In this document: one piece after another, positions 1 to 64,000 of the stretch
How positions within the stretch are numbered: position 1 is the stretch's first letter
Layout of the letters: every line of letters starts with the position of its first letter
IMG/VR virus record: IMGVR_UViG_3300018430_000002
DNA from: a virus
Lineage: Duplodnaviria > Heunggongvirae > Uroviricota > Caudoviricetes
Length of the DNA stretch: 64,000 nucleotides
Strand: one strand, 5' to 3'
The notes under the pieces: generated by a model
What the model saw: only the letters and a program-made list of their open reading frames with translations
What the model was told of the DNA's origin: nothing
The model's database searches: none
Program-made: the position numbers and the translations under genes

Positions 1-16752: not shown

Positions 16753-17910
16753 TTACACCATATAGTGTAACTTCTTGGACTGAGGACGTTTAAAGAGGAT
16801 ATGAGAAACCTGCTGAGTCTGACGCTCACGATACCACTGAGCCTTAGCGACCTTTCGGGCATCATTCTTGTCTTCTTCATCGAGTTCTGCATAACAATCG
16901 TAGTAATCATTCTGCCAATCAATCTTGACATCTTCACCACGAATAATTACACCACCACGAGTATAGTCATAGACATTATCGCCAGGAGTGAACTCGGCAT
17001 AAAAGTCCCAATCTTCTTTATCTTGGAACTCCAGCTTAACCTTGTCATCACTCCACATGTCGATAGGCTGACGACGCTCAGACTTCTCACCATTGGTGAA
17101 ATAAATTACAAGAGTAATCCACTCATTCTCAACCTTGAGAATATTCAAGTCTTTGATTACTTCCTCAAAAGGCAGGCCGGTGCTAAGTTCAAAAGCAATA
17201 GCACGCAGGCAGTCATAGTTCAGACTTACCTTATGAGAGAAGCCCACAACCTTTTCGATTTCGCCATAATACTGCTCGGGCAGCTTATCGAGCATATATT
17301 CACGCACTTCATCATCGGCGGGGAAATCAAAACGTAGATGGTAATGGAAACGACCCGGACGATTAACAAGATAATCGTTCAGTTTACGAATCTCATTACA
17401 GGTAATGACGAACAACTTCTTACCCTGACTCATGCCGTCAAACAGAGTAAGGGTCTCGGTCTGCGGGTCAAGAGCAGTACCTTCATGCTCCTTCTTGCCG
17501 CAGAAGGTCTTGTCAAATTCATCGAATACGATTACTGCTTCCTGTGCAATTTCGCTCAAGAAGTCAGAAACGCCCGGCATAAAAGAGGTCACCAAAATAA
17601 CCGGATAACCAGCCTGAACAGCTCGCTCGGCAAGCAACTTGGCAGACATAGACTTACCAATACCCTTTTCGCCAGACAGAATAACACCAAGGTTACGTTC
17701 TGCGACGTTAAAGGCAGTCAAAATCTTATCTACTTTTGCTTCATGAACGCCGTACATCTTTTCGGCTACAACAATATCGGCGGTCTTCTCCAAGAAGAAG
17801 CCAGACCGTTCGCTGAAACAAACATTGTAAAACTGCACGGGCAGAGTGTCCTTTACAATGAGGTCATCAGCATAAATCTTATAGATATTTCCAGTTTGAA
17901 CAATTTTCAT
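16753..17910 (-). CDS. AAA+ ATPase
   Basis: ORF track 385 aa. Walker A GEKGIGKS, Walker B VIVFDEFD, arginine-finger region NRPGRFHYHLRF. Confidence 0.6.
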   Translation of the reverse strand: MKIVQTGNIYKIYADDLIVKDTLPVQFYNVCFSERSGFFLEKTADIVVAEKMYGVHEAKVDKILTAFNVAERNLGVILSGEKGIGKSMSAKLLAERAVQAGYPVILVTSFMPGVSDFLSEIAQEAVIVFDEFDKTFCGKKEHEGTALDPQTETLTLFDGMSQGKKLFVITCNEIRKLNDYLVNRPGRFHYHLRFDFPADDEVREYMLDKLPEQYYGEIEKVVGFSHKVSLNYDCLRAIAFELSTGLPFEEVIKDLNILKVENEWITLVIYFTNGEKSERRQPIDMWSDDKVKLEFQDKEDWDFYAEFTPGDNVYDYTRGGVIIRGEDVKIDWQNDYYDCYAELDEEDKNDARKVAKAQWYRERQTQQVSHILFKRPQSKKLHYMV

Positions 17911-17919
17911 ATTACCACT

Positions 17920-18153
17920 TCATAACCTTTCTTCTCTTGAAGGTCGCCCATTTACCCATACACGGATATAATTATTTTCGAGATACCACCAAAAATCATT
18001 TGGTGTAAGCATAACCAAAGCCTTTCCAAAGGGGATTACATCTTCACCCTTTGGAAAGAATCTTACTTTGTTGAATTGAACGAATGAATTACTCATTTCC
18101 TCATTGCTCAATTCCATGAGTTCATCTTCAGTTCGCACAATTCGTTTGGACAT
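17920..18153 (-). CDS. hypothetical protein
   Basis: ORF track 77 aa. Confidence 0.4.
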   Translation of the reverse strand: MSKRIVRTEDELMELSNEEMSNSFVQFNKVRFFPKGEDVIPFGKALVMLTPNDFWWYLENNYIRVWVNGRPSREERL

Positions 18154-18449
18154 TACAGGTCGAGCTCCTTCATCAGTCGATCCAGAGTCGCCTTCTCGTC
18201 CTCCCCCATTTCTACCTTCTTCGCAGGGGTTGCGACAGGTTCATCGCCAAAATTGATGTCGCCACCTTGTGCGTTAAAAGCCACAGGAGTCTTGGGGACG
18301 GTCATAGATACAGCAACCTGTACTCGCTCACCATTCTCAGTGGACATGAAATAGAACTTCTTACCATCTTCAGTGCCGCAATAGTCAGCACCAACTGCGG
18401 TGATAAACCGCTTCATAAGAGTATCTTTTGCGATAGCTCCCTTTGCCAA
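18153..18449 (-). CDS. hypothetical protein
   Basis: ORF track 98 aa. Class I promoter at 18461-18510. Confidence 0.45.
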   Translation of the reverse strand: MAKGAIAKDTLMKRFITAVGADYCGTEDGKKFYFMSTENGERVQVAVSMTVPKTPVAFNAQGGDINFGDEPVATPAKKVEMGEDEKATLDRLMKELDL

Positions 18450-18515
18450 TCAAATCATTCCTCTCTTTACTTTATGTATATATTATATCATAAATTTTTG
18501 AAATTTTCAAATGGA

Positions 18516-19871
18516 TTATCTACAATTCCAGCAAATCCATTCTCCATGGATACGTGTTCCTTCATCTGAGTTCTCAGAATTAAAGAGTGCTCCACATACT
18601 TCACATTCTACGAGAAGGTCTTCTGCGCAATTCGGGCAGTAATACTGACCCTGCGCAGCAACAGCTTCAGAAATGATTACACGTTCACCGCAACCGGCGC
18701 AAACGCCAATTACTTCATCATCCACATAATCACTATTATGTAGTAGGCAATCATTACAAAGCATGGCTTCACTGGTTTCAACATCTGTCTCGCCACAACA
18801 CAGACATTTCACCTTATGGCCTACTACCATAGCTTTTACAGATTTCTTGCCGTTATACATATAAGGATATACAACAGGAACGTAGAAAGAAGAACGAAGC
18901 AAATCATTGAAATGAAGTGCGCCATCAACATCTTTTACATAGGCACGCATAGGACGAGCAGTTTTCTTCAGGAAAACCGTAGGCTCTCCCAATTCAAAAG
19001 ACTGACCGTTAATCATAGCATAACCACGCTGAACGGCAGACTTCCATTCACCATAATCATTTCCAAGAGACCAGCCATCGAAATATCTTGGCGGAACCTC
19101 TCTATCGAAATGCTTCAGCTTTTCAGTAAACTGAGTAATCTTATTGAGAATATTATTACAGGTAAAAGGATACTGACGACCGGCCCAAATCAGTTTGTTT
19201 TCTCTATCAAAATAGAGCAAACAGCGCCACTTTTTATTATTCCATGGTACATCGTCAGGGAAACGAGGCAGTTCAGTATCTTCTTCACTCTTGAGATAAG
19301 CCATTACGGTACAATCATCGAGCATATAGGACAGATTACCACTACGATATTCTCCATCCAACGCATGACAACTACGCCAATTATGCTGATTTTCACTGGA
19401 ACTCAAAAAGTCCAGAGGATGAACGGACAAACAAAGTTTGCCGCTAATCTTATTCTCTTGAATGATACGAGAAAGTTCTATCTGAATATCATTGATAATA
19501 CCCAAATCAATACGGTCAATCCAATATCGACTAAGGGCTTTACCAATTTTCATTCCAATAGGAATTACTTTATCCTCAAATCTAAATTCTCGGACAACTT
19601 TATTTTCAGTAAGACCTTCCTTATTGTCGTAGAGAAAACTTGCCATATAGGTATCATAATCACCAATTCTTTCAAGGAATTGATTTAACTTATGATCCAA
19701 AGTTTCTGCGTCAAGAGGAAAAGTCATTACTTCATCGCTTTCCCAGATAGGACCGCCAACAATATCAGTAAAAAACTTTTTATTAGCGGTCCAAGTTTCC
19801 TCCATATCAGAGAGGTTTGGATTCGGGATTCCCTGACTGAACTGAATTACTCTTTTTACCTGTTCCCACAT
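18516..19871 (-). CDS. multi-zinc-finger protein, paralog of 22561..24474
   Basis: ORF track 451 aa. Shared core GKLCLSVHPLDFLSSSENQHNWRSC. C-terminal array of CxxC fingers. Confidence 0.5.
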   Translation of the reverse strand: MWEQVKRVIQFSQGIPNPNLSDMEETWTANKKFFTDIVGGPIWESDEVMTFPLDAETLDHKLNQFLERIGDYDTYMASFLYDNKEGLTENKVVREFRFEDKVIPIGMKIGKALSRYWIDRIDLGIINDIQIELSRIIQENKISGKLCLSVHPLDFLSSSENQHNWRSCHALDGEYRSGNLSYMLDDCTVMAYLKSEEDTELPRFPDDVPWNNKKWRCLLYFDRENKLIWAGRQYPFTCNNILNKITQFTEKLKHFDREVPPRYFDGWSLGNDYGEWKSAVQRGYAMINGQSFELGEPTVFLKKTARPMRAYVKDVDGALHFNDLLRSSFYVPVVYPYMYNGKKSVKAMVVGHKVKCLCCGETDVETSEAMLCNDCLLHNSDYVDDEVIGVCAGCGERVIISEAVAAQGQYYCPNCAEDLLVECEVCGALFNSENSDEGTRIHGEWICWNCR

Positions 19872-20934
19872 AAACGGTTACTTCTCCTTTTTCTGCTTCT
19901 TCACAACTGATGCATTTCCACTTATCATCATGCTGACTAGGCTTTCTGCTAGTCACATAATATGCTTTGCCGCAATCAGGGCAATATCTAAGCCACTGAT
20001 GGCTTTCCGCAAAGCAGTCATTACAAAGGTAGAAACTGCCTCCACCTTCCCAATGAACGAGATAAGCATCATCCTTCGGTACCTTATCTCCGCAGAAACA
20101 GCAATGCTTCTGTCCCTGGCCATCGGGTTCGACAGGAGCATCCCACCAGTCAGAATAGGCATACTTATAATGGTCTCGGCCGGAACCATACCAAGAAGCC
20201 AAATAAGGATTTTCCATATAAACAAACTTCGGCACTTCTTCATTGGTGCGGACATCTTCCAAGATATTCATAACTTTGTAAATAGTTTTGAACATCGGAC
20301 TTAGATATAGACGCTCCAAATTACTATGCTCCTCTTGATAGCCAATAGAGAAGTTAACAGACGCAACTCCCCAAGCAGGAGAAAGCACAGTGATATCACT
20401 CATAGTGCCCCAGTTTGTAATAAAACCAAACTTGTTTACATATTCTTCGAAATCAGAATTTTCGCAATCATAGAATACACTATCATCGGTGCCTCTACGG
20501 TCAAGCTCAATCAAGAATTTCAAATCACCAGGAAATTCAGGATATACGCCAACGCATTTGATTGCGCCAAGACAACCATATTCTTCATCAGTAGTGATGA
20601 TAATATGGGGACGATAGCCGGCCTGAACAATCTGGATAATAGAATAAATACCTGCTCTATCATCTGCGCCAAGTCCCTGCGGACTCCACATAACATTCAG
20701 GTCAGAATCATATAGAATTTCAATAGGAGCTTTGGTATGCACAGTATCAGCATGCGCTACAAGACCCACAGGAATATCGCCTCGTGCGATAATAAATGCT
20801 TTATGCCGAATTACATTCTCTTCCCCATATCTTTTAATAAGGAATGAATCCATCATCTTCAGCACAGAAGACTGGGGAAGTTTGAAAATAGATTCGAGAG
20901 TTTGTCTCTCTTTTGCGGTTAGTCGTCTCTCCAC
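19807..20934 (-). CDS. M42/M28-type metallopeptidase-like domain fused to C-terminal zinc fingers
   Basis: ORF track 375 aa. VAHADTVH and GADDRAG motifs. C-terminal CCFCG/CNDC/CPDCG/CISC. Confidence 0.45.
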   Translation of the reverse strand: MERRLTAKERQTLESIFKLPQSSVLKMMDSFLIKRYGEENVIRHKAFIIARGDIPVGLVAHADTVHTKAPIEILYDSDLNVMWSPQGLGADDRAGIYSIIQIVQAGYRPHIIITTDEEYGCLGAIKCVGVYPEFPGDLKFLIELDRRGTDDSVFYDCENSDFEEYVNKFGFITNWGTMSDITVLSPAWGVASVNFSIGYQEEHSNLERLYLSPMFKTIYKVMNILEDVRTNEEVPKFVYMENPYLASWYGSGRDHYKYAYSDWWDAPVEPDGQGQKHCCFCGDKVPKDDAYLVHWEGGGSFYLCNDCFAESHQWLRYCPDCGKAYYVTSRKPSQHDDKWKCISCEEAEKGEVTVYVGTGKKSNSVQSGNPESKPL

Positions 20935-21006
20935 AGTATCTTCCTTTCACTATTTTATATATATATTATATCATAAATTTTGATAAAAATCAAATAGAGC
21001 ATCTCT

Positions 21007-21798
21007 TTATCGAGATGCTCTATCCTTCATAAGTTCCCAAAAGTGTAATTGTTTCGCGCAATAGTCGCATGAGCCGTTTCCAATCATGCATTTCTGTCGG
21101 CAGGTAAGCCGACGGTGTACCATATCTTCAGGTACGACTTCAGGTGGCATATTTACATCAAGGCCGGTGAATAACAAACTCATAGGGGAAGTAGTATAGT
21201 TACCCTTTACGGCATACATTTCATAAATAGCCTGCTGTCGAATGTCATTGCCGTCAATGATTTCAAAAACGTCAATGGCTTCTTCATATAAATGAGCGTG
21301 TTGAGGCAATACCCAGAAGTGCTTAATTCCTGTTTCCTCAATCTCTCGCTGAAGGGGAGTACGGCAAAGAGTAGGAATAACATGGATCCTTGTACCTGCT
21401 CTCTTGACGATAGAGAGTTGCTGGATATCAAACGTCAAAGGCTCAGTTACCATGATGTCACTTACCTGATAATATCGGAGTATACTAACAAGGCCCCAGA
21501 TTGCTGCTGGAGCATGGTACATATAATCATGGATGATACCATTTTTCCTGCAATGCTTGGCATATGCAATCATATCAGACAAAGAATGGAAATCATAAAT
21601 GATATTTTCATTTTCCTCTTGGATAGAGAATAACTTATCCAGAGAAAGCAGATTATTTTTTAGTTCGATAATTACCTTTTGGGTAGATTCTTTATGTTTA
21701 TCGGCATATAAAATACCACGTTCTACCTGTTCGGGCAAAAATCTTATAAATTCTGCTTGCTCGGAATATTTATTTTGTATATAACATACATATTTCAA
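21007..21798 (-). CDS. hypothetical protein
   Basis: ORF track 263 aa. RBS AAAGGAGTG. Promoter with palindromic -35 region at 21820-21880. Confidence 0.5.
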   Translation of the reverse strand: MKYVCYIQNKYSEQAEFIRFLPEQVERGILYADKHKESTQKVIIELKNNLLSLDKLFSIQEENENIIYDFHSLSDMIAYAKHCRKNGIIHDYMYHAPAAIWGLVSILRYYQVSDIMVTEPLTFDIQQLSIVKRAGTRIHVIPTLCRTPLQREIEETGIKHFWVLPQHAHLYEEAIDVFEIIDGNDIRQQAIYEMYAVKGNYTTSPMSLLFTGLDVNMPPEVVPEDMVHRRLTCRQKCMIGNGSCDYCAKQLHFWELMKDRASR

Positions 21799-21819
21799 GC
21801 ATTTTCACTCCTTTATATA

Positions 21820-21880
21820 GAGTATATCAAAAATTTTCCAACTTGTCAAGTTGGAAAATTTATGATATTATATTTTTAGA
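21820..21880 (-). promoter_or_regulatory. promoter with -35 inside perfect palindrome TTTTCCAACTTGACAAGTTGGAAAA (operator-like)
   Basis: TTGACA-N17-TATACT, then AAAGGAGTG and the ATG of 21007..21798. Confidence 0.45.
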
Positions 21881-21892
21881 AGTTGAAGCAGA

Positions 21893-22336
21893 TTACTCTG
21901 CTTCGACCTCTTCTACAACGGCCTTGTAGCCGTTCACCTTGCGGCTCTTGCCCTCTTCCTTGATGGTGATTTCGGTCTTGATTGCCTGACCGGCTTCAAC
22001 CAGCTTGTTCAGACGGTAAGCCAGCTTACCAGAAGTTGCGTTCAGCTCGGGAGCTTCAGCGTTGACAGCCGCCACAATGTCAGCGATAGTAGCTTCGTCT
22101 TCCATGGAGCGCAGAGCAACCAGGGCAGCGTCAGCCAGTTCGTCAGCAGCCTTAGCACTCTTGGCCTTGGCGTAGGTCTTTGCCTTTTCGGAGCGCTTAT
22201 CCATCAGTTCGATTTCATGATTGATGAAACCGCACAGACGATTGGCCTCTTCAGTTTCCATGATGCCAGCAGAGATAGCGTCGTTTACCAGAGTCAGTAG
22301 GGAGTTGTAGTTGTCACGCTTAGTAATCTTAGTCAT
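21893..22336 (-). CDS. hypothetical protein
   Basis: ORF track 147 aa. Class I promoter at 22375-22430. Confidence 0.5.
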   Translation of the reverse strand: MTKITKRDNYNSLLTLVNDAISAGIMETEEANRLCGFINHEIELMDKRSEKAKTYAKAKSAKAADELADAALVALRSMEDEATIADIVAAVNAEAPELNATSGKLAYRLNKLVEAGQAIKTEITIKEEGKSRKVNGYKAVVEEVEAE

Positions 22337-22560
22337 AAATCAAATCAACCTTTCTTTTTTCTTGTCGGTGTTGTTCTCTCAACCTTACATATATATTATA
22401 TCAAAATTTTTGGTAATTTTCAAATCAGGTTGCTCAAAGGCAACTCAGCAAACTTGGTTAGGGCTACTTCAAAATCTTTTGTGTCTGTTACAAGCTCATA
22501 GAGATATTCATTGGTTTCACTGTTGTAGTGAGGTATCCAATGTTGATTCGATGATGAGCC

Positions 22561-24474
22561 CTAGAAGGGCAGATCTCCGTAACGCATACGGATAACTGCT
22601 TCTTCTTCCTGCTCTAGAGCAGTTTTGATATCATTTGCGTAGATACCATACTGCTCTTCTTCAGTTTCCCTTGCGCCCCCATCATAGAAAGAACTGGAGC
22701 GAGCAATCGCTGCGACGCAACGATGCTGGTAGTTCTTAAACAGCTTGCGCTGGATTTCTTCCTGTTCGGGGAAGAAGTAGGGACGAGATGGAGTGCCGGG
22801 TCGGTCAGTCAGCTGAATCCACTGCTCATAAGTCAGCATAGCGCCATTCAGCAGATTGTCGATGTAGGAAGGATGGATGCGACCGCCGAAAGAACTGTAA
22901 AGGTTCATGTAGCGGGACACAATCAGTTCATCATCATAAGGATCCAGACCCATCTTGCGCAAGCAGTCATAGCAGATAGAACCTTCATTGGAAGTACAAA
23001 TAGCCTGAGTAATATGGCGCAGGTTATTATTGTTGGTATAGTCTCCCCATCTGTGAACCGCACGACGGACATCTTCACGTTCGGGGTTATCCAGCAGGGG
23101 CTTCAGCAGGTATGCTTCCAGAAGGGGATTGCCAGGAATCTGCCAACGAGTTACTTCATCTCGGCTGATATACTCCTGACACTCGTCACACCAAGTATAA
23201 CGCTCATAGAAGCAATGCTCGCACAGCTTTTCGCCAGTTGCGGGGTCGACATATTCCTCTTCGCGACCGGTGATATTCTCACCGCACTCATCGCAATAGT
23301 ATTCGCCACGGCAAGCGCTGCACAGCAGAGAGTCTGCTACGCAATCACGTTCATCGCAGTCATAGTCAACTTCTGCGCCGCACCACATACAGTTTGCAGG
23401 GCCAGAGAAATTGATATAACGGGGACCGTCATAGTCATAGCTCAGGCAGCAAATCTGTTCGTCCTGAATATCATTATACATGAAATTGGTGTCGAACTCA
23501 AAGACGTGACACTGCATCTCGGTGGTGCTGTAGTCCGCCCAGCCCAGGTTTTCCTGTGCCAGACTTTTGACCCAATTTACCGCCTGAGTGGCCAGCACGT
23601 CATTATCATAAGGATACTGACGATTACACAGGATGACACCTTCGTGTACCAGAATCCATGCGCGCCACTTCTTGGACGGCCATTCATAGTCTTTGCCATT
23701 GTAGCGCCAAGACATGTTGTTCTTGGTAGACTTCAGGTAGGCGCAGATAACCATGGGACTATTCATCATTTCGACAGTACCGAAACGATAGCAGCCATAT
23801 TCTTTCCAAGACATACAGCTGGACCAGTTGTTTGCGTTATCAGACGCAGTAGCATAATCCAGAGGATGGATAGACAGGCACAGTTCACCAGTCAGACGCT
23901 TCTGGTTCAGTACCTGAGAATGTGCGACACGGAAGTTTTCAAAGTCCTCTTCCATGTTGAAGATAGCACACACCTTGCCCAGAGCCTTCATCAGCTTCTG
24001 GCCGCGAGCGATATTGATGACGATTTCACCATCTTCGCTCGTCCACTTAATGTCGTCCGGCACGCGAGCATCAGTCAGAGTAGCGTCGTACGTCAGACGA
24101 TACAGAGAATCTCTTACTCGACGGTCGGCATACCACTTCTTACCTTCGGGGGTATTATCGTAATAAGCGAAGGTATTGTCAAGGGGAATCATGCGGTCAA
24201 CACGACGCCAGTATTCCTCAATGAAAGCAGCATAATCGCTGGTCAGCTTATTCATTTCAGAACGCATTTCGGCCCACGGACGGTCATAAGACACGGGAGT
24301 GCTGAGAATGAACTCTTCACCCATCAGCTTATACAGATTCTGCTTATTGGACTCCCAAAAAGCCAGAACCTTATCTGCAGGTGCAATATCACTTCGTTCA
24401 GGTTCGCCACCACAGTACAGTCGACGATAAGCGTCAAAAGCATCCTTATGAAGCAATTCTTTCACAATTATCAC
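22561..24474 (-). CDS. multi-zinc-finger protein, paralog of 18516..19871
   Basis: ORF track 637 aa. Core GELCLSIHPLDYATASDNANNWSSC. C-terminal CxxC arrays. Confidence 0.5.
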   Translation of the reverse strand: MIIVKELLHKDAFDAYRRLYCGGEPERSDIAPADKVLAFWESNKQNLYKLMGEEFILSTPVSYDRPWAEMRSEMNKLTSDYAAFIEEYWRRVDRMIPLDNTFAYYDNTPEGKKWYADRRVRDSLYRLTYDATLTDARVPDDIKWTSEDGEIVINIARGQKLMKALGKVCAIFNMEEDFENFRVAHSQVLNQKRLTGELCLSIHPLDYATASDNANNWSSCMSWKEYGCYRFGTVEMMNSPMVICAYLKSTKNNMSWRYNGKDYEWPSKKWRAWILVHEGVILCNRQYPYDNDVLATQAVNWVKSLAQENLGWADYSTTEMQCHVFEFDTNFMYNDIQDEQICCLSYDYDGPRYINFSGPANCMWCGAEVDYDCDERDCVADSLLCSACRGEYYCDECGENITGREEEYVDPATGEKLCEHCFYERYTWCDECQEYISRDEVTRWQIPGNPLLEAYLLKPLLDNPEREDVRRAVHRWGDYTNNNNLRHITQAICTSNEGSICYDCLRKMGLDPYDDELIVSRYMNLYSSFGGRIHPSYIDNLLNGAMLTYEQWIQLTDRPGTPSRPYFFPEQEEIQRKLFKNYQHRCVAAIARSSSFYDGGARETEEEQYGIYANDIKTALEQEEEAVIRMRYGDLPF

Positions 24475-24590
24475 TTTCCTCTCTCAACCTTACATATATA
24501 TTATATCAAAATTTTTGAGAAAAATCAACTAAGAGTTCTTAGTGACTATTGCCTGAGCCTCCTTTCTTTGAAATGTAATACTTCATTTAA

Positions 24591-24818
24591 TCAAAAATCT
24601 GCGGGAGGATAGTTGAGTTCTTCGGCGATTTCGACGAGCTCCGACGGTGTCATATCGGGGTTTGACAATCTCGTCACGTATTCCAAGACGACGGGATACC
24701 CAAGAGTAGCCCACGCAGTGCCTACATAGTCGAGCATATCTCGACGGAACTTATCCATATTCTGATCCATATTATTCTCCTTTTTCGTGCATCCAAGATG
24801 CAGGACGATAAAAATCAC
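24591..24818 (-). CDS. hypothetical protein
   Basis: ORF track 75 aa. Confidence 0.4.
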   Translation of the reverse strand: MIFIVLHLGCTKKENNMDQNMDKFRRDMLDYVGTAWATLGYPVVLEYVTRLSNPDMTPSELVEIAEELNYPPADF

Positions 24819-24922
24819 AGGGAGTCGCTTCTTCTTCTACTTCTTCTCCCCATACTCGGCAATAGCACATACCATCTTCAGGATTGTCTGTGCCAACACT
24901 ACAATGACAATTATAACAGCAC

Positions 24923-25126
24923 TTAATCATATAAATCACTCGCATATTCGTGCAGGAAACTCTCGATATCTTCACCGAGATTACGGAGCCACTTAGATAC
25001 GAGAGCACGGGTTTCCGGGGTACTAGATTCCAGTTCAGACATGATGTCCTCAACGGCATCAATGGTTTTTGCCATTTCATTTTTAGTCATAATCTTCTCC
25101 TTACCAGGTACAGAGCCACAGTACAC
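24923..25126 (-). CDS. hypothetical protein
   Basis: ORF track 67 aa. Confidence 0.35.
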   Translation of the reverse strand: MYCGSVPGKEKIMTKNEMAKTIDAVEDIMSELESSTPETRALVSKWLRNLGEDIESFLHEYASDLYD

Positions 25127-25394
25127 AATTCAGTTCGGGCAGGTTTTCATGCAGATAGTCCATAACCAGCTTCTTCTGCTGCCAGGTTTCTTCATCTTCA
25201 GGATAGCATTCCATATCTTCCTCAAGATCTTCATAGGCATCTTCGTCGAAACGAATTTCCTGCCAAGAATCATTGTCGCACATTCTGCCGAACATCTCAA
25301 TCATGTTCAGAGTGCCGGGTTCCATACCATACTTTTCTTCCACTTCGCGCGCGACTGCCCAACCATCCACAGTGGGTTTCATGATAATTTCCAT
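25101..25394 (-). CDS. acidic hypothetical protein
   Basis: ORF track 97 aa. Class I promoter at 25410-25465. Confidence 0.4.
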   Translation of the reverse strand: MEIIMKPTVDGWAVAREVEEKYGMEPGTLNMIEMFGRMCDNDSWQEIRFDEDAYEDLEEDMECYPEDEETWQQKKLVMDYLHENLPELNCVLWLCTW

Positions 25395-25655
25395 GACATT
25401 CTCCTTTTTCTCTCAACCTTATATATATATTATATCAAAAATTTTATAAAAAATCAAGGGAGGGTTCCTAATGACTAGGAACTCTCCCTTGTTAATTCAA
25501 TAGAGTAGTGCTATAACTGGATATAGGTATCCACTTATTATCGCAATATATCTACATAGTACCAGTATTTACGTCGAGGTGCATAATTCCATCAGAAAAA
25601 TGCTCGTCGGCAAGCTCATGCATTACACGATAAAGCTATACTGGTTTATACTGTT

Positions 25656-27146
25656 TTATGCGTTCGGGGTCTGAGGTGCGGCGACGGGCTGATTCATCAT
25701 GCCCATCATCACGAAAGGGAGCATATCGCTACCCTTTCCATCCTTCATGAGGAAGTACATCATCATGGGGTTGGACATCAGGTTGGTGCTGCCATTCTGA
25801 TTCATCATCATCATGAGCATCATGGGATCCATATCCTTATTGCCCATCAGCATGAAAGGAAGCATGTTGCCGAAAGGTGCGTCGGCAGATGCGGTACCAT
25901 TTACGCTGTCAAAGAGAGAAACAACCTTGGTTACGAAGTTGAAACCGAAGGGGCTCTTGACGGGATAGATGGTCTTTTCGGTAGCTTCACGGATATCCAC
26001 TACAGTCAGAGTCTGGGCGTTGACTGCGGTAACGTACATCGGCACGCGGTTATGGACAACCACATCGCCGACTTTTACGTCCTTGATAGCGACGGGCATC
26101 TTGTATACGAATTCAGAGCCGGGCATACTGAGGACTTCTACGTCCATTACGCTCTTGTTCTTGTTGTCCCAGGACACATAGCGGCCATCGACACCCTTGA
26201 TAGCCAGGCCATAGGTAGAAACGCGAACGGAATCAGTTACACGACCGAAATCAAAGTTAAACATGGAATTGGTGTTCATAATATCCTCCTTATTTTCTTC
26301 AGCGCATTTGAGATCGTTTATAGGGGCAAGGTGAACTTCTAGGTCGTGGCCCAGCTGTTCCACTCTCTTTTTTAGAAGTTCAATAGTTTCATTTAGAGCT
26401 TCATGTTCTTCATTGATATGGAAGTCGACAGTATTAGCAGCCATACGTTCTCTTCCATCGACATAGTTAAGTTTATCTTCCAGGTCAGCTTTTACGCACT
26501 CAAGCTGGTCTACTCGCTTTCGAATCTCATAGATATCGTTAGGAGTAGTGCCATAGGCGGACTGTTCCAGAGACTCGATACGACCGAGAGCGACATCACT
26601 AAGTGCTTTCAACTCTTTGGTACACTTATCGACTTTTTCTCGAATAGGATTGACTTCACTTTTGTATGCGGGCTGTTCAATCTGGATTGATGAACCGATA
26701 TCAGCCCACAGATTGGGAATAGTAGTAGTAGAGGTAGTATTAGTGATTGCTTTAGAAGCCGCAGAAGTGGCGTCGGCTAAATCACCAATAGCCTGTGTTG
26801 CGGCAGTAATACCAGATGTCGCGGCAGCGATAGTAGAAAGACCCATATTTTCTTGTGTCCCTGCGCCCCACAGATGATTGAATAGCTGTTTGCCGGCTTC
26901 TCTCTGGCAGATGTATTCTGTTTCGAGTCTATCACCAAAGTAGAACTTAATAGAGCCCCACGGCTCTGTATAGTCTCTCTTGTCAGCGATAGTCAGCTGG
27001 CTATAGTCGCCGAGAAGCGCCTTAGCGCCCCTGATGGCGAGATCGCGCATTCGTTTCCAATCATCACGAGGAATTTTAGAACCTTTATAAGACTCAAGAG
27101 CCTTATAAAAGTTTTGATTAACGAGCGTTTTTAGCATATTCGGCAA
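25656..27146 (-). CDS. coiled-coil protein with Met-rich low-complexity C-terminus
   Basis: ORF track 496 aa. C-terminal MLPFMLMGNKDMDPMMLMMMMNQ...MMGMMNQ. Confidence 0.5.
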   Translation of the reverse strand: MPNMLKTLVNQNFYKALESYKGSKIPRDDWKRMRDLAIRGAKALLGDYSQLTIADKRDYTEPWGSIKFYFGDRLETEYICQREAGKQLFNHLWGAGTQENMGLSTIAAATSGITAATQAIGDLADATSAASKAITNTTSTTTIPNLWADIGSSIQIEQPAYKSEVNPIREKVDKCTKELKALSDVALGRIESLEQSAYGTTPNDIYEIRKRVDQLECVKADLEDKLNYVDGRERMAANTVDFHINEEHEALNETIELLKKRVEQLGHDLEVHLAPINDLKCAEENKEDIMNTNSMFNFDFGRVTDSVRVSTYGLAIKGVDGRYVSWDNKNKSVMDVEVLSMPGSEFVYKMPVAIKDVKVGDVVVHNRVPMYVTAVNAQTLTVVDIREATEKTIYPVKSPFGFNFVTKVVSLFDSVNGTASADAPFGNMLPFMLMGNKDMDPMMLMMMMNQNGSTNLMSNPMMMYFLMKDGKGSDMLPFVMMGMMNQPVAAPQTPNA

Positions 27147-27248
27147 GCTCCTGAGGAGTCATTTGGTCGATTTCTTCACGGGTCAGTGGGCGAGGACCCT
27201 TACCATAAAGAAGTTCATATTCCACAGGGATTTCTCCTTTCTTCATTT
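27117..27248 (-). CDS. small protein (43 aa)
   Basis: Hand translation MKKGEIPVEYELLYGKGPRPLTREEIDQMTPQELAEYAKNAR. TTGACT-N17-TATAAT promoter at 27253-27290. Confidence 0.3.
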
Positions 27249-27494
27249 TCTATAAATATTATATCATAAATTTATAGAAAAGTCAATTAGAAGATTCTCT
27301 TGGCGAGATTGGATTGGAATTCCTTTCTCAACCTTACATATATATTATATCAAAATTTTTTGAAATTTTCAATTTAACTCTTCGCAGCGTTAGCTGCGAA
27401 GTTGACAACGATAAAAATTTTTGGTATAATATATATAGAAAATGAGCGAAGAGTTCATTTATCAAATATTTTATTTATAGGAGCGAACTATATT

Positions 27495-27719
27495 ATGATG
27501 ACTAATAAGATTATTTACACTCGTAAGATTGCTATGAAGTTGGTTGAGATGGGTCATGTGCCCGCAGGCACTATGCCGAACCCCAGCAAGCCCGAATTCC
27601 TTTGCTGGATTTTTGAGATTACTCCGAAGTTTGAAAAAGACCTTCAGACTGTACTTGGCGAAGCGACTCCGCGCAGCCGTTCGGTAAGTGTTAAGGTAAC
27701 GGACGCCAGCATTGAATAA
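27495..27719 (+). CDS. hypothetical protein
   Basis: Trimmed from the 27402 ORF-track start to the ATGATG after RBS TAGGAG. Class III promoter at 27395-27423. Confidence 0.4.
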   Translation: MMTNKIIYTRKIAMKLVEMGHVPAGTMPNPSKPEFLCWIFEITPKFEKDLQTVLGEATPRSRSVSVKVTDASIE

Positions 27720-27734
27720 CGTCGCACCCCGTTA

Positions 27735-28587
27735 GGTAAATTATCTACTATACTTCAGGTAAATGGGTAATAAGTGATAATTTTACTGATAGAGATTTGA
27801 TATTCCCCTGATAGTCAGGGGGTGAGTAAGAAAGTTGGCTATTTAGAAAAGATTCCCCGCCGATACGGATCTAGAGAAGGAGATTACGTTTTTGAAAGAT
27901 AAGAGTATTGATGCCGAGTTATATGCTTATCTACAATTCCTTTCTTATCCTATTGACGGGGCTACTGTCGTGAAAAAGAGAAATATGCCGTCGCAGGCTG
28001 AAATATGTTAGAAAATTGGAATTAAAAGTCCAAAGACATATAGGTCTCATTTGGCTATATTGATTGATAAGGGTTATGTTATTGAACGAGATGATGTTTA
28101 TATATTGCCGGAAGTGGAAGATATTTATTTATTGCTGCCTTTGCCGACATTATAGTTTATCTTGGATACAGTAACGGACCCTGTTATCAAGATGTATATT
28201 TATTTAGGCTAGAGATGGAAGTATAAGCCTGGGTATATTTTCACTTAGGAAGAAGTAGCAGAGCATATAGGAATAAAGTTGGATGGTAATGCAGTCGCTC
28301 GGCGAATGATAAAGCATGGTTTGATAGCGCTATAGAACCATGGTTTGATTGCATTTGAATAGTTCTTTGATGGAAAAAGTCCACGGTATCGGCTACTGGG
28401 GTGGTCAGATGCTTATGTGGCTAGGGAGGCCGTACCTGGGGTAGTGGTTTGAAAAAATGATTTCAAAACGGCGGACCCGGGAGGGTCCACCGAAATTTGA
28501 TTTCAAAATCTCAATGGGTAATTTTATCTACATACTAGGTGATGTTAGGTAAAATTTCTACCATACTTTAGGTAAAATTTCTACCAA
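27735..28587. repeat. iteron-like direct repeats GGTAAwTTwTCTACyAtACT (4 copies: 27735, 28511, 28545, 28567) flanking the recoded wHTH gene
   Basis: Two perfect 17-mers AGGTAAAATTTCTACCA sit in tandem. Also nearby: palindrome CCCCTGAtagTCAGGGG (27808-27825) and a 16-bp perfect stem with UUCG loop (28655-28690). Confidence 0.5.
27892..28452 (+). CDS. winged-helix DNA-binding protein with six in-frame TAG codons (Rep/initiator-like, flanked by iterons)
   Basis: Hand translation from TTG after RBS GAAGGAGA: ...PSQAEIC(TAG)KIGIKSPKTYRSHLAILIDKGYVIERDDVYILP... and a second unit EEVAEHIGIKLDGNAVARRMIKHGLIAL. Ends at TGA 28450. Confidence 0.45.
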
Positions 28588-28687
28588 TATCTAAATAAAC
28601 TAAGGGCTAACGAAATCCCTTCGGGCTTTCTTTATCCCTTACTAAATAAGGGGAAACGGTTCCCCTTCGGGGAACCGTTTCCCTAGG

Positions 28688-29176
28688 GTGAAAGGAATAA
28701 TAGGTATGATTGAATTGATGTATGGAAGCCAGATTGAAGCAGAATTGTTGGGAACTGTCAAAAAGATGCCTTGTTATTTGGTGAGCAGAAAGGATTTTAC
28801 TGAGTATTATGAGAAAGAGCATTTAAAAGATGCCGAAGGCATCTATTTCTGTCATGATACTAGTAATGGATTAAGAGCCCTTATTTATAAAGGTCAGGTA
28901 GTTGGCACAGTGAATGCTCGTAGCGGCAATATTACTTGGTATGATAAGCCGAAGAGTTGGGAAATGGTTTATAAGCCAGTAGAATTGCCGAAGAATAAGG
29001 TTGGGGTTATGACGGCAGAAAATTCTGTATTTTGTATCGAAACTAAAATGCCGCAACCTTATAAAGGGGACGGAGGCATCGCCGATGTCCACTATATTGA
29101 TAGTATTATGAATAAGTTATTAGCTGAAGGCGAGGCCTTTAGGGCGAGCCTTCAGAAAGGAGATAGCAATGGCTAA
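28688..29176 (+). CDS. hypothetical protein (GTG start; alternative ATG at 28706)
   Basis: ORF track 162 aa. No TAG. Confidence 0.5.
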   Translation: MKGIIGMIELMYGSQIEAELLGTVKKMPCYLVSRKDFTEYYEKEHLKDAEGIYFCHDTSNGLRALIYKGQVVGTVNARSGNITWYDKPKSWEMVYKPVELPKNKVGVMTAENSVFCIETKMPQPYKGDGGIADVHYIDSIMNKLLAEGEAFRASLQKGDSNG

Positions 29177-29474
29177 TATGTGTATTGGTACTTATAAAGG
29201 GCATTATATTTATAAGTACACAGTTGAAGAGTTTAAAGCTTTAGCGAAGAGAGAGCGCAATAAGGTTTATTTAGTTAATGGATATATGGTATTGAATGAT
29301 GTGGTTGTCGGCAAATTCTCAGGATATACCATCAGTCCGGCAGAGGCTGGGGCAAATATTTATGATTTGTTTGGCGTGGAACGACCAGTAATGCCAAAGC
29401 CACGCAAGAAGCGTAACGTTGCGGTTCCTGCGGAACCACGGGAGGAGCCTGTTACTGATACTCTTGTTGAATAA
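29169..29474 (+). CDS. hypothetical protein
   Basis: ORF track 101 aa. Bidirectional terminator at 29481-29512. Confidence 0.5.
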   Translation: MANMCIGTYKGHYIYKYTVEEFKALAKRERNKVYLVNGYMVLNDVVVGKFSGYTISPAEAGANIYDLFGVERPVMPKPRKKRNVAVPAEPREEPVTDTLVE

Positions 29475-29480
29475 TAAAAA

Positions 29481-29512
29481 GGAGAGACCTTGATTGGTCT
29501 CTCCTTTTTTCT
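29481..29512. terminator. bidirectional terminator between convergent genes 29169..29474(+) and 29605..30186(-)
   Basis: GGAGAGACC-ttgatt-GGTCTCTCC, flanked by A-run and T-run. Confidence 0.55.
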
Positions 29513-29604
29513 TTTTGGAGGAAATAGGGGAAATTGTGGAGGTGTCCTGGCCTCCGGCCACCTAGGTCAATTCTTCTCTTGACCCGTGTGCGTGACCGTC
29601 AGCA

Positions 29605-30186
29605 TCAAAGAGATTTTACGAAATTCTTAAGAATCTCATCAGGGGATAGAGTCTGTTTCACAGGAACTACTTTTACTCTGCTCTTGCTAGCAGCAGGTGA
29701 GGAAATGCCGAACAAACTGGAAAGCAGTCCGCCAATATTTGTATCGCCCTTCTCAATCTTCTCTGCGAGTTCAAGAACCTGTACTGCCATAGTAGCCATC
29801 ATGTCAACGGTTTCGGCGTCAAGCAGGTGATTCAAACCTTCCTGGTCCAAGCCCTGATTCTCTTGATTGATGTACTCACGAATGAGCCATGCCACGTCGC
29901 TCGCTTCCAATCCGTGTGCTAAGGTCTTGTTAGCAATTTCCGTAATGTAATGAGCACGTGCGGTTTCCGCTTCACGCTTAGCCTTTTTCTCGGCTTCTGC
30001 GGCCAAACGGGCTTCCTCTTCAGCCTTAAGGCGATTAACATGCTCCTGCTCACGCAACTTAGCGACGAATTCGTCTACACTCATGCCGCCTTCAGACACA
30101 GCGGCAAGAATCTTATTCATATCCATACGCGTATTGGTCTCCTTTATAAAATTTTCAAGGTTCAAGAAGGAGGGTCCTTCCCTCAT
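29605..30186 (-). CDS. coiled-coil hypothetical protein
   Basis: ORF track 193 aa. Class I-like promoter at 30185-30230. Confidence 0.5.
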   Translation of the reverse strand: MREGPSFLNLENFIKETNTRMDMNKILAAVSEGGMSVDEFVAKLREQEHVNRLKAEEEARLAAEAEKKAKREAETARAHYITEIANKTLAHGLEASDVAWLIREYINQENQGLDQEGLNHLLDAETVDMMATMAVQVLELAEKIEKGDTNIGGLLSSLFGISSPAASKSRVKVVPVKQTLSPDEILKNFVKSL

Positions 30187-30482
30187 CTTCTGTATATATT
30201 ATATCAAAATTTTTTAGAAAAGTCAACAGAGGGAGCGCTGAAGCGCCTCCCTCTGAGCTTTTTTTAAATATTATATCATAATATTTAAAATTTGTCAAGG
30301 CGGGGCTCCCGCATTCGCGGTAGGCGGGGCCATATGGATAGGCCCAGGGTTTCGGGATTCAAGGTAAAAGGGGCCATATGGTTGCATTCAAGAGAAAATT
30401 TTGCATATAGGGTTGTGGAGCGGAAAACCGGCCGCGCGCGGCCGGGCAAAAATGCAGGATTGAGAAGTCAATCCTGCAAATT

Positions 30483-30695
30483 TCAATCCCCAAACTTAAG
30501 GTGAGTTCCAAAAAGCAGAGTCAAAATGCAACCAATGCCGAAGCAAGGCCACCACATAGGCGAAACGGCAAGCACACCGACTTGAGCCAGAATCCACCAG
30601 ATACCCCACAAGCCCGCGCCATACAAAGCGCCAACCAGAGCGATACCAAAAGCCATGAGAAACAGAGCAATCAGGAAAGCGAAAATAATGTCCAT
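30483..30695 (-). CDS. small membrane protein (2 TM)
   Basis: ORF track 70 aa, hydrophobic. Confidence 0.45.
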   Translation of the reverse strand: MDIIFAFLIALFLMAFGIALVGALYGAGLWGIWWILAQVGVLAVSPMWWPCFGIGCILTLLFGTHLKFGD

Positions 30696-30721
30696 GAAAA
30701 ATCCTCCTTGTGTTTCGTGCC

Positions 30722-31174
30722 TCAGCCCCTGTTAAGGGTGCTGAGGACTTCGGTGATGTGTTCGGGGCAGAACGCCATGCCTGCGAACTTGTCCCATGCG
30801 TTTCGGTTCTTCTCTTCATCATCGAACAGGAAGCCAGAGCCGCAAACCTCATGCTTCGGGGTTCCATAGGGTACGATGTGAATTTCGTCCCAGGTCACGC
30901 TCGGCAGGTGCTTTGCCAGCCATGCGACCTTCGCTTCAGCGATTCGGCGGTCGTATTCTTCGGTGCTGACCTTCGAACACCAAGAGATGATGCCGATGCC
31001 GTAACCATGACGCTGAACGGCGTTGAGCTGTCGTGCCAGAGTGCTCATGCGGAGCATCGGTGCGGCTAGTTCGTAAGGGGTGGTCTGTTCTGCTCGGAGT
31101 GCTTCAAGCCATCCTTCTACTGCGTACAGGTCTGCGATAGTGCCATCCATGTCGAACCAAATCATCATCTTCAT
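30722..31174 (-). CDS. HAD-family 5'(3')-deoxyribonucleotidase-like phosphatase
   Basis: ORF track 150 aa. N-terminal FDMDGTIADLY motif I. Confidence 0.55.
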   Translation of the reverse strand: MKMMIWFDMDGTIADLYAVEGWLEALRAEQTTPYELAAPMLRMSTLARQLNAVQRHGYGIGIISWCSKVSTEEYDRRIAEAKVAWLAKHLPSVTWDEIHIVPYGTPKHEVCGSGFLFDDEEKNRNAWDKFAGMAFCPEHITEVLSTLNRG

Positions 31175-31247
31175 AAGTTTTAGTCTCCTTTGTTTTTCTT
31201 GTATTTATTATACCATTCTTTTTATCGTTTGTCAAGTTAAGGATTTG

Positions 31248-31451
31248 TTAAAGAATGTCAACACCCTGCCAGTCGGTAATGGTAAAATTGTAAAGGTCGG
31301 GATGTTTGTCGAGGAACTTGTGCATTGCTTCTTCCTTGTTTACGGCAAGCACATAGATTTTGTCGGTGTAGGTCCAGTGGGGATACGTTTCACGCTCACG
31401 CAGAACAGAGAACTCATACAGGGTCTTTTCGTGTGCCATCATCATCTTCAT
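31248..31451 (-). CDS. hypothetical protein
   Basis: ORF track 67 aa. Class II promoter at 31460-31510. Confidence 0.45.
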   Translation of the reverse strand: MKMMMAHEKTLYEFSVLRERETYPHWTYTDKIYVLAVNKEEAMHKFLDKHPDLYNFTITDWQGVDIL

Positions 31452-31523
31452 TGTTATTACCTCCTCTTGATGTATCCATTATACCACAGGGTCAGGGGTT
31501 TGTCAACCCCTTTTGCCCTGCTT

Positions 31524-31664
31524 TTTAGAATTTTTTTTCTGTTCGTCTCGGCACATCTGGACGAATGCCAGAACCATACCCACGCCCAAGAGAATCAAGA
31601 ACTTCGGAGCGAATGCGCCCCACACAAAACCAGCCATCATCAGTACTACAGAAATCATTGCCAT
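31524..31664 (-). CDS. small single-TM protein (47 aa)
   Basis: Hand translation MAMISVVLMMAGFVWGAFAPKFLILLGVGMVLAFVQMCRDEQKKNSK. The 31525..31734 track ORF, in another frame, looks spurious. Confidence 0.3.
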
Positions 31665-31897
31665 TTGTTTCAGCCCCTTTCGTTGATACTATTATAACAC
31701 TTTCGGGAACGCAAAGCAACGACATCAAAAGCACGAAAATGCGACAAAATTATGCAAATCTCCAAAAAATCGCAAAAACCGCTCGTGGCGACCAGGCACG
31801 AGCGGCCAAATCAATAAAAATTGTTAAATTTTCGTGAAAATTGTTAATTTTTCTTCATTTTTCTATGTAAAATCCTCGTAAAATGTGTGTAAAATAA

Positions 31898-31926
31898 AAA
31901 AAGCCGGATTTTCCGGCTTTTTTCTT
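31898..31926. terminator. bidirectional intrinsic terminator
   Basis: A7-GCCGGA-tttt-CCGGC-T6. Confidence 0.5.
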
Positions 31927-32381
31927 TACTTGGCCGCCTTCGGCGGGCGGTGCAGGGTCAACTGCACCGTGTAGTAGTTCCCGCCGATGTGGAAATCGAC
32001 CTTCTGTTCGGGGTTCGTGACCTCGACCTGTTCGGCGTTGGCTTCAAGCATTGCCCTCAGCCATTCAATGACCATGCGCTTTTCCTCGTTGGGCTTGCGC
32101 GGCGCGCGCTTCTTGGCGGCTCCGTCCATGGAGTAGTTCGCAGGCTTTTTCTTGGCCTTGACCTTTTCGGCTCCGCTTGCCTTGGCCTTGGCGGTCAGTT
32201 CCTCGACCTGCTGGGCGGCATCTTCGGTGTCCTCGATGAAGGTCGCTTCGGCGAAGTCCCTGGGGTAGCCCTGCGCCATGTAGTCGTTGATGATTGCCAT
32301 TGCATCCTGCTTGGCTTCGGATTCGGTCACGCCCATCTGCTTGGCGTACGCCTTGACTGCTTCGTTAAGATTCACAAGCAT
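31926..32381 (-). CDS. hypothetical protein, C-terminus paralogous to 42335..42721
   Basis: ORF track 151 aa. KPNEEKRMVIEWL...VDFHIGGNYYTVQLTLHRPPKAAK versus KPNEDKRLIIDCL...IDFHLNGVHYSVTLTAHRPPKGKA. Confidence 0.5.
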   Translation of the reverse strand: MLVNLNEAVKAYAKQMGVTESEAKQDAMAIINDYMAQGYPRDFAEATFIEDTEDAAQQVEELTAKAKASGAEKVKAKKKPANYSMDGAAKKRAPRKPNEEKRMVIEWLRAMLEANAEQVEVTNPEQKVDFHIGGNYYTVQLTLHRPPKAAK

Positions 32382-32845
32382 CAGCTCCTTTCGACACTAT
32401 AAGTATAGCACTTTTTGGTCGGGTTGTCAACACATTCACAGAGATTTAACATTCCCATCAAGTGCATCGGGCCATCGTAAATCGGGATCTGTTCGGGCAG
32501 GCGGTTGAAGGTGAAACGGTCGGTCGGCACCCACGTTACGCCGGGCATCTTGCGGAGTTCGCTTCGGGTCATGTCCTCAACCTGATATTCGCCGACCTGA
32601 TTATCAAACTCCAGCAGAGCCAGCACTCGGATGCTCTTGTAATTGTTCTGATAGTCGGGCTTCTTCAGTCGCTTCCACAAGTCATTTGCCGTGCCGATCT
32701 TCAGGTAGTTGCGGCCTTCCCAGTCGCGGAGCATGAACACGTAAAACCAGCTATGTTCCTTGGGGATTCGGGGAAAATCAAAGTCGAAGGGTTCAGAGGA
32801 GCCATTCCATGCGGTCACTACGTTGCAGGTGAAGTTCTTAGCCAT
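32381..32845 (-). CDS. GIY-YIG-like nuclease domain protein
   Basis: ORF track 154 aa. YVFMLRDWEGRNYLKIGTANDLWKRLK resembles the GIY-YIG motif. Confidence 0.4.
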   Translation of the reverse strand: MAKNFTCNVVTAWNGSSEPFDFDFPRIPKEHSWFYVFMLRDWEGRNYLKIGTANDLWKRLKKPDYQNNYKSIRVLALLEFDNQVGEYQVEDMTRSELRKMPGVTWVPTDRFTFNRLPEQIPIYDGPMHLMGMLNLCECVDNPTKKCYTYSVERS

Positions 32846-32942
32846 TTTGTCGAGTTCCTTTCGTTTCGTTCAATAACATTATACAGCAGGTCGGGCAGGA
32901 AGTCAAGTTAAGTGTTTGTTAATCCCCCTGAGGGGGCGGCGC

Positions 32943-33362
32943 TTACTGCGCCGCCTTGAAATACGCCTTGCGCTTTTCCTCAGTTCGGATTACAGCCCCA
33001 TCAAGCATGGAGCGGAGCAGGCTTGCAACCTTCTGGCTGGACTTGAACTTCTTCATCAGTTCAGGACAGGCTTCCATGAGTTCGGAAACCGTTACAGCCT
33101 TGCCAACGCTTCGAAGTGCTTCCAGCACTTCCTCTGCATCAGCCTTGGCAGAAACCTGCTTGGCGGTCGGCTTCTTCGGAGCCTGAGCCTTCTTGTCAAG
33201 CTGTTCGATCATCTTGGTGAGCTTTTCCACGATGTCGTCAGCGGAGTAGGTCGTGGTAGTCTTAGTGCCATCCTTGGCGGTGGTCACATGATCGAAGGTG
33301 AAGTCGGGGGACAGAGCTTCGATAGCAGCGGACAGAGCGATACGATTGGTGATGTTAGTCAT
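32943..33362 (-). CDS. hypothetical protein (duplicate copy A)
   Basis: ORF track 139 aa. About 60 percent identical to 34048..34452 over the C-terminal 90 aa. Confidence 0.5.
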   Translation of the reverse strand: MTNITNRIALSAAIEALSPDFTFDHVTTAKDGTKTTTTYSADDIVEKLTKMIEQLDKKAQAPKKPTAKQVSAKADAEEVLEALRSVGKAVTVSELMEACPELMKKFKSSQKVASLLRSMLDGAVIRTEEKRKAYFKAAQ

Positions 33363-33552
33363 GGTGTTTCCTTTCTCTCGTGGGTTTGGTAGGGTTTTCC
33401 TTCCCTTGATGTATTCATTATACCACCGAAGTGGTAGAATGTCAAGTTAAGAGTTTGTTAACTCGGCTCGGGGCTTCCGAAGTGCTTGCCCCTCTTGATG
33501 TATCCATTATAGCACAGTGTGCGGTGGATGTCAAGTTAAGAGTTTGTTAAGT

Positions 33553-33694
33553 GAGGGAAGTGGGATTCGAACCCACGGTTCCGATTCTGCTGGCGTCTTA
33601 ACCTACTGGACTACCCGATCTAACCAGAGGGGGATGGGACTCGAACCCATGGTTCCAGACAGAGGGCGTCTTTACCAACTGGACTATTCCCTCA
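33553..33694 (-). ncRNA. tandem pair of tRNA-like elements with intact D- and T-arms but non-canonical anticodon arms; outer ends GAGGGAA/TTCCCTC are 7/7 complementary
   Basis: Two units TAGTCCAGT(T/A)GGT(A/T)AAGACGCC ... GGGTTCGA(G/A)TCCCA(T/C). The 17-18 nt between D and T stems do not form an anticodon stem. Confidence 0.4.
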
Positions 33695-34047
33695 CCGACA
33701 TCTATAGTATAGCATACTCGGGCACAGATTGCAATAGGGTTTACAGACTCTTAACAATGAATATTTATACAGGTTTCGGGAATATTTATACACGATGCAT
33801 GATTATACATTTTGATGTATAATTATGCATAGACCCCTGGTATCGCGAACTCCGGTCGTGGCGGATGCTAATGCGCCCGGCCACGACCGGCCAAAACAAC
33901 AGCCCCAGGCGAACACAGGCGCTTGGGGCTGTATATTTATTCAATCTATATTCATCAATCACAGGGCGTCAGCCCGTGGGGTCTTTGTTTCTATTCATGC
34001 AGGATCATTCCCCTTTCGGTTACACCTGGGTTACCCCAGGGCGGTCA

Positions 34048-34452
34048 TCAGACCGCCTTGAAGTAAGCCTTGCGCTTCTCTTCGGTGCGGACGACCTTGC
34101 CGTCCAGCATAGAGCGCAGGAGGGAAGCGACCTTCTGGCTCGACTTAAACTTGGTCATCAGCTCGGGCACAGCTTCCATCAGTTCACTGACGGTCACTGC
34201 CTTGCCGACAGACTTGAGGGCTTCGTAGACCTCTTCGGCTTCGCCGACTGCGGCAAGCTGCTTCGCAGTGGGCTTCTTGGGGGCGGCAGCCTTCTTGTCA
34301 AGCTGCTCGACCATGGCGGTCAGCTTGGCGACTACCTCTGCGGCAGAGTAGGTGAGGGAATCCTCGCCTGCGGTCAGGGTGAAGGATTCAGCGGACTTGG
34401 ACAGGACTTCGATAGCGGTGGACAGAGCAACACGATTAGTCATCTTCAGCAT
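34048..34452 (-). CDS. hypothetical protein (duplicate copy B)
   Basis: ORF track 134 aa. Paralog of 32943..33362. Confidence 0.5.
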   Translation of the reverse strand: MLKMTNRVALSTAIEVLSKSAESFTLTAGEDSLTYSAAEVVAKLTAMVEQLDKKAAAPKKPTAKQLAAVGEAEEVYEALKSVGKAVTVSELMEAVPELMTKFKSSQKVASLLRSMLDGKVVRTEEKRKAYFKAV

Positions 34453-34770
34453 AGTATCATACCTTTCTGGTTTGTGAGGTTTTCCTTCCTCTTTATGTAC
34501 TCATTATACCACATTCCGTGGGGAGTGTCAAGTTAAGGGTTTGTTAATTCGCTTCGCTGGCTCGGAACCGACCATGGTGTGTTGGCCACCCACACCGCAA
34601 GCCCGCTCGGCTCAGCGTCTTGTGTTCCCCTCTTGACACTCTTATTATACCACAGAGTGTAGTGGGTGTCAAGTTAAGGTTTGGTTAACTCGGCGATCCC
34701 CTAGGTGATCGTCGGGAGTGCCTTGCCCTCCTGACATTTATAATTATAGCAGGTTTCGGGCAGAAATACA

Positions 34771-34890
34771 AGTCGGTAAAATCACCAAATTTTCAGCCAA
34801 TTTTTTGTGCATCCTGCTCCTCGCGGAAACTCGGCTCGCGCGCGAGCACACGCGCCCGAGCGCGAGCCGCTAAAAAAAGAGGGCTTGCGC
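34771..34890. repeat. intergenic ~110-bp repeat family (copies at 34771-34890, 36541-36676, 38481-38625): AT-rich UP-like segment + CCTGCT..TGnGAAAnaCCGCT + GC-rich hairpin + terminator
   Basis: Alignable blocks ttttgtatatcctgctgcgttgtgaaataccgctcg / tttgtataccctgctctattgcgaaacaccgctgg / ttttgtgcatcctgctcctcgcggaaactcggctcg. Confidence 0.4.
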
Positions 34891-34895
34891 CCTCT

Positions 34896-35156
34896 TTATT
34901 CCTCCATGGTGTCGATGTCGCTCAGCATCTTCTGAATCAGCTGGACACGAGCATCCTTCGGCATCGTTTTGTATTTGTCTGCGATACGCTCATAGCTCAG
35001 AGGTTCGGTCATGTAGGGCTTCAACACCAAGCCATCACCATCGACATACATTTCCAGTGCATCACCTTCGCGCAGGTTGAGATTTCTACGGATTTCCTTC
35101 GGGATTACAATGCGGCCAAGTTCATCAAGGCGTCTTACGATTCCAGTTGCTCTCAT
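34896..35156 (-). CDS. AbrB/MazE/SpoVT-family transcriptional regulator
   Basis: ORF track 86 aa. N-terminal GIVRRLDELGRIVIPKEIRRNLNLREGDALE swapped-hairpin motif. Terminator at 34862-34890. Confidence 0.6.
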   Translation of the reverse strand: MRATGIVRRLDELGRIVIPKEIRRNLNLREGDALEMYVDGDGLVLKPYMTEPLSYERIADKYKTMPKDARVQLIQKMLSDIDTMEE

Positions 35157-35185
35157 AATGTTTTATTTCCTTTCCTTTTGATGTA

Positions 35186-35232
35186 TTTATTATACCATGA
35201 AAGGGCTTGATTGTCAAGCCCTTTCTTTGTTA
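35186..35232 (-). promoter_or_regulatory. class II promoter, representative copy: TTGACA embedded in a gene-specific palindrome, TGnTATAAT -10, upstream GTTAACAAAC/TTAAC motif
   Basis: About 25 copies in front of nearly every small minus-strand gene between 31200 and 43310. Spacer often contains TCCCGAAACC. Confidence 0.55.
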
Positions 35233-35236
35233 AGTT

Positions 35237-35704
35237 TTAGAGCAGGTTTTCAAGGTAGGCATTCAGGGCATCAAAATCTACCTTGTAGTAATTGCGCTTG
35301 GCTTCAATGGTAGCCAGTCGGTCGGGCAGGAAGTTCACGCTGCGGTTGCGGTAGTCCTCATTGCGAAAGTCGAAGCACTTCATCAGCGGGCCAGAAAACA
35401 GGACTTCGTCGGTCTTGTAGCGGTCTACGACTTCGCCCCATTCTACATTGACTTCCTTGGGGAAGGTTTCTACCCTTGCGATTACCACGAAACCATCTTC
35501 ACGCAGGTTCTGGAGCGAATAGGGCTTGAACTCAACATCCAGCCAGCGGAAACTGTGGGAAGTACCTGCGGCGACAGCATTGGCAAGTGCTTCGGCTCGG
35601 CGTGCGTCCTCAAACTGCTGGGTGGTGAACTCGACGGGCAGGGAAGCGAACAGGTTGCGAGTGGCGTTGATGCGAGCGATGTTGATGTTGGTCATCTTCT
35701 TCAT
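35237..35704 (-). CDS. hypothetical protein
   Basis: ORF track 155 aa. Class II promoter at 35715-35770. Confidence 0.5.
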   Translation of the reverse strand: MKKMTNINIARINATRNLFASLPVEFTTQQFEDARRAEALANAVAAGTSHSFRWLDVEFKPYSLQNLREDGFVVIARVETFPKEVNVEWGEVVDRYKTDEVLFSGPLMKCFDFRNEDYRNRSVNFLPDRLATIEAKRNYYKVDFDALNAYLENLL

Positions 35705-35802
35705 GGTGTTTTTCCTTTCTCTCTTGGGTTTGTTCAGTGTTGTCCTTCACTTGATGTATTTATTATAACATGGTTGGTCGGGTTTGTCAAGTTAAGGATT
35801 TG

Positions 35803-36027
35803 TTAAATCCTTAACTTGCTCGGGTCAATTTCCACGACTTCATCGGTACAAAGTACCGAAACCTTGCGCAGATAAAACGGGACGTAAATCGGCAGTTTAG
35901 CATACCACTTGTGGCAATTCTTCGACCATTCACGCCCGAGATACCAACGACCGAAAAGGTGAATGGGGTTGTATCCATGTTCCCGCAGACGCTCGATGCG
36001 GTACTCATCGCTAATTGCTCTTGACAT
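35803..36027 (-). CDS. hypothetical protein
   Basis: ORF track 74 aa. Confidence 0.4.
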   Translation of the reverse strand: MSRAISDEYRIERLREHGYNPIHLFGRWYLGREWSKNCHKWYAKLPIYVPFYLRKVSVLCTDEVVEIDPSKLRI

Positions 36028-36029
36028 GT

Positions 36030-36230
36030 TTACTTCTCCTTTACATAGTAGTTAATGTAGGCCGTCCAGCCTGCACCGATGGTCTTGCCTTCGACTCTGC
36101 CCTCATCAATGAGTTCGTGAACGTATTCCAGACAGGACACATGCCAGCAGTTACAGTAGTGACCGATGTCGCGGAGACGGATGCCATGCTTGCCAGACTT
36201 CTTGATTGCTTCGAAAACCTTTTCTTTCAT
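36030..36230 (-). CDS. small putative DNA-binding protein
   Basis: Track ORF trimmed to MKEKVFEAIKKSGKHGIRLRDI, downstream of the -10 at about 36252. Confidence 0.35.
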   Translation of the reverse strand: MKEKVFEAIKKSGKHGIRLRDIGHYCNCWHVSCLEYVHELIDEGRVEGKTIGAGWTAYINYYVKEK

Positions 36231-36307
36231 GTTGTTTCCCTCTCTTTCTGAATCTATTATACCATCTTGGAGGGGTTTTGTCAACCCCTCCGCAGGTTAA
36301 CTGTTTG

Positions 36308-36490
36308 TTAACCCCAGATGGTGTCCTCGCTCTTGCGAGTCTGGCATACGCCAAGGTAGATGTTGTTGTCGTCTTCCATGTAGGTGACGGTGGGGCCATC
36401 CCATTCAAAAGTGGCCTTCATGCGACGGGCGAGGCTCTTGCCTTCTTCGGTGTTGGGAATGGTGTAAACGGTGGTCTCAGTAAACTTCAT
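36308..36490 (-). CDS. hypothetical protein
   Basis: ORF track 60 aa. Confidence 0.35.
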   Translation of the reverse strand: MKFTETTVYTIPNTEEGKSLARRMKATFEWDGPTVTYMEDDNNIYLGVCQTRKSEDTIWG

Positions 36491-36673
36491 GGTGTTGTCC
36501 TCCTCTTGTTGATGTATACATTATAACAGGTTTCGGGATATTTGTCAAGAGGCAAAAATGCACAAAATGCAGAAAATTTTTTTGTATATCCTGCTGCGTT
36601 GTGAAATACCGCTCGTTGCGGATGCTGAGGCGTCGGCAACGCGCGGACGGAAAAAAAGAGCCTTTCGGCTCTT

Positions 36674-36874
36674 TTACTTCAAGAGGTTGGAGCAATCGAT
36701 TTCACAGGTGGTATTTGCCCATACCAGGGTTTTGCCGCAAATCGGGCAGGTGGTATAGATTGATCCCTGAGAGGTTCGGTGCTCCTCGTTGTGAGTTGCA
36801 ATATATTCGGAAGTGCAGATCGGGCAGGTGTACTTGTAGCCATGCAGGCGTCCATCTTTAATAATGATAATCAC
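36674..36874 (-). CDS. zinc-ribbon protein (CPIC...CPIC), GTG start
   Basis: Track ORF trimmed below the promoter. RBS GAGAGGAAAA. Confidence 0.4.
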   Translation of the reverse strand: MIIIIKDGRLHGYKYTCPICTSEYIATHNEEHRTSQGSIYTTCPICGKTLVWANTTCEIDCSNLLK

Positions 36875-36953
36875 AGTGTTTTCCTCTCTTTCATTTGATG
36901 TATTTATTATAGCATAGGTTCGGCGATTTGTCAAGGGGTTTCAGAAACTTTTT

Positions 36954-37502
36954 TTATTCCTGCCCTTCGGGGTGAAGGGCAGGGATGTCAAGGAAGGAAC
37001 GGCTTACGATGTAGTCAGCCATGTGAACAGCTCGGTCGATGTTGGTGAAGGGCTTATCGTCCTTTTCGGTGGTCCACTGTCCCATGTGGCTCTTGATTGC
37101 CATGCCGATGAAGGGGGAGAAGGTCAAACCAGCTTCGGCACAGAAGGTTTCCCAGTTGATGGCGGCGTTCTTTGCGTGGTCGGCGTACTGGCTCTTGTCC
37201 ATCTCTGCGCCCATGCCGTACTTGCAGGTGTCGTGCATGATTGCGGCGGCGTAGGCGTAATCCTTGTAATCTTCGGGCATGTAGGCGTAACTGCTGAGCT
37301 TCAAAAGCTCGTCCAGCATCATCACAACCGCCTTGGTGTGTCGTACCAGACCGCCTTCGCCCTGCGAGAACTTGGGGTGATACTTGCCGGAACTGGATGC
37401 GCCGATCTGGAAAAAGTAGGCAGGAACGGCAGTGTTCATGTACTCGGTGACTGCGTTGCGAAGGGTTTCATTCTTGATGCGTGCGATTTCGTTGGTGAAC
37501 AT
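36954..37502 (-). CDS. HD-domain phosphohydrolase
   Basis: ORF track 189 aa. GKYH...GGLVRHT...IMHDTCK (H...HD metal ligands). Confidence 0.55.
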   Translation of the reverse strand: MFTNEIARIKNETLRNAVTEYMNTAVPAYFFQIGASSSGKYHPKFSQGEGGLVRHTKAVVMMLDELLKLSSYAYMPEDYKDYAYAAAIMHDTCKYGMGAEMDKSQYADHAKNAAINWETFCAEAGLTFSPFIGMAIKSHMGQWTTEKDDKPFTNIDRAVHMADYIVSRSFLDIPALHPEGQE

Positions 37503-37582
37503 GTGGTGTTTCCTCTCTTTCATTTGATGTATTCATTATACCACAGGGGCTTGGACTTGTCAAGTCCCTGTTGTGTTAAGAT

Positions 37583-37822
37583 TTAGCGACACTTGGCGCC
37601 GCACTTTACATAGGCGTTAACCTTGCGTCCCTCGAAATACTCTTCGGCGGTGATTTCCTTGGCAAACATCGGCATCTTGCCGTGCTTCATGCCAGGCATT
37701 TGCTTAGCAAAGTCCATTGCGTCAATCATGCTCTTTGCCTTTACATAGAAGCAACAGTCCAGACGGTAGTACTTGCGACCAGTGTGGCCACGTTCCATGG
37801 ATACCTTGTAATACTTCAACAT
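37583..37822 (-). CDS. hypothetical protein
   Basis: Track ORF trimmed to MLKYYKV. Confidence 0.35.
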   Translation of the reverse strand: MLKYYKVSMERGHTGRKYYRLDCCFYVKAKSMIDAMDFAKQMPGMKHGKMPMFAKEITAEEYFEGRKVNAYVKCGAKCR

Positions 37823-37878
37823 TGTTTTGTTCTCCTCTCTTGTTTGTAAGTCTATTATACCACGGTCAGAAGGGTTTG

Positions 37879-38226
37879 TCAACCCTTCCAACCGTTAAGG
37901 TTTTGTTGCGTTTCTGTTACATCGGGCACCCACACATCAACAGTGACTTCGGCGCTCCAGATGTTGTCATTCTCTGCCAGACTATCACGGGCATTATTGT
38001 CGCAGGTATCGTGCCAGCGCTCCAGTGCTTCCTGCCGTTCATCGGCGGTCATGTCAAACAGTTCTCGGATAGTGTATTCAGCGGCCAGCCAGTCATTGAA
38101 TTCCCATTCATCTTCGAGAAGTTCTTCGATCTTCTCTTCCAGTCGTGCCTGATACTCTTCCTCGTTGAGAACTTCCTGATTGTTGTAGTCCACGTAGACA
38201 GTGATGTTCCTCTTGACGTATGCCAT
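37879..38226 (-). CDS. acidic hypothetical protein
   Basis: ORF track 115 aa. Confidence 0.45.
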   Translation of the reverse strand: MAYVKRNITVYVDYNNQEVLNEEEYQARLEEKIEELLEDEWEFNDWLAAEYTIRELFDMTADERQEALERWHDTCDNNARDSLAENDNIWSAEVTVDVWVPDVTETQQNLNGWKG

Positions 38227-38299
38227 GTTGTTTGCTCTCCTTTGCTTTTCTTGTCTTTATTATACCATGCAAGATGGTGGAAGTCAAGTTAAGTGTTTG

Positions 38300-38433
38300 T
38301 TAACCAATCGGCCAGATTTCTTCTTCGCCATCCATCCAGACACGCTTGCACAGTGTGCCATCTTCGTTGGTGTAATCATCGTACCAGATACAGCCCACCT
38401 GCTGGCTATCAATCCAAGTCCACTTGTTTTCCA
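38300..38433 (-). CDS. small protein (44 aa)
   Basis: MENKWTWIDSQQVGCIWYDDYTNEDGTLCKRVWMDGEEEIWPIG, downstream of the class II promoter. Confidence 0.3.
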
Positions 38434-38606
38434 TTGCGTTCCCCTCACTTTCTGTATACATTATAGCACGTTTCGGGACATTTGTCAACAGGTAAAAATA
38501 CACAAATTTTGCACGAGATTTTTGTATACCCTGCTCTATTGCGAAACACCGCTGGCTGTCGAAGCAAAGCGCCCCGTCAGCCAGCGGGCCAAAGAAAAGC
38601 AGGTGC

Positions 38607-38858
38607 TCAGCGCTTGAGCACCCAGTCGGGGAGGTTCTCCCAGAGTCGGGAGAGGTGGCAGGTGACCACCGTGGAGCGTTTCCACTCCGTATCGGCCCCA
38701 TCCCAGAAGTACTGGTAGTGGTCGACGGTGACCATGTCACCGTGGAAGGAGACCTTGATGGTCTCGTGGCTGGCCAGCCAAGAGCCGCAGCCAGCGAAGA
38801 GGTAACCGGGACGGCTTTCGAAGCCGTAGGCAGCGAGGGCGTTGATGATGTTCTTCAT
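38607..38858 (-). CDS. hypothetical protein
   Basis: ORF track 83 aa. Class II promoter at 38880-38925. Confidence 0.4.
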   Translation of the reverse strand: MKNIINALAAYGFESRPGYLFAGCGSWLASHETIKVSFHGDMVTVDHYQYFWDGADTEWKRSTVVTCHLSRLWENLPDWVLKR

Positions 38859-38955
38859 GGTGTGTACCTCCTTGTTTGTTCCCTTTCGTTGATACTATTA
38901 TAACACGGTTTCGGCAGTTTGTCAAGCCCTTTTTGAGGGGGAGGAAGAATTTTTT

Positions 38956-39141
38956 TTATTCTTCCTCGTAGGCCCCTTCGATGTAGGGGACCACCTTGAA
39001 CTCGGTGGTCTCCCCACAGGCCTTGGCACCTCTGCGGTACCAGCCGGCGGACTTAACCGCCTTGACGTGGGAGGGGGTCCGGAGACCAGTGGACTTCCAC
39101 TGGGCGGAAGAGGAACGGCGGAACAGGATTTCGTAGAACAT
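38956..39141 (-). CDS. hypothetical protein
   Basis: Track ORF trimmed to MFYEILF. Confidence 0.35.
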   Translation of the reverse strand: MFYEILFRRSSSAQWKSTGLRTPSHVKAVKSAGWYRRGAKACGETTEFKVVPYIEGAYEEE

Positions 39142-39387
39142 GGGGTGTACCTCCTTCATCAGGGCTCTTGTCCCTTGCTGTTGTATACATTATACCATAG
39201 CCCCACCCACATGTCAAGCACTTTACAAACACTTAACATAGGTTTCGGGATTGCCCATGACCTGCTGTGCGCCAGCTTTTCCATTATTAATTTCTTAACA
39301 CAATCTTAACGCGCGATTTCGGCGACCCCTCGAACCTCTTCGGCTATTACGATTATAACACAAAAAGGGGTTGTTGTCAACCCCTTT

Positions 39388-39858
39388 TTACAAATTTTTT
39401 GATTCAGATACAAAGTATTTTGCATCGTAACTCTGTAACAGTTTCTTAACATTCAGGCTGTCCTGCTGAGTCGGGCAGTAGAAGTTAAACAGGAAATACT
39501 TTTCGATGTCTACGTAATTGTAAGTCAGTCCGTAGTATTTACAATCTTCTAACATCTGCGGAGCCTGCTCGGCAGGGATGGTGACTTCTACTTTCCAGAG
39601 TTTATCTTTTCTTGCCTTTTCCTCAAAGTACTTGACAACCCACACGCCCACCAGATTACACAGGGCAACGATGCCAGCTTTCCACCACAGGGGCAGTTCG
39701 CACAGCATGTAAACTGTTACGATTGTGTAAAGTCCGTAGGCCACGGCGTTGACAACTGCGGCGGCAGTCTTGCCGCATTTGATGGTTGCGATGCTCTTGA
39801 TGGTCTGAATGATTACGTTGGCGATGTTCAAAAGGATGAAGGTTAAAAGCAGGTTCAT
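39388..39858 (-). CDS. membrane protein (3-4 TM)
   Basis: ORF track 156 aa, hydrophobic N-terminal half. Confidence 0.45.
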   Translation of the reverse strand: MNLLLTFILLNIANVIIQTIKSIATIKCGKTAAAVVNAVAYGLYTIVTVYMLCELPLWWKAGIVALCNLVGVWVVKYFEEKARKDKLWKVEVTIPAEQAPQMLEDCKYYGLTYNYVDIEKYFLFNFYCPTQQDSLNVKKLLQSYDAKYFVSESKNL

Positions 39859-40086
39859 TCAGTTGTCCTCCTCTGTTTCGTAGTGAGTCAAGATGCCAGC
39901 ATCATCGTAAAAAGCCTGGACGAACCAGCCATCCACCCAGATATCGAGTTCCGTTGAGTCTGCTTCATGACCGATTGTATACCATTCTACAGCTTCGCTC
40001 AAATACTCTACATTATTTTTACGGAGCCAGCCGACCATCTTGCTGTGGTTCTTCTTTTCGATTACCTCTTTGACTTTTTCGAACAT
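39859..40086 (-). CDS. hypothetical protein
   Basis: ORF track 75 aa. Confidence 0.4.
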   Translation of the reverse strand: MFEKVKEVIEKKNHSKMVGWLRKNNVEYLSEAVEWYTIGHEADSTELDIWVDGWFVQAFYDDAGILTHYETEEDN

Positions 40087-40148
40087 TGTGTGTTTCCTCT
40101 CTTTCTTTTGTTGTATTTATTATACCACAGGAAGGGAATTAAGTCAAG

Positions 40149-40484
40149 TTAATTCCCTGTTACGTCGTAGGTGGTGAACTCAGTGCCGAACCAGTCTTGC
40201 TTGACAGTTGCTTCAATTTCAATCAGGTCGCCGATGCTGTATCGTGCATAGGTGCTTGCGCTTACTCGGTCAGCACCTGCTTCATCACCATCACACCAAA
40301 AGATGTGATATTTGGGAGCACTGCGATACTTTTCGGTAACTGCCTTGTCGGTGATTTCAGCGTGGAAGGAATAAGTCTCAACCTCATGGATGCCGATAGT
40401 GAACCATGCCAGAAAAAAGATTGCGATGGCAATGAAGGTGAAAAAGATGATGTCGCCGATGGTTCTGAAGATCTTGTTTTTCAT
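40149..40484 (-). CDS. membrane-anchored hypothetical protein
   Basis: ORF track 111 aa. N-terminal TM segment. Confidence 0.45.
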   Translation of the reverse strand: MKNKIFRTIGDIIFFTFIAIAIFFLAWFTIGIHEVETYSFHAEITDKAVTEKYRSAPKYHIFWCDGDEAGADRVSASTYARYSIGDLIEIEATVKQDWFGTEFTTYDVTGN

Positions 40485-40552
40485 GATGTGTTTCCTCTCT
40501 CTCGTTTCTTTCTGTATACATTATACCATGGAGAAGGGGTTTTGTCAACCCC

Positions 40553-40909
40553 TTATTTGAAAAATTCTCCACAATCTTTGCGACGCTTACCACACTTGAA
40601 AGCGCACAGGCCATGCTCCATGAGTTCTGCATAGAAGGGATCATCATAAGAAACCTTGAACCATTCGGTTTTCTTACCGTCTATGCAAGCGGTTACCATC
40701 TCATAGCCACGAGCAACGATTTCAGCATGGAACATCTCTTCAACCTTGCGCTTGCTGGATACTCGGGTTTTTACATGACTGATGCAACGAACTTCGGGGT
40801 TGTGCGTGGTGTAGGCGTAAATGCGGGTTTCCATATCTTTGGCAAAGCCTGCCTTGAAGGCGGCGTGGTCTCTCTTCTCATCCATCATCAGGTAAACATT
40901 GTACATCAT
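40553..40909 (-). CDS. hypothetical protein (possible T5orf172/GIY-YIG-like)
   Basis: Track ORF trimmed to MMYNVYLMMDEKRD. IYAYTTHNPE motif. Confidence 0.35.
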   Translation of the reverse strand: MMYNVYLMMDEKRDHAAFKAGFAKDMETRIYAYTTHNPEVRCISHVKTRVSSKRKVEEMFHAEIVARGYEMVTACIDGKKTEWFKVSYDDPFYAELMEHGLCAFKCGKRRKDCGEFFK

Positions 40910-41026
40910 TGTTAGTCTCTCCTTTGCTTTGGGCTCTTGCCCTTTCGTTGATACTATTATAACACAGGTGCACGCACTTGTCAACCCTTTTTTGAAAAAA
41001 ACTTTTTTTTATTTTTTTTCAAAAAC

Positions 41027-41056
41027 CTATTGACAAACAGGCTTTGCTGTGGTATA
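41027..41056 (+). promoter_or_regulatory. plus-strand TTGACA-N17-TGgTATACT promoter facing an ORF-poor ~350-nt region
   Basis: Consensus boxes. Downstream 41060-41420 has no convincing ORF and ends in GC hairpin 41371-41412. Confidence 0.4.
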
Positions 41057-41427
41057 CTATTATCAACAGGTGAGGGGAACACACCAAGCCGAGAAACCAA
41101 GCGCGCAGGAAAGATTGGCGAAGCACCCAGTTCCCACGACCACCGCCCAGAAACAGGTAGTTTAGCTAGGTTAGAACATCCCGACAGGGAAGAAGCCGTT
41201 CAAATCGGCCCTAGGGCATAGGGGTCAGCCCCATTCCATACATCCACGGCGGCGAGATTCCGCCCGCGCAAGCGAAGACGAGAGTGGCTCTGTTTTGGGA
41301 TGGGGCTTAATTTATTTTTAACAAAGATTTTACATGTTAATTTTCTGTAAGGTATAGTGTTGCGCGAATCAGGGCCGCGCACGGGTGTTGAGGCGCCCGT
41401 GCGCGGCCCTGCGAAAAAAGAGGCAGC

Positions 41428-41573
41428 TTACGCTACCTCTACTTTAATGGGATGCCACCCTTGATTGACCAATGCGTTACGCAGGTCGGCAGCCTGCCAT
41501 GCCTGCCATGCCTGTGCCTCGCTGGTGTAAGGTTCGATTCCTCTCAGTCCACTACGACTCATGATGTACCACA
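41428..41573 (-). CDS. small protein
   Basis: Trimmed to MWYIMSRSGL. Confidence 0.3.
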
Positions 41574-41657
41574 TTGTGTTGTTCTCCTCTCTTGTTGTTG
41601 TACTTATTATACCACAGTGAGAGCCTGTTGTCAAGCCCTCACTGTGTTAAGTGTTTG

Positions 41658-41879
41658 TTACCATGCCATCAGTCTCAGCTGACGAGCTTCTTGTACGGAA
41701 TAGGTGCGCTTGTGGATGAATGCTTTCTTCAGGCCTACGACTTCATCACTGTGCATTTCTTCTTTGGCGATTGCTTTTTTCAAGCTTTCCAAAGAACCAC
41801 GAGTGATAATAGAACGCCATTCACCGTATTCTCCATTGTTGTAGTGATCGTATTTGGTAAGAGTTGCTGCGTACATCAT
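41658..41879 (-). CDS. hypothetical protein
   Basis: Trimmed to MMYAATLTKY. Confidence 0.35.
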   Translation of the reverse strand: MMYAATLTKYDHYNNGEYGEWRSIITRGSLESLKKAIAKEEMHSDEVVGLKKAFIHKRTYSVQEARQLRLMAW

Positions 41880-41964
41880 TGTTGTATTCCCCTCTCGTTT
41901 CTTTCTGTATTTATTATACCACGGAAAGGCTTGTCTGTCAAGCCTTTCCTTTGTTAAGTGTTTG

Positions 41965-42225
41965 TTACGCATTGAGTGCGAGCTTCTTTAAGAACTGCGT
42001 GTAGGTCAGGGAGAAGAAACGCTTGCCGTTGATGTAGTCGGCGATCATGGCGATCTGTTCCTCGCTGTAGGTCAGGCCCCAGAAGTCACACCAGTTGGCG
42101 AGCTTCACAGTCAGGCTGCCCTTGCGAACTTTGTTCACATCGCTCTTCATGTCATCCAGAGCAAAGGGATTGTTGAAATACTTAACCTGCTTGATGAGGT
42201 AGACTGCGATGTTGTTCTTATCCAT
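41965..42225 (-). CDS. hypothetical protein
   Basis: ORF track 86 aa. Confidence 0.4.
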   Translation of the reverse strand: MDKNNIAVYLIKQVKYFNNPFALDDMKSDVNKVRKGSLTVKLANWCDFWGLTYSEEQIAMIADYINGKRFFSLTYTQFLKKLALNA

Positions 42226-42334
42226 TGTTTTTCTCTCCTTTGTTTTTCCCTTTCGTTGTACTTATTATACCATGGGTTTCGGGATTTGTCAATAGGTTTT
42301 TGAAAATTTTTTTGAGAAATTTTTAGGGAAAGGC

Positions 42335-42721
42335 TCAAGCCTTTCCCTTTGGGGGTCGATGTGCGGTGAGCGTCACGCTGTAGTGTACGCCGTTCAGGTG
42401 GAAGTCGATCTGCCGTTCGGGATTGATAACCTCGCAGTTATCGAAGTCGGCAAGCGTGTCTTTCAGGCAGTCGATGATCAGGCGCTTGTCTTCATTGGGT
42501 TTGCGCTCTCTTGTGCGCTTGCGCCCGTAGGCATCTACGCTGTGTTCGCCTGTGCGGAGGGAGCCATTTTCCTTTGCGCCCTTTGCCATCTCTTTCATCT
42601 CGGGGGTTTCAATGTCCTCACGATCTTCCAGAATAGCCTGTTCCGCTTCCTCTCTTGTGTCGCCCAGGTTCATGAATGCCTGGATCTGTCTTTCCTCTTT
42701 AGGGGTGAATTTGATAGCCAT
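42335..42721 (-). CDS. hypothetical protein, paralog of the 31926..32381 C-terminus
   Basis: Trimmed to MAIKFTPKEE. Confidence 0.45.
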   Translation of the reverse strand: MAIKFTPKEERQIQAFMNLGDTREEAEQAILEDREDIETPEMKEMAKGAKENGSLRTGEHSVDAYGRKRTRERKPNEDKRLIIDCLKDTLADFDNCEVINPERQIDFHLNGVHYSVTLTAHRPPKGKA

Positions 42722-42768
42722 GTTATCCCTTCCTTTCAATAACATTATACCACAGACAGAGGGGCTTG

Positions 42769-43053
42769 TCAAGCCCCTTTCTGTAGTTTTTTAATCTTTT
42801 TATCTACGTTATTTCTCTTGTGTACAAGTCTGTTATACTTGCGTTGTCTGCGCTTGCGCTTGGCCTCTTCTCTGCGTGCTCTCCATACTCTTGCCCACTC
42901 CATAGGAATAGACTTTACTACATAGCACACATTGCTGTTCTTGTTGCGTGCGTTGTACACCTCGCATACAGCGTAGGCATTGCGCTGAGTGAGGAAGACG
43001 CCTGCCCTAGTGAGGCAGCAGTCTGCCCCTGTGTCCTTTACTACAAGATACAT
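42769..43053 (-). CDS. basic hypothetical protein
   Basis: Trimmed to MYLVVKDTGADCCL. Confidence 0.35.
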   Translation of the reverse strand: MYLVVKDTGADCCLTRAGVFLTQRNAYAVCEVYNARNKNSNVCYVVKSIPMEWARVWRARREEAKRKRRQRKYNRLVHKRNNVDKKIKKLQKGA

Positions 43054-43073
43054 TGTGTATCGCTTCCTTTCTG

Positions 43074-43241
43074 TTAGCGCAGAGCCAATGCCTGCGCTTC
43101 GGTCATGCGGATAACAGTGAAGTGTTCGCCGCTCTTGCTCATTCGACGATAGCCCCACTTCCTAGCAAGGCGCTCAGTGTAGTGCATAGAGTAGCGGATG
43201 CCGCGCGGAGTGGTGTAAGGTACTACGTAAACAGTCTTCAT
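43074..43241 (-). CDS. small basic protein
   Basis: Trimmed to MKTVYVVPYT. Class II promoter at 43265-43310. Confidence 0.3.
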   Translation of the reverse strand: MKTVYVVPYTTPRGIRYSMHYTERLARKWGYRRMSKSGEHFTVIRMTEAQALALR

Positions 43242-43299
43242 GGTGTTGTTCCCCTCTCGTTTGTTTCTGTATACATTATACACCACAGGGGCGCACTTG

Positions 43300-43420
43300 T
43301 CAATGAGTTATTTGTTAAGAATGTGTTAACAATATTTAACAAACATTTAACATTTCGGGAAAGTAGGGGTTTGGTCAGTTTGTTAAGTTTTTGTTAAATT
43401 TTTGTTAACAACATGTTTTC
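43300..43420. repeat. cluster of at least 8 TTGTTAAC/TTAACA motifs (same element found upstream of class II -35 boxes)
   Basis: atttgttaagaatgtgttaacaatatttaacaaacatttaacattt ... gtttgttaagtttttgttaaatttttgttaacaac. Confidence 0.45.
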
Positions 43421-43573
43421 TGTGGAAATCTGGGGCTACGATGGCCGCCTGCGGGCGGGCGTTTTTCAGAGGCCGACAATACATTGTATATTTTTTCTCG
43501 AATAATAGAGGGGGGGTATGTTTCGGGATAAAAATTATTTTAACATTGAATTTACATTATGCCTGGTCCATTC

Positions 43574-44283
43574 TCACACTAAATCATTTTTCGTTTTCAG
43601 ATCACGGGCTTTTTCCAAAATCTTAATTAACGTCAAATCACCATACTCGTTGTGAGGAATGCGCACCAATGGCACTCCAATGTCCATACACCACTCGGTT
43701 TTAATTTTGTCTCTTTCTTGCTGATGTACAAAAGTTTCTTCTCCACCCCAAATTTTCACTGGCGCGGCATGCTGATAACCATCGAATTCAATGACAAAAG
43801 CTAATCCTTCTTTTCCAAATACAGCAAAATCAAAAGCGTATCTCTGTAATCCTTCAAAACGATATTGTTCTTGAAAATTCAATCCACCCGCTTGAAGCAA
43901 TTCACGTATTTTAATTTCGCCTCTCGATGAATGATGACAAGCTACACAAGTATTCTGTCCACTCTTTAGATGATCTGCCTGAATCTGTTTTTCTAAGCCA
44001 CATCTCACGCAACGACATTTCCAATAACATACATGACTACGATTAATATATCCGATTCGCTCTAATACTTCGAAATCGCCATATTTATCTCCCACTTCTA
44101 CTTTCTTGCGTTTGCGCAGTCCAAGAGAACAAGGTTTACAGGAAATTGCCGTTTGACCATTAAGCTTATCAATACGTACACTTACAGTATTACCACAAAG
44201 TTCACATTTACATAAAAAATACTTATTTCCATACTAGGCCGTTTTCACTGGATCCGGCCCTAACACTGTTAAAAATCCACTTT
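43574..44283 (-). CDS. zinc-ribbon + PD-(D/E)XK (Vsr/DUF559-like) nuclease with one in-frame TAG
   Basis: Hand translation MVGKKSGFLTVLGPDPVKTA(TAG)YGNKYFLCKCELCGNTVSV... continuing into the track ORF ...AFVIEFDGYQH.... Confidence 0.4.
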
Positions 44284-44285
44284 TC

Positions 44286-44687
44286 TTACCAACCATTACA
44301 ACCTCCAAATTCTGGACACCACATTACACATTGTCCGTCCGGTCCTTCACATCCAAGAGCCTCAATCGGCAAATCATGGTTTTTGCAAAATTTCTCATAC
44401 TCGCCCCATCCGCAATTCCATAATACATGCTTCGAAACAAATTCATTTTCGGCACGTCTATAAGCATCCTTCTCTTCTTGTGTAGAAGGACGAATATTCG
44501 GGTCTTTTGGCTCATGATACTTAATAGTCGTAGAGCCATCTGGATTTGTTGTCCATGTAGTAATATTCTTATACCACTCCGAATCTTTCTTAAAAGGATT
44601 TTCAAGAGTAGTAGTTCTGTCCCATTCTTCTCTAGCATGAAATACTACCGCATTCACGCCACTAACTACAATAGGTTTAAAAGACAT
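44286..44687 (-). CDS. hypothetical protein
   Basis: ORF track 133 aa. Confidence 0.45.
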   Translation of the reverse strand: MSFKPIVVSGVNAVVFHAREEWDRTTTLENPFKKDSEWYKNITTWTTNPDGSTTIKYHEPKDPNIRPSTQEEKDAYRRAENEFVSKHVLWNCGWGEYEKFCKNHDLPIEALGCEGPDGQCVMWCPEFGGCNGW

Positions 44688-45054
44688 CTATATCGTAATC
44701 CCCTCTCACGGCAACCCAATCGCCGACATTAACATGCATTGTCTGCCACTCGTGAAGCCGAACTTCTCTCCACTTGCCGTCTCGCTCAATTCGAATATAC
44801 CAATAGCCCGGCTTATCAACCATTCTGTGGCCATCTGCCATGGTGATAATTTCTCTGGGGTGATACTGCTCCAAGACAACCTCACCTGTAGACAGGCGTG
44901 GGTCATAATTGGATAAATCACCTATCGCAAAAGTAAGGAGAGTGGCTAACATAATCGCCACGACAACCATAAAAACTGGTACAAAAATTTTACTTGTACG
45001 GCTCATTCTATGCGTATCCTCCTTGGTAGTCCTGCCAGATACCTTCGTCGCCAA
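44677..45054 (-). CDS. membrane-anchored hypothetical protein
   Basis: ORF track 125 aa. Confidence 0.45.
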   Translation of the reverse strand: MATKVSGRTTKEDTHRMSRTSKIFVPVFMVVVAIMLATLLTFAIGDLSNYDPRLSTGEVVLEQYHPREIITMADGHRMVDKPGYWYIRIERDGKWREVRLHEWQTMHVNVGDWVAVRGDYDIDVF

Positions 45055-45346
45055 AATACATTACAGCATCTTTCATATTATATCTATCGCCGACCCAAAA
45101 AGTATACCACTGAGCCGGGCTTACATATTTGGTCCAACGGCAACCATCAAGGTCATCAATGACAAACCAGTAAACGCCACCATGATTCTGACCATATTCA
45201 TCAATATAGCCAGTTACCATACCCTTGTCTACGATAACGCCAGTGTCATTGCTACTACCAACAAGCAAACCACAAACTCCCACAAAAATACAAATCAGGC
45301 CTACAATTAAAACTACCCATTTCATAGTATTTACCTCTTGTTTCAT
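45008..45346 (-). CDS. membrane/secreted hypothetical protein
   Basis: ORF track 112 aa. Class I promoter at 45345-45395. Confidence 0.45.
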   Translation of the reverse strand: MKQEVNTMKWVVLIVGLICIFVGVCGLLVGSSNDTGVIVDKGMVTGYIDEYGQNHGGVYWFVIDDLDGCRWTKYVSPAQWYTFWVGDRYNMKDAVMYFGDEGIWQDYQGGYA

Positions 45347-45390
45347 TTTCTAAATATATTATATCAAAATTTTTTAAAATTTTCAAATTG

Positions 45391-45419
45391 AAGATTCTTG
45401 ACACGAGAAAAAATTTTTG
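45391..45419 (+). promoter_or_regulatory. class III (plus-strand) promoter TTGACAnnGAtAAAAAATTTTTGtTATAAT; other copies at 27395-27423 and 60707-60735
   Basis: Three near-identical copies including the 17-nt spacer. Each is followed by a GGAGG-type RBS and a plus-strand gene. Confidence 0.55.
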
Positions 45420-45443
45420 TTATAATAATACTAACGAAGGAGG

Positions 45444-46517
45444 TTGATTATTATAATCAAGTTAGATTATACGATCGAGTCTCCGGAAGAGCGTAATAAA
45501 TTAGTAGAACAGATTTTAGCTGAAACTCCCGACCCGAGTGAACAGTATCTTGAAATTCTTGCTGATTATTTAGTTCTTTGTATGGAGAAGCAAGAGCGTA
45601 GAGAGAGAAAGATTCTTACGGATAATAGAATGGCTACTATTAATAAACGTGAGACATCTTTTGAAGGTCTTATCGGGCAGTTAGAAAATGGCGAAGATGG
45701 TATTTACAATTTAGTAACGAACGATAAAAATATTATATTTCAACCTAAAGTAACTATTACAAAACAAGATATTGAAGAAATTGCGCCTTTACGACAACTT
45801 AAAGAATCAATAGCTAGATGGGAAGAGTTGTCAAAGACTGCTACTGGACGCGCCGCGTTTATCGCGAAATCTACACTCATTGAATTACGTAAGGATTAGT
45901 ATATTATAAAAAATGCTTATCGTAAACCAATTGTTTTTACTCGATTAACACGAAACACAAGCACTGGAGTGTCGCTCCCCTGGGATGAGTGGATTGATGA
46001 GAATGGAGATATACAATATTCCGGTCTTTCTTTTTTGAATCCCGATATTATTAGTTTAATTTTATGTAATTATTCAAAACTAAAAGAAGATAGTTGGGAT
46101 TAGTTCCAAGGGGATACTTGGTACATGATGCTGGATTTTGATAATATTGCCGAAAAAGCATTAGCAAGTTTCCCTATGTATCGCCGCATCGTTGAATACA
46201 AGGTCGATGGATTGTCCAATCTGACTATTCAAAAAGCAATAGAAGAAGAATTTGGCTTCACCCATTCCATTGAATACATTAGCTCTTTATGGCGTAATAA
46301 AATCCCAAAACTAATTGCTTCTGCCGCAACCGATGAATGGCTCCTTTGGTATTATACTGAAAAAGAACGTGGCCAATGGAAGCGCTGTACTCGCTGTGGT
46401 CAAGTTAAGTTAGCCCATTCACGCTTTTTTTCCATAAATAAAACATCTAAAGATGGATGGTATAGTTTATGTAAGAAATGCCGCAACTCCAAAAATCGTA
46501 AAAAGGAGGGCTAATTT
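45444..46517 (+). CDS. late protein with C-terminal zinc finger; two in-frame TAG codons
   Basis: TTG start after RBS AGGAGG. Track ORFs 45444..45899 and 46125..46514 are in the same frame and are joined through TAG at 45897 and about 46101. Class III promoter at 45391-45419. Confidence 0.45.
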
Positions 46518-47699
46518 ATGGCAGTTGGCAATAATACTTATTACTGTAAAACTTGTAATAGAACTATGGATGAAACTTAGTTCTATACTTCAAGAAGATT
46601 AGACCGTTATCCAAATGATGGTAAGATGCCCGAATGTAAAAAGTGTCTTACTCGCCATGTGGATAATTGGAAACCTGAAACTTTTAAATGGATTCTTGAA
46701 GAAATTGATGTTCCCTACATTGAAGAAGAATGGACCAAATTAATGAGTAAATACTGCACTGACCCTTCCAAGGTCACTGGTATGACAATTCTTGGTCGCT
46801 ATCTTTCTAAAATGAAATTGACCCAATTTGAAAATTATCGTTGGGCTGATACAGAAACTATTTAGGCTCGTTTAAATGCTAGTAAAGCCGAAGTAATGAC
46901 TCGCCAAGGTTATTCAACAGAAGAAATTGAGGCAGCCATTGCGGCAGGCAATGGTATTGAAAAACCTGAAGGTTGGGACACTTCGCCATCGGCGGTAGAT
47001 GCTCCACCTCCAATTGATGCTTTTGAACCAGTTGATTTTAATGATGACCTTACAGAAGAAGATAGAAAGTATCTTGCTATCAAGTGGGGAAAAACTTACA
47101 AACCCTATGAATGGGTTCAATTAGAAAAATATTATCAAGAAATGATGGCATCTTTTGATATTCAAACGCCATCTCATGAAGATTATTTAAAACTTATTTG
47201 TAAAACTTCTATTAAGGCGCATCAACTTATTGACTTAGGAGACATTGAAGGCTTCCAAAAGATGTCTAAAGTTTATGATGCTTTAATGAAATCTGCTAAA
47301 TTTACAGCAGTATAGAATAAAGCTGAATCTGGTGAGTTTGTAAATTCTATTTCTGAATTGGTTCTCTTGTGCGAGAAAGAGGAAGGATGCATTCCTCGTT
47401 TCTATACAGATAAACCAAAAGATAGAGTAGATGAAACACTTGCCGATTTGCGTGGCTATACTAATACTCTTGTTACCGAAGAAATGAATTTGGGTAATCT
47501 TATTGAATCTGCTTTGAAAGCACTACAGCGAGAAGCTGAACGTGAAGAAGATGAAGATATTGATGACGATGATGAAATTTTTGATATGGATAATATTGAT
47601 GATTTAAAAGATAGCGATTTTGAAGAACATTACGACTTTTTGGACGATGAAGCCGAAGCTGACTTCCTTGATATGCAAGATATATTAGAGGAGGAATGA
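46518..47699 (+). CDS. late protein (zinc-ribbon N-terminus, acidic C-terminus; possible small terminase/DNA-binding); three in-frame TAG codons
   Basis: ATG 46518. One frame through TAG 46578, 46863 and 47316 links track ORFs 46626.., 46896.. and 47358... Ends at TGA 47697. Confidence 0.45.
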
Positions 47700-47702
47700 T
47701 AA

Positions 47703-49445
47703 ATGGCTTTATAGGATTTATTAAACCTTTCACAAGATAGATAGAAAATTGGATTATCAGAAGAACGAGTAAGGGCTATTATTCCTGTTGCTCGCGACTA
47801 TATTTCTTACTGGCGTGAATATCCAGATATGTTCGTCGACTTTATGGCGGGTAAGTGGCAAGCCAACCCGCCTAAAGAGACGCTTAATCTATTCTTCTAC
47901 CAGCGAGTATTTTTGAGAGCCGCTATGCGTTATAAATACGTATATGCGGTTTTTCCGCGTGCTTATTCTAAATCTTTCCTTGCCGTTTTGATTCTTATGA
48001 CTCGTGCCGTTTTATATGCCGGCTCTAAGTTATTTGTAACATCTGGTGGTAAGGAACAGGCTTCTGGTATTCTAAAAGAAAAAGTATAGGAAATTTGTAC
48101 TTTGGTGCCGGGCTTCGCAAAAGAGATTGATTGGGGCCGTGGTAAAACTTTGGAAGGTAAGGATTATTGTAAGTATATTTTTAAAAGTGGTTCTTATATT
48201 GATAACTTGGGCGCTTCTGAAAAATCAAGAGGTAAGCGTCGTCATGGCGGACTCGTTGAAGAGTGCGTTGGTGTCGACGGAACTATTTTGAACGAAGTTA
48301 TTATTCCAGTTATGAACGTTTCTCGAAGATTGCCCGATGGCACTTCTGATGATAATGAAGTTCTTAATAAGAGCCAAATCTTTGTTACGACCGCAGGTTG
48401 GAAGAATACTTTTGCTTATGATAAACTTATTCAAATGCTAGTTGGTTAGATTACACAGCCTGAAAAGTTCTGTATTATGGGTGGTACTTGGCGTATTCCT
48501 GTTCTTATGAAATTACTTGATAAGAACTTTGTGCGCGACTTGAAATTGGACGGTACATTTAATGAGTCCTCTTTTGAACGTGAATATGAATCTAAATGGT
48601 CTGGTACTATCGAAGATGCATTCTTCCGTGCAGAACAATTTGACCGCAACCGCATTCTACGTCAGCCTGAATATGAATATTCCGGACGTTCAATTAAATC
48701 GGCATATTATGTTCTGTCTGTTGACGTTGGCCGAAAAGGTTGCGATACGGTAGTTTGTGTATTTAAAGTAACACCTTAGACTGCCGGTGTGTCTATTAAA
48801 ACATTGGTAAACATTTATACACTTCACAATGAACACTTTGAAGATTAGGCTATTGCACTCAAAAAACTTTATTATAAATATAAGGCGCGTCGTATTGTTA
48901 TTGACGCCAATGGTCTTGGTATTGGTCTTGTCGACTATATGGTAAAATCTTAGATGGACCCAGATACGAATGATATTTATCCTGACTTTGGTGTAGAAAA
49001 TGATCCCGATGCTGAATATAAAAAGTTCCGCACAGATGCGTGTGAATATGATGCTATGTATTTGATTAAAGCTAATGCGCCAATCAATACTGAAGCTCAT
49101 GCCAATGCGTAGACGCAACTTTCCTCTGGTAAAGTAAAAATGTTAATAGATGAACGTGTGGCCAAAGTAAAATTGCTTGGAACTAAACGCGGTCAAGAAA
49201 TGAAGCCTGAAGAAAGGGCGGAATATCTTAAACCATTTACCCTTACCTCCATATTGAAAGAGGAAATGATGAATTTGCGTGAAGAAAATGAAGGCGTAAA
49301 TATCATCTTAAAGCAAGCGAATAAAGGTATAAAAAAGGATAAATTTTCTGCTTTTGAATATGGTTTATACTATATTAAATAGGAAGAAGATAGTAAAAAG
49401 CGTAAACGAAAAGGAAAAATATCTGATTTTATGTTTATGAATTAA
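47703..49445 (+). CDS. terL: terminase large subunit with about 10 in-frame TAG codons
   Basis: RBS GAGGAGG, ATG 47703. One frame joins track ORFs 47829.., 48102.., 48477.. and 49140... ATPase-like FVTSGGKEQ and VTTAGWKNTF motifs. Nuclease-like RRIVIDANGLGIGLVD motif. Confidence 0.65.
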
Positions 49446-49456
49446 GGAGGTCCCTC

Positions 49457-49813
49457 ATGAGAGCATCACGAGGAGAAATTAAAATTCAAGAGATACTCCA
49501 ATAGTCTGGCTTGCGATTTACAATGGAACAGTCATTTGAGGGACTGAATAGTTCTAATGGTCGCCCATTGCGTTTTGACTTTTGCGTTTATGATGATGAT
49601 GGCAATATTGATTTTTTAATTGAATATCAAGGTAAGCAACATTATGAGCCAAGTCAAAAATTTGGAGGCAAGAAGGGTTTCTATTAGTAGCAGTTTAATG
49701 ATAATAAGAAGCGTCGCTTTTGTGCATTGAATGAAATTACTTTAGTTGAAATTCCATACACAGAAGAGAATCTTATTTCATACGACTATATTTTAGAAAA
49801 AGCTGGTTATTGA
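49457..49813 (+). CDS. small nuclease-like protein (IEYQGKQHY motif) with in-frame TAGs including a TAG-TAG doublet
   Basis: Hand translation from ATG 49457 to TGA 49811. Confidence 0.35.
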
Positions 49814-49826
49814 GGAGGTGTGAAAA

Positions 49827-51425
49827 TTGCGAAGAAGATAGGATGAAATCCGAGCAAAAGGATTTTAGATGACACCTCGCCCAATAGACTATGAAGGCCC
49901 CATGTCTTCCATGGATTTCGCCAAGATTAGAGTTGGTCTTTAGACTCTTGATGATGCTATTTTGGATCTTGGTAGTTTAAAAAAGGGTAATGTCCGTTAT
50001 ACAAATAAGAATACAATTCTTAAGGCTTTGGCCGAAAGAGATTATCCATTGCTACGAGAGATTTCAGAATACTGGTTTGAAAACAGTGGTATTTATGAAC
50101 GTCTTTGTAAGTATTTTGCTTATCTATATAGATATGACTGGTATGTTGTTCCTTATGTTGAGGATGACAGCATTAAAGAAGATAAAATACTTGCTGAATT
50201 TAGTAAAGTGCTAAATTATATGGACGCTTCAAATATAAAATACATGTGTGGTAATATTGCCCTTGAAGTCGTAAAGAATGGCTGTTATTATGGCTATATT
50301 GTAGACAGCGAAGGTGGTATTACTATTTAGCAATTGCCGATTGGATATTGCCGCAGTAGATACTTTGTTGGCAATCAGCCCGCAGTTGAATTTAATATGA
50401 AATTCTTCGACGATAAATTTCCAAACCTTGAATATCGCATGCGCGTATTGAAAATGTTCCCGCCAGAATTTGCTAAGGGTTATGTTCTTTATAAAAAGGG
50501 TAAACTCAAGGATGAAGATGGAACAGGTTCTGATGGATGGTATCTATTAGACCCAGCTTGTGCGATTAAGTTAAATATTTGCGGCACTGACTATCCTATG
50601 TTGGTTAATGCGATTCCATCTCTTTTGGATTTGGATGCCGCGCAGGATTTAGATCGTCGTAAGACAATGCAGAAACTTCTCAAAATTATTATTCAAAAAT
50701 TGCCGCTTGACAAGAATGGCGATTTGATTTTCGACGTTGATGAAGCAAAAGACATTCATAATAATGCCGTTCAAATGTTAAAGAAGGCAGTTGGTGTTGA
50801 CGTTCTTACTACTTTTGCTGATGTAGAAGTTGCCGATTTGGCTGATAAGAATACTACAACTTCAACTGACGATTTGAATAAGGTTGAACGTACTGTTTAT
50901 AATGCTCTTGGCGTTTCACAGAATCTTTTCAATACTGATGGTAATATCGCTCTTGAAAAGTCTATTCTTAACGACGAAGCATCTATGAGAAGTCTTATTT
51001 TACAGTTCTAGAATCTTTTAAATAAGATTGTTAGACATAAATTCCCTGGGAAGAAGAAATATAATTTCCGCGTCTTTATGTTGGAGACGACAGTCTACAA
51101 CTACATCGAGCTTGCGAAGATGTATAAAGAGCAGGTTACTATTGGTTATTCCAAGATGTTGCCACAAATTGCTATGGGACATTCCCAGAGTGCAGTTATT
51201 GCTAATGCTCATTTTGAAAATGAAATTCTACATCTTTATGAAATTATGATTCCTCCTATGATGTCTTCCACTATGAAAGGTGAGGACATTTTAGGGCAAA
51301 AAGGTCAGGGGAAAAATTAGGTAAATTAGGCACAGTCTACTGAACAATCAAAAGGTGGACGTCCTGAAAAGCCGGATGGTCAAAAATCTGAAAAGACCAT
51401 TCAAAATAAGGAGTCAGCCAGCTGA
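49827..51425 (+). CDS. portal protein (assigned by position and size); several in-frame TAG codons
   Basis: RBS GAGGAGGT plus TTG 49827. The frame links track ORFs 49962.., 50334.. and 51078... Ends at TGA 51423. Confidence 0.45.
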
Positions 51426-51448
51426 TGGCTGAGGGAGGAAGTTAGATA

Positions 51449-52849
51449 ATGCATATTAGTATTCCAGTCGAACATACTATTGAATTGCTTAACTTCACTC
51501 CCATAAACCCCCTTATTTCCAAGTGCGAAATTAAGGTGTGTTATGTGGGAGAAGACCCTAATAGAAACCGTAGTATTATTACTAAGGCGGTAGCCACAGA
51601 TATGGCTAAGACCTTGCCGGGTTCGCCAATTGTAGGTTACTATAATGAGGCGAAAGGTGACTTCGAGGAACACAATCGTATGATTGATGTTTCTAATGGA
51701 AAATTTAATATTATCGATACTACCCGCCCATATGGTTTTGTTGATTTAGGGGCTAAAGTCTGGTTCCAAAAATTCTTGGATGATGGAATAGAGCATGAGT
51801 ATCTTATGACCGAAGGTTATATTTGGTCTGATATTTATCCAGAATCTAAGCGGATAGTTGAAAAAGGAAATAACCAGTCTATGGAACTTCATAATAAACT
51901 AACCAAAGGAACTTGGACGACTGATGATAATGGAATGCCAAAGTTTTTCATTATCAACGAAGCAATTATCTCAAAACTTTGTATTCTTGGAGAAGACGTC
52001 GAACCTTGTTTCGAGGGTGCTGGTATTGCCGCACAATTCTCCATTGATGGGGACTTTAAAGCTAAGCTTTTCTCCATGATTGAGGAATTGAAGACAGCTT
52101 TACAAGAAGGAGGAGCTACTCATATGGAAAAGAATGAGAACATCATGATTGAGAACGAAAATCAGGAAACTGAAATCGTCCTTGATAATCAGGATGAATT
52201 CAAGAAAAAGTCCAAAGAGGAAGAGGAAGAAGAAGAAGAAAAGAAACCTCCTTTCCCTCCAAAGAAGGACGATGAATCCGAAGGCAAGTCTGAAGAGTCT
52301 AAAGAAGACGATGAAGATGATGACGAGGATAAGAAAAAGAAGAAAAAGATGAATCATGCTAAGGAAAATGAAGAGGAAGACGAGGAAAAGTGCCCTGATT
52401 GTGGCAAGCCAAAGTCTGAATGTACTTGTGAAGAAGATAAGAAAAAGAAGTACAACCTTGAAGAGATTCCTGAGTATGTAGAACTCGCTAAGGAATATGC
52501 ACTCGCAACTGCTCGTGTAGCAGAGCTTGAAGCTGAAATTGCTCCTTTGCGTGAGTTCAAAACTGCCGCTGATAAGAAAGAAAAGGAAAATATGATTAAT
52601 AGTTTCTATATGCTTTCTGATGAAGATAAGGCAGATGTTTTGGCCAACATTGATACATACAGCTTGGATGATATTGAAGCAAAGTTGGCAATTCTATGTG
52701 TTCGTAACAAGGTAAGCTTTAGCCTTGACGAAGATAATAAAGAAGAAGCTGAAGCAAGTCTTATTTATAATGTGACTGCTGAAGACGGCAATGACAATGC
52801 ACCAGCTTGGATTAAAGCTGTGCGTGATACTGCCAAAAACATGATTTAA
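51449..52849 (+). CDS. prohead protease/scaffold-like protein with Lys/Glu-rich linker and coiled-coil C-terminus
   Basis: ORF track 466 aa. No TAG. Confidence 0.45.
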   Translation: MHISIPVEHTIELLNFTPINPLISKCEIKVCYVGEDPNRNRSIITKAVATDMAKTLPGSPIVGYYNEAKGDFEEHNRMIDVSNGKFNIIDTTRPYGFVDLGAKVWFQKFLDDGIEHEYLMTEGYIWSDIYPESKRIVEKGNNQSMELHNKLTKGTWTTDDNGMPKFFIINEAIISKLCILGEDVEPCFEGAGIAAQFSIDGDFKAKLFSMIEELKTALQEGGATHMEKNENIMIENENQETEIVLDNQDEFKKKSKEEEEEEEEKKPPFPPKKDDESEGKSEESKEDDEDDDEDKKKKKKMNHAKENEEEDEEKCPDCGKPKSECTCEEDKKKKYNLEEIPEYVELAKEYALATARVAELEAEIAPLREFKTAADKKEKENMINSFYMLSDEDKADVLANIDTYSLDDIEAKLAILCVRNKVSFSLDEDNKEEAEASLIYNVTAEDGNDNAPAWIKAVRDTAKNMI

Positions 52850-52867
52850 TTAAGGAGGAAGCTTAAA

Positions 52868-53557
52868 ATGGCTTTTAAGAGTTTATCACAGGCCAAGATG
52901 GTTAAGCGTGGTTTTGGCCAGGTTGAACCCAATCACCTTAGCGCACGCTTTACTGGTGAAATTTACGGCCAGCTCCCAGCAAAGGCTGATATCGAAGTCC
53001 TTGAGCAGGGTCAGTTCGTAAAGTATAATTATGCTGCTGGTGTTGTTGATTTCGAGGGTCCCGGTGAGTGGATGCTTGTTAACAACGAAATTAAGATTTA
53101 TCGTGATCATCAGACTGATGAAGATTTCGCTATGATTAAGCGCGATTATAATGCTTATGTTTATAGCCCAATCGGTCAGAATTCTGACGGTTCTATGGCA
53201 GAAGCCGATCTTACTAAGAATTTCTCTCAAGAGAAGTATCCTTATGACGGCGATCTTCCACGTCTCCCAATTGGTCCTTCCTACGAGCGCGAAGTTCTTG
53301 AAGTTCCCGCTTACATGAAGGCTGGCGAAGTCATGGTTCCACGTGTATGGAAGACCCATGAAGGCGATATCTTTACCACTAACATGGTTCAGGCTACTTT
53401 TGATGAAGTTAAAGTTGGCGATTTCCTTAAGATTGGCGAACAGGGCATTTTGACTCCTGGCGGCGATATTGAGGCTGACAAGATGGTATGGCAGATTGTT
53501 AAGAAGTACACCCTTCCTGACCTTCAGCCTGCTGTTAAGGTAATGCGCGTTAAGTAA
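52868..53557 (+). CDS. head-associated hypothetical protein
   Basis: ORF track 229 aa. No TAG. Confidence 0.45.
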   Translation: MAFKSLSQAKMVKRGFGQVEPNHLSARFTGEIYGQLPAKADIEVLEQGQFVKYNYAAGVVDFEGPGEWMLVNNEIKIYRDHQTDEDFAMIKRDYNAYVYSPIGQNSDGSMAEADLTKNFSQEKYPYDGDLPRLPIGPSYEREVLEVPAYMKAGEVMVPRVWKTHEGDIFTTNMVQATFDEVKVGDFLKIGEQGILTPGGDIEADKMVWQIVKKYTLPDLQPAVKVMRVK

Positions 53558-53581
53558 TTTAGGAAAGGAGAGTATATAGCT

Positions 53582-54625
53582 ATGTTAGAAAGAAATGAAC
53601 TTTTGAAATTGATGCAGGCTACTGCTAAAGCTGATCGCTCCAATCCTGTTGCTTACAGCTTTAACGGTGAGAACCTTTCTTACGAGGCTCTTAATGAGAC
53701 TCTTCGTAAGGAATTGAATGAGTACGCTGGTACTTATGCACTTTATCGTGAAAATAAGAATATGATTTTCTCCCTTATCGAGGAGACTATTGACCTTGTT
53801 CTTCCCAAGAAGGTTATGGAAAACTATGGTCAGTTTGCAGAAACCAAAGTTTACAAGCAGGGCGACAAGCCTATCTTTACCGTGAAGGGCAACTACCACA
53901 ATCGTGCCAAGCAGTTCATTACCAAGGTTGGCTTGAATGGTATTTACGAAGTCTTCAAGCTTGGTAAAGAGCGTCCTTTCGAACTTCAGACCAGCGCTAT
54001 CGGCGGAGCCGCAGCAATTGGTTTCGAAGAGTTCCTTGATGGTCGTGTTGACTTTGCAGAAGTTACCAAGATCGTTATGGAAGGTATGGATGAACTTATC
54101 TATCGTGAGATTGCTAAGGCTCTTATGAGCTCTATCAATCAGCTTCCTCGTGCAAATCAGGTTGCCGCAGCTGGCTTTGATGAGGCTGCTTTCGACCGTT
54201 TGTTGAGCGTTGCTTCCGCATACGGCACTCCTTCCATCTATTGTACCTATGAGTTTGCTGTTAAGATGATTCCTGCTGAAGGCTGGATCTCTGACGCTAT
54301 GCGTGATGAGAAGTGGGCAAAGGGCTACTTCGCAAACTACAAGGGCTATCGCGTTGTAATTCTTCCTCAGGCTTTCGAGGATGAAACCAACGAGAAGAAG
54401 ATGGTTGATCCTGGTTATGTTTGGATTCTTCCTACCGGCCACGACAAGCCCGTTAAGGTTGCTTTCGAAGGCGATACTTTGGTTCAGGAAATGCATACCC
54501 ATGACCGTAGCCGTGAAATCCAGGTTTACAAGAAAGTTGGCGTTGGCGTAATTACCAGCCCTGACATTTGCGTATATCAGGATACCGAGCTTCTTGGTCA
54601 GATGGACGTTGTTCGCGCTATCTAA
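53582..54625 (+). CDS. major capsid protein (putative)
   Basis: ORF track 347 aa. No TAG. Strong intrinsic terminator at 54640-54672. Confidence 0.5.
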   Translation: MLERNELLKLMQATAKADRSNPVAYSFNGENLSYEALNETLRKELNEYAGTYALYRENKNMIFSLIEETIDLVLPKKVMENYGQFAETKVYKQGDKPIFTVKGNYHNRAKQFITKVGLNGIYEVFKLGKERPFELQTSAIGGAAAIGFEEFLDGRVDFAEVTKIVMEGMDELIYREIAKALMSSINQLPRANQVAAAGFDEAAFDRLLSVASAYGTPSIYCTYEFAVKMIPAEGWISDAMRDEKWAKGYFANYKGYRVVILPQAFEDETNEKKMVDPGYVWILPTGHDKPVKVAFEGDTLVQEMHTHDRSREIQVYKKVGVGVITSPDICVYQDTELLGQMDVVRAI

Positions 54626-54639
54626 TGAATAGAGGTTTA

Positions 54640-54672
54640 TAAATACTGAGGGTGGGTCTAGCACCCACCCTT
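54640..54672 (+). terminator. intrinsic terminator after the major capsid gene
   Basis: GGGTGGGTctagcACCCACCC plus TTATTTTTT. Confidence 0.6.
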
Positions 54673-54699
54673 ATTTTTTGAGAAAAAGGAGTTTGTACT

Positions 54700-55269
54700 A
54701 TGGAAAATATTAACAAGGTTGCGGTAAAAAACCGCAGTAATTCTACTGTCGTATATTCTATCCCTGAGATGAATATCCGTCGTGAGTACGCACCCGGCGA
54801 GACTAAGAAAATCGCCAAAGAAGAAATTGAGGCACTTACTTATCGTTCTGGTGGTGCGAATTTAATTCAACGCTTTTTGGTTGTAGACCAAGAGACACTT
54901 AATGATATCTCTATGAATGTTGAGCCTGAATATTGGCTTGATGATGAAGGCGTAAAGAAACTTCTTACTGAAGGTTCTCTTGATGCTTTCTTGGATTGTT
55001 TGGATTTTGCACCTGCCGGTGTAATTGACCTTGTTAAGAAGCATGCTGTTGCGCTACCTCTTAACGATGTAGAAAAGCGTAAGGCTTTAAAGAAAGCTAC
55101 TGGCTTCGATGTAGATACCATTCTGCGCAATAAGCAGTTGGCTGAAGAAGAAGATAGCAAGATTGAACCCGCCGCTCCACAGCGTCGCGTAAAGCCTGCG
55201 GCAACAGAAGGCCGTAGAACAACTCCCCAATACAAGGTTGTATCAGTACAAAAGCCAGAAGGAGAGTAA
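54700..55269 (+). CDS. hypothetical structural protein
   Basis: ORF track 189 aa. Confidence 0.45.
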   Translation: MENINKVAVKNRSNSTVVYSIPEMNIRREYAPGETKKIAKEEIEALTYRSGGANLIQRFLVVDQETLNDISMNVEPEYWLDDEGVKKLLTEGSLDAFLDCLDFAPAGVIDLVKKHAVALPLNDVEKRKALKKATGFDVDTILRNKQLAEEEDSKIEPAAPQRRVKPAATEGRRTTPQYKVVSVQKPEGE

Positions 55270-55274
55270 TCAAT

Positions 55275-55745
55275 ATGGCGACATCCTTTGAAACTATTAC
55301 AAATAAGTTTCTCGGTAAAATTACCGATGATATGTATTTAGAACTCACCCCAGAAGATACTTTGAGAGACGCTAAATCATTTCTATTGGATGCCATTCCT
55401 TATTTTGAATTTCCTCGTTTTGCTTTGTATGATTACAACGTAGAGTTGGAAGAATATAATATAGATTTAACCGACGAGGAAATTAACATTCTTGCTTTGT
55501 TGATGAAAACAGCATGGCTTGAACGTTAGATAAATTCTGTTGAACACACTCGAATGAAATATTCCGGCTCTGATTTTAAAATGACCTCTCAAGCCAACCA
55601 TTTGTCGAAGCTTTTGCAGTTGAAATCAGAGAATGTTCGTGAGTCTACTCACGCACAGCGTCTTTACAAAAGACGTAAGTTTAATGAAGACGGAACGGTT
55701 TCTTCAAACTGGTCATGTTTGTTGGATACCAGCGCTATTGAATGA
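55275..55745 (+). CDS. head-tail connector-like protein with one in-frame TAG
   Basis: Track ORFs 55275.. and 55554.. share a frame and are joined by TAG 55527. Confidence 0.4.
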
Positions 55746-56044
55746 TTACTACTTATGGTGGCAATTTTCAAGAGGAACTAATTCGAGTGGATTTACGCAG
55801 ACTCATTAATCAGACTTGGAAGTTACTTCCAATGAAAGAAAATAATGAGGACTGGCAAAAATAGTTAGATACAGTCTTAAATGAATTATATGGTTTGCAT
55901 GAGATCTTTGGCGGTCAACTCAACTTTCTCGTCTTGCTTTCTAAGCTTGAGGGATTGCCGCAAATCGATAATTTTATGTCTTATAGAGTAATCGTGTTCG
56001 GAGCAATTTCTTTGCTTACTGAACTGATGAACGGATTGAATTAA
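55742..56044 (+). CDS. small structural protein with one in-frame TAG
   Basis: Hand translation from the ATG overlapping the upstream TGA. Ends at TAA 56042. Confidence 0.3.
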
Positions 56045-56553
56045 TGGAAAATTTGAATCTGTTAAAATTGCGTGCGAAGCATGCCAATAATGATCGCCAG
56101 CATGATCGCATGGTTAAAGATAAATTGCGTTCTCTTCATCGCGCTTTATTATATTCTTATCAAACAGCGTGGATTAAAAAAGATGGAGTAGAAGACGCAG
56201 ACTATGTTCGTGCTTTAATCAATCCTGATAAAGTAAAATTCGATTATGATGAAAAAATTGTATCAGTCGAATACGAACATGGCTTTGGACCTGGAGACAC
56301 TTTTGAATGGAAAAATACTGGAACGCACTGGATTATTCTTAAACAAGAGATGACTGAAGTTGCTTACTTCCGTGGTAATGTCCGTAGATGTCAAGAACTT
56401 TTAATTACTGATCCTGAAACTGGTGATAAAGTTAGCATTTGGGCAGCAGTGCGTGGTCCTGTTGAAACTAAATTAAATACAATTCAAAAAGCGGGATTAG
56501 TAGCCAATGTGCCGAATATGACACTACAATTGTATATTCCGAAAACGGAATAG
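56044..56553 (+). CDS. hypothetical structural protein
   Basis: ORF track 169 aa. Confidence 0.45.
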   Translation: MENLNLLKLRAKHANNDRQHDRMVKDKLRSLHRALLYSYQTAWIKKDGVEDADYVRALINPDKVKFDYDEKIVSVEYEHGFGPGDTFEWKNTGTHWIILKQEMTEVAYFRGNVRRCQELLITDPETGDKVSIWAAVRGPVETKLNTIQKAGLVANVPNMTLQLYIPKTE

Positions 56554-56556
56554 AAT

Positions 56557-56976
56557 ATGCGTTTATTTGAACGATATGTTACTTTTGAATTTGGTGGACG
56601 TTTTTGGCAGATTGTTGCTCCTGATACTATTAGTACTCCAGGAATCATCGAAATTCCTGCTGTTGAAGACTATGAATGTCATCACAGCGATTTATTGGTG
56701 GAAGTGGTAGATCCTAATCCTCCAGTTGAAGAATATGAAGATACTATTGAAGGCGAAACTTTTGTAAAGCCTTTAGAGCAATCTATTTATACTGTAACAT
56801 CTTATAATCCTAATCTTAATTGGGTTGTAACTTTAGCATCAGACAATAAAGATGTTGAAGATACAGTTGAATGGGAAATTCGAGAAGATGGTTCAATTGC
56901 TGTTACTTGGATTTCAATGGTTAGTGGATCTTATGTATTAAAATATGGAGATCTTGAAAAGACCATTATTGTATAG
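56557..56976 (+). CDS. hypothetical structural protein
   Basis: ORF track 139 aa. Confidence 0.45.
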   Translation: MRLFERYVTFEFGGRFWQIVAPDTISTPGIIEIPAVEDYECHHSDLLVEVVDPNPPVEEYEDTIEGETFVKPLEQSIYTVTSYNPNLNWVVTLASDNKDVEDTVEWEIREDGSIAVTWISMVSGSYVLKYGDLEKTIIV

Positions 56977-56999
56977 TCACTGTTCTAAGGAGGGATAAA

Positions 57000-57743
57000 A
57001 TGAACCCTCTAATGTTAATGACTGGTGTTGATATTCCATTTCCAGAAATTTAGATGGCTGTTCATTAGCCAACAATTCTAGAAATCTCATATATTGGAGA
57101 ATTGAATTATTTTGCGGGCCTTCAATTATTATGTATTGATAAAAATACATTAGTGTTAAGTTCTGCAGAGGACAATTCTAGATTAGGTTCTATGAGTAAT
57201 TTTTAGATATTTATGACAATGATGACTGAACAACAACCTGGCATGGAGGACAAAAAGGCACAAGTTATTTAGGTTTTTGAATTACTCTTCCCAGGCTATC
57301 GTGTTCAGTTTACTCCAAGATGCCTATTTTTTAATAATGGCCAAGGTTCGTCTTTCACTCTTGATGATGTAACTTTTGAGAAATTTCAAGAAATACTTAA
57401 ACCGCAAGTTTCTATTTTTAAAGGTGCTGATGGTGGTTATAATCCCGTTGGTAGAAAAGCATAGGAAATTGCGAATAAGTTAATGAAGGGTAAACAAAAG
57501 GTTGCTGAATTGAAAGGTGAAACTCGTAATCAAGGTGGCATTTTGTCTAGATATGTTTCTATTCTCACAATAGGTCTAAATACCATGTCATTTTAGGACT
57601 GTTTGAATTTGACTGTCTATCAAATGTTTGATCTGGTTGAAAGATACGGCCTATATGTCTCGTGGGATTTAGATATAAAGTCTCGGTTAGCTGGTGGCAA
57701 GCCAGAGGATAAACCCGATGACTGGATGAAAAATATACATTGA
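57000..57743 (+). CDS. structural protein with about 7 in-frame TAG codons
   Basis: RBS GGAGGG plus ATG 57000. Hand translation reads through to TGA at about 57741. Confidence 0.35.
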
Positions 57744-57765
57744 TTATTAAAGGAGGAAACAACCA

Positions 57766-64000: not shown

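Follow-up and report, generated by a model that had tools for sequence, protein, structure and literature searches.

Within the 64,000-nt viral sequence analyzed here (the window), a gene for a tandem winged-helix (wHTH) DNA-binding protein is flanked by direct repeats and followed by an AT-rich segment and strong hairpins (Table 1). The operon containing this cassette is headed by a consensus sigma-70-type promoter at 27402-27430 (+) and ends at a bidirectional terminator at 29476-29509. Two more such promoters, at 27286-27258 (-) and 27372-27344 (-), point leftward, in keeping with an earlier note on this DNA that had placed divergent promoters here; our scan gave 11-12 of 12 consensus matches for the three, which look like a single class. 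The promoter-cassette design is seen again at 45340-45440. The neighboring small proteins (27495-27719, 28706-29176 and 29169-29474) had no Pfam or PHROG family match, and the peptide upstream of the wHTH gene is encoded at six further loci (L001, L005, L008, L012, L013 and L016).

Table 1. Features of the wHTH cassette and associated elements in the 64-kb window
Feature	Position	Strand	Basis or remark
Phage tRNA, anticodon CUA, suppressor for wHTH gene translation	10744-10836	-	ARAGORN; Rfam tRNA 57.5 bits
Divergent promoter region: two leftward, one rightward (TTGACA-17-TGnTATAAT)	27243-27445		Promoter scan; inverted repeats I1/I2
74-aa TAG-free gene, KIIYTRKIAMKL...NPSKPEFLCW	27495-27719	+	ORF; conserved upstream partner in large-phage relatives
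Iteron c1, TAGGTAAATTATCTACTATACTT	27733-27755	+	Upstream of wHTH gene; followed by a degenerate copy at 27756-27778
Weak inverted copy of iteron 5' half, GATAATTTTACT (reverse complement AGTAAAATTATC)	27776-27787	-	Just 5' of the ribosome-binding site
7-bp hairpin (27805-27821) overlapping the wHTH gene Shine-Dalgarno GGGGGTGA (27817-27824)	27805-27824	+	Fold z-score -3.4
Tandem winged-helix DNA-binding protein gene, proposed iteron-binding initiator	27835-28452	+	Translation, homologues, Pfam, homologue model
Two TGATTTCAAAA direct repeats (28458, 28498) around GC hairpin (28469-28492)	28453-28512	+	Repeat count and fold
Downstream iteron array c3, c4, c5	28515-28591	+	Repeats and conservation in relatives
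Iteron c3, TGGGTAATTTTATCTACATACTA	28515-28537	+	Downstream array
Iteron c4, TAGGTAAAATTTCTACCATACTT	28546-28568	+	Downstream array
Iteron c5, TAGGTAAAATTTCTACCAATATC	28569-28591	+	Downstream array; truncated at ...CTACCAATATC
AT-rich segment with CTAAATAA motifs at 28591 and 28642 (the window's only two)	28586-28650		Interrupted by hairpin 1
Hairpin 1, imperfect, apex CCCTTCGGG (minus strand CCCGAAGGG)	28601-28641		Fold
Hairpin 2, perfect 15-bp stem, loop TTC / C(TTCG)G, apex CCCCTTCGGGG	28651-28683		Fold and relatives
Two small TAG-free genes of the cassette's operon (28706-29176 and 29169-29474)	28706-29474	+	ORFs

With in-frame TAG codons read as glutamine, the wHTH gene encodes 205 aa and terminates at TGA; the standard code splits the frame into pieces of 34-39 aa. 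The TTG at 27835 is the more likely start than the TTG at 27892, because homologues keep the peptide xQKRFPADT upstream of 27892, and from it the gene holds seven TAGs (27844, 28009, 28153, 28210, 28246, 28333 and 28360), whereas the six counted previously apply to the later start. These codons align with genuine CAA/CAG codons at conserved glutamines in homologues, and across 24 loci TAG makes up 60% of glutamine positions in the wHTH gene vs 8% in neighboring genes. The comparison supports suppressor dependence as a strong and conserved property of the gene, and with it the earlier claim that the proposed initiator would be made only once the suppressor tRNA is active. The further claim that this is the only TAG-containing gene in the middle of the genome was too strong: several other non-late genes hold one or two TAGs (the PhoH gene, for example, at codon 80), although the wHTH gene is by far the most TAG-dense when compared with them.

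The protein has 80 homologues, with full-length conservation in >160 database proteins. AlphaFold2, applied to a 65%-identical homologue in place of the window's own TAG-to-Q protein, predicts both of the winged-helix units that had been recognized from the sequence (pLDDT 91.6). Beyond this fold, the detectable homology is only generic wHTH, with borderline matches to Rep3_N and phage initiators. Pfam LexA_DNA_bind matched at 1.2e-8 (35 bits, over residues 28-67 only), HTH_36 matched too, and in many members the first winged helix passes the thresholds of both families. A LexA repressor was rejected, as another winged helix, and no S24 peptidase, makes up the C-terminal half and TIGR00498 scored 19.9 bits against a cut-off of 110.95. 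Profile searches returned no significant match to any characterized initiator, and those against PDB sequences gave nothing below E 0.04. For PHROGs labeled "replication initiation protein", "O-like" or "DnaD-like", 9-19 of 42 members give matches, with a best E of 4e-7, as against 1-2 members for regulator PHROGs; the matches to "O-like" PHROGs are weak (9/42, best E 1.5e-4). A lambda O-type initiator was set aside, with no iteron inside the gene and no Phage_rep_O match.

Similarity to Rep_3 initiators is likewise borderline. Rep3_N matched 2 of 57 members in the large-phage branch (best E 0.011). In a more distant branch it matched 17 of 34, scoring 18-22.5 bits where the cut-off is 22.4; each of these matches fell in the C-terminal winged helix, and no Rep3_C match was found in that branch. 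The region of the second winged helix aligns to a true Rep_3 protein, but with an hhalign probability of only 2%. As a family, the proteins thus fall short of Rep_3 membership by sequence, that is, of Rep3_N plus Rep3_C above Pfam thresholds. Rep_3-type features are nonetheless present in the tandem winged-helix domains and in the ~19-23-bp direct repeats that adjoin the gene at a spacing of 22-24 bp, or some two turns of the helix.

Four iterons on both sides of the gene had been described, and we confirmed one 23-nt copy upstream and three downstream. At up to three mismatches the 23-mer has a chance expectation of 0.00 and no further copy in 64 kb; the array is the highest-scoring tandem repeat in the window, and c4 and c5 have a perfect 18-mer in common, spaced at 23 bp. 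We found no iteron inside the wHTH gene (27835-28452) and, elsewhere in the window, no iteron-like sites beyond chance and none near other promoters, including that of the late block at 45.4 kb. Relatives carry 1-7 upstream copies in the same orientation, and nearly all have 2-3 copies, spaced at 22-24 bp, directly 3' of the stop codon, with none in the 10-20-kb flanks. The inverted half-iteron before the gene is a candidate autoregulatory operator; clearer GGTAAA...TTTACC palindromes occupy the equivalent place in L002/L026, L016, L019 and L028, and an inverted iteron core does so in L001 and L021. The AT-rich segment is a candidate DNA-unwinding element, and in relatives three tandem ~10-11-bp CTAAATAA/CTAAATAGTA units separate the last iteron from the hairpin.

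The TGATTTCAAAA repeats bracket the GC hairpin as the earlier note had reported; the window holds three exact copies where 0.19 would be expected, with no window-wide enrichment when mismatches are allowed. Copies number 1-5 in L001, L005 and L013, where they stand between the big hairpin and a sigma-70 promoter; the placement of the TGATTTCAAAA/GC-hairpin, an accessory module, varies among relatives. Hairpin 2 is the perfect stem with a UUCG loop noted before, at 15 bp instead of the 16 bp first given. Jointly, hairpins 1 and 2 have fold z-scores of -6.8 (plus strand) and -8.1 (minus strand), and both carry CCGAAGG on the minus strand. Almost every relative (most of the 23 distinct hairpins in our table) has a perfect 11-19-bp stem in this position; stem sequences are unrelated and the apex is conserved, its minus strand reading GCGNAGC in 11 relatives and CCGAAGG in a further 6 or so. 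GCTTCGC shows a 30-fold enrichment and a strand bias of 12:0.

The apices thus conform to the mini-hairpin motif as defined in PMC13037366, namely GCGNAGC, GCGNNAGC or CCGAAGG at a hairpin apex on one DNA strand. Stable DNA mini-hairpins of the GCGNAGC/CCGAAGG type have been documented at the G4 complementary-strand origin and at RSF1010 ssiA, the latter bound by the RepB' primase (PMC13037366). Hairpin 2 is placed among candidate single-strand initiation (priming) signals or RNA hairpins, and of the "cruciform-type palindromes" named earlier the strong hairpins are present, although priming-site-like or RNA hairpins fit better than proven cruciforms. An intrinsic terminator was rejected for this hairpin (28651-28683), since its plus-strand tail, TAGGGTGAAAGG, has no T-run and a terminator was flagged only on the minus strand; the T-run is absent in most relatives too. 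Rfam matches to the SurA sRNA (20.8 bits against a gathering threshold of 100 bits, with many non-canonical pairs) and to throat-1 were also rejected. We take the likeness of CCAATATCTAAATAA to the phiX174 origin to be superficial, and a rolling-circle nick site was dropped because the protein is winged-helix throughout, with HTH-type family matches only.

The cassette recurs in about 25 distinct relatives, comprising TAG-recoded phages of 100-200 kb, Topaz-like temperate phages of ~23 kb and one 7-kb plasmid. Its order is constant: iterons come first, then the gene with three direct repeats of 22-24 bp at its stop codon, and last the AT-rich 10-11-mers and an 11-19-bp hairpin. All repeats share the orientation of the gene, and the iteron sequence varies between phages along with the protein. 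The distant branch, at ~27% identity and homologous by hhalign (99.7% probability, E 2e-26), keeps this layout, including the ...CCAAT.CTAAATAG junction. In phages of 23-25 kb the gene lies between lysogeny-control genes and terminase, the usual slot of a replication module, and the 12.6 kb and 17.9 kb of these genomes that were examined contain no gene for a polymerase, helicase or primase; in the large phages no replisome genes adjoin the cassette. On plasmid pRGI00117 the cassette sits beside a canonical Rep_3 gene, which has a separate set of 3 x 22-bp iterons. Downstream genes vary between lineages while the cassette is constant, and at L036 the wHTH gene is a lone plus-strand gene that no other gene follows on its strand. 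Searches of 50,697 GenBank phages by megablast (24 kb) and tblastn (protein) returned nothing, and the phage was placed by its terminase alone, near ~140-kb siphoviruses of Enterococcus/Geobacillus and Phass-1. Among 185,579 species genomes scanned, there was a single 2.9-kb contig, from an Erysipelotrichaceae MAG, and therefore neither a firm host nor the context of an isolate.

The arrangement leads us to favor, with somewhat more confidence than doubt, a self-contained iteron replication origin with a suppressor-gated initiator, probably a novel kind of phage origin. Of the Rep-iteron architecture proposed earlier, the layout stands, being conserved in about 25 loci and matching known iteron origins in its iterons, AT-rich repeats and palindrome and in the candidate half-site inverted ahead of the gene, whereas a match to a characterized initiator does not. 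We infer that the protein binds each asymmetric ~21-23-bp iteron as a monomer, with one winged helix per half-site. The three head-to-tail iterons 3' of the stop codon would seed a complex by which the AT-rich CTAAATAA repeats beside them are opened, and the long palindrome next to those repeats could be extruded or exposed. Its minus strand, capped by the CCGAAGG/GCGNAGC mini-hairpin, may then be where rightward DNA synthesis finds its entry or priming signal. Upstream iterons and the inverted half-site would provide autorepression, possibly with "handcuffing" to the downstream array. Because nearly all glutamine codons of the gene are TAG, full-length protein is expected to build up only when suppressor tRNA(CUA) is abundant, so that the code change would exert steep control over the firing of the origin or over a switch in the mode of replication.

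Several lines of evidence count for an origin. The repeats are non-chance and unique to the locus; the layout is kept in about 25 loci and in the distant branch, with iterons co-varying with the protein; and the small phages hold the gene in the replication slot with no other replication gene in the parts examined. The hairpin is conserved in structure, with variable stems and a strand-specific apex, and the weak homology leans towards initiators. Rep_3 initiators such as RepE and pi use two winged helices to read an asymmetric iteron, a binding mode that fits the two different winged helices and the asymmetric 21-23-bp site seen here. The cumulative GC-skew minimum of the window, which the earlier note had suggested consulting, falls at 25-27 kb, which counts in favor; it is confounded because gene orientation switches there, and this switch, together with a second, nearly equal minimum at 44-46 kb, counts against. 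Coding-strand skew of minus-strand genes to the left and right of the cassette gave mixed signs (14 loci). Also counting against an origin, the cassette is not needed as sole replicon on pRGI00117, replisome genes do not adjoin it in large phages, the cUUCGg-type loop lies on the transcribed strand and the hairpin could thus act as RNA, and the many TAGs point to delayed expression, at odds with the early need for an initiator.

The main rival, which we regard as doubtful, is an autoregulated transcription factor. The direct repeats would be operator or activator sites, those upstream for self-repression, and a promoter in or after the downstream array would serve downstream genes, which in small phages lead to terminase; the hairpin would be an RNA 5'/3' stabilizer or a terminator variant. 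Matches to regulator-type wHTH families in Pfam/NCBIfam (LexA_DNA_bind, HTH_Crp_2, MarR and TrmB) agree with this, as do a weak promoter-like site inside the iterons (TCTACA-17-TAAAAT, 28527-28555) and a consensus promoter after the cassette in L001 and L013. The small-phage cassette lies upstream of packaging genes, a frequent place for late activators, TAG gating would fit a late regulator, and pRGI00117 has a true Rep_3 replicon. However, other promoters in the 64 kb, late block included, have no iteron-like site near them, and regulation gives no reason for three conserved AT-rich 10-11-mers and a 15-19-bp palindrome with a strand-specific mini-hairpin apex. Nor does it sit well with a constant cassette ahead of genes that differ by lineage, with L036, where no same-strand gene follows, or with the window, which leaves no promoter room between the hairpin and the next gene.

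The remaining explanations are less probable still. A segregation or condensation module, in which an ScpB-like or centromere-binding tandem wHTH protein on repeat arrays positions or compacts DNA or engages host SMC, appears improbable: the distant branch matches phrog_3396 ("ScpB") at full length (E about 1e-8; 25 of 42 members), a weak TubR match exists (E 0.13) and the small plasmid pRGI00117 has its Rep_3 replicon besides, but SMC_ScpB is absent among the best 25 Pfam families listed for either branch, as is ScpB among the NCBIfam matches listed. No locus has a ParA, ParM or TubZ-type NTPase nearby, there is no kleisin or SMC gene nearby, and lytic phages of 100-200 kb or integrase-bearing phages of 23 kb have no obvious need for partition; we also know of no binding of ScpB to specific DNA repeats. 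Small terminases often bind direct repeats around pac/cos through a wHTH domain, and many relatives' contigs end 0.2-2.5 kb from the gene, as might be expected of a packaging site (pac/cos) where a small-terminase-like winged-helix protein binds the flanking repeats. We judge this very improbable, as the large terminase is 19 kb away (47703-49445), small phages have a separate Terminase_2 small subunit, and contig ends lie at varied positions on both sides, which assembly breaks at repeated promoter cassettes and iterons can explain. That the frame breaks into short pieces under the standard code would suit a decayed pseudogene with chance repeats and TAGs as true stops, a reading that comparative data have already refuted: full-length conservation extends to >160 database proteins, TAGs fall at conserved glutamines with a CUA tRNA encoded in the window, the homologue fold is confident, and the repeats are conserved in position rather than sequence.

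An iteron origin of this kind would have its closest counterparts in P1 (oriR-repA-incA), F (ori2-repE-incC) and the Rep_3 initiators RepE, pi and RepA, where ~19-23-bp iterons in one orientation likewise lie on both sides of the initiator gene, two winged-helix domains read an asymmetric site (here predicted), and an inverted half-site before the gene is suited to autorepression (here a weak candidate). The resemblance to Rep_3 extends to the borderline Rep3_N similarity of the second winged helix; the cassette protein differs in being sub-threshold as a family, in its C-terminal Rep3_N-like unit and in its shorter length (~200 aa). Compared with P1 and F, we noticed no DnaA boxes in the cassette, its main array is 3' of the gene and runs into the AT-rich segment and palindrome, and it occurs in lytic and temperate phages with a TAG-recoded gene. 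Ori-lambda has four iterons, an AT-rich region of ~40 bp and a 28-bp palindrome, and its phage O protein needs other replication proteins. The order of elements is the same and the origin binder is phage-encoded (here proposed), but lambda iterons lie inside the O gene, those of the cassette outside, and the cassette has neither a Phage_rep_O match nor an adjacent P-like helicase-loader gene.

RSF1010 oriV (IncQ) is alike in order, with 3.5 iterons (~20 bp), an AT-rich segment and a large inverted repeat with ssiA/ssiB. Its single-strand palindrome bears a CCGAAGG mini-hairpin recognized by the RepB' primase (PMC13037366), and the window hairpins carry CCGAAGG on the minus strand. Unlike RSF1010, the cassette has no nearby homologues of the RepA helicase or RepB' primase, its proposed initiator showed no relationship to RepC in the tests made, and its conserved apex is on one strand only. 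In pAMbeta1/Inc18 plasmids and SaPIs the origin directly follows the initiator gene, whose transcript runs into it, and a single-strand initiation site lies downstream. The cassette's proposed cis-acting origin similarly begins right after the stop codon of the proposed initiator, with the transcript running towards it and a candidate single-strand initiation site downstream, whereas pAMbeta1 lacks an iteron array, the Rep of SaPIs is a helicase whose short hexamer/octamer iterons lie on either side of the AT-rich region, and no sequence relationship to either was found. As for phrog_3396 ("ScpB"), HTH_36 and LexA_DNA_bind, these labels denote a fold rather than a function that has been tested, and the cassette protein has no LexA peptidase domain.

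To our knowledge, replication origins are unknown for nearly all uncultivated gut phages. For phages with recoded stop codons, GC skew has to date been the sole basis for guessing where they lie (bioRxiv 10.1101/2021.08.26.457843). The cassette would offer a sequence marker for origins from 22-kb Topaz-like prophages to 200-kb phages, a small part for building vectors and, in its proposed iteron-binding proteins, a family outside the curated Rep families. More tentatively, it may represent an undescribed origin type in Firmicute phages of 22-200 kb in which the switch of genetic code itself licenses DNA replication, either its onset or a change in its mode. If so, with TAG at 60-100% of glutamines, initiator yield would follow a high power of suppressor-tRNA activity and act as an ultrasensitive timer. 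One role proposed for recoding is to restrain late and lytic genes; the wHTH gene stands outside the structural and lysis block, yet is more TAG-saturated than late genes, and would extend recoding control to DNA replication or to a master DNA-binding regulator. Even if the protein is a regulator instead, its TAG saturation is still the most extreme gene-specific recoding seen in these loci.

The wHTH gene of the window and its flanking iterons, AT-rich motifs and hairpins form a cassette within a short plus-strand operon, which runs from a consensus promoter to a bidirectional terminator. Within the 64-kb window, the iteron 23-mer at up to three mismatches is present at the cassette only (chance expectation 0.00), and the iteron array is the top-scoring tandem repeat. 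Against shuffled sequence, both hairpins jointly gave fold z scores of −6.8 (plus strand) and −8.1 (minus strand). An earlier note had described the iterons, gene and hairpins correctly bar some adjustments, and its description is greatly strengthened by conservation. The perfect stem measures 15 bp rather than 16; the gene has seven TAGs instead of six when counted from the probable start, TTG 27835, since homologues keep the peptide xQKRFPADT upstream of the start originally chosen; and it is not the only TAG gene in the middle of the genome, as a few other non-late genes carry one or two.

Layout of the cassette and its operon in the window
Feature	Position	Strand	Remark
Consensus promoter	27402-27430		start of operon
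74-aa gene	27495-27719	+	first gene of operon
Iteron c1	27733-27755	+	followed by a degenerate copy
Weak inverted half-copy of iteron	27776-27787
Small hairpin	27805-27824		overlaps Shine-Dalgarno
TAG-containing wHTH gene	27835-28452	+
Two TGATTTCAAAA repeats	28453-28512		bracket a GC hairpin
Iterons c3, c4, c5	28515-28591	+
Two CTAAATAA motifs	28591, 28642		no others in 64 kb
Imperfect hairpin	28601-28641
Perfect hairpin	28651-28683		15-bp stem
Two small TAG-free genes		+	after hairpins, same operon
Bidirectional terminator	29476-29509		end of operon

The window is a portion of a large tailed phage whose large terminase is nearest (44-49% identity) to those of ~140-kb Enterococcus and Geobacillus siphoviruses and the recoded gut phage Phass-1; no DNA-level match to the window was found among GenBank phages. 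Minus-strand genes are TAG-poor up to 27.2 kb and again at 29.6-45 kb, and the terminase, portal and capsid-type genes belong to a plus-strand block that starts at 45.4 kb and has many in-frame TAGs. The minus strand also has an array of 32 tRNA genes, among them one with a CUA anticodon (10744-10836). This tRNA, 93 nt long with a variable region of ~21 nt, resembles class II, although in homologues the TAG codons match up with genuine Gln codons. Three promoters near the cassette, to which the earlier note had given class I and class III labels, resembled one another in a promoter scan and look like a single class. Promoter cassettes almost identical to each other (TTGACA-17-TGnTATAAT, many arranged as divergent pairs) lie at 27243-27445, 30198-30298 and 45340-45440. 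One of these immediately precedes the TAG-rich late block, and given this consensus host-type promoter, late-gene timing may depend on TAG decoding and not on transcription. About seven TTGTTAA/TTAACAA heptamers, partly with 11-bp periodicity, lie at 43305-43410 upstream of a minus-strand TTGACA-17-TATAAT promoter, where another regulator might bind. TTTGTTAAG is also found after terminator hairpins at 35199-35225 and 41923-41949. Four unusual cargo genes on the minus strand (3-1655, 1932-3443, 5561-6388 and 6401-7063) encode Major Vault Protein repeat and shoulder domains in one product, DUF2828/DUF7788 in a second, then PhoH, whose domain contains an in-frame TAG at codon 80, and a ClpP protease. 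A 496-aa protein (25656-27146, minus strand) with a coiled-coil-like middle and a Met-rich C-terminal tail (…DPMMLMMMMNQNG…PMMMYFLM…VMMGMMNQ) had no family match.

Full-length matches to the wHTH protein comprised 80 database proteins of 180-215 aa (E down to 1e-97), and a homologue with 65% identity, modelled confidently by AlphaFold2 (pLDDT 91.6), has two winged-helix units. TAGs in the window occupy conserved Gln columns, such as YLGQRW, at which some relatives have TAG and others genuine CAA or CAG; by this comparison, the gene is evidently real and TAG stands for glutamine. A strong internal Shine-Dalgarno (GAAGGAGA) with an in-frame TTG at the conserved TFL position (27876-27894, 19 codons into the gene) makes two isoforms possible, and the same arrangement occurs in related locus L005 (~9990-10003), where a short isoform would skip the gene's sole TAG. 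Pfam and NCBIfam matched generic winged-helix models only (HTH_36 in 54 of 57 members, LexA_DNA_bind in 46 of 57), and PDB profile and fold searches found no specific relative. Given such generic or borderline matches, the protein was not assigned to Rep_3, lambda O, LexA or ScpB, and represents a separate tandem-wHTH family.

The cassette recurs in about 25 distinct elements, represented by the 36 related loci compared (large-phage contigs up to 201 kb). In large-phage relatives, direct repeats in the same orientation flank the gene, with 1-7 copies upstream and 2-3 downstream, the latter spaced by 22-24 bp and beginning at or right after the stop codon; the flanking 10-20 kb contained no iteron repeats. 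Downstream, the final iteron is in every case truncated, passing into ...ATATCTAAATAA, and is followed by two or three CTAAATAA units of ~10-11 bp and then a long hairpin. Iteron sequence varies by phage (GGTAAAATTTCTACCA in the window, GACAATTTTCCTACCA in L001, TTAGGTAATTTTTCATAG in L002, GGTAATTTTGGATAGTT in L031) around a shared skeleton, as would be expected from co-evolution with the protein that reads it. In several loci, a palindrome of the iteron 5' half (GGTAAA...TTTACC) stands immediately ahead of the ribosome-binding site. A second conserved cassette repeat, (A)ATGATTTCAAAA (window 28458-28508; 1-5 copies), shifts in position, lying ahead of the iterons in the window and past the hairpin, upstream of a sigma-70 promoter, in L001, L005 and L013; L002 and L003 have a different family, AATGGTCAAAATTTTCTAT, whose ~5 copies precede the iteron array at ~250-400 nt from the gene. 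Contigs L001, L004, L008, L009, L010, L011, L014, L023, L025 and L027, five of them 128-181 kb long, stop at a distance of 0.2-2.5 kb from the gene, in most cases upstream of it, and these ends could be genome termini or assembly breaks at repeated promoter cassettes and iterons.

Among the 23 distinct hairpins tabulated, almost all possess perfectly paired stems of 11-19 bp (GC 12 to 67%) whose sequence is not conserved and which a T-run rarely follows. Conservation is instead seen at the apex, which is strand-specific and reads ...TC-GCTTCGC-TC... or CCCTTCGGG on the plus strand, and GCTTCGC occurs at 1.60 per kb within 300 nt past the gene (12 in this orientation, 0 in the opposite) compared with 0.054 per kb elsewhere. 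Minus-strand apices (GCGAAGC, GCGTAGC, GCGGAGC or CCGAAGG), many of them next to tandem G·A pairs, correspond to the 'mini-hairpin DNA' motif. A 2026 review (PMC13037366) reports this motif for the complementary-strand origin of phage G4 and for RSF1010 ssiA, there as CCGAAGG at the site bound by the RepB' primase. The motif speaks for some role of the minus strand in single-stranded form; a role as RNA is conceivable, the plus-strand transcript having a cUUCGg-type loop.

TAG saturation sets the gene apart from its surroundings. As a fraction of TAG + CAA + CAG, TAG accounts for 7/9 (0.78) in the wHTH gene of the window, 0/5 (0) in its three operon neighbours, 4/102 (0.04) in neighbouring minus-strand genes and 71/229 (0.31) in the late block. 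Across 24 distinct loci, the wHTH gene reaches 151/253 (0.60) and neighbouring minus-strand genes 166/2195 (0.076; Fisher p = 4e-82), and the difference from same-strand ORFs, a noisy set with a fraction of 0.31, is also marked (p = 8e-12). All 21 of 21 IMG/VR relatives have at least one TAG in the gene, some without any standard Gln codon, and in about half of loci a TAG directly precedes KRFPA (codon 3-4), where L005 has its only one. Plus-strand mutation bias was ruled out as the cause, the value being twice that of same-strand late genes. Full-length protein would thus need an active suppressor, as the earlier note had proposed and the codon bias supports, and with 7-13 TAGs per gene its yield would follow a high power of suppression efficiency.

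A distant branch extends to a plasmid and to small phages. One PLSDB plasmid, the 7.2-kb pRGI00117 (an uncultured-bacterium record), codes for a homologue with 27% identity, and downstream of this gene come 3 x 23-bp iterons, three CTAATAGTAT units and a hairpin. Proteins related to this homologue make up a second family, whose homology to the first spans both winged helices (hhalign 99.7%, E 2e-26). This branch occurs in three contexts, one being elements of about 21-25 kb. L033 and L034 are temperate siphophages with an integrase and light TAG recoding, similar to the 'Topaz' clade, an Oscillospiraceae prophage group of 22 ± 3 kb. Their order (integrase, two minus-strand genes, 45-aa RHH protein, 37-aa protein, wHTH gene with iterons, three small genes, small then large terminase) places the wHTH gene in the usual replication-module slot, as its sole sizeable DNA-binding gene, and the 12.6 kb of this genome type examined lacks genes for a polymerase, helicase or primase. 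L035, a 24.8-kb phage (17.9 kb examined), presents the same picture, and in L036, a larger phage that encodes gyrase and RNase H, the wHTH gene stands alone on the plus strand among minus-strand genes. The plasmid pRGI00117 also bears a canonical Rep_3 gene (Rep3_N 1.6e-33, Rep3_C 1.8e-17) accompanied by a separate set of 3 x 22-bp iterons, which counts against the wHTH protein as sole initiator.

We consider a putative iteron-type origin the best-supported reading of the cassette, at somewhat better than even probability; the Rep-iteron origin proposed earlier is thus plausible and the best available interpretation, if unproven. The main rival, an autoregulated transcription factor governing a promoter within or past the array, is possible and clearly less probable. 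Regulator PHROGs were matched by one or two of 42 members, and those labelled 'replication initiation', 'O-like' or 'DnaD-like' by 9-19 of 42 (best E 4e-7). The Rep or wHTH match anticipated earlier was obtained for wHTH models and is borderline for Rep3_N, a model that hit 17 of 34 distant-branch members in their second winged helix at 18-22.5 bits (cut-off 22.4); that helix also aligned, without significance, to pRGI00117's own Rep_3 protein. Both signals, the weaker part of the homology evidence, lean towards initiators. The distant branch corresponds to phrog_3396, labelled 'ScpB', and no SMC_ScpB match was present among the Pfam families listed. A segregation or ScpB-like role appears improbable, and a packaging site more improbable still. 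A pseudogene with chance repeats was excluded. Cumulative GC skew is lowest at 25-27 kb (−2.46), adjoining the cassette and not elsewhere as would have spoken against the earlier proposal. This minimum coincides with a gene-orientation switch, the following switch (44-46 kb) has a near-equal minimum (−2.41), and coding-strand skew of minus-strand genes left versus right of the cassette had mixed signs in 14 loci; skew lends the origin no independent support.

Under the origin reading, a monomer with two different winged helices would read the asymmetric 21-23-bp iteron, and the downstream array would open the adjoining AT-rich repeats. The palindrome could act strand-specifically as a signal for entry or priming, the upstream sites could provide autoregulation or pairing, and TAG saturation would link initiator level to the code switch. 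Several well-established origin layouts have a similar outline: iterons lie on either side of rep in plasmids P1 and F, the lambda origin combines iterons, an AT-rich region and a palindrome, and in pAMbeta1 and SaPI the origin lies directly 3' of the initiator gene. RSF1010 likewise has iterons, an AT-rich region and an ssi palindrome, the last carrying CCGAAGG (PMC13037366). The strong codon bias of the wHTH gene was previously unreported. If the cassette is an origin, it would combine iterons with an initiator from a non-canonical family and with gating by the code switch.

Follow-up and report, generated by a model that had tools for sequence, protein, structure and literature searches.

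A predicted structured early RNA gene with a tRNA-like domain in a bacteriophage genome and its possible kinship with Y RNAs

A 64,000-nucleotide stretch of bacteriophage DNA (Caudoviricetes; IMG/VR record IMGVR_UViG_3300018430_000002), here called the window, very probably contains a stand-alone gene for a structured non-coding RNA with a tRNA-like domain. The predicted RNA, ~255 nt in length, runs on the plus strand from a promoter-proximal start at 41065 to the U-run of a terminator at 41319, and the gene has what is expected of a bacterial-type non-coding RNA gene: a promoter, an intrinsic terminator, a non-coding transcript and conservation with covariation. The RNA is a mimic of tRNA and not a tRNA. 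The best overall explanation, which we advance tentatively, is that it is a modular early RNA, Y RNA-like and tRNA-mimicking in its parts, that is bound by a Ro60-like protein encoded in the same genome. Phages are known to encode Ro60 proteins and RNAs of the Y-like kind, and the roles proposed for these include the hijacking of PNPase and the countering of defence systems.

The source phage has a genome of ~168.6 kb, the same region being present in identical form on contigs of 168,658 and 168,644 bp. ARAGORN identifies 32 tRNA genes at 8.5-16.3 kb, among them a suppressor with a CUA anticodon, and the late genes, on the plus strand from 45.4 kb onward, form contiguous ORFs only when TAG is read through. 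The early region, from 30 to 45.4 kb, is made up of small minus-strand genes, almost every one of which is preceded by a perfect TTGACA-17-TGnTATAAT promoter; all strong promoters within ~30-45.4 kb lie on the minus strand, apart from the one at 41030-41058. For comparative analysis, 80 related loci were retrieved from IMG/VR using the product of the first late gene (45444-45899) as marker protein, the genomes of this clade measuring ~165-195 kb. Seven further alleles (L156-L160, L164 and L165) were taken from ENA/Logan contigs encoding an identical or near-identical marker protein. Synteny of the neighbouring T5orf172 gene led only to the identical copies (L002 and L003) and to one relative that lacks the RNA.

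The plus-strand promoter, P1, comprises TTGACA (41030-41035), a 17-nt spacer, TG at 41050-41051 and TATACT (41053-41058), and scores 11/12 with the extended -10 TG. Promoters of this quality (at least 11/12 plus TG) are expected by chance 0.01 times per strand (300 shuffles of 36-46 kb), and the plus strand has two, the other being at the start of the late operon. The strong promoter picked out in an earlier sequence-only reading of this DNA (TTGACA-17-TGgTATACT) is in this way confirmed. P1 and a minus-strand promoter (40984-40956) stand back to back, both within an inverted repeat rich in A/T (40978-41001 / 41013-41036), and P1 is kept in L164, L165, L159 and the L156-L160 series as a whole. 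A replication origin at this A/T-rich divergent region was considered and rejected, as the GC skew makes no turn there.

Transcription would start at ~A41065 and most likely ends at the gene's own terminator (~41319), in which a 12-bp stem (41227-41238 / 41296-41307) is followed by the U-rich tail UAAUUUAUUUUU (41308-41319); a terminator-like site is also predicted at 41286-41307 plus tail. This places the end ~50 nt ahead of the GC-rich hairpin that had previously been taken to close the RNA; the transcript is likelier to end at 41308-41319, and the hairpin belongs to another family of elements. A weak promoter-like site between the two (41329-41358, plus strand; TTTACA, an 18-nt spacer and TATAGT; 10/12 and no TG) is probably not a dedicated promoter, since its -10 element is not conserved in sister phages, being lost in L156 and L157.

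Coding capacity is restricted to a 63-aa ORF (41030-41221) whose start lies within the -35 hexamer, and no start codon with a Shine-Dalgarno sequence is found downstream of ~41065 in any frame, TAG read-through included. This ORF, described earlier as low in complexity, is not a credible gene. That the locus acts through a small protein, possibly made by TAG read-through in the manner of the late genes, is scarcely credible: the phage recodes TAG in its late genes, and TAG read-through would leave one plus-strand frame open between 40952 and 41350, but the translations are of low complexity, the predicted start is followed by no ATG, GTG or TTG that has a ribosome-binding site, homologues of the region differ by frame-breaking indels of 1 nt and 4 nt, and whole modules have been swapped between sister phages.

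The predicted RNA folds into three domains. The 5' domain (41069-41135) starts with a hairpin (GGUG/CACC, 41069-72 / 41082-85) whose loop segment GGGAAC (41075-80) pairs with GUUCCC (41130-35) in a pseudoknot or long-range helix; it also holds an internal hairpin (41088-41119) and the motif GGCGAAG (41117-41123). Next comes the tRNA-like domain (41138-41226), built on a long, interrupted 'acceptor' stem in which 41138-41157 pairs with 41211-41226. Upon this stem are set a D arm (41160-41177; GUUU-AGCUAGGUUA-GAAC, preceded by UA), a 4-bp stem with a tetraloop in the place of the anticodon arm (41179-41190; UCCC-GACA-GGGA) and a T arm within 41194-41210 (GCCG-UUCAAAU-CGGC). In the 3' domain (41227-41307) the 12-bp closing stem, AGCCCCAUUCCA paired with UGGGAUGGGGCU (41227-38 / 41296-41307), surrounds a three-way junction consisting of a helix P1 (41244-47 / 41284-87), a hairpin P2 (41248-41264), a hairpin P3 (41265-41274; CGC-GCAA-GCG) and the single strand AAGACGAGA (41275-41283). 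The CGAA-containing 20-mer CGCGCAAGCGAAGACGAGAG (41265-41284) is the same in every lineage that carries it. In an unconstrained minimum free energy fold the closing stem, junction helices P1-P3, the tetraloop stem and the T arm all appear, as does GGGGAAC/GUUCCC in the 5' domain.

A search for conservation in related phages, which the sequence-only reading had proposed, was productive. The RNA is one among few islands of DNA-level conservation in the early region: homologues of 41152-41318 occupy the syntenic position in L005-L008 (~80% identity by nhmmer and BLAST), a 38-nt core is found also in L019 (92% match) and L020, and L156-L160, L164 and L165 provide further alleles. Positions 40949-41308 of the window are 71% identical to L005, and for most early genes around them no match is obtained at the DNA level; the invariant 20-nt block sits in lineages that are only ~70% identical elsewhere. 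In a covariation alignment of nine sequences, 98.5% of cells are paired and 13 pairs are changed on both sides, compared with 5.2±1.5 in shuffles (0/500 as high) and with 0-2 in controls whose partners were slid by 1-3 columns, the alignment being fitted to the model and comprising ~6-9 distinct sequences.

Compensatory substitutions among the related phages back nearly every helix. Four variants occur of the stem in the anticodon-arm position, always paired and always capped by a tetraloop (UCCC/GGGA, CCGC/GCGG, UCGC/GCGA and CUAC/GUAG), and compensated changes run from C-G to A-U in the T stem, from U-A to G-C in the D stem and from A-U to G-C in the proximal part of the acceptor stem. The T loop is UUCAAAU in the window and UUCGAAU in L165, and tRNAs vary in the same way. 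Within the junction, helix P1 is CCAC/GUGG in the window and GGGC/GCCU in L019, and the second pair of P2 is G-C as against U-A. A direct reading of the sequences in the 5' domain gives the hairpin stem as GGUG/CACC, GGUUG/CAACC or GGAG/CUCC, and shows compensatory changes in the loop-to-downstream helix (GGGAAC/GUUCCC in the window, GGAAGC/GCUUCC in L005, GAAGC/GCUUC in L012 and AAGGC/GCCUU in L063). A covariance model built on this structural model recovers the RNA in L164, L165, L159 (partly), L005/6 and L019 (junction only), and in 1.3 Mb of related loci it finds no distant members beyond these close lineages. The suggestion of a structured RNA element is thus borne out by the conservation island, by the 13 compensated base pairs and by the gene's own promoter and terminator.

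Among the relatives the RNA is patchy in its distribution; many carry the promoter and the GC hairpin only, and the RNA resembles an insertion between the two. Such a pattern, along with the absence of a tRNA call from both ARAGORN and Rfam, is what might be expected of a decaying tRNA gene or an inserted mobile fragment that is now without function. We think this very improbable, however: compensatory double substitutions keep every arm, the four different tetraloop stems in the anticodon-arm place are paired without exception, promoter and terminator are intact and the 20-nt block is invariant. No match was obtained by blastn in 50,697 phage records, nor by an exact 25-mer scan of IMG/VR; the invariant 19-mer occurs in IMG/VR in six contigs only, all already known, and its eight matches in JGI metagenomes are all unrelated chance occurrences. 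An Rfam scan, which had been put forward as a check, assigns the region to no family at E<=10, and the searches of the whole window at gathering thresholds and of the region at E<=10 return only chance miRNA-type matches on the GC hairpin.

The GC hairpin is itself part of an element (41362-41420, plus strand) distinct from the ~255-nt RNA, with a leader GCGCGAAUC, the hairpin and then GCGAAAAAAG. Its earlier measurement as 17 bp at 41371-41412 was essentially right; we count 16 perfect base pairs (41370-41385 / 41396-41411) plus a few imperfect ones. The family spans the phage clade, with further copies in the window at ~30422-30460 and ~34820-34880 (plus strand). At most of the related loci the GC hairpin, with a stem of 7-12 bp, comes immediately after an antisense promoter (TTGACAAATTGCTGG...TGGTATAATGGAAATTC) whose conservation is perfect. 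The leader reads GCGAAUC in the window and GSGAAWWYC across the family. In a set of 25 members, about half show stem pairs flipped from G-C to C-G or the reverse, and the hairpin and leader therefore form a conserved structured element by themselves. Since the hairpin adjoins the terminator (41419-41440, minus strand) of a convergent 48-aa early gene (41428-41573, minus strand), it probably closes that convergent unit as a bidirectional stop or a processing hairpin. The U-run of this terminator is the complement of the A-run that follows the hairpin. As a mimic of a CRISPR repeat (an RNA anti-CRISPR) the hairpin is unconvincing, its 16-bp perfect stem and its flanks being unlike the repeats known to us.

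These arrangements bear on whether the locus might be a cis-acting antisense or transcription-interference device, in which convergent transcription or pairing matters and the fold does not. P1 is the sole strong plus-strand promoter within ~15 kb of minus-strand early genes, and the relatives in which the antisense promoter leads only to the GC hairpin make the promoter the more widely conserved feature. Against this, the RNA terminates ahead of the convergent gene, which has a terminator of its own, no minus-strand gene overlaps the region between the two minus-strand units, and pure interference would not maintain covarying helices and tRNA-like arms. We consider such a device improbable, and with the RNA ending short of the convergent gene there is neither need nor support for the antisense regulator entertained in the sequence-only reading.

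The likeness to tRNA lies in the two loop-bearing arms. The D arm fits the tRNA consensus at A14, R15, G18G19 and A21 and the T arm fits it as G53-UUCAAAU-C61, and a tRNA-like elbow is therefore to be expected. A simple scan for both arm consensus sequences across all early regions finds the two together in these RNAs only. ARAGORN was negative on the plus strand in its tRNA and tmRNA modes at lowered thresholds, and the Rfam tRNA and tmRNA models have no match in the region (E<=10). The four UAG triplets at 41156-41176 were examined as a possible TAG-recoding signal and rejected as such, since they merely reflect the D-arm consensus of tRNAs. The clade has further early RNAs that resemble tRNA, in L023, in L072 and in the window itself at 33546-33700.

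The candidate protein partner is a 500-aa product encoded on the minus strand at 1932-3443, which contains DUF2828 and DUF7788. Ro60 and Rsr proteins (TROVE plus vWA) are built as a HEAT-repeat ring with a vWA domain behind it; Pfam also gives a weak VWA_2 match to the candidate and no TROVE match. An AlphaFold model of moderate quality (pLDDT 72.7) has as its top four fold matches in the PDB, aligned over the full length, structures of Rsr and Ro60, namely D. radiodurans Rsr, Thermus phage phiLo Ro60 (9L5Y) and Xenopus Ro60, with E values of about 1e-5 to 1e-6 and TM scores of ~0.45. Full-length identity to a mycobacteriophage 'Ro-like RNA binding protein' is 36%, and the PHROG of the candidate (850) is named 'RNA-binding protein'. 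The gene is core to the clade, and DUF2828-type 'RNA-binding proteins' are found in >700 phage genomes; judged from the modelled fold, proteins of this type appear to be Ro60-like.

Only ordinary tRNAs were matched in a search for a Y-like RNA next to the window's Ro60-like gene, and the same was true of a search for homologues of the RNA around the Ro60-like genes of 57 related loci. In mycobacteriophage Archie, a T-AS-D (T-hairpin-D) module follows the Ro-like gene and scores 20.2 bits against YrlA; phage Y-like RNAs can thus be taken typically to fall below the Rfam cut-off.

A closer connection to Y RNAs comes from the alleles of the locus itself. Sister phages with an identical marker protein have other modules at this site, downstream of the same promoter and enclosed by the same closing stem (CCCCAUYCCA/UGGGAUGGGG). 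In L019, L156, L157, L158 and L160 the conserved closing stem encloses a T arm followed by a hairpin and then a D arm, and this permuted tRNA-like architecture (T arm, acceptor-like hairpin, D arm) is what defines bacterial YrlA (PMC4201824). The L019 RNA scores 24.3 bits (E=0.0067) over the full Rfam YrlA model, and combines a YrlA-type module with the three-way junction of the window RNA. The second RNA of the window (~33546-33700, minus strand) contains two D arms and two T arms, the permuted T-hairpin-D order among them, and nhmmer detects homology between its middle part and the L019 module (E=5e-8). At the locus of the ~255-nt RNA, free covariation in the other stems contrasts with sequence conservation in the closing stem, a pattern that fits a protein-recognition site.

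Taken as a whole, the data suggest the following scheme, of which the transcription of the gene is the first inferred step. Host RNA polymerase of the sigma-70 type would transcribe the ~255-nt RNA from P1, abundantly and early, until the RNA's own stem and U-run terminate it. The D and T loops would form a tRNA 'elbow' in a molecule that has neither an anticodon nor a CCA end and that may serve as a Y RNA-like ribonucleoprotein scaffold or as a tRNA mimic. The closing stem and the CGAA module would be bound by the phage's Ro60-like protein (1932-3443), leaving the tRNA-like domain to engage host proteins that recognise tRNA early in infection; a PNPase-like exoribonuclease, tRNA-processing or repair enzymes and tRNA-targeting defence nucleases are candidate targets. 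Both the binding of Ro60 and its downstream effect are inferred here, and that the RNA is a Y RNA-like partner of the Ro60-like protein is to our minds a plausible proposition, held at somewhat less than even confidence.

The main rival is a tRNA-mimic decoy that is independent of Ro60, made abundantly early in infection in order to titrate or misdirect tRNA-targeting defence nucleases or tRNA-binding enzymes. The strong early promoter and the presence of D and T arms without an anticodon would suit a decoy, as would the phage's heavy investment in tRNA biology (32 tRNA genes, a suppressor among them) and the further tRNA-like early RNAs of the clade (33546-33700, L023 and L072), and the extreme turnover of modules between phages whose flanking marker protein is identical fits an arms race. 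A decoy nevertheless leaves unexplained the sequence-conserved closing stem and the invariant CGAA 20-mer, both of which resemble a specific protein-binding site, and the combination of YrlA-type alleles with a Ro60-like gene carried by the phage matches Y RNAs more specifically. We hold this alternative to be possible but on the doubtful side.

Of a similar, rather low probability is the broader view that the locus is a hypervariable 'RNA cassette site', with the window version being either an undescribed architecture of Ro60 ligand or an RNA decoy for counter-defence. One fixed promoter and one fixed closing stem would then frame a set of exchangeable modules (the normal-order tRNA mimic, the permuted YrlA-type mimic, the CGAA three-way junction and units with a T arm only), whose turnover may reflect an arms race with host immunity directed against tRNA or RNA.

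Returning to the Ro60-bound Y RNA-like molecule as the preferred reading, several aspects of the system are of wider interest. The RNA family is absent from Rfam and unites in one transcript an invariant CGAA junction with a tRNA mimic whose arms keep the normal order. Its most unusual feature is the allelic swapping of modules in near-identical phages, which amounts to a natural structure-function series. Here, too, a Y-like RNA would be encoded away from the Ro60 gene and driven by an early promoter of host type, which suggests that it acts in the first minutes of infection. If DUF2828-type proteins are Ro60-like, as their fold suggests, many of the >700 phages that encode them may carry Y-like RNAs that have gone unrecognised.

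How, then, does the window RNA compare with known systems? A tRNA has a 5-bp anticodon stem with a 7-nt loop, a 7-bp acceptor stem and an NCCA end, whereas the window RNA has a 4-bp stem with a tetraloop and a long, interrupted acceptor, and lacks both NCCA and an anticodon loop. From tmRNA, with its NCCA end, tag-peptide frame and pseudoknots, it differs in having neither the NCCA nor the tag frame; the tRNA-like domain of tmRNA (acceptor stem and T arm) is paralleled by the early RNAs of L023 and L072. Species 1 and 2 RNAs of phage T4 are stable tRNA-like RNAs of unknown function that are encoded in phage tRNA regions. They resemble the window RNA in being phage-encoded, stable, tRNA-related and non-coding, but they lie within the tRNA cluster and are cut from tRNA precursors. 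The gene for the window RNA, by contrast, stands alone in the early region, 25 kb away from the tRNA array, and has a promoter and a terminator to itself.

With YrlA (RF02553) the window RNA shares a non-coding nature and T and D arms without an anticodon, set on a stem formed from distant 5' and 3' segments; it also contains CGAA sequences, and the same genome encodes a putative protein of the Ro60 type. YrlA RNAs mimic tRNA and carry the motif GNCGAAN0-1G (Chen et al. 2014, PMC4201824). In the window RNA, GGCGAAG (41117-41123) is not conserved in position among relatives, and the invariant AGCGAAG of the 20-mer (41265-84), which lies inside the closing stem, has one mismatch to GNCGAAG. The YrlA model has no match in 40900-41700 of the window even at E<=10 (its gathering threshold is 69 bits), and the arms follow the order of tRNA, with the D arm (41160-77), the short stem (41179-90) and the T arm (41194-41210) in succession and not permuted; we class the RNA as a Y RNA-like molecule or tRNA mimic and not as YrlA. 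The YrlA genes known so far are on the same strand as a Ro60 orthologue and no more than ~4 kb from it (PMC4201824), whereas here the distance is 38 kb, the strand is the opposite one and a patchy RNA is set against a core Ro60-like gene, which provides further grounds against membership. The two also differ in build: it is the anticodon-stem side that leads out of the domain in YrlA and the extended acceptor-like stem in the window RNA, which has in addition a 5' pseudoknot and a three-way junction that go beyond the YrlA plan.

The remaining comparison is with phage phiLo, which encodes two Y-like RNAs and a Ro60 protein that binds both of them and recruits PNPase of the host (PMC12135203). 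The genes for these RNAs, Yrl1 and Yrl2, are directly upstream of the phage Ro60 gene (PMC12135203). There, Ro60 itself is phage-encoded and the RNA genes adjoin it; the window's protein is a DUF2828-type relative that has no Pfam TROVE match and that matches the phiLo structure (PDB 9L5Y) by fold. In the phiLo Y-like RNAs a CGAA-bearing bulge or internal region is flanked by a stem joining the 5' and 3' ends (PMC12135203), and the invariant CGAA strand of the window RNA is placed in the same way, inside its own 5'-3' closing stem.

The proposed protein partner of the main RNA is encoded on the minus strand at 1932-3443, as a 500-aa protein with DUF2828 and DUF7788 domains. The best matches for its predicted fold are the Y-RNA-binding proteins Ro60 and Rsr, phage Ro60 among them, and it shares 36% identity with a mycobacteriophage 'Ro-like RNA binding protein'. 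Over 700 phage genomes encode homologues, among them those of Bacillus Tsamsa-like, Felix O1-like, Listeria, Staphylococcus, Vibrio and Campylobacter phages. Upstream of the gene, and on the same strand, lies a tRNA array.

The main RNA is not the only structured RNA of the early region. A second early non-coding RNA lies at 33546-33700 on the minus strand, behind a promoter at 33734-33706, and a homologue is found at 840-983 in the sister phage L157. It comprises two D and two T arms, enclosed by an outer stem of nine perfect base pairs (GUGAGGGAA/UUCCCUCAC), and looks like two tRNA-like domains connected via their anticodon-stem sides. The T arm, hairpin and D arm at its centre form a unit homologous to L019's YrlA-like module. 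The Rfam scores are 30.6 bits for tRNA and 17 bits for YrlA, and ARAGORN made no call on this RNA.

Promoters are abundant here: about 35 perfect or near-perfect copies of TTGACA-17-TGnTATAAT are arrayed on the minus strand at 30200-45400, roughly one per small early gene. Scans for promoter-like sites found 42 at 36-46 kb and 32 at 26-36.5 kb, against 14 expected from shuffles in each case. The density of consensus host-type promoters at 30200-45400 is unusually high.

Always oriented against the early genes is a family of GC-rich hairpins, with plus-strand members in the window at ~30422-30460, ~34820-34880 and 41362-41420, minus-strand members in the related locus L001 at 6950-6905 and 8905-8870, and further members at many other loci. 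Its members have strongly covarying stems, a GSGAAWWYC leader and, frequently, GNCGAAAA as a trailer. Many relatives have a perfectly conserved sigma-70-type promoter that fires straight into the hairpin; in others a TTTAACA-N4-TTTAACA motif replaces it. Ahead of promoter-less hairpins in relatives, for example in L010 at 2531 and in L016 at 1277 and 5166, TTTAACAAACATTTAACA occupies the expected promoter position, and an inverted pair of TTTAACAAACATTTAACA motifs lies between early genes of the window at 43331-43408. TTTAACAAACATTTAACA may serve as a promoter specific to the phage or as a binding site for a protein.

Divergent from the main RNA promoter is a minus-strand gene for a T5orf172 (GIY-YIG-related) domain protein (40553-40909). 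It is missing from the corresponding position in the sister phages L156-L165 and is located elsewhere in L001, as would be expected of a mobile, homing-endonuclease-like gene.

The plus-strand late genes, at 45435-52849 and beyond, contain in-frame TAG codons. With TAG read through, fragmented ORFs become contiguous genes of 359, 394, 580, 533 and 479 codons, which, together with a minus-strand tRNA with a CUA anticodon (10744-10836), shows that the phage is TAG-recoded. The standard code seems to apply to the minus-strand early genes.

Relatives carry further structured RNAs. The allelic RNAs of L019, L156 and L157 share a hairpin in their 5' part (L019 ~6405-6425, L156 ~2675-2695) whose stem covaries (CGAAG/CUUCG versus CUGAG/CUCAG) around a conserved loop, GGUCGACA. 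Because the GUCGAC within this loop is self-complementary, a kissing-loop interaction could bring these RNAs together as dimers. Two other promoter-driven early RNAs, both minus-strand (L023 ~1560-1440, L072 ~6650-6520), have an acceptor stem of 5-7 bp and a T arm without a D arm, that of L023 ending in ACCA; in this they resemble the tRNA-like domain of tmRNA. The GGUCGACA loop, for its part, is similar to GGUCCGA, the Ro-binding motif of animal Y RNAs.
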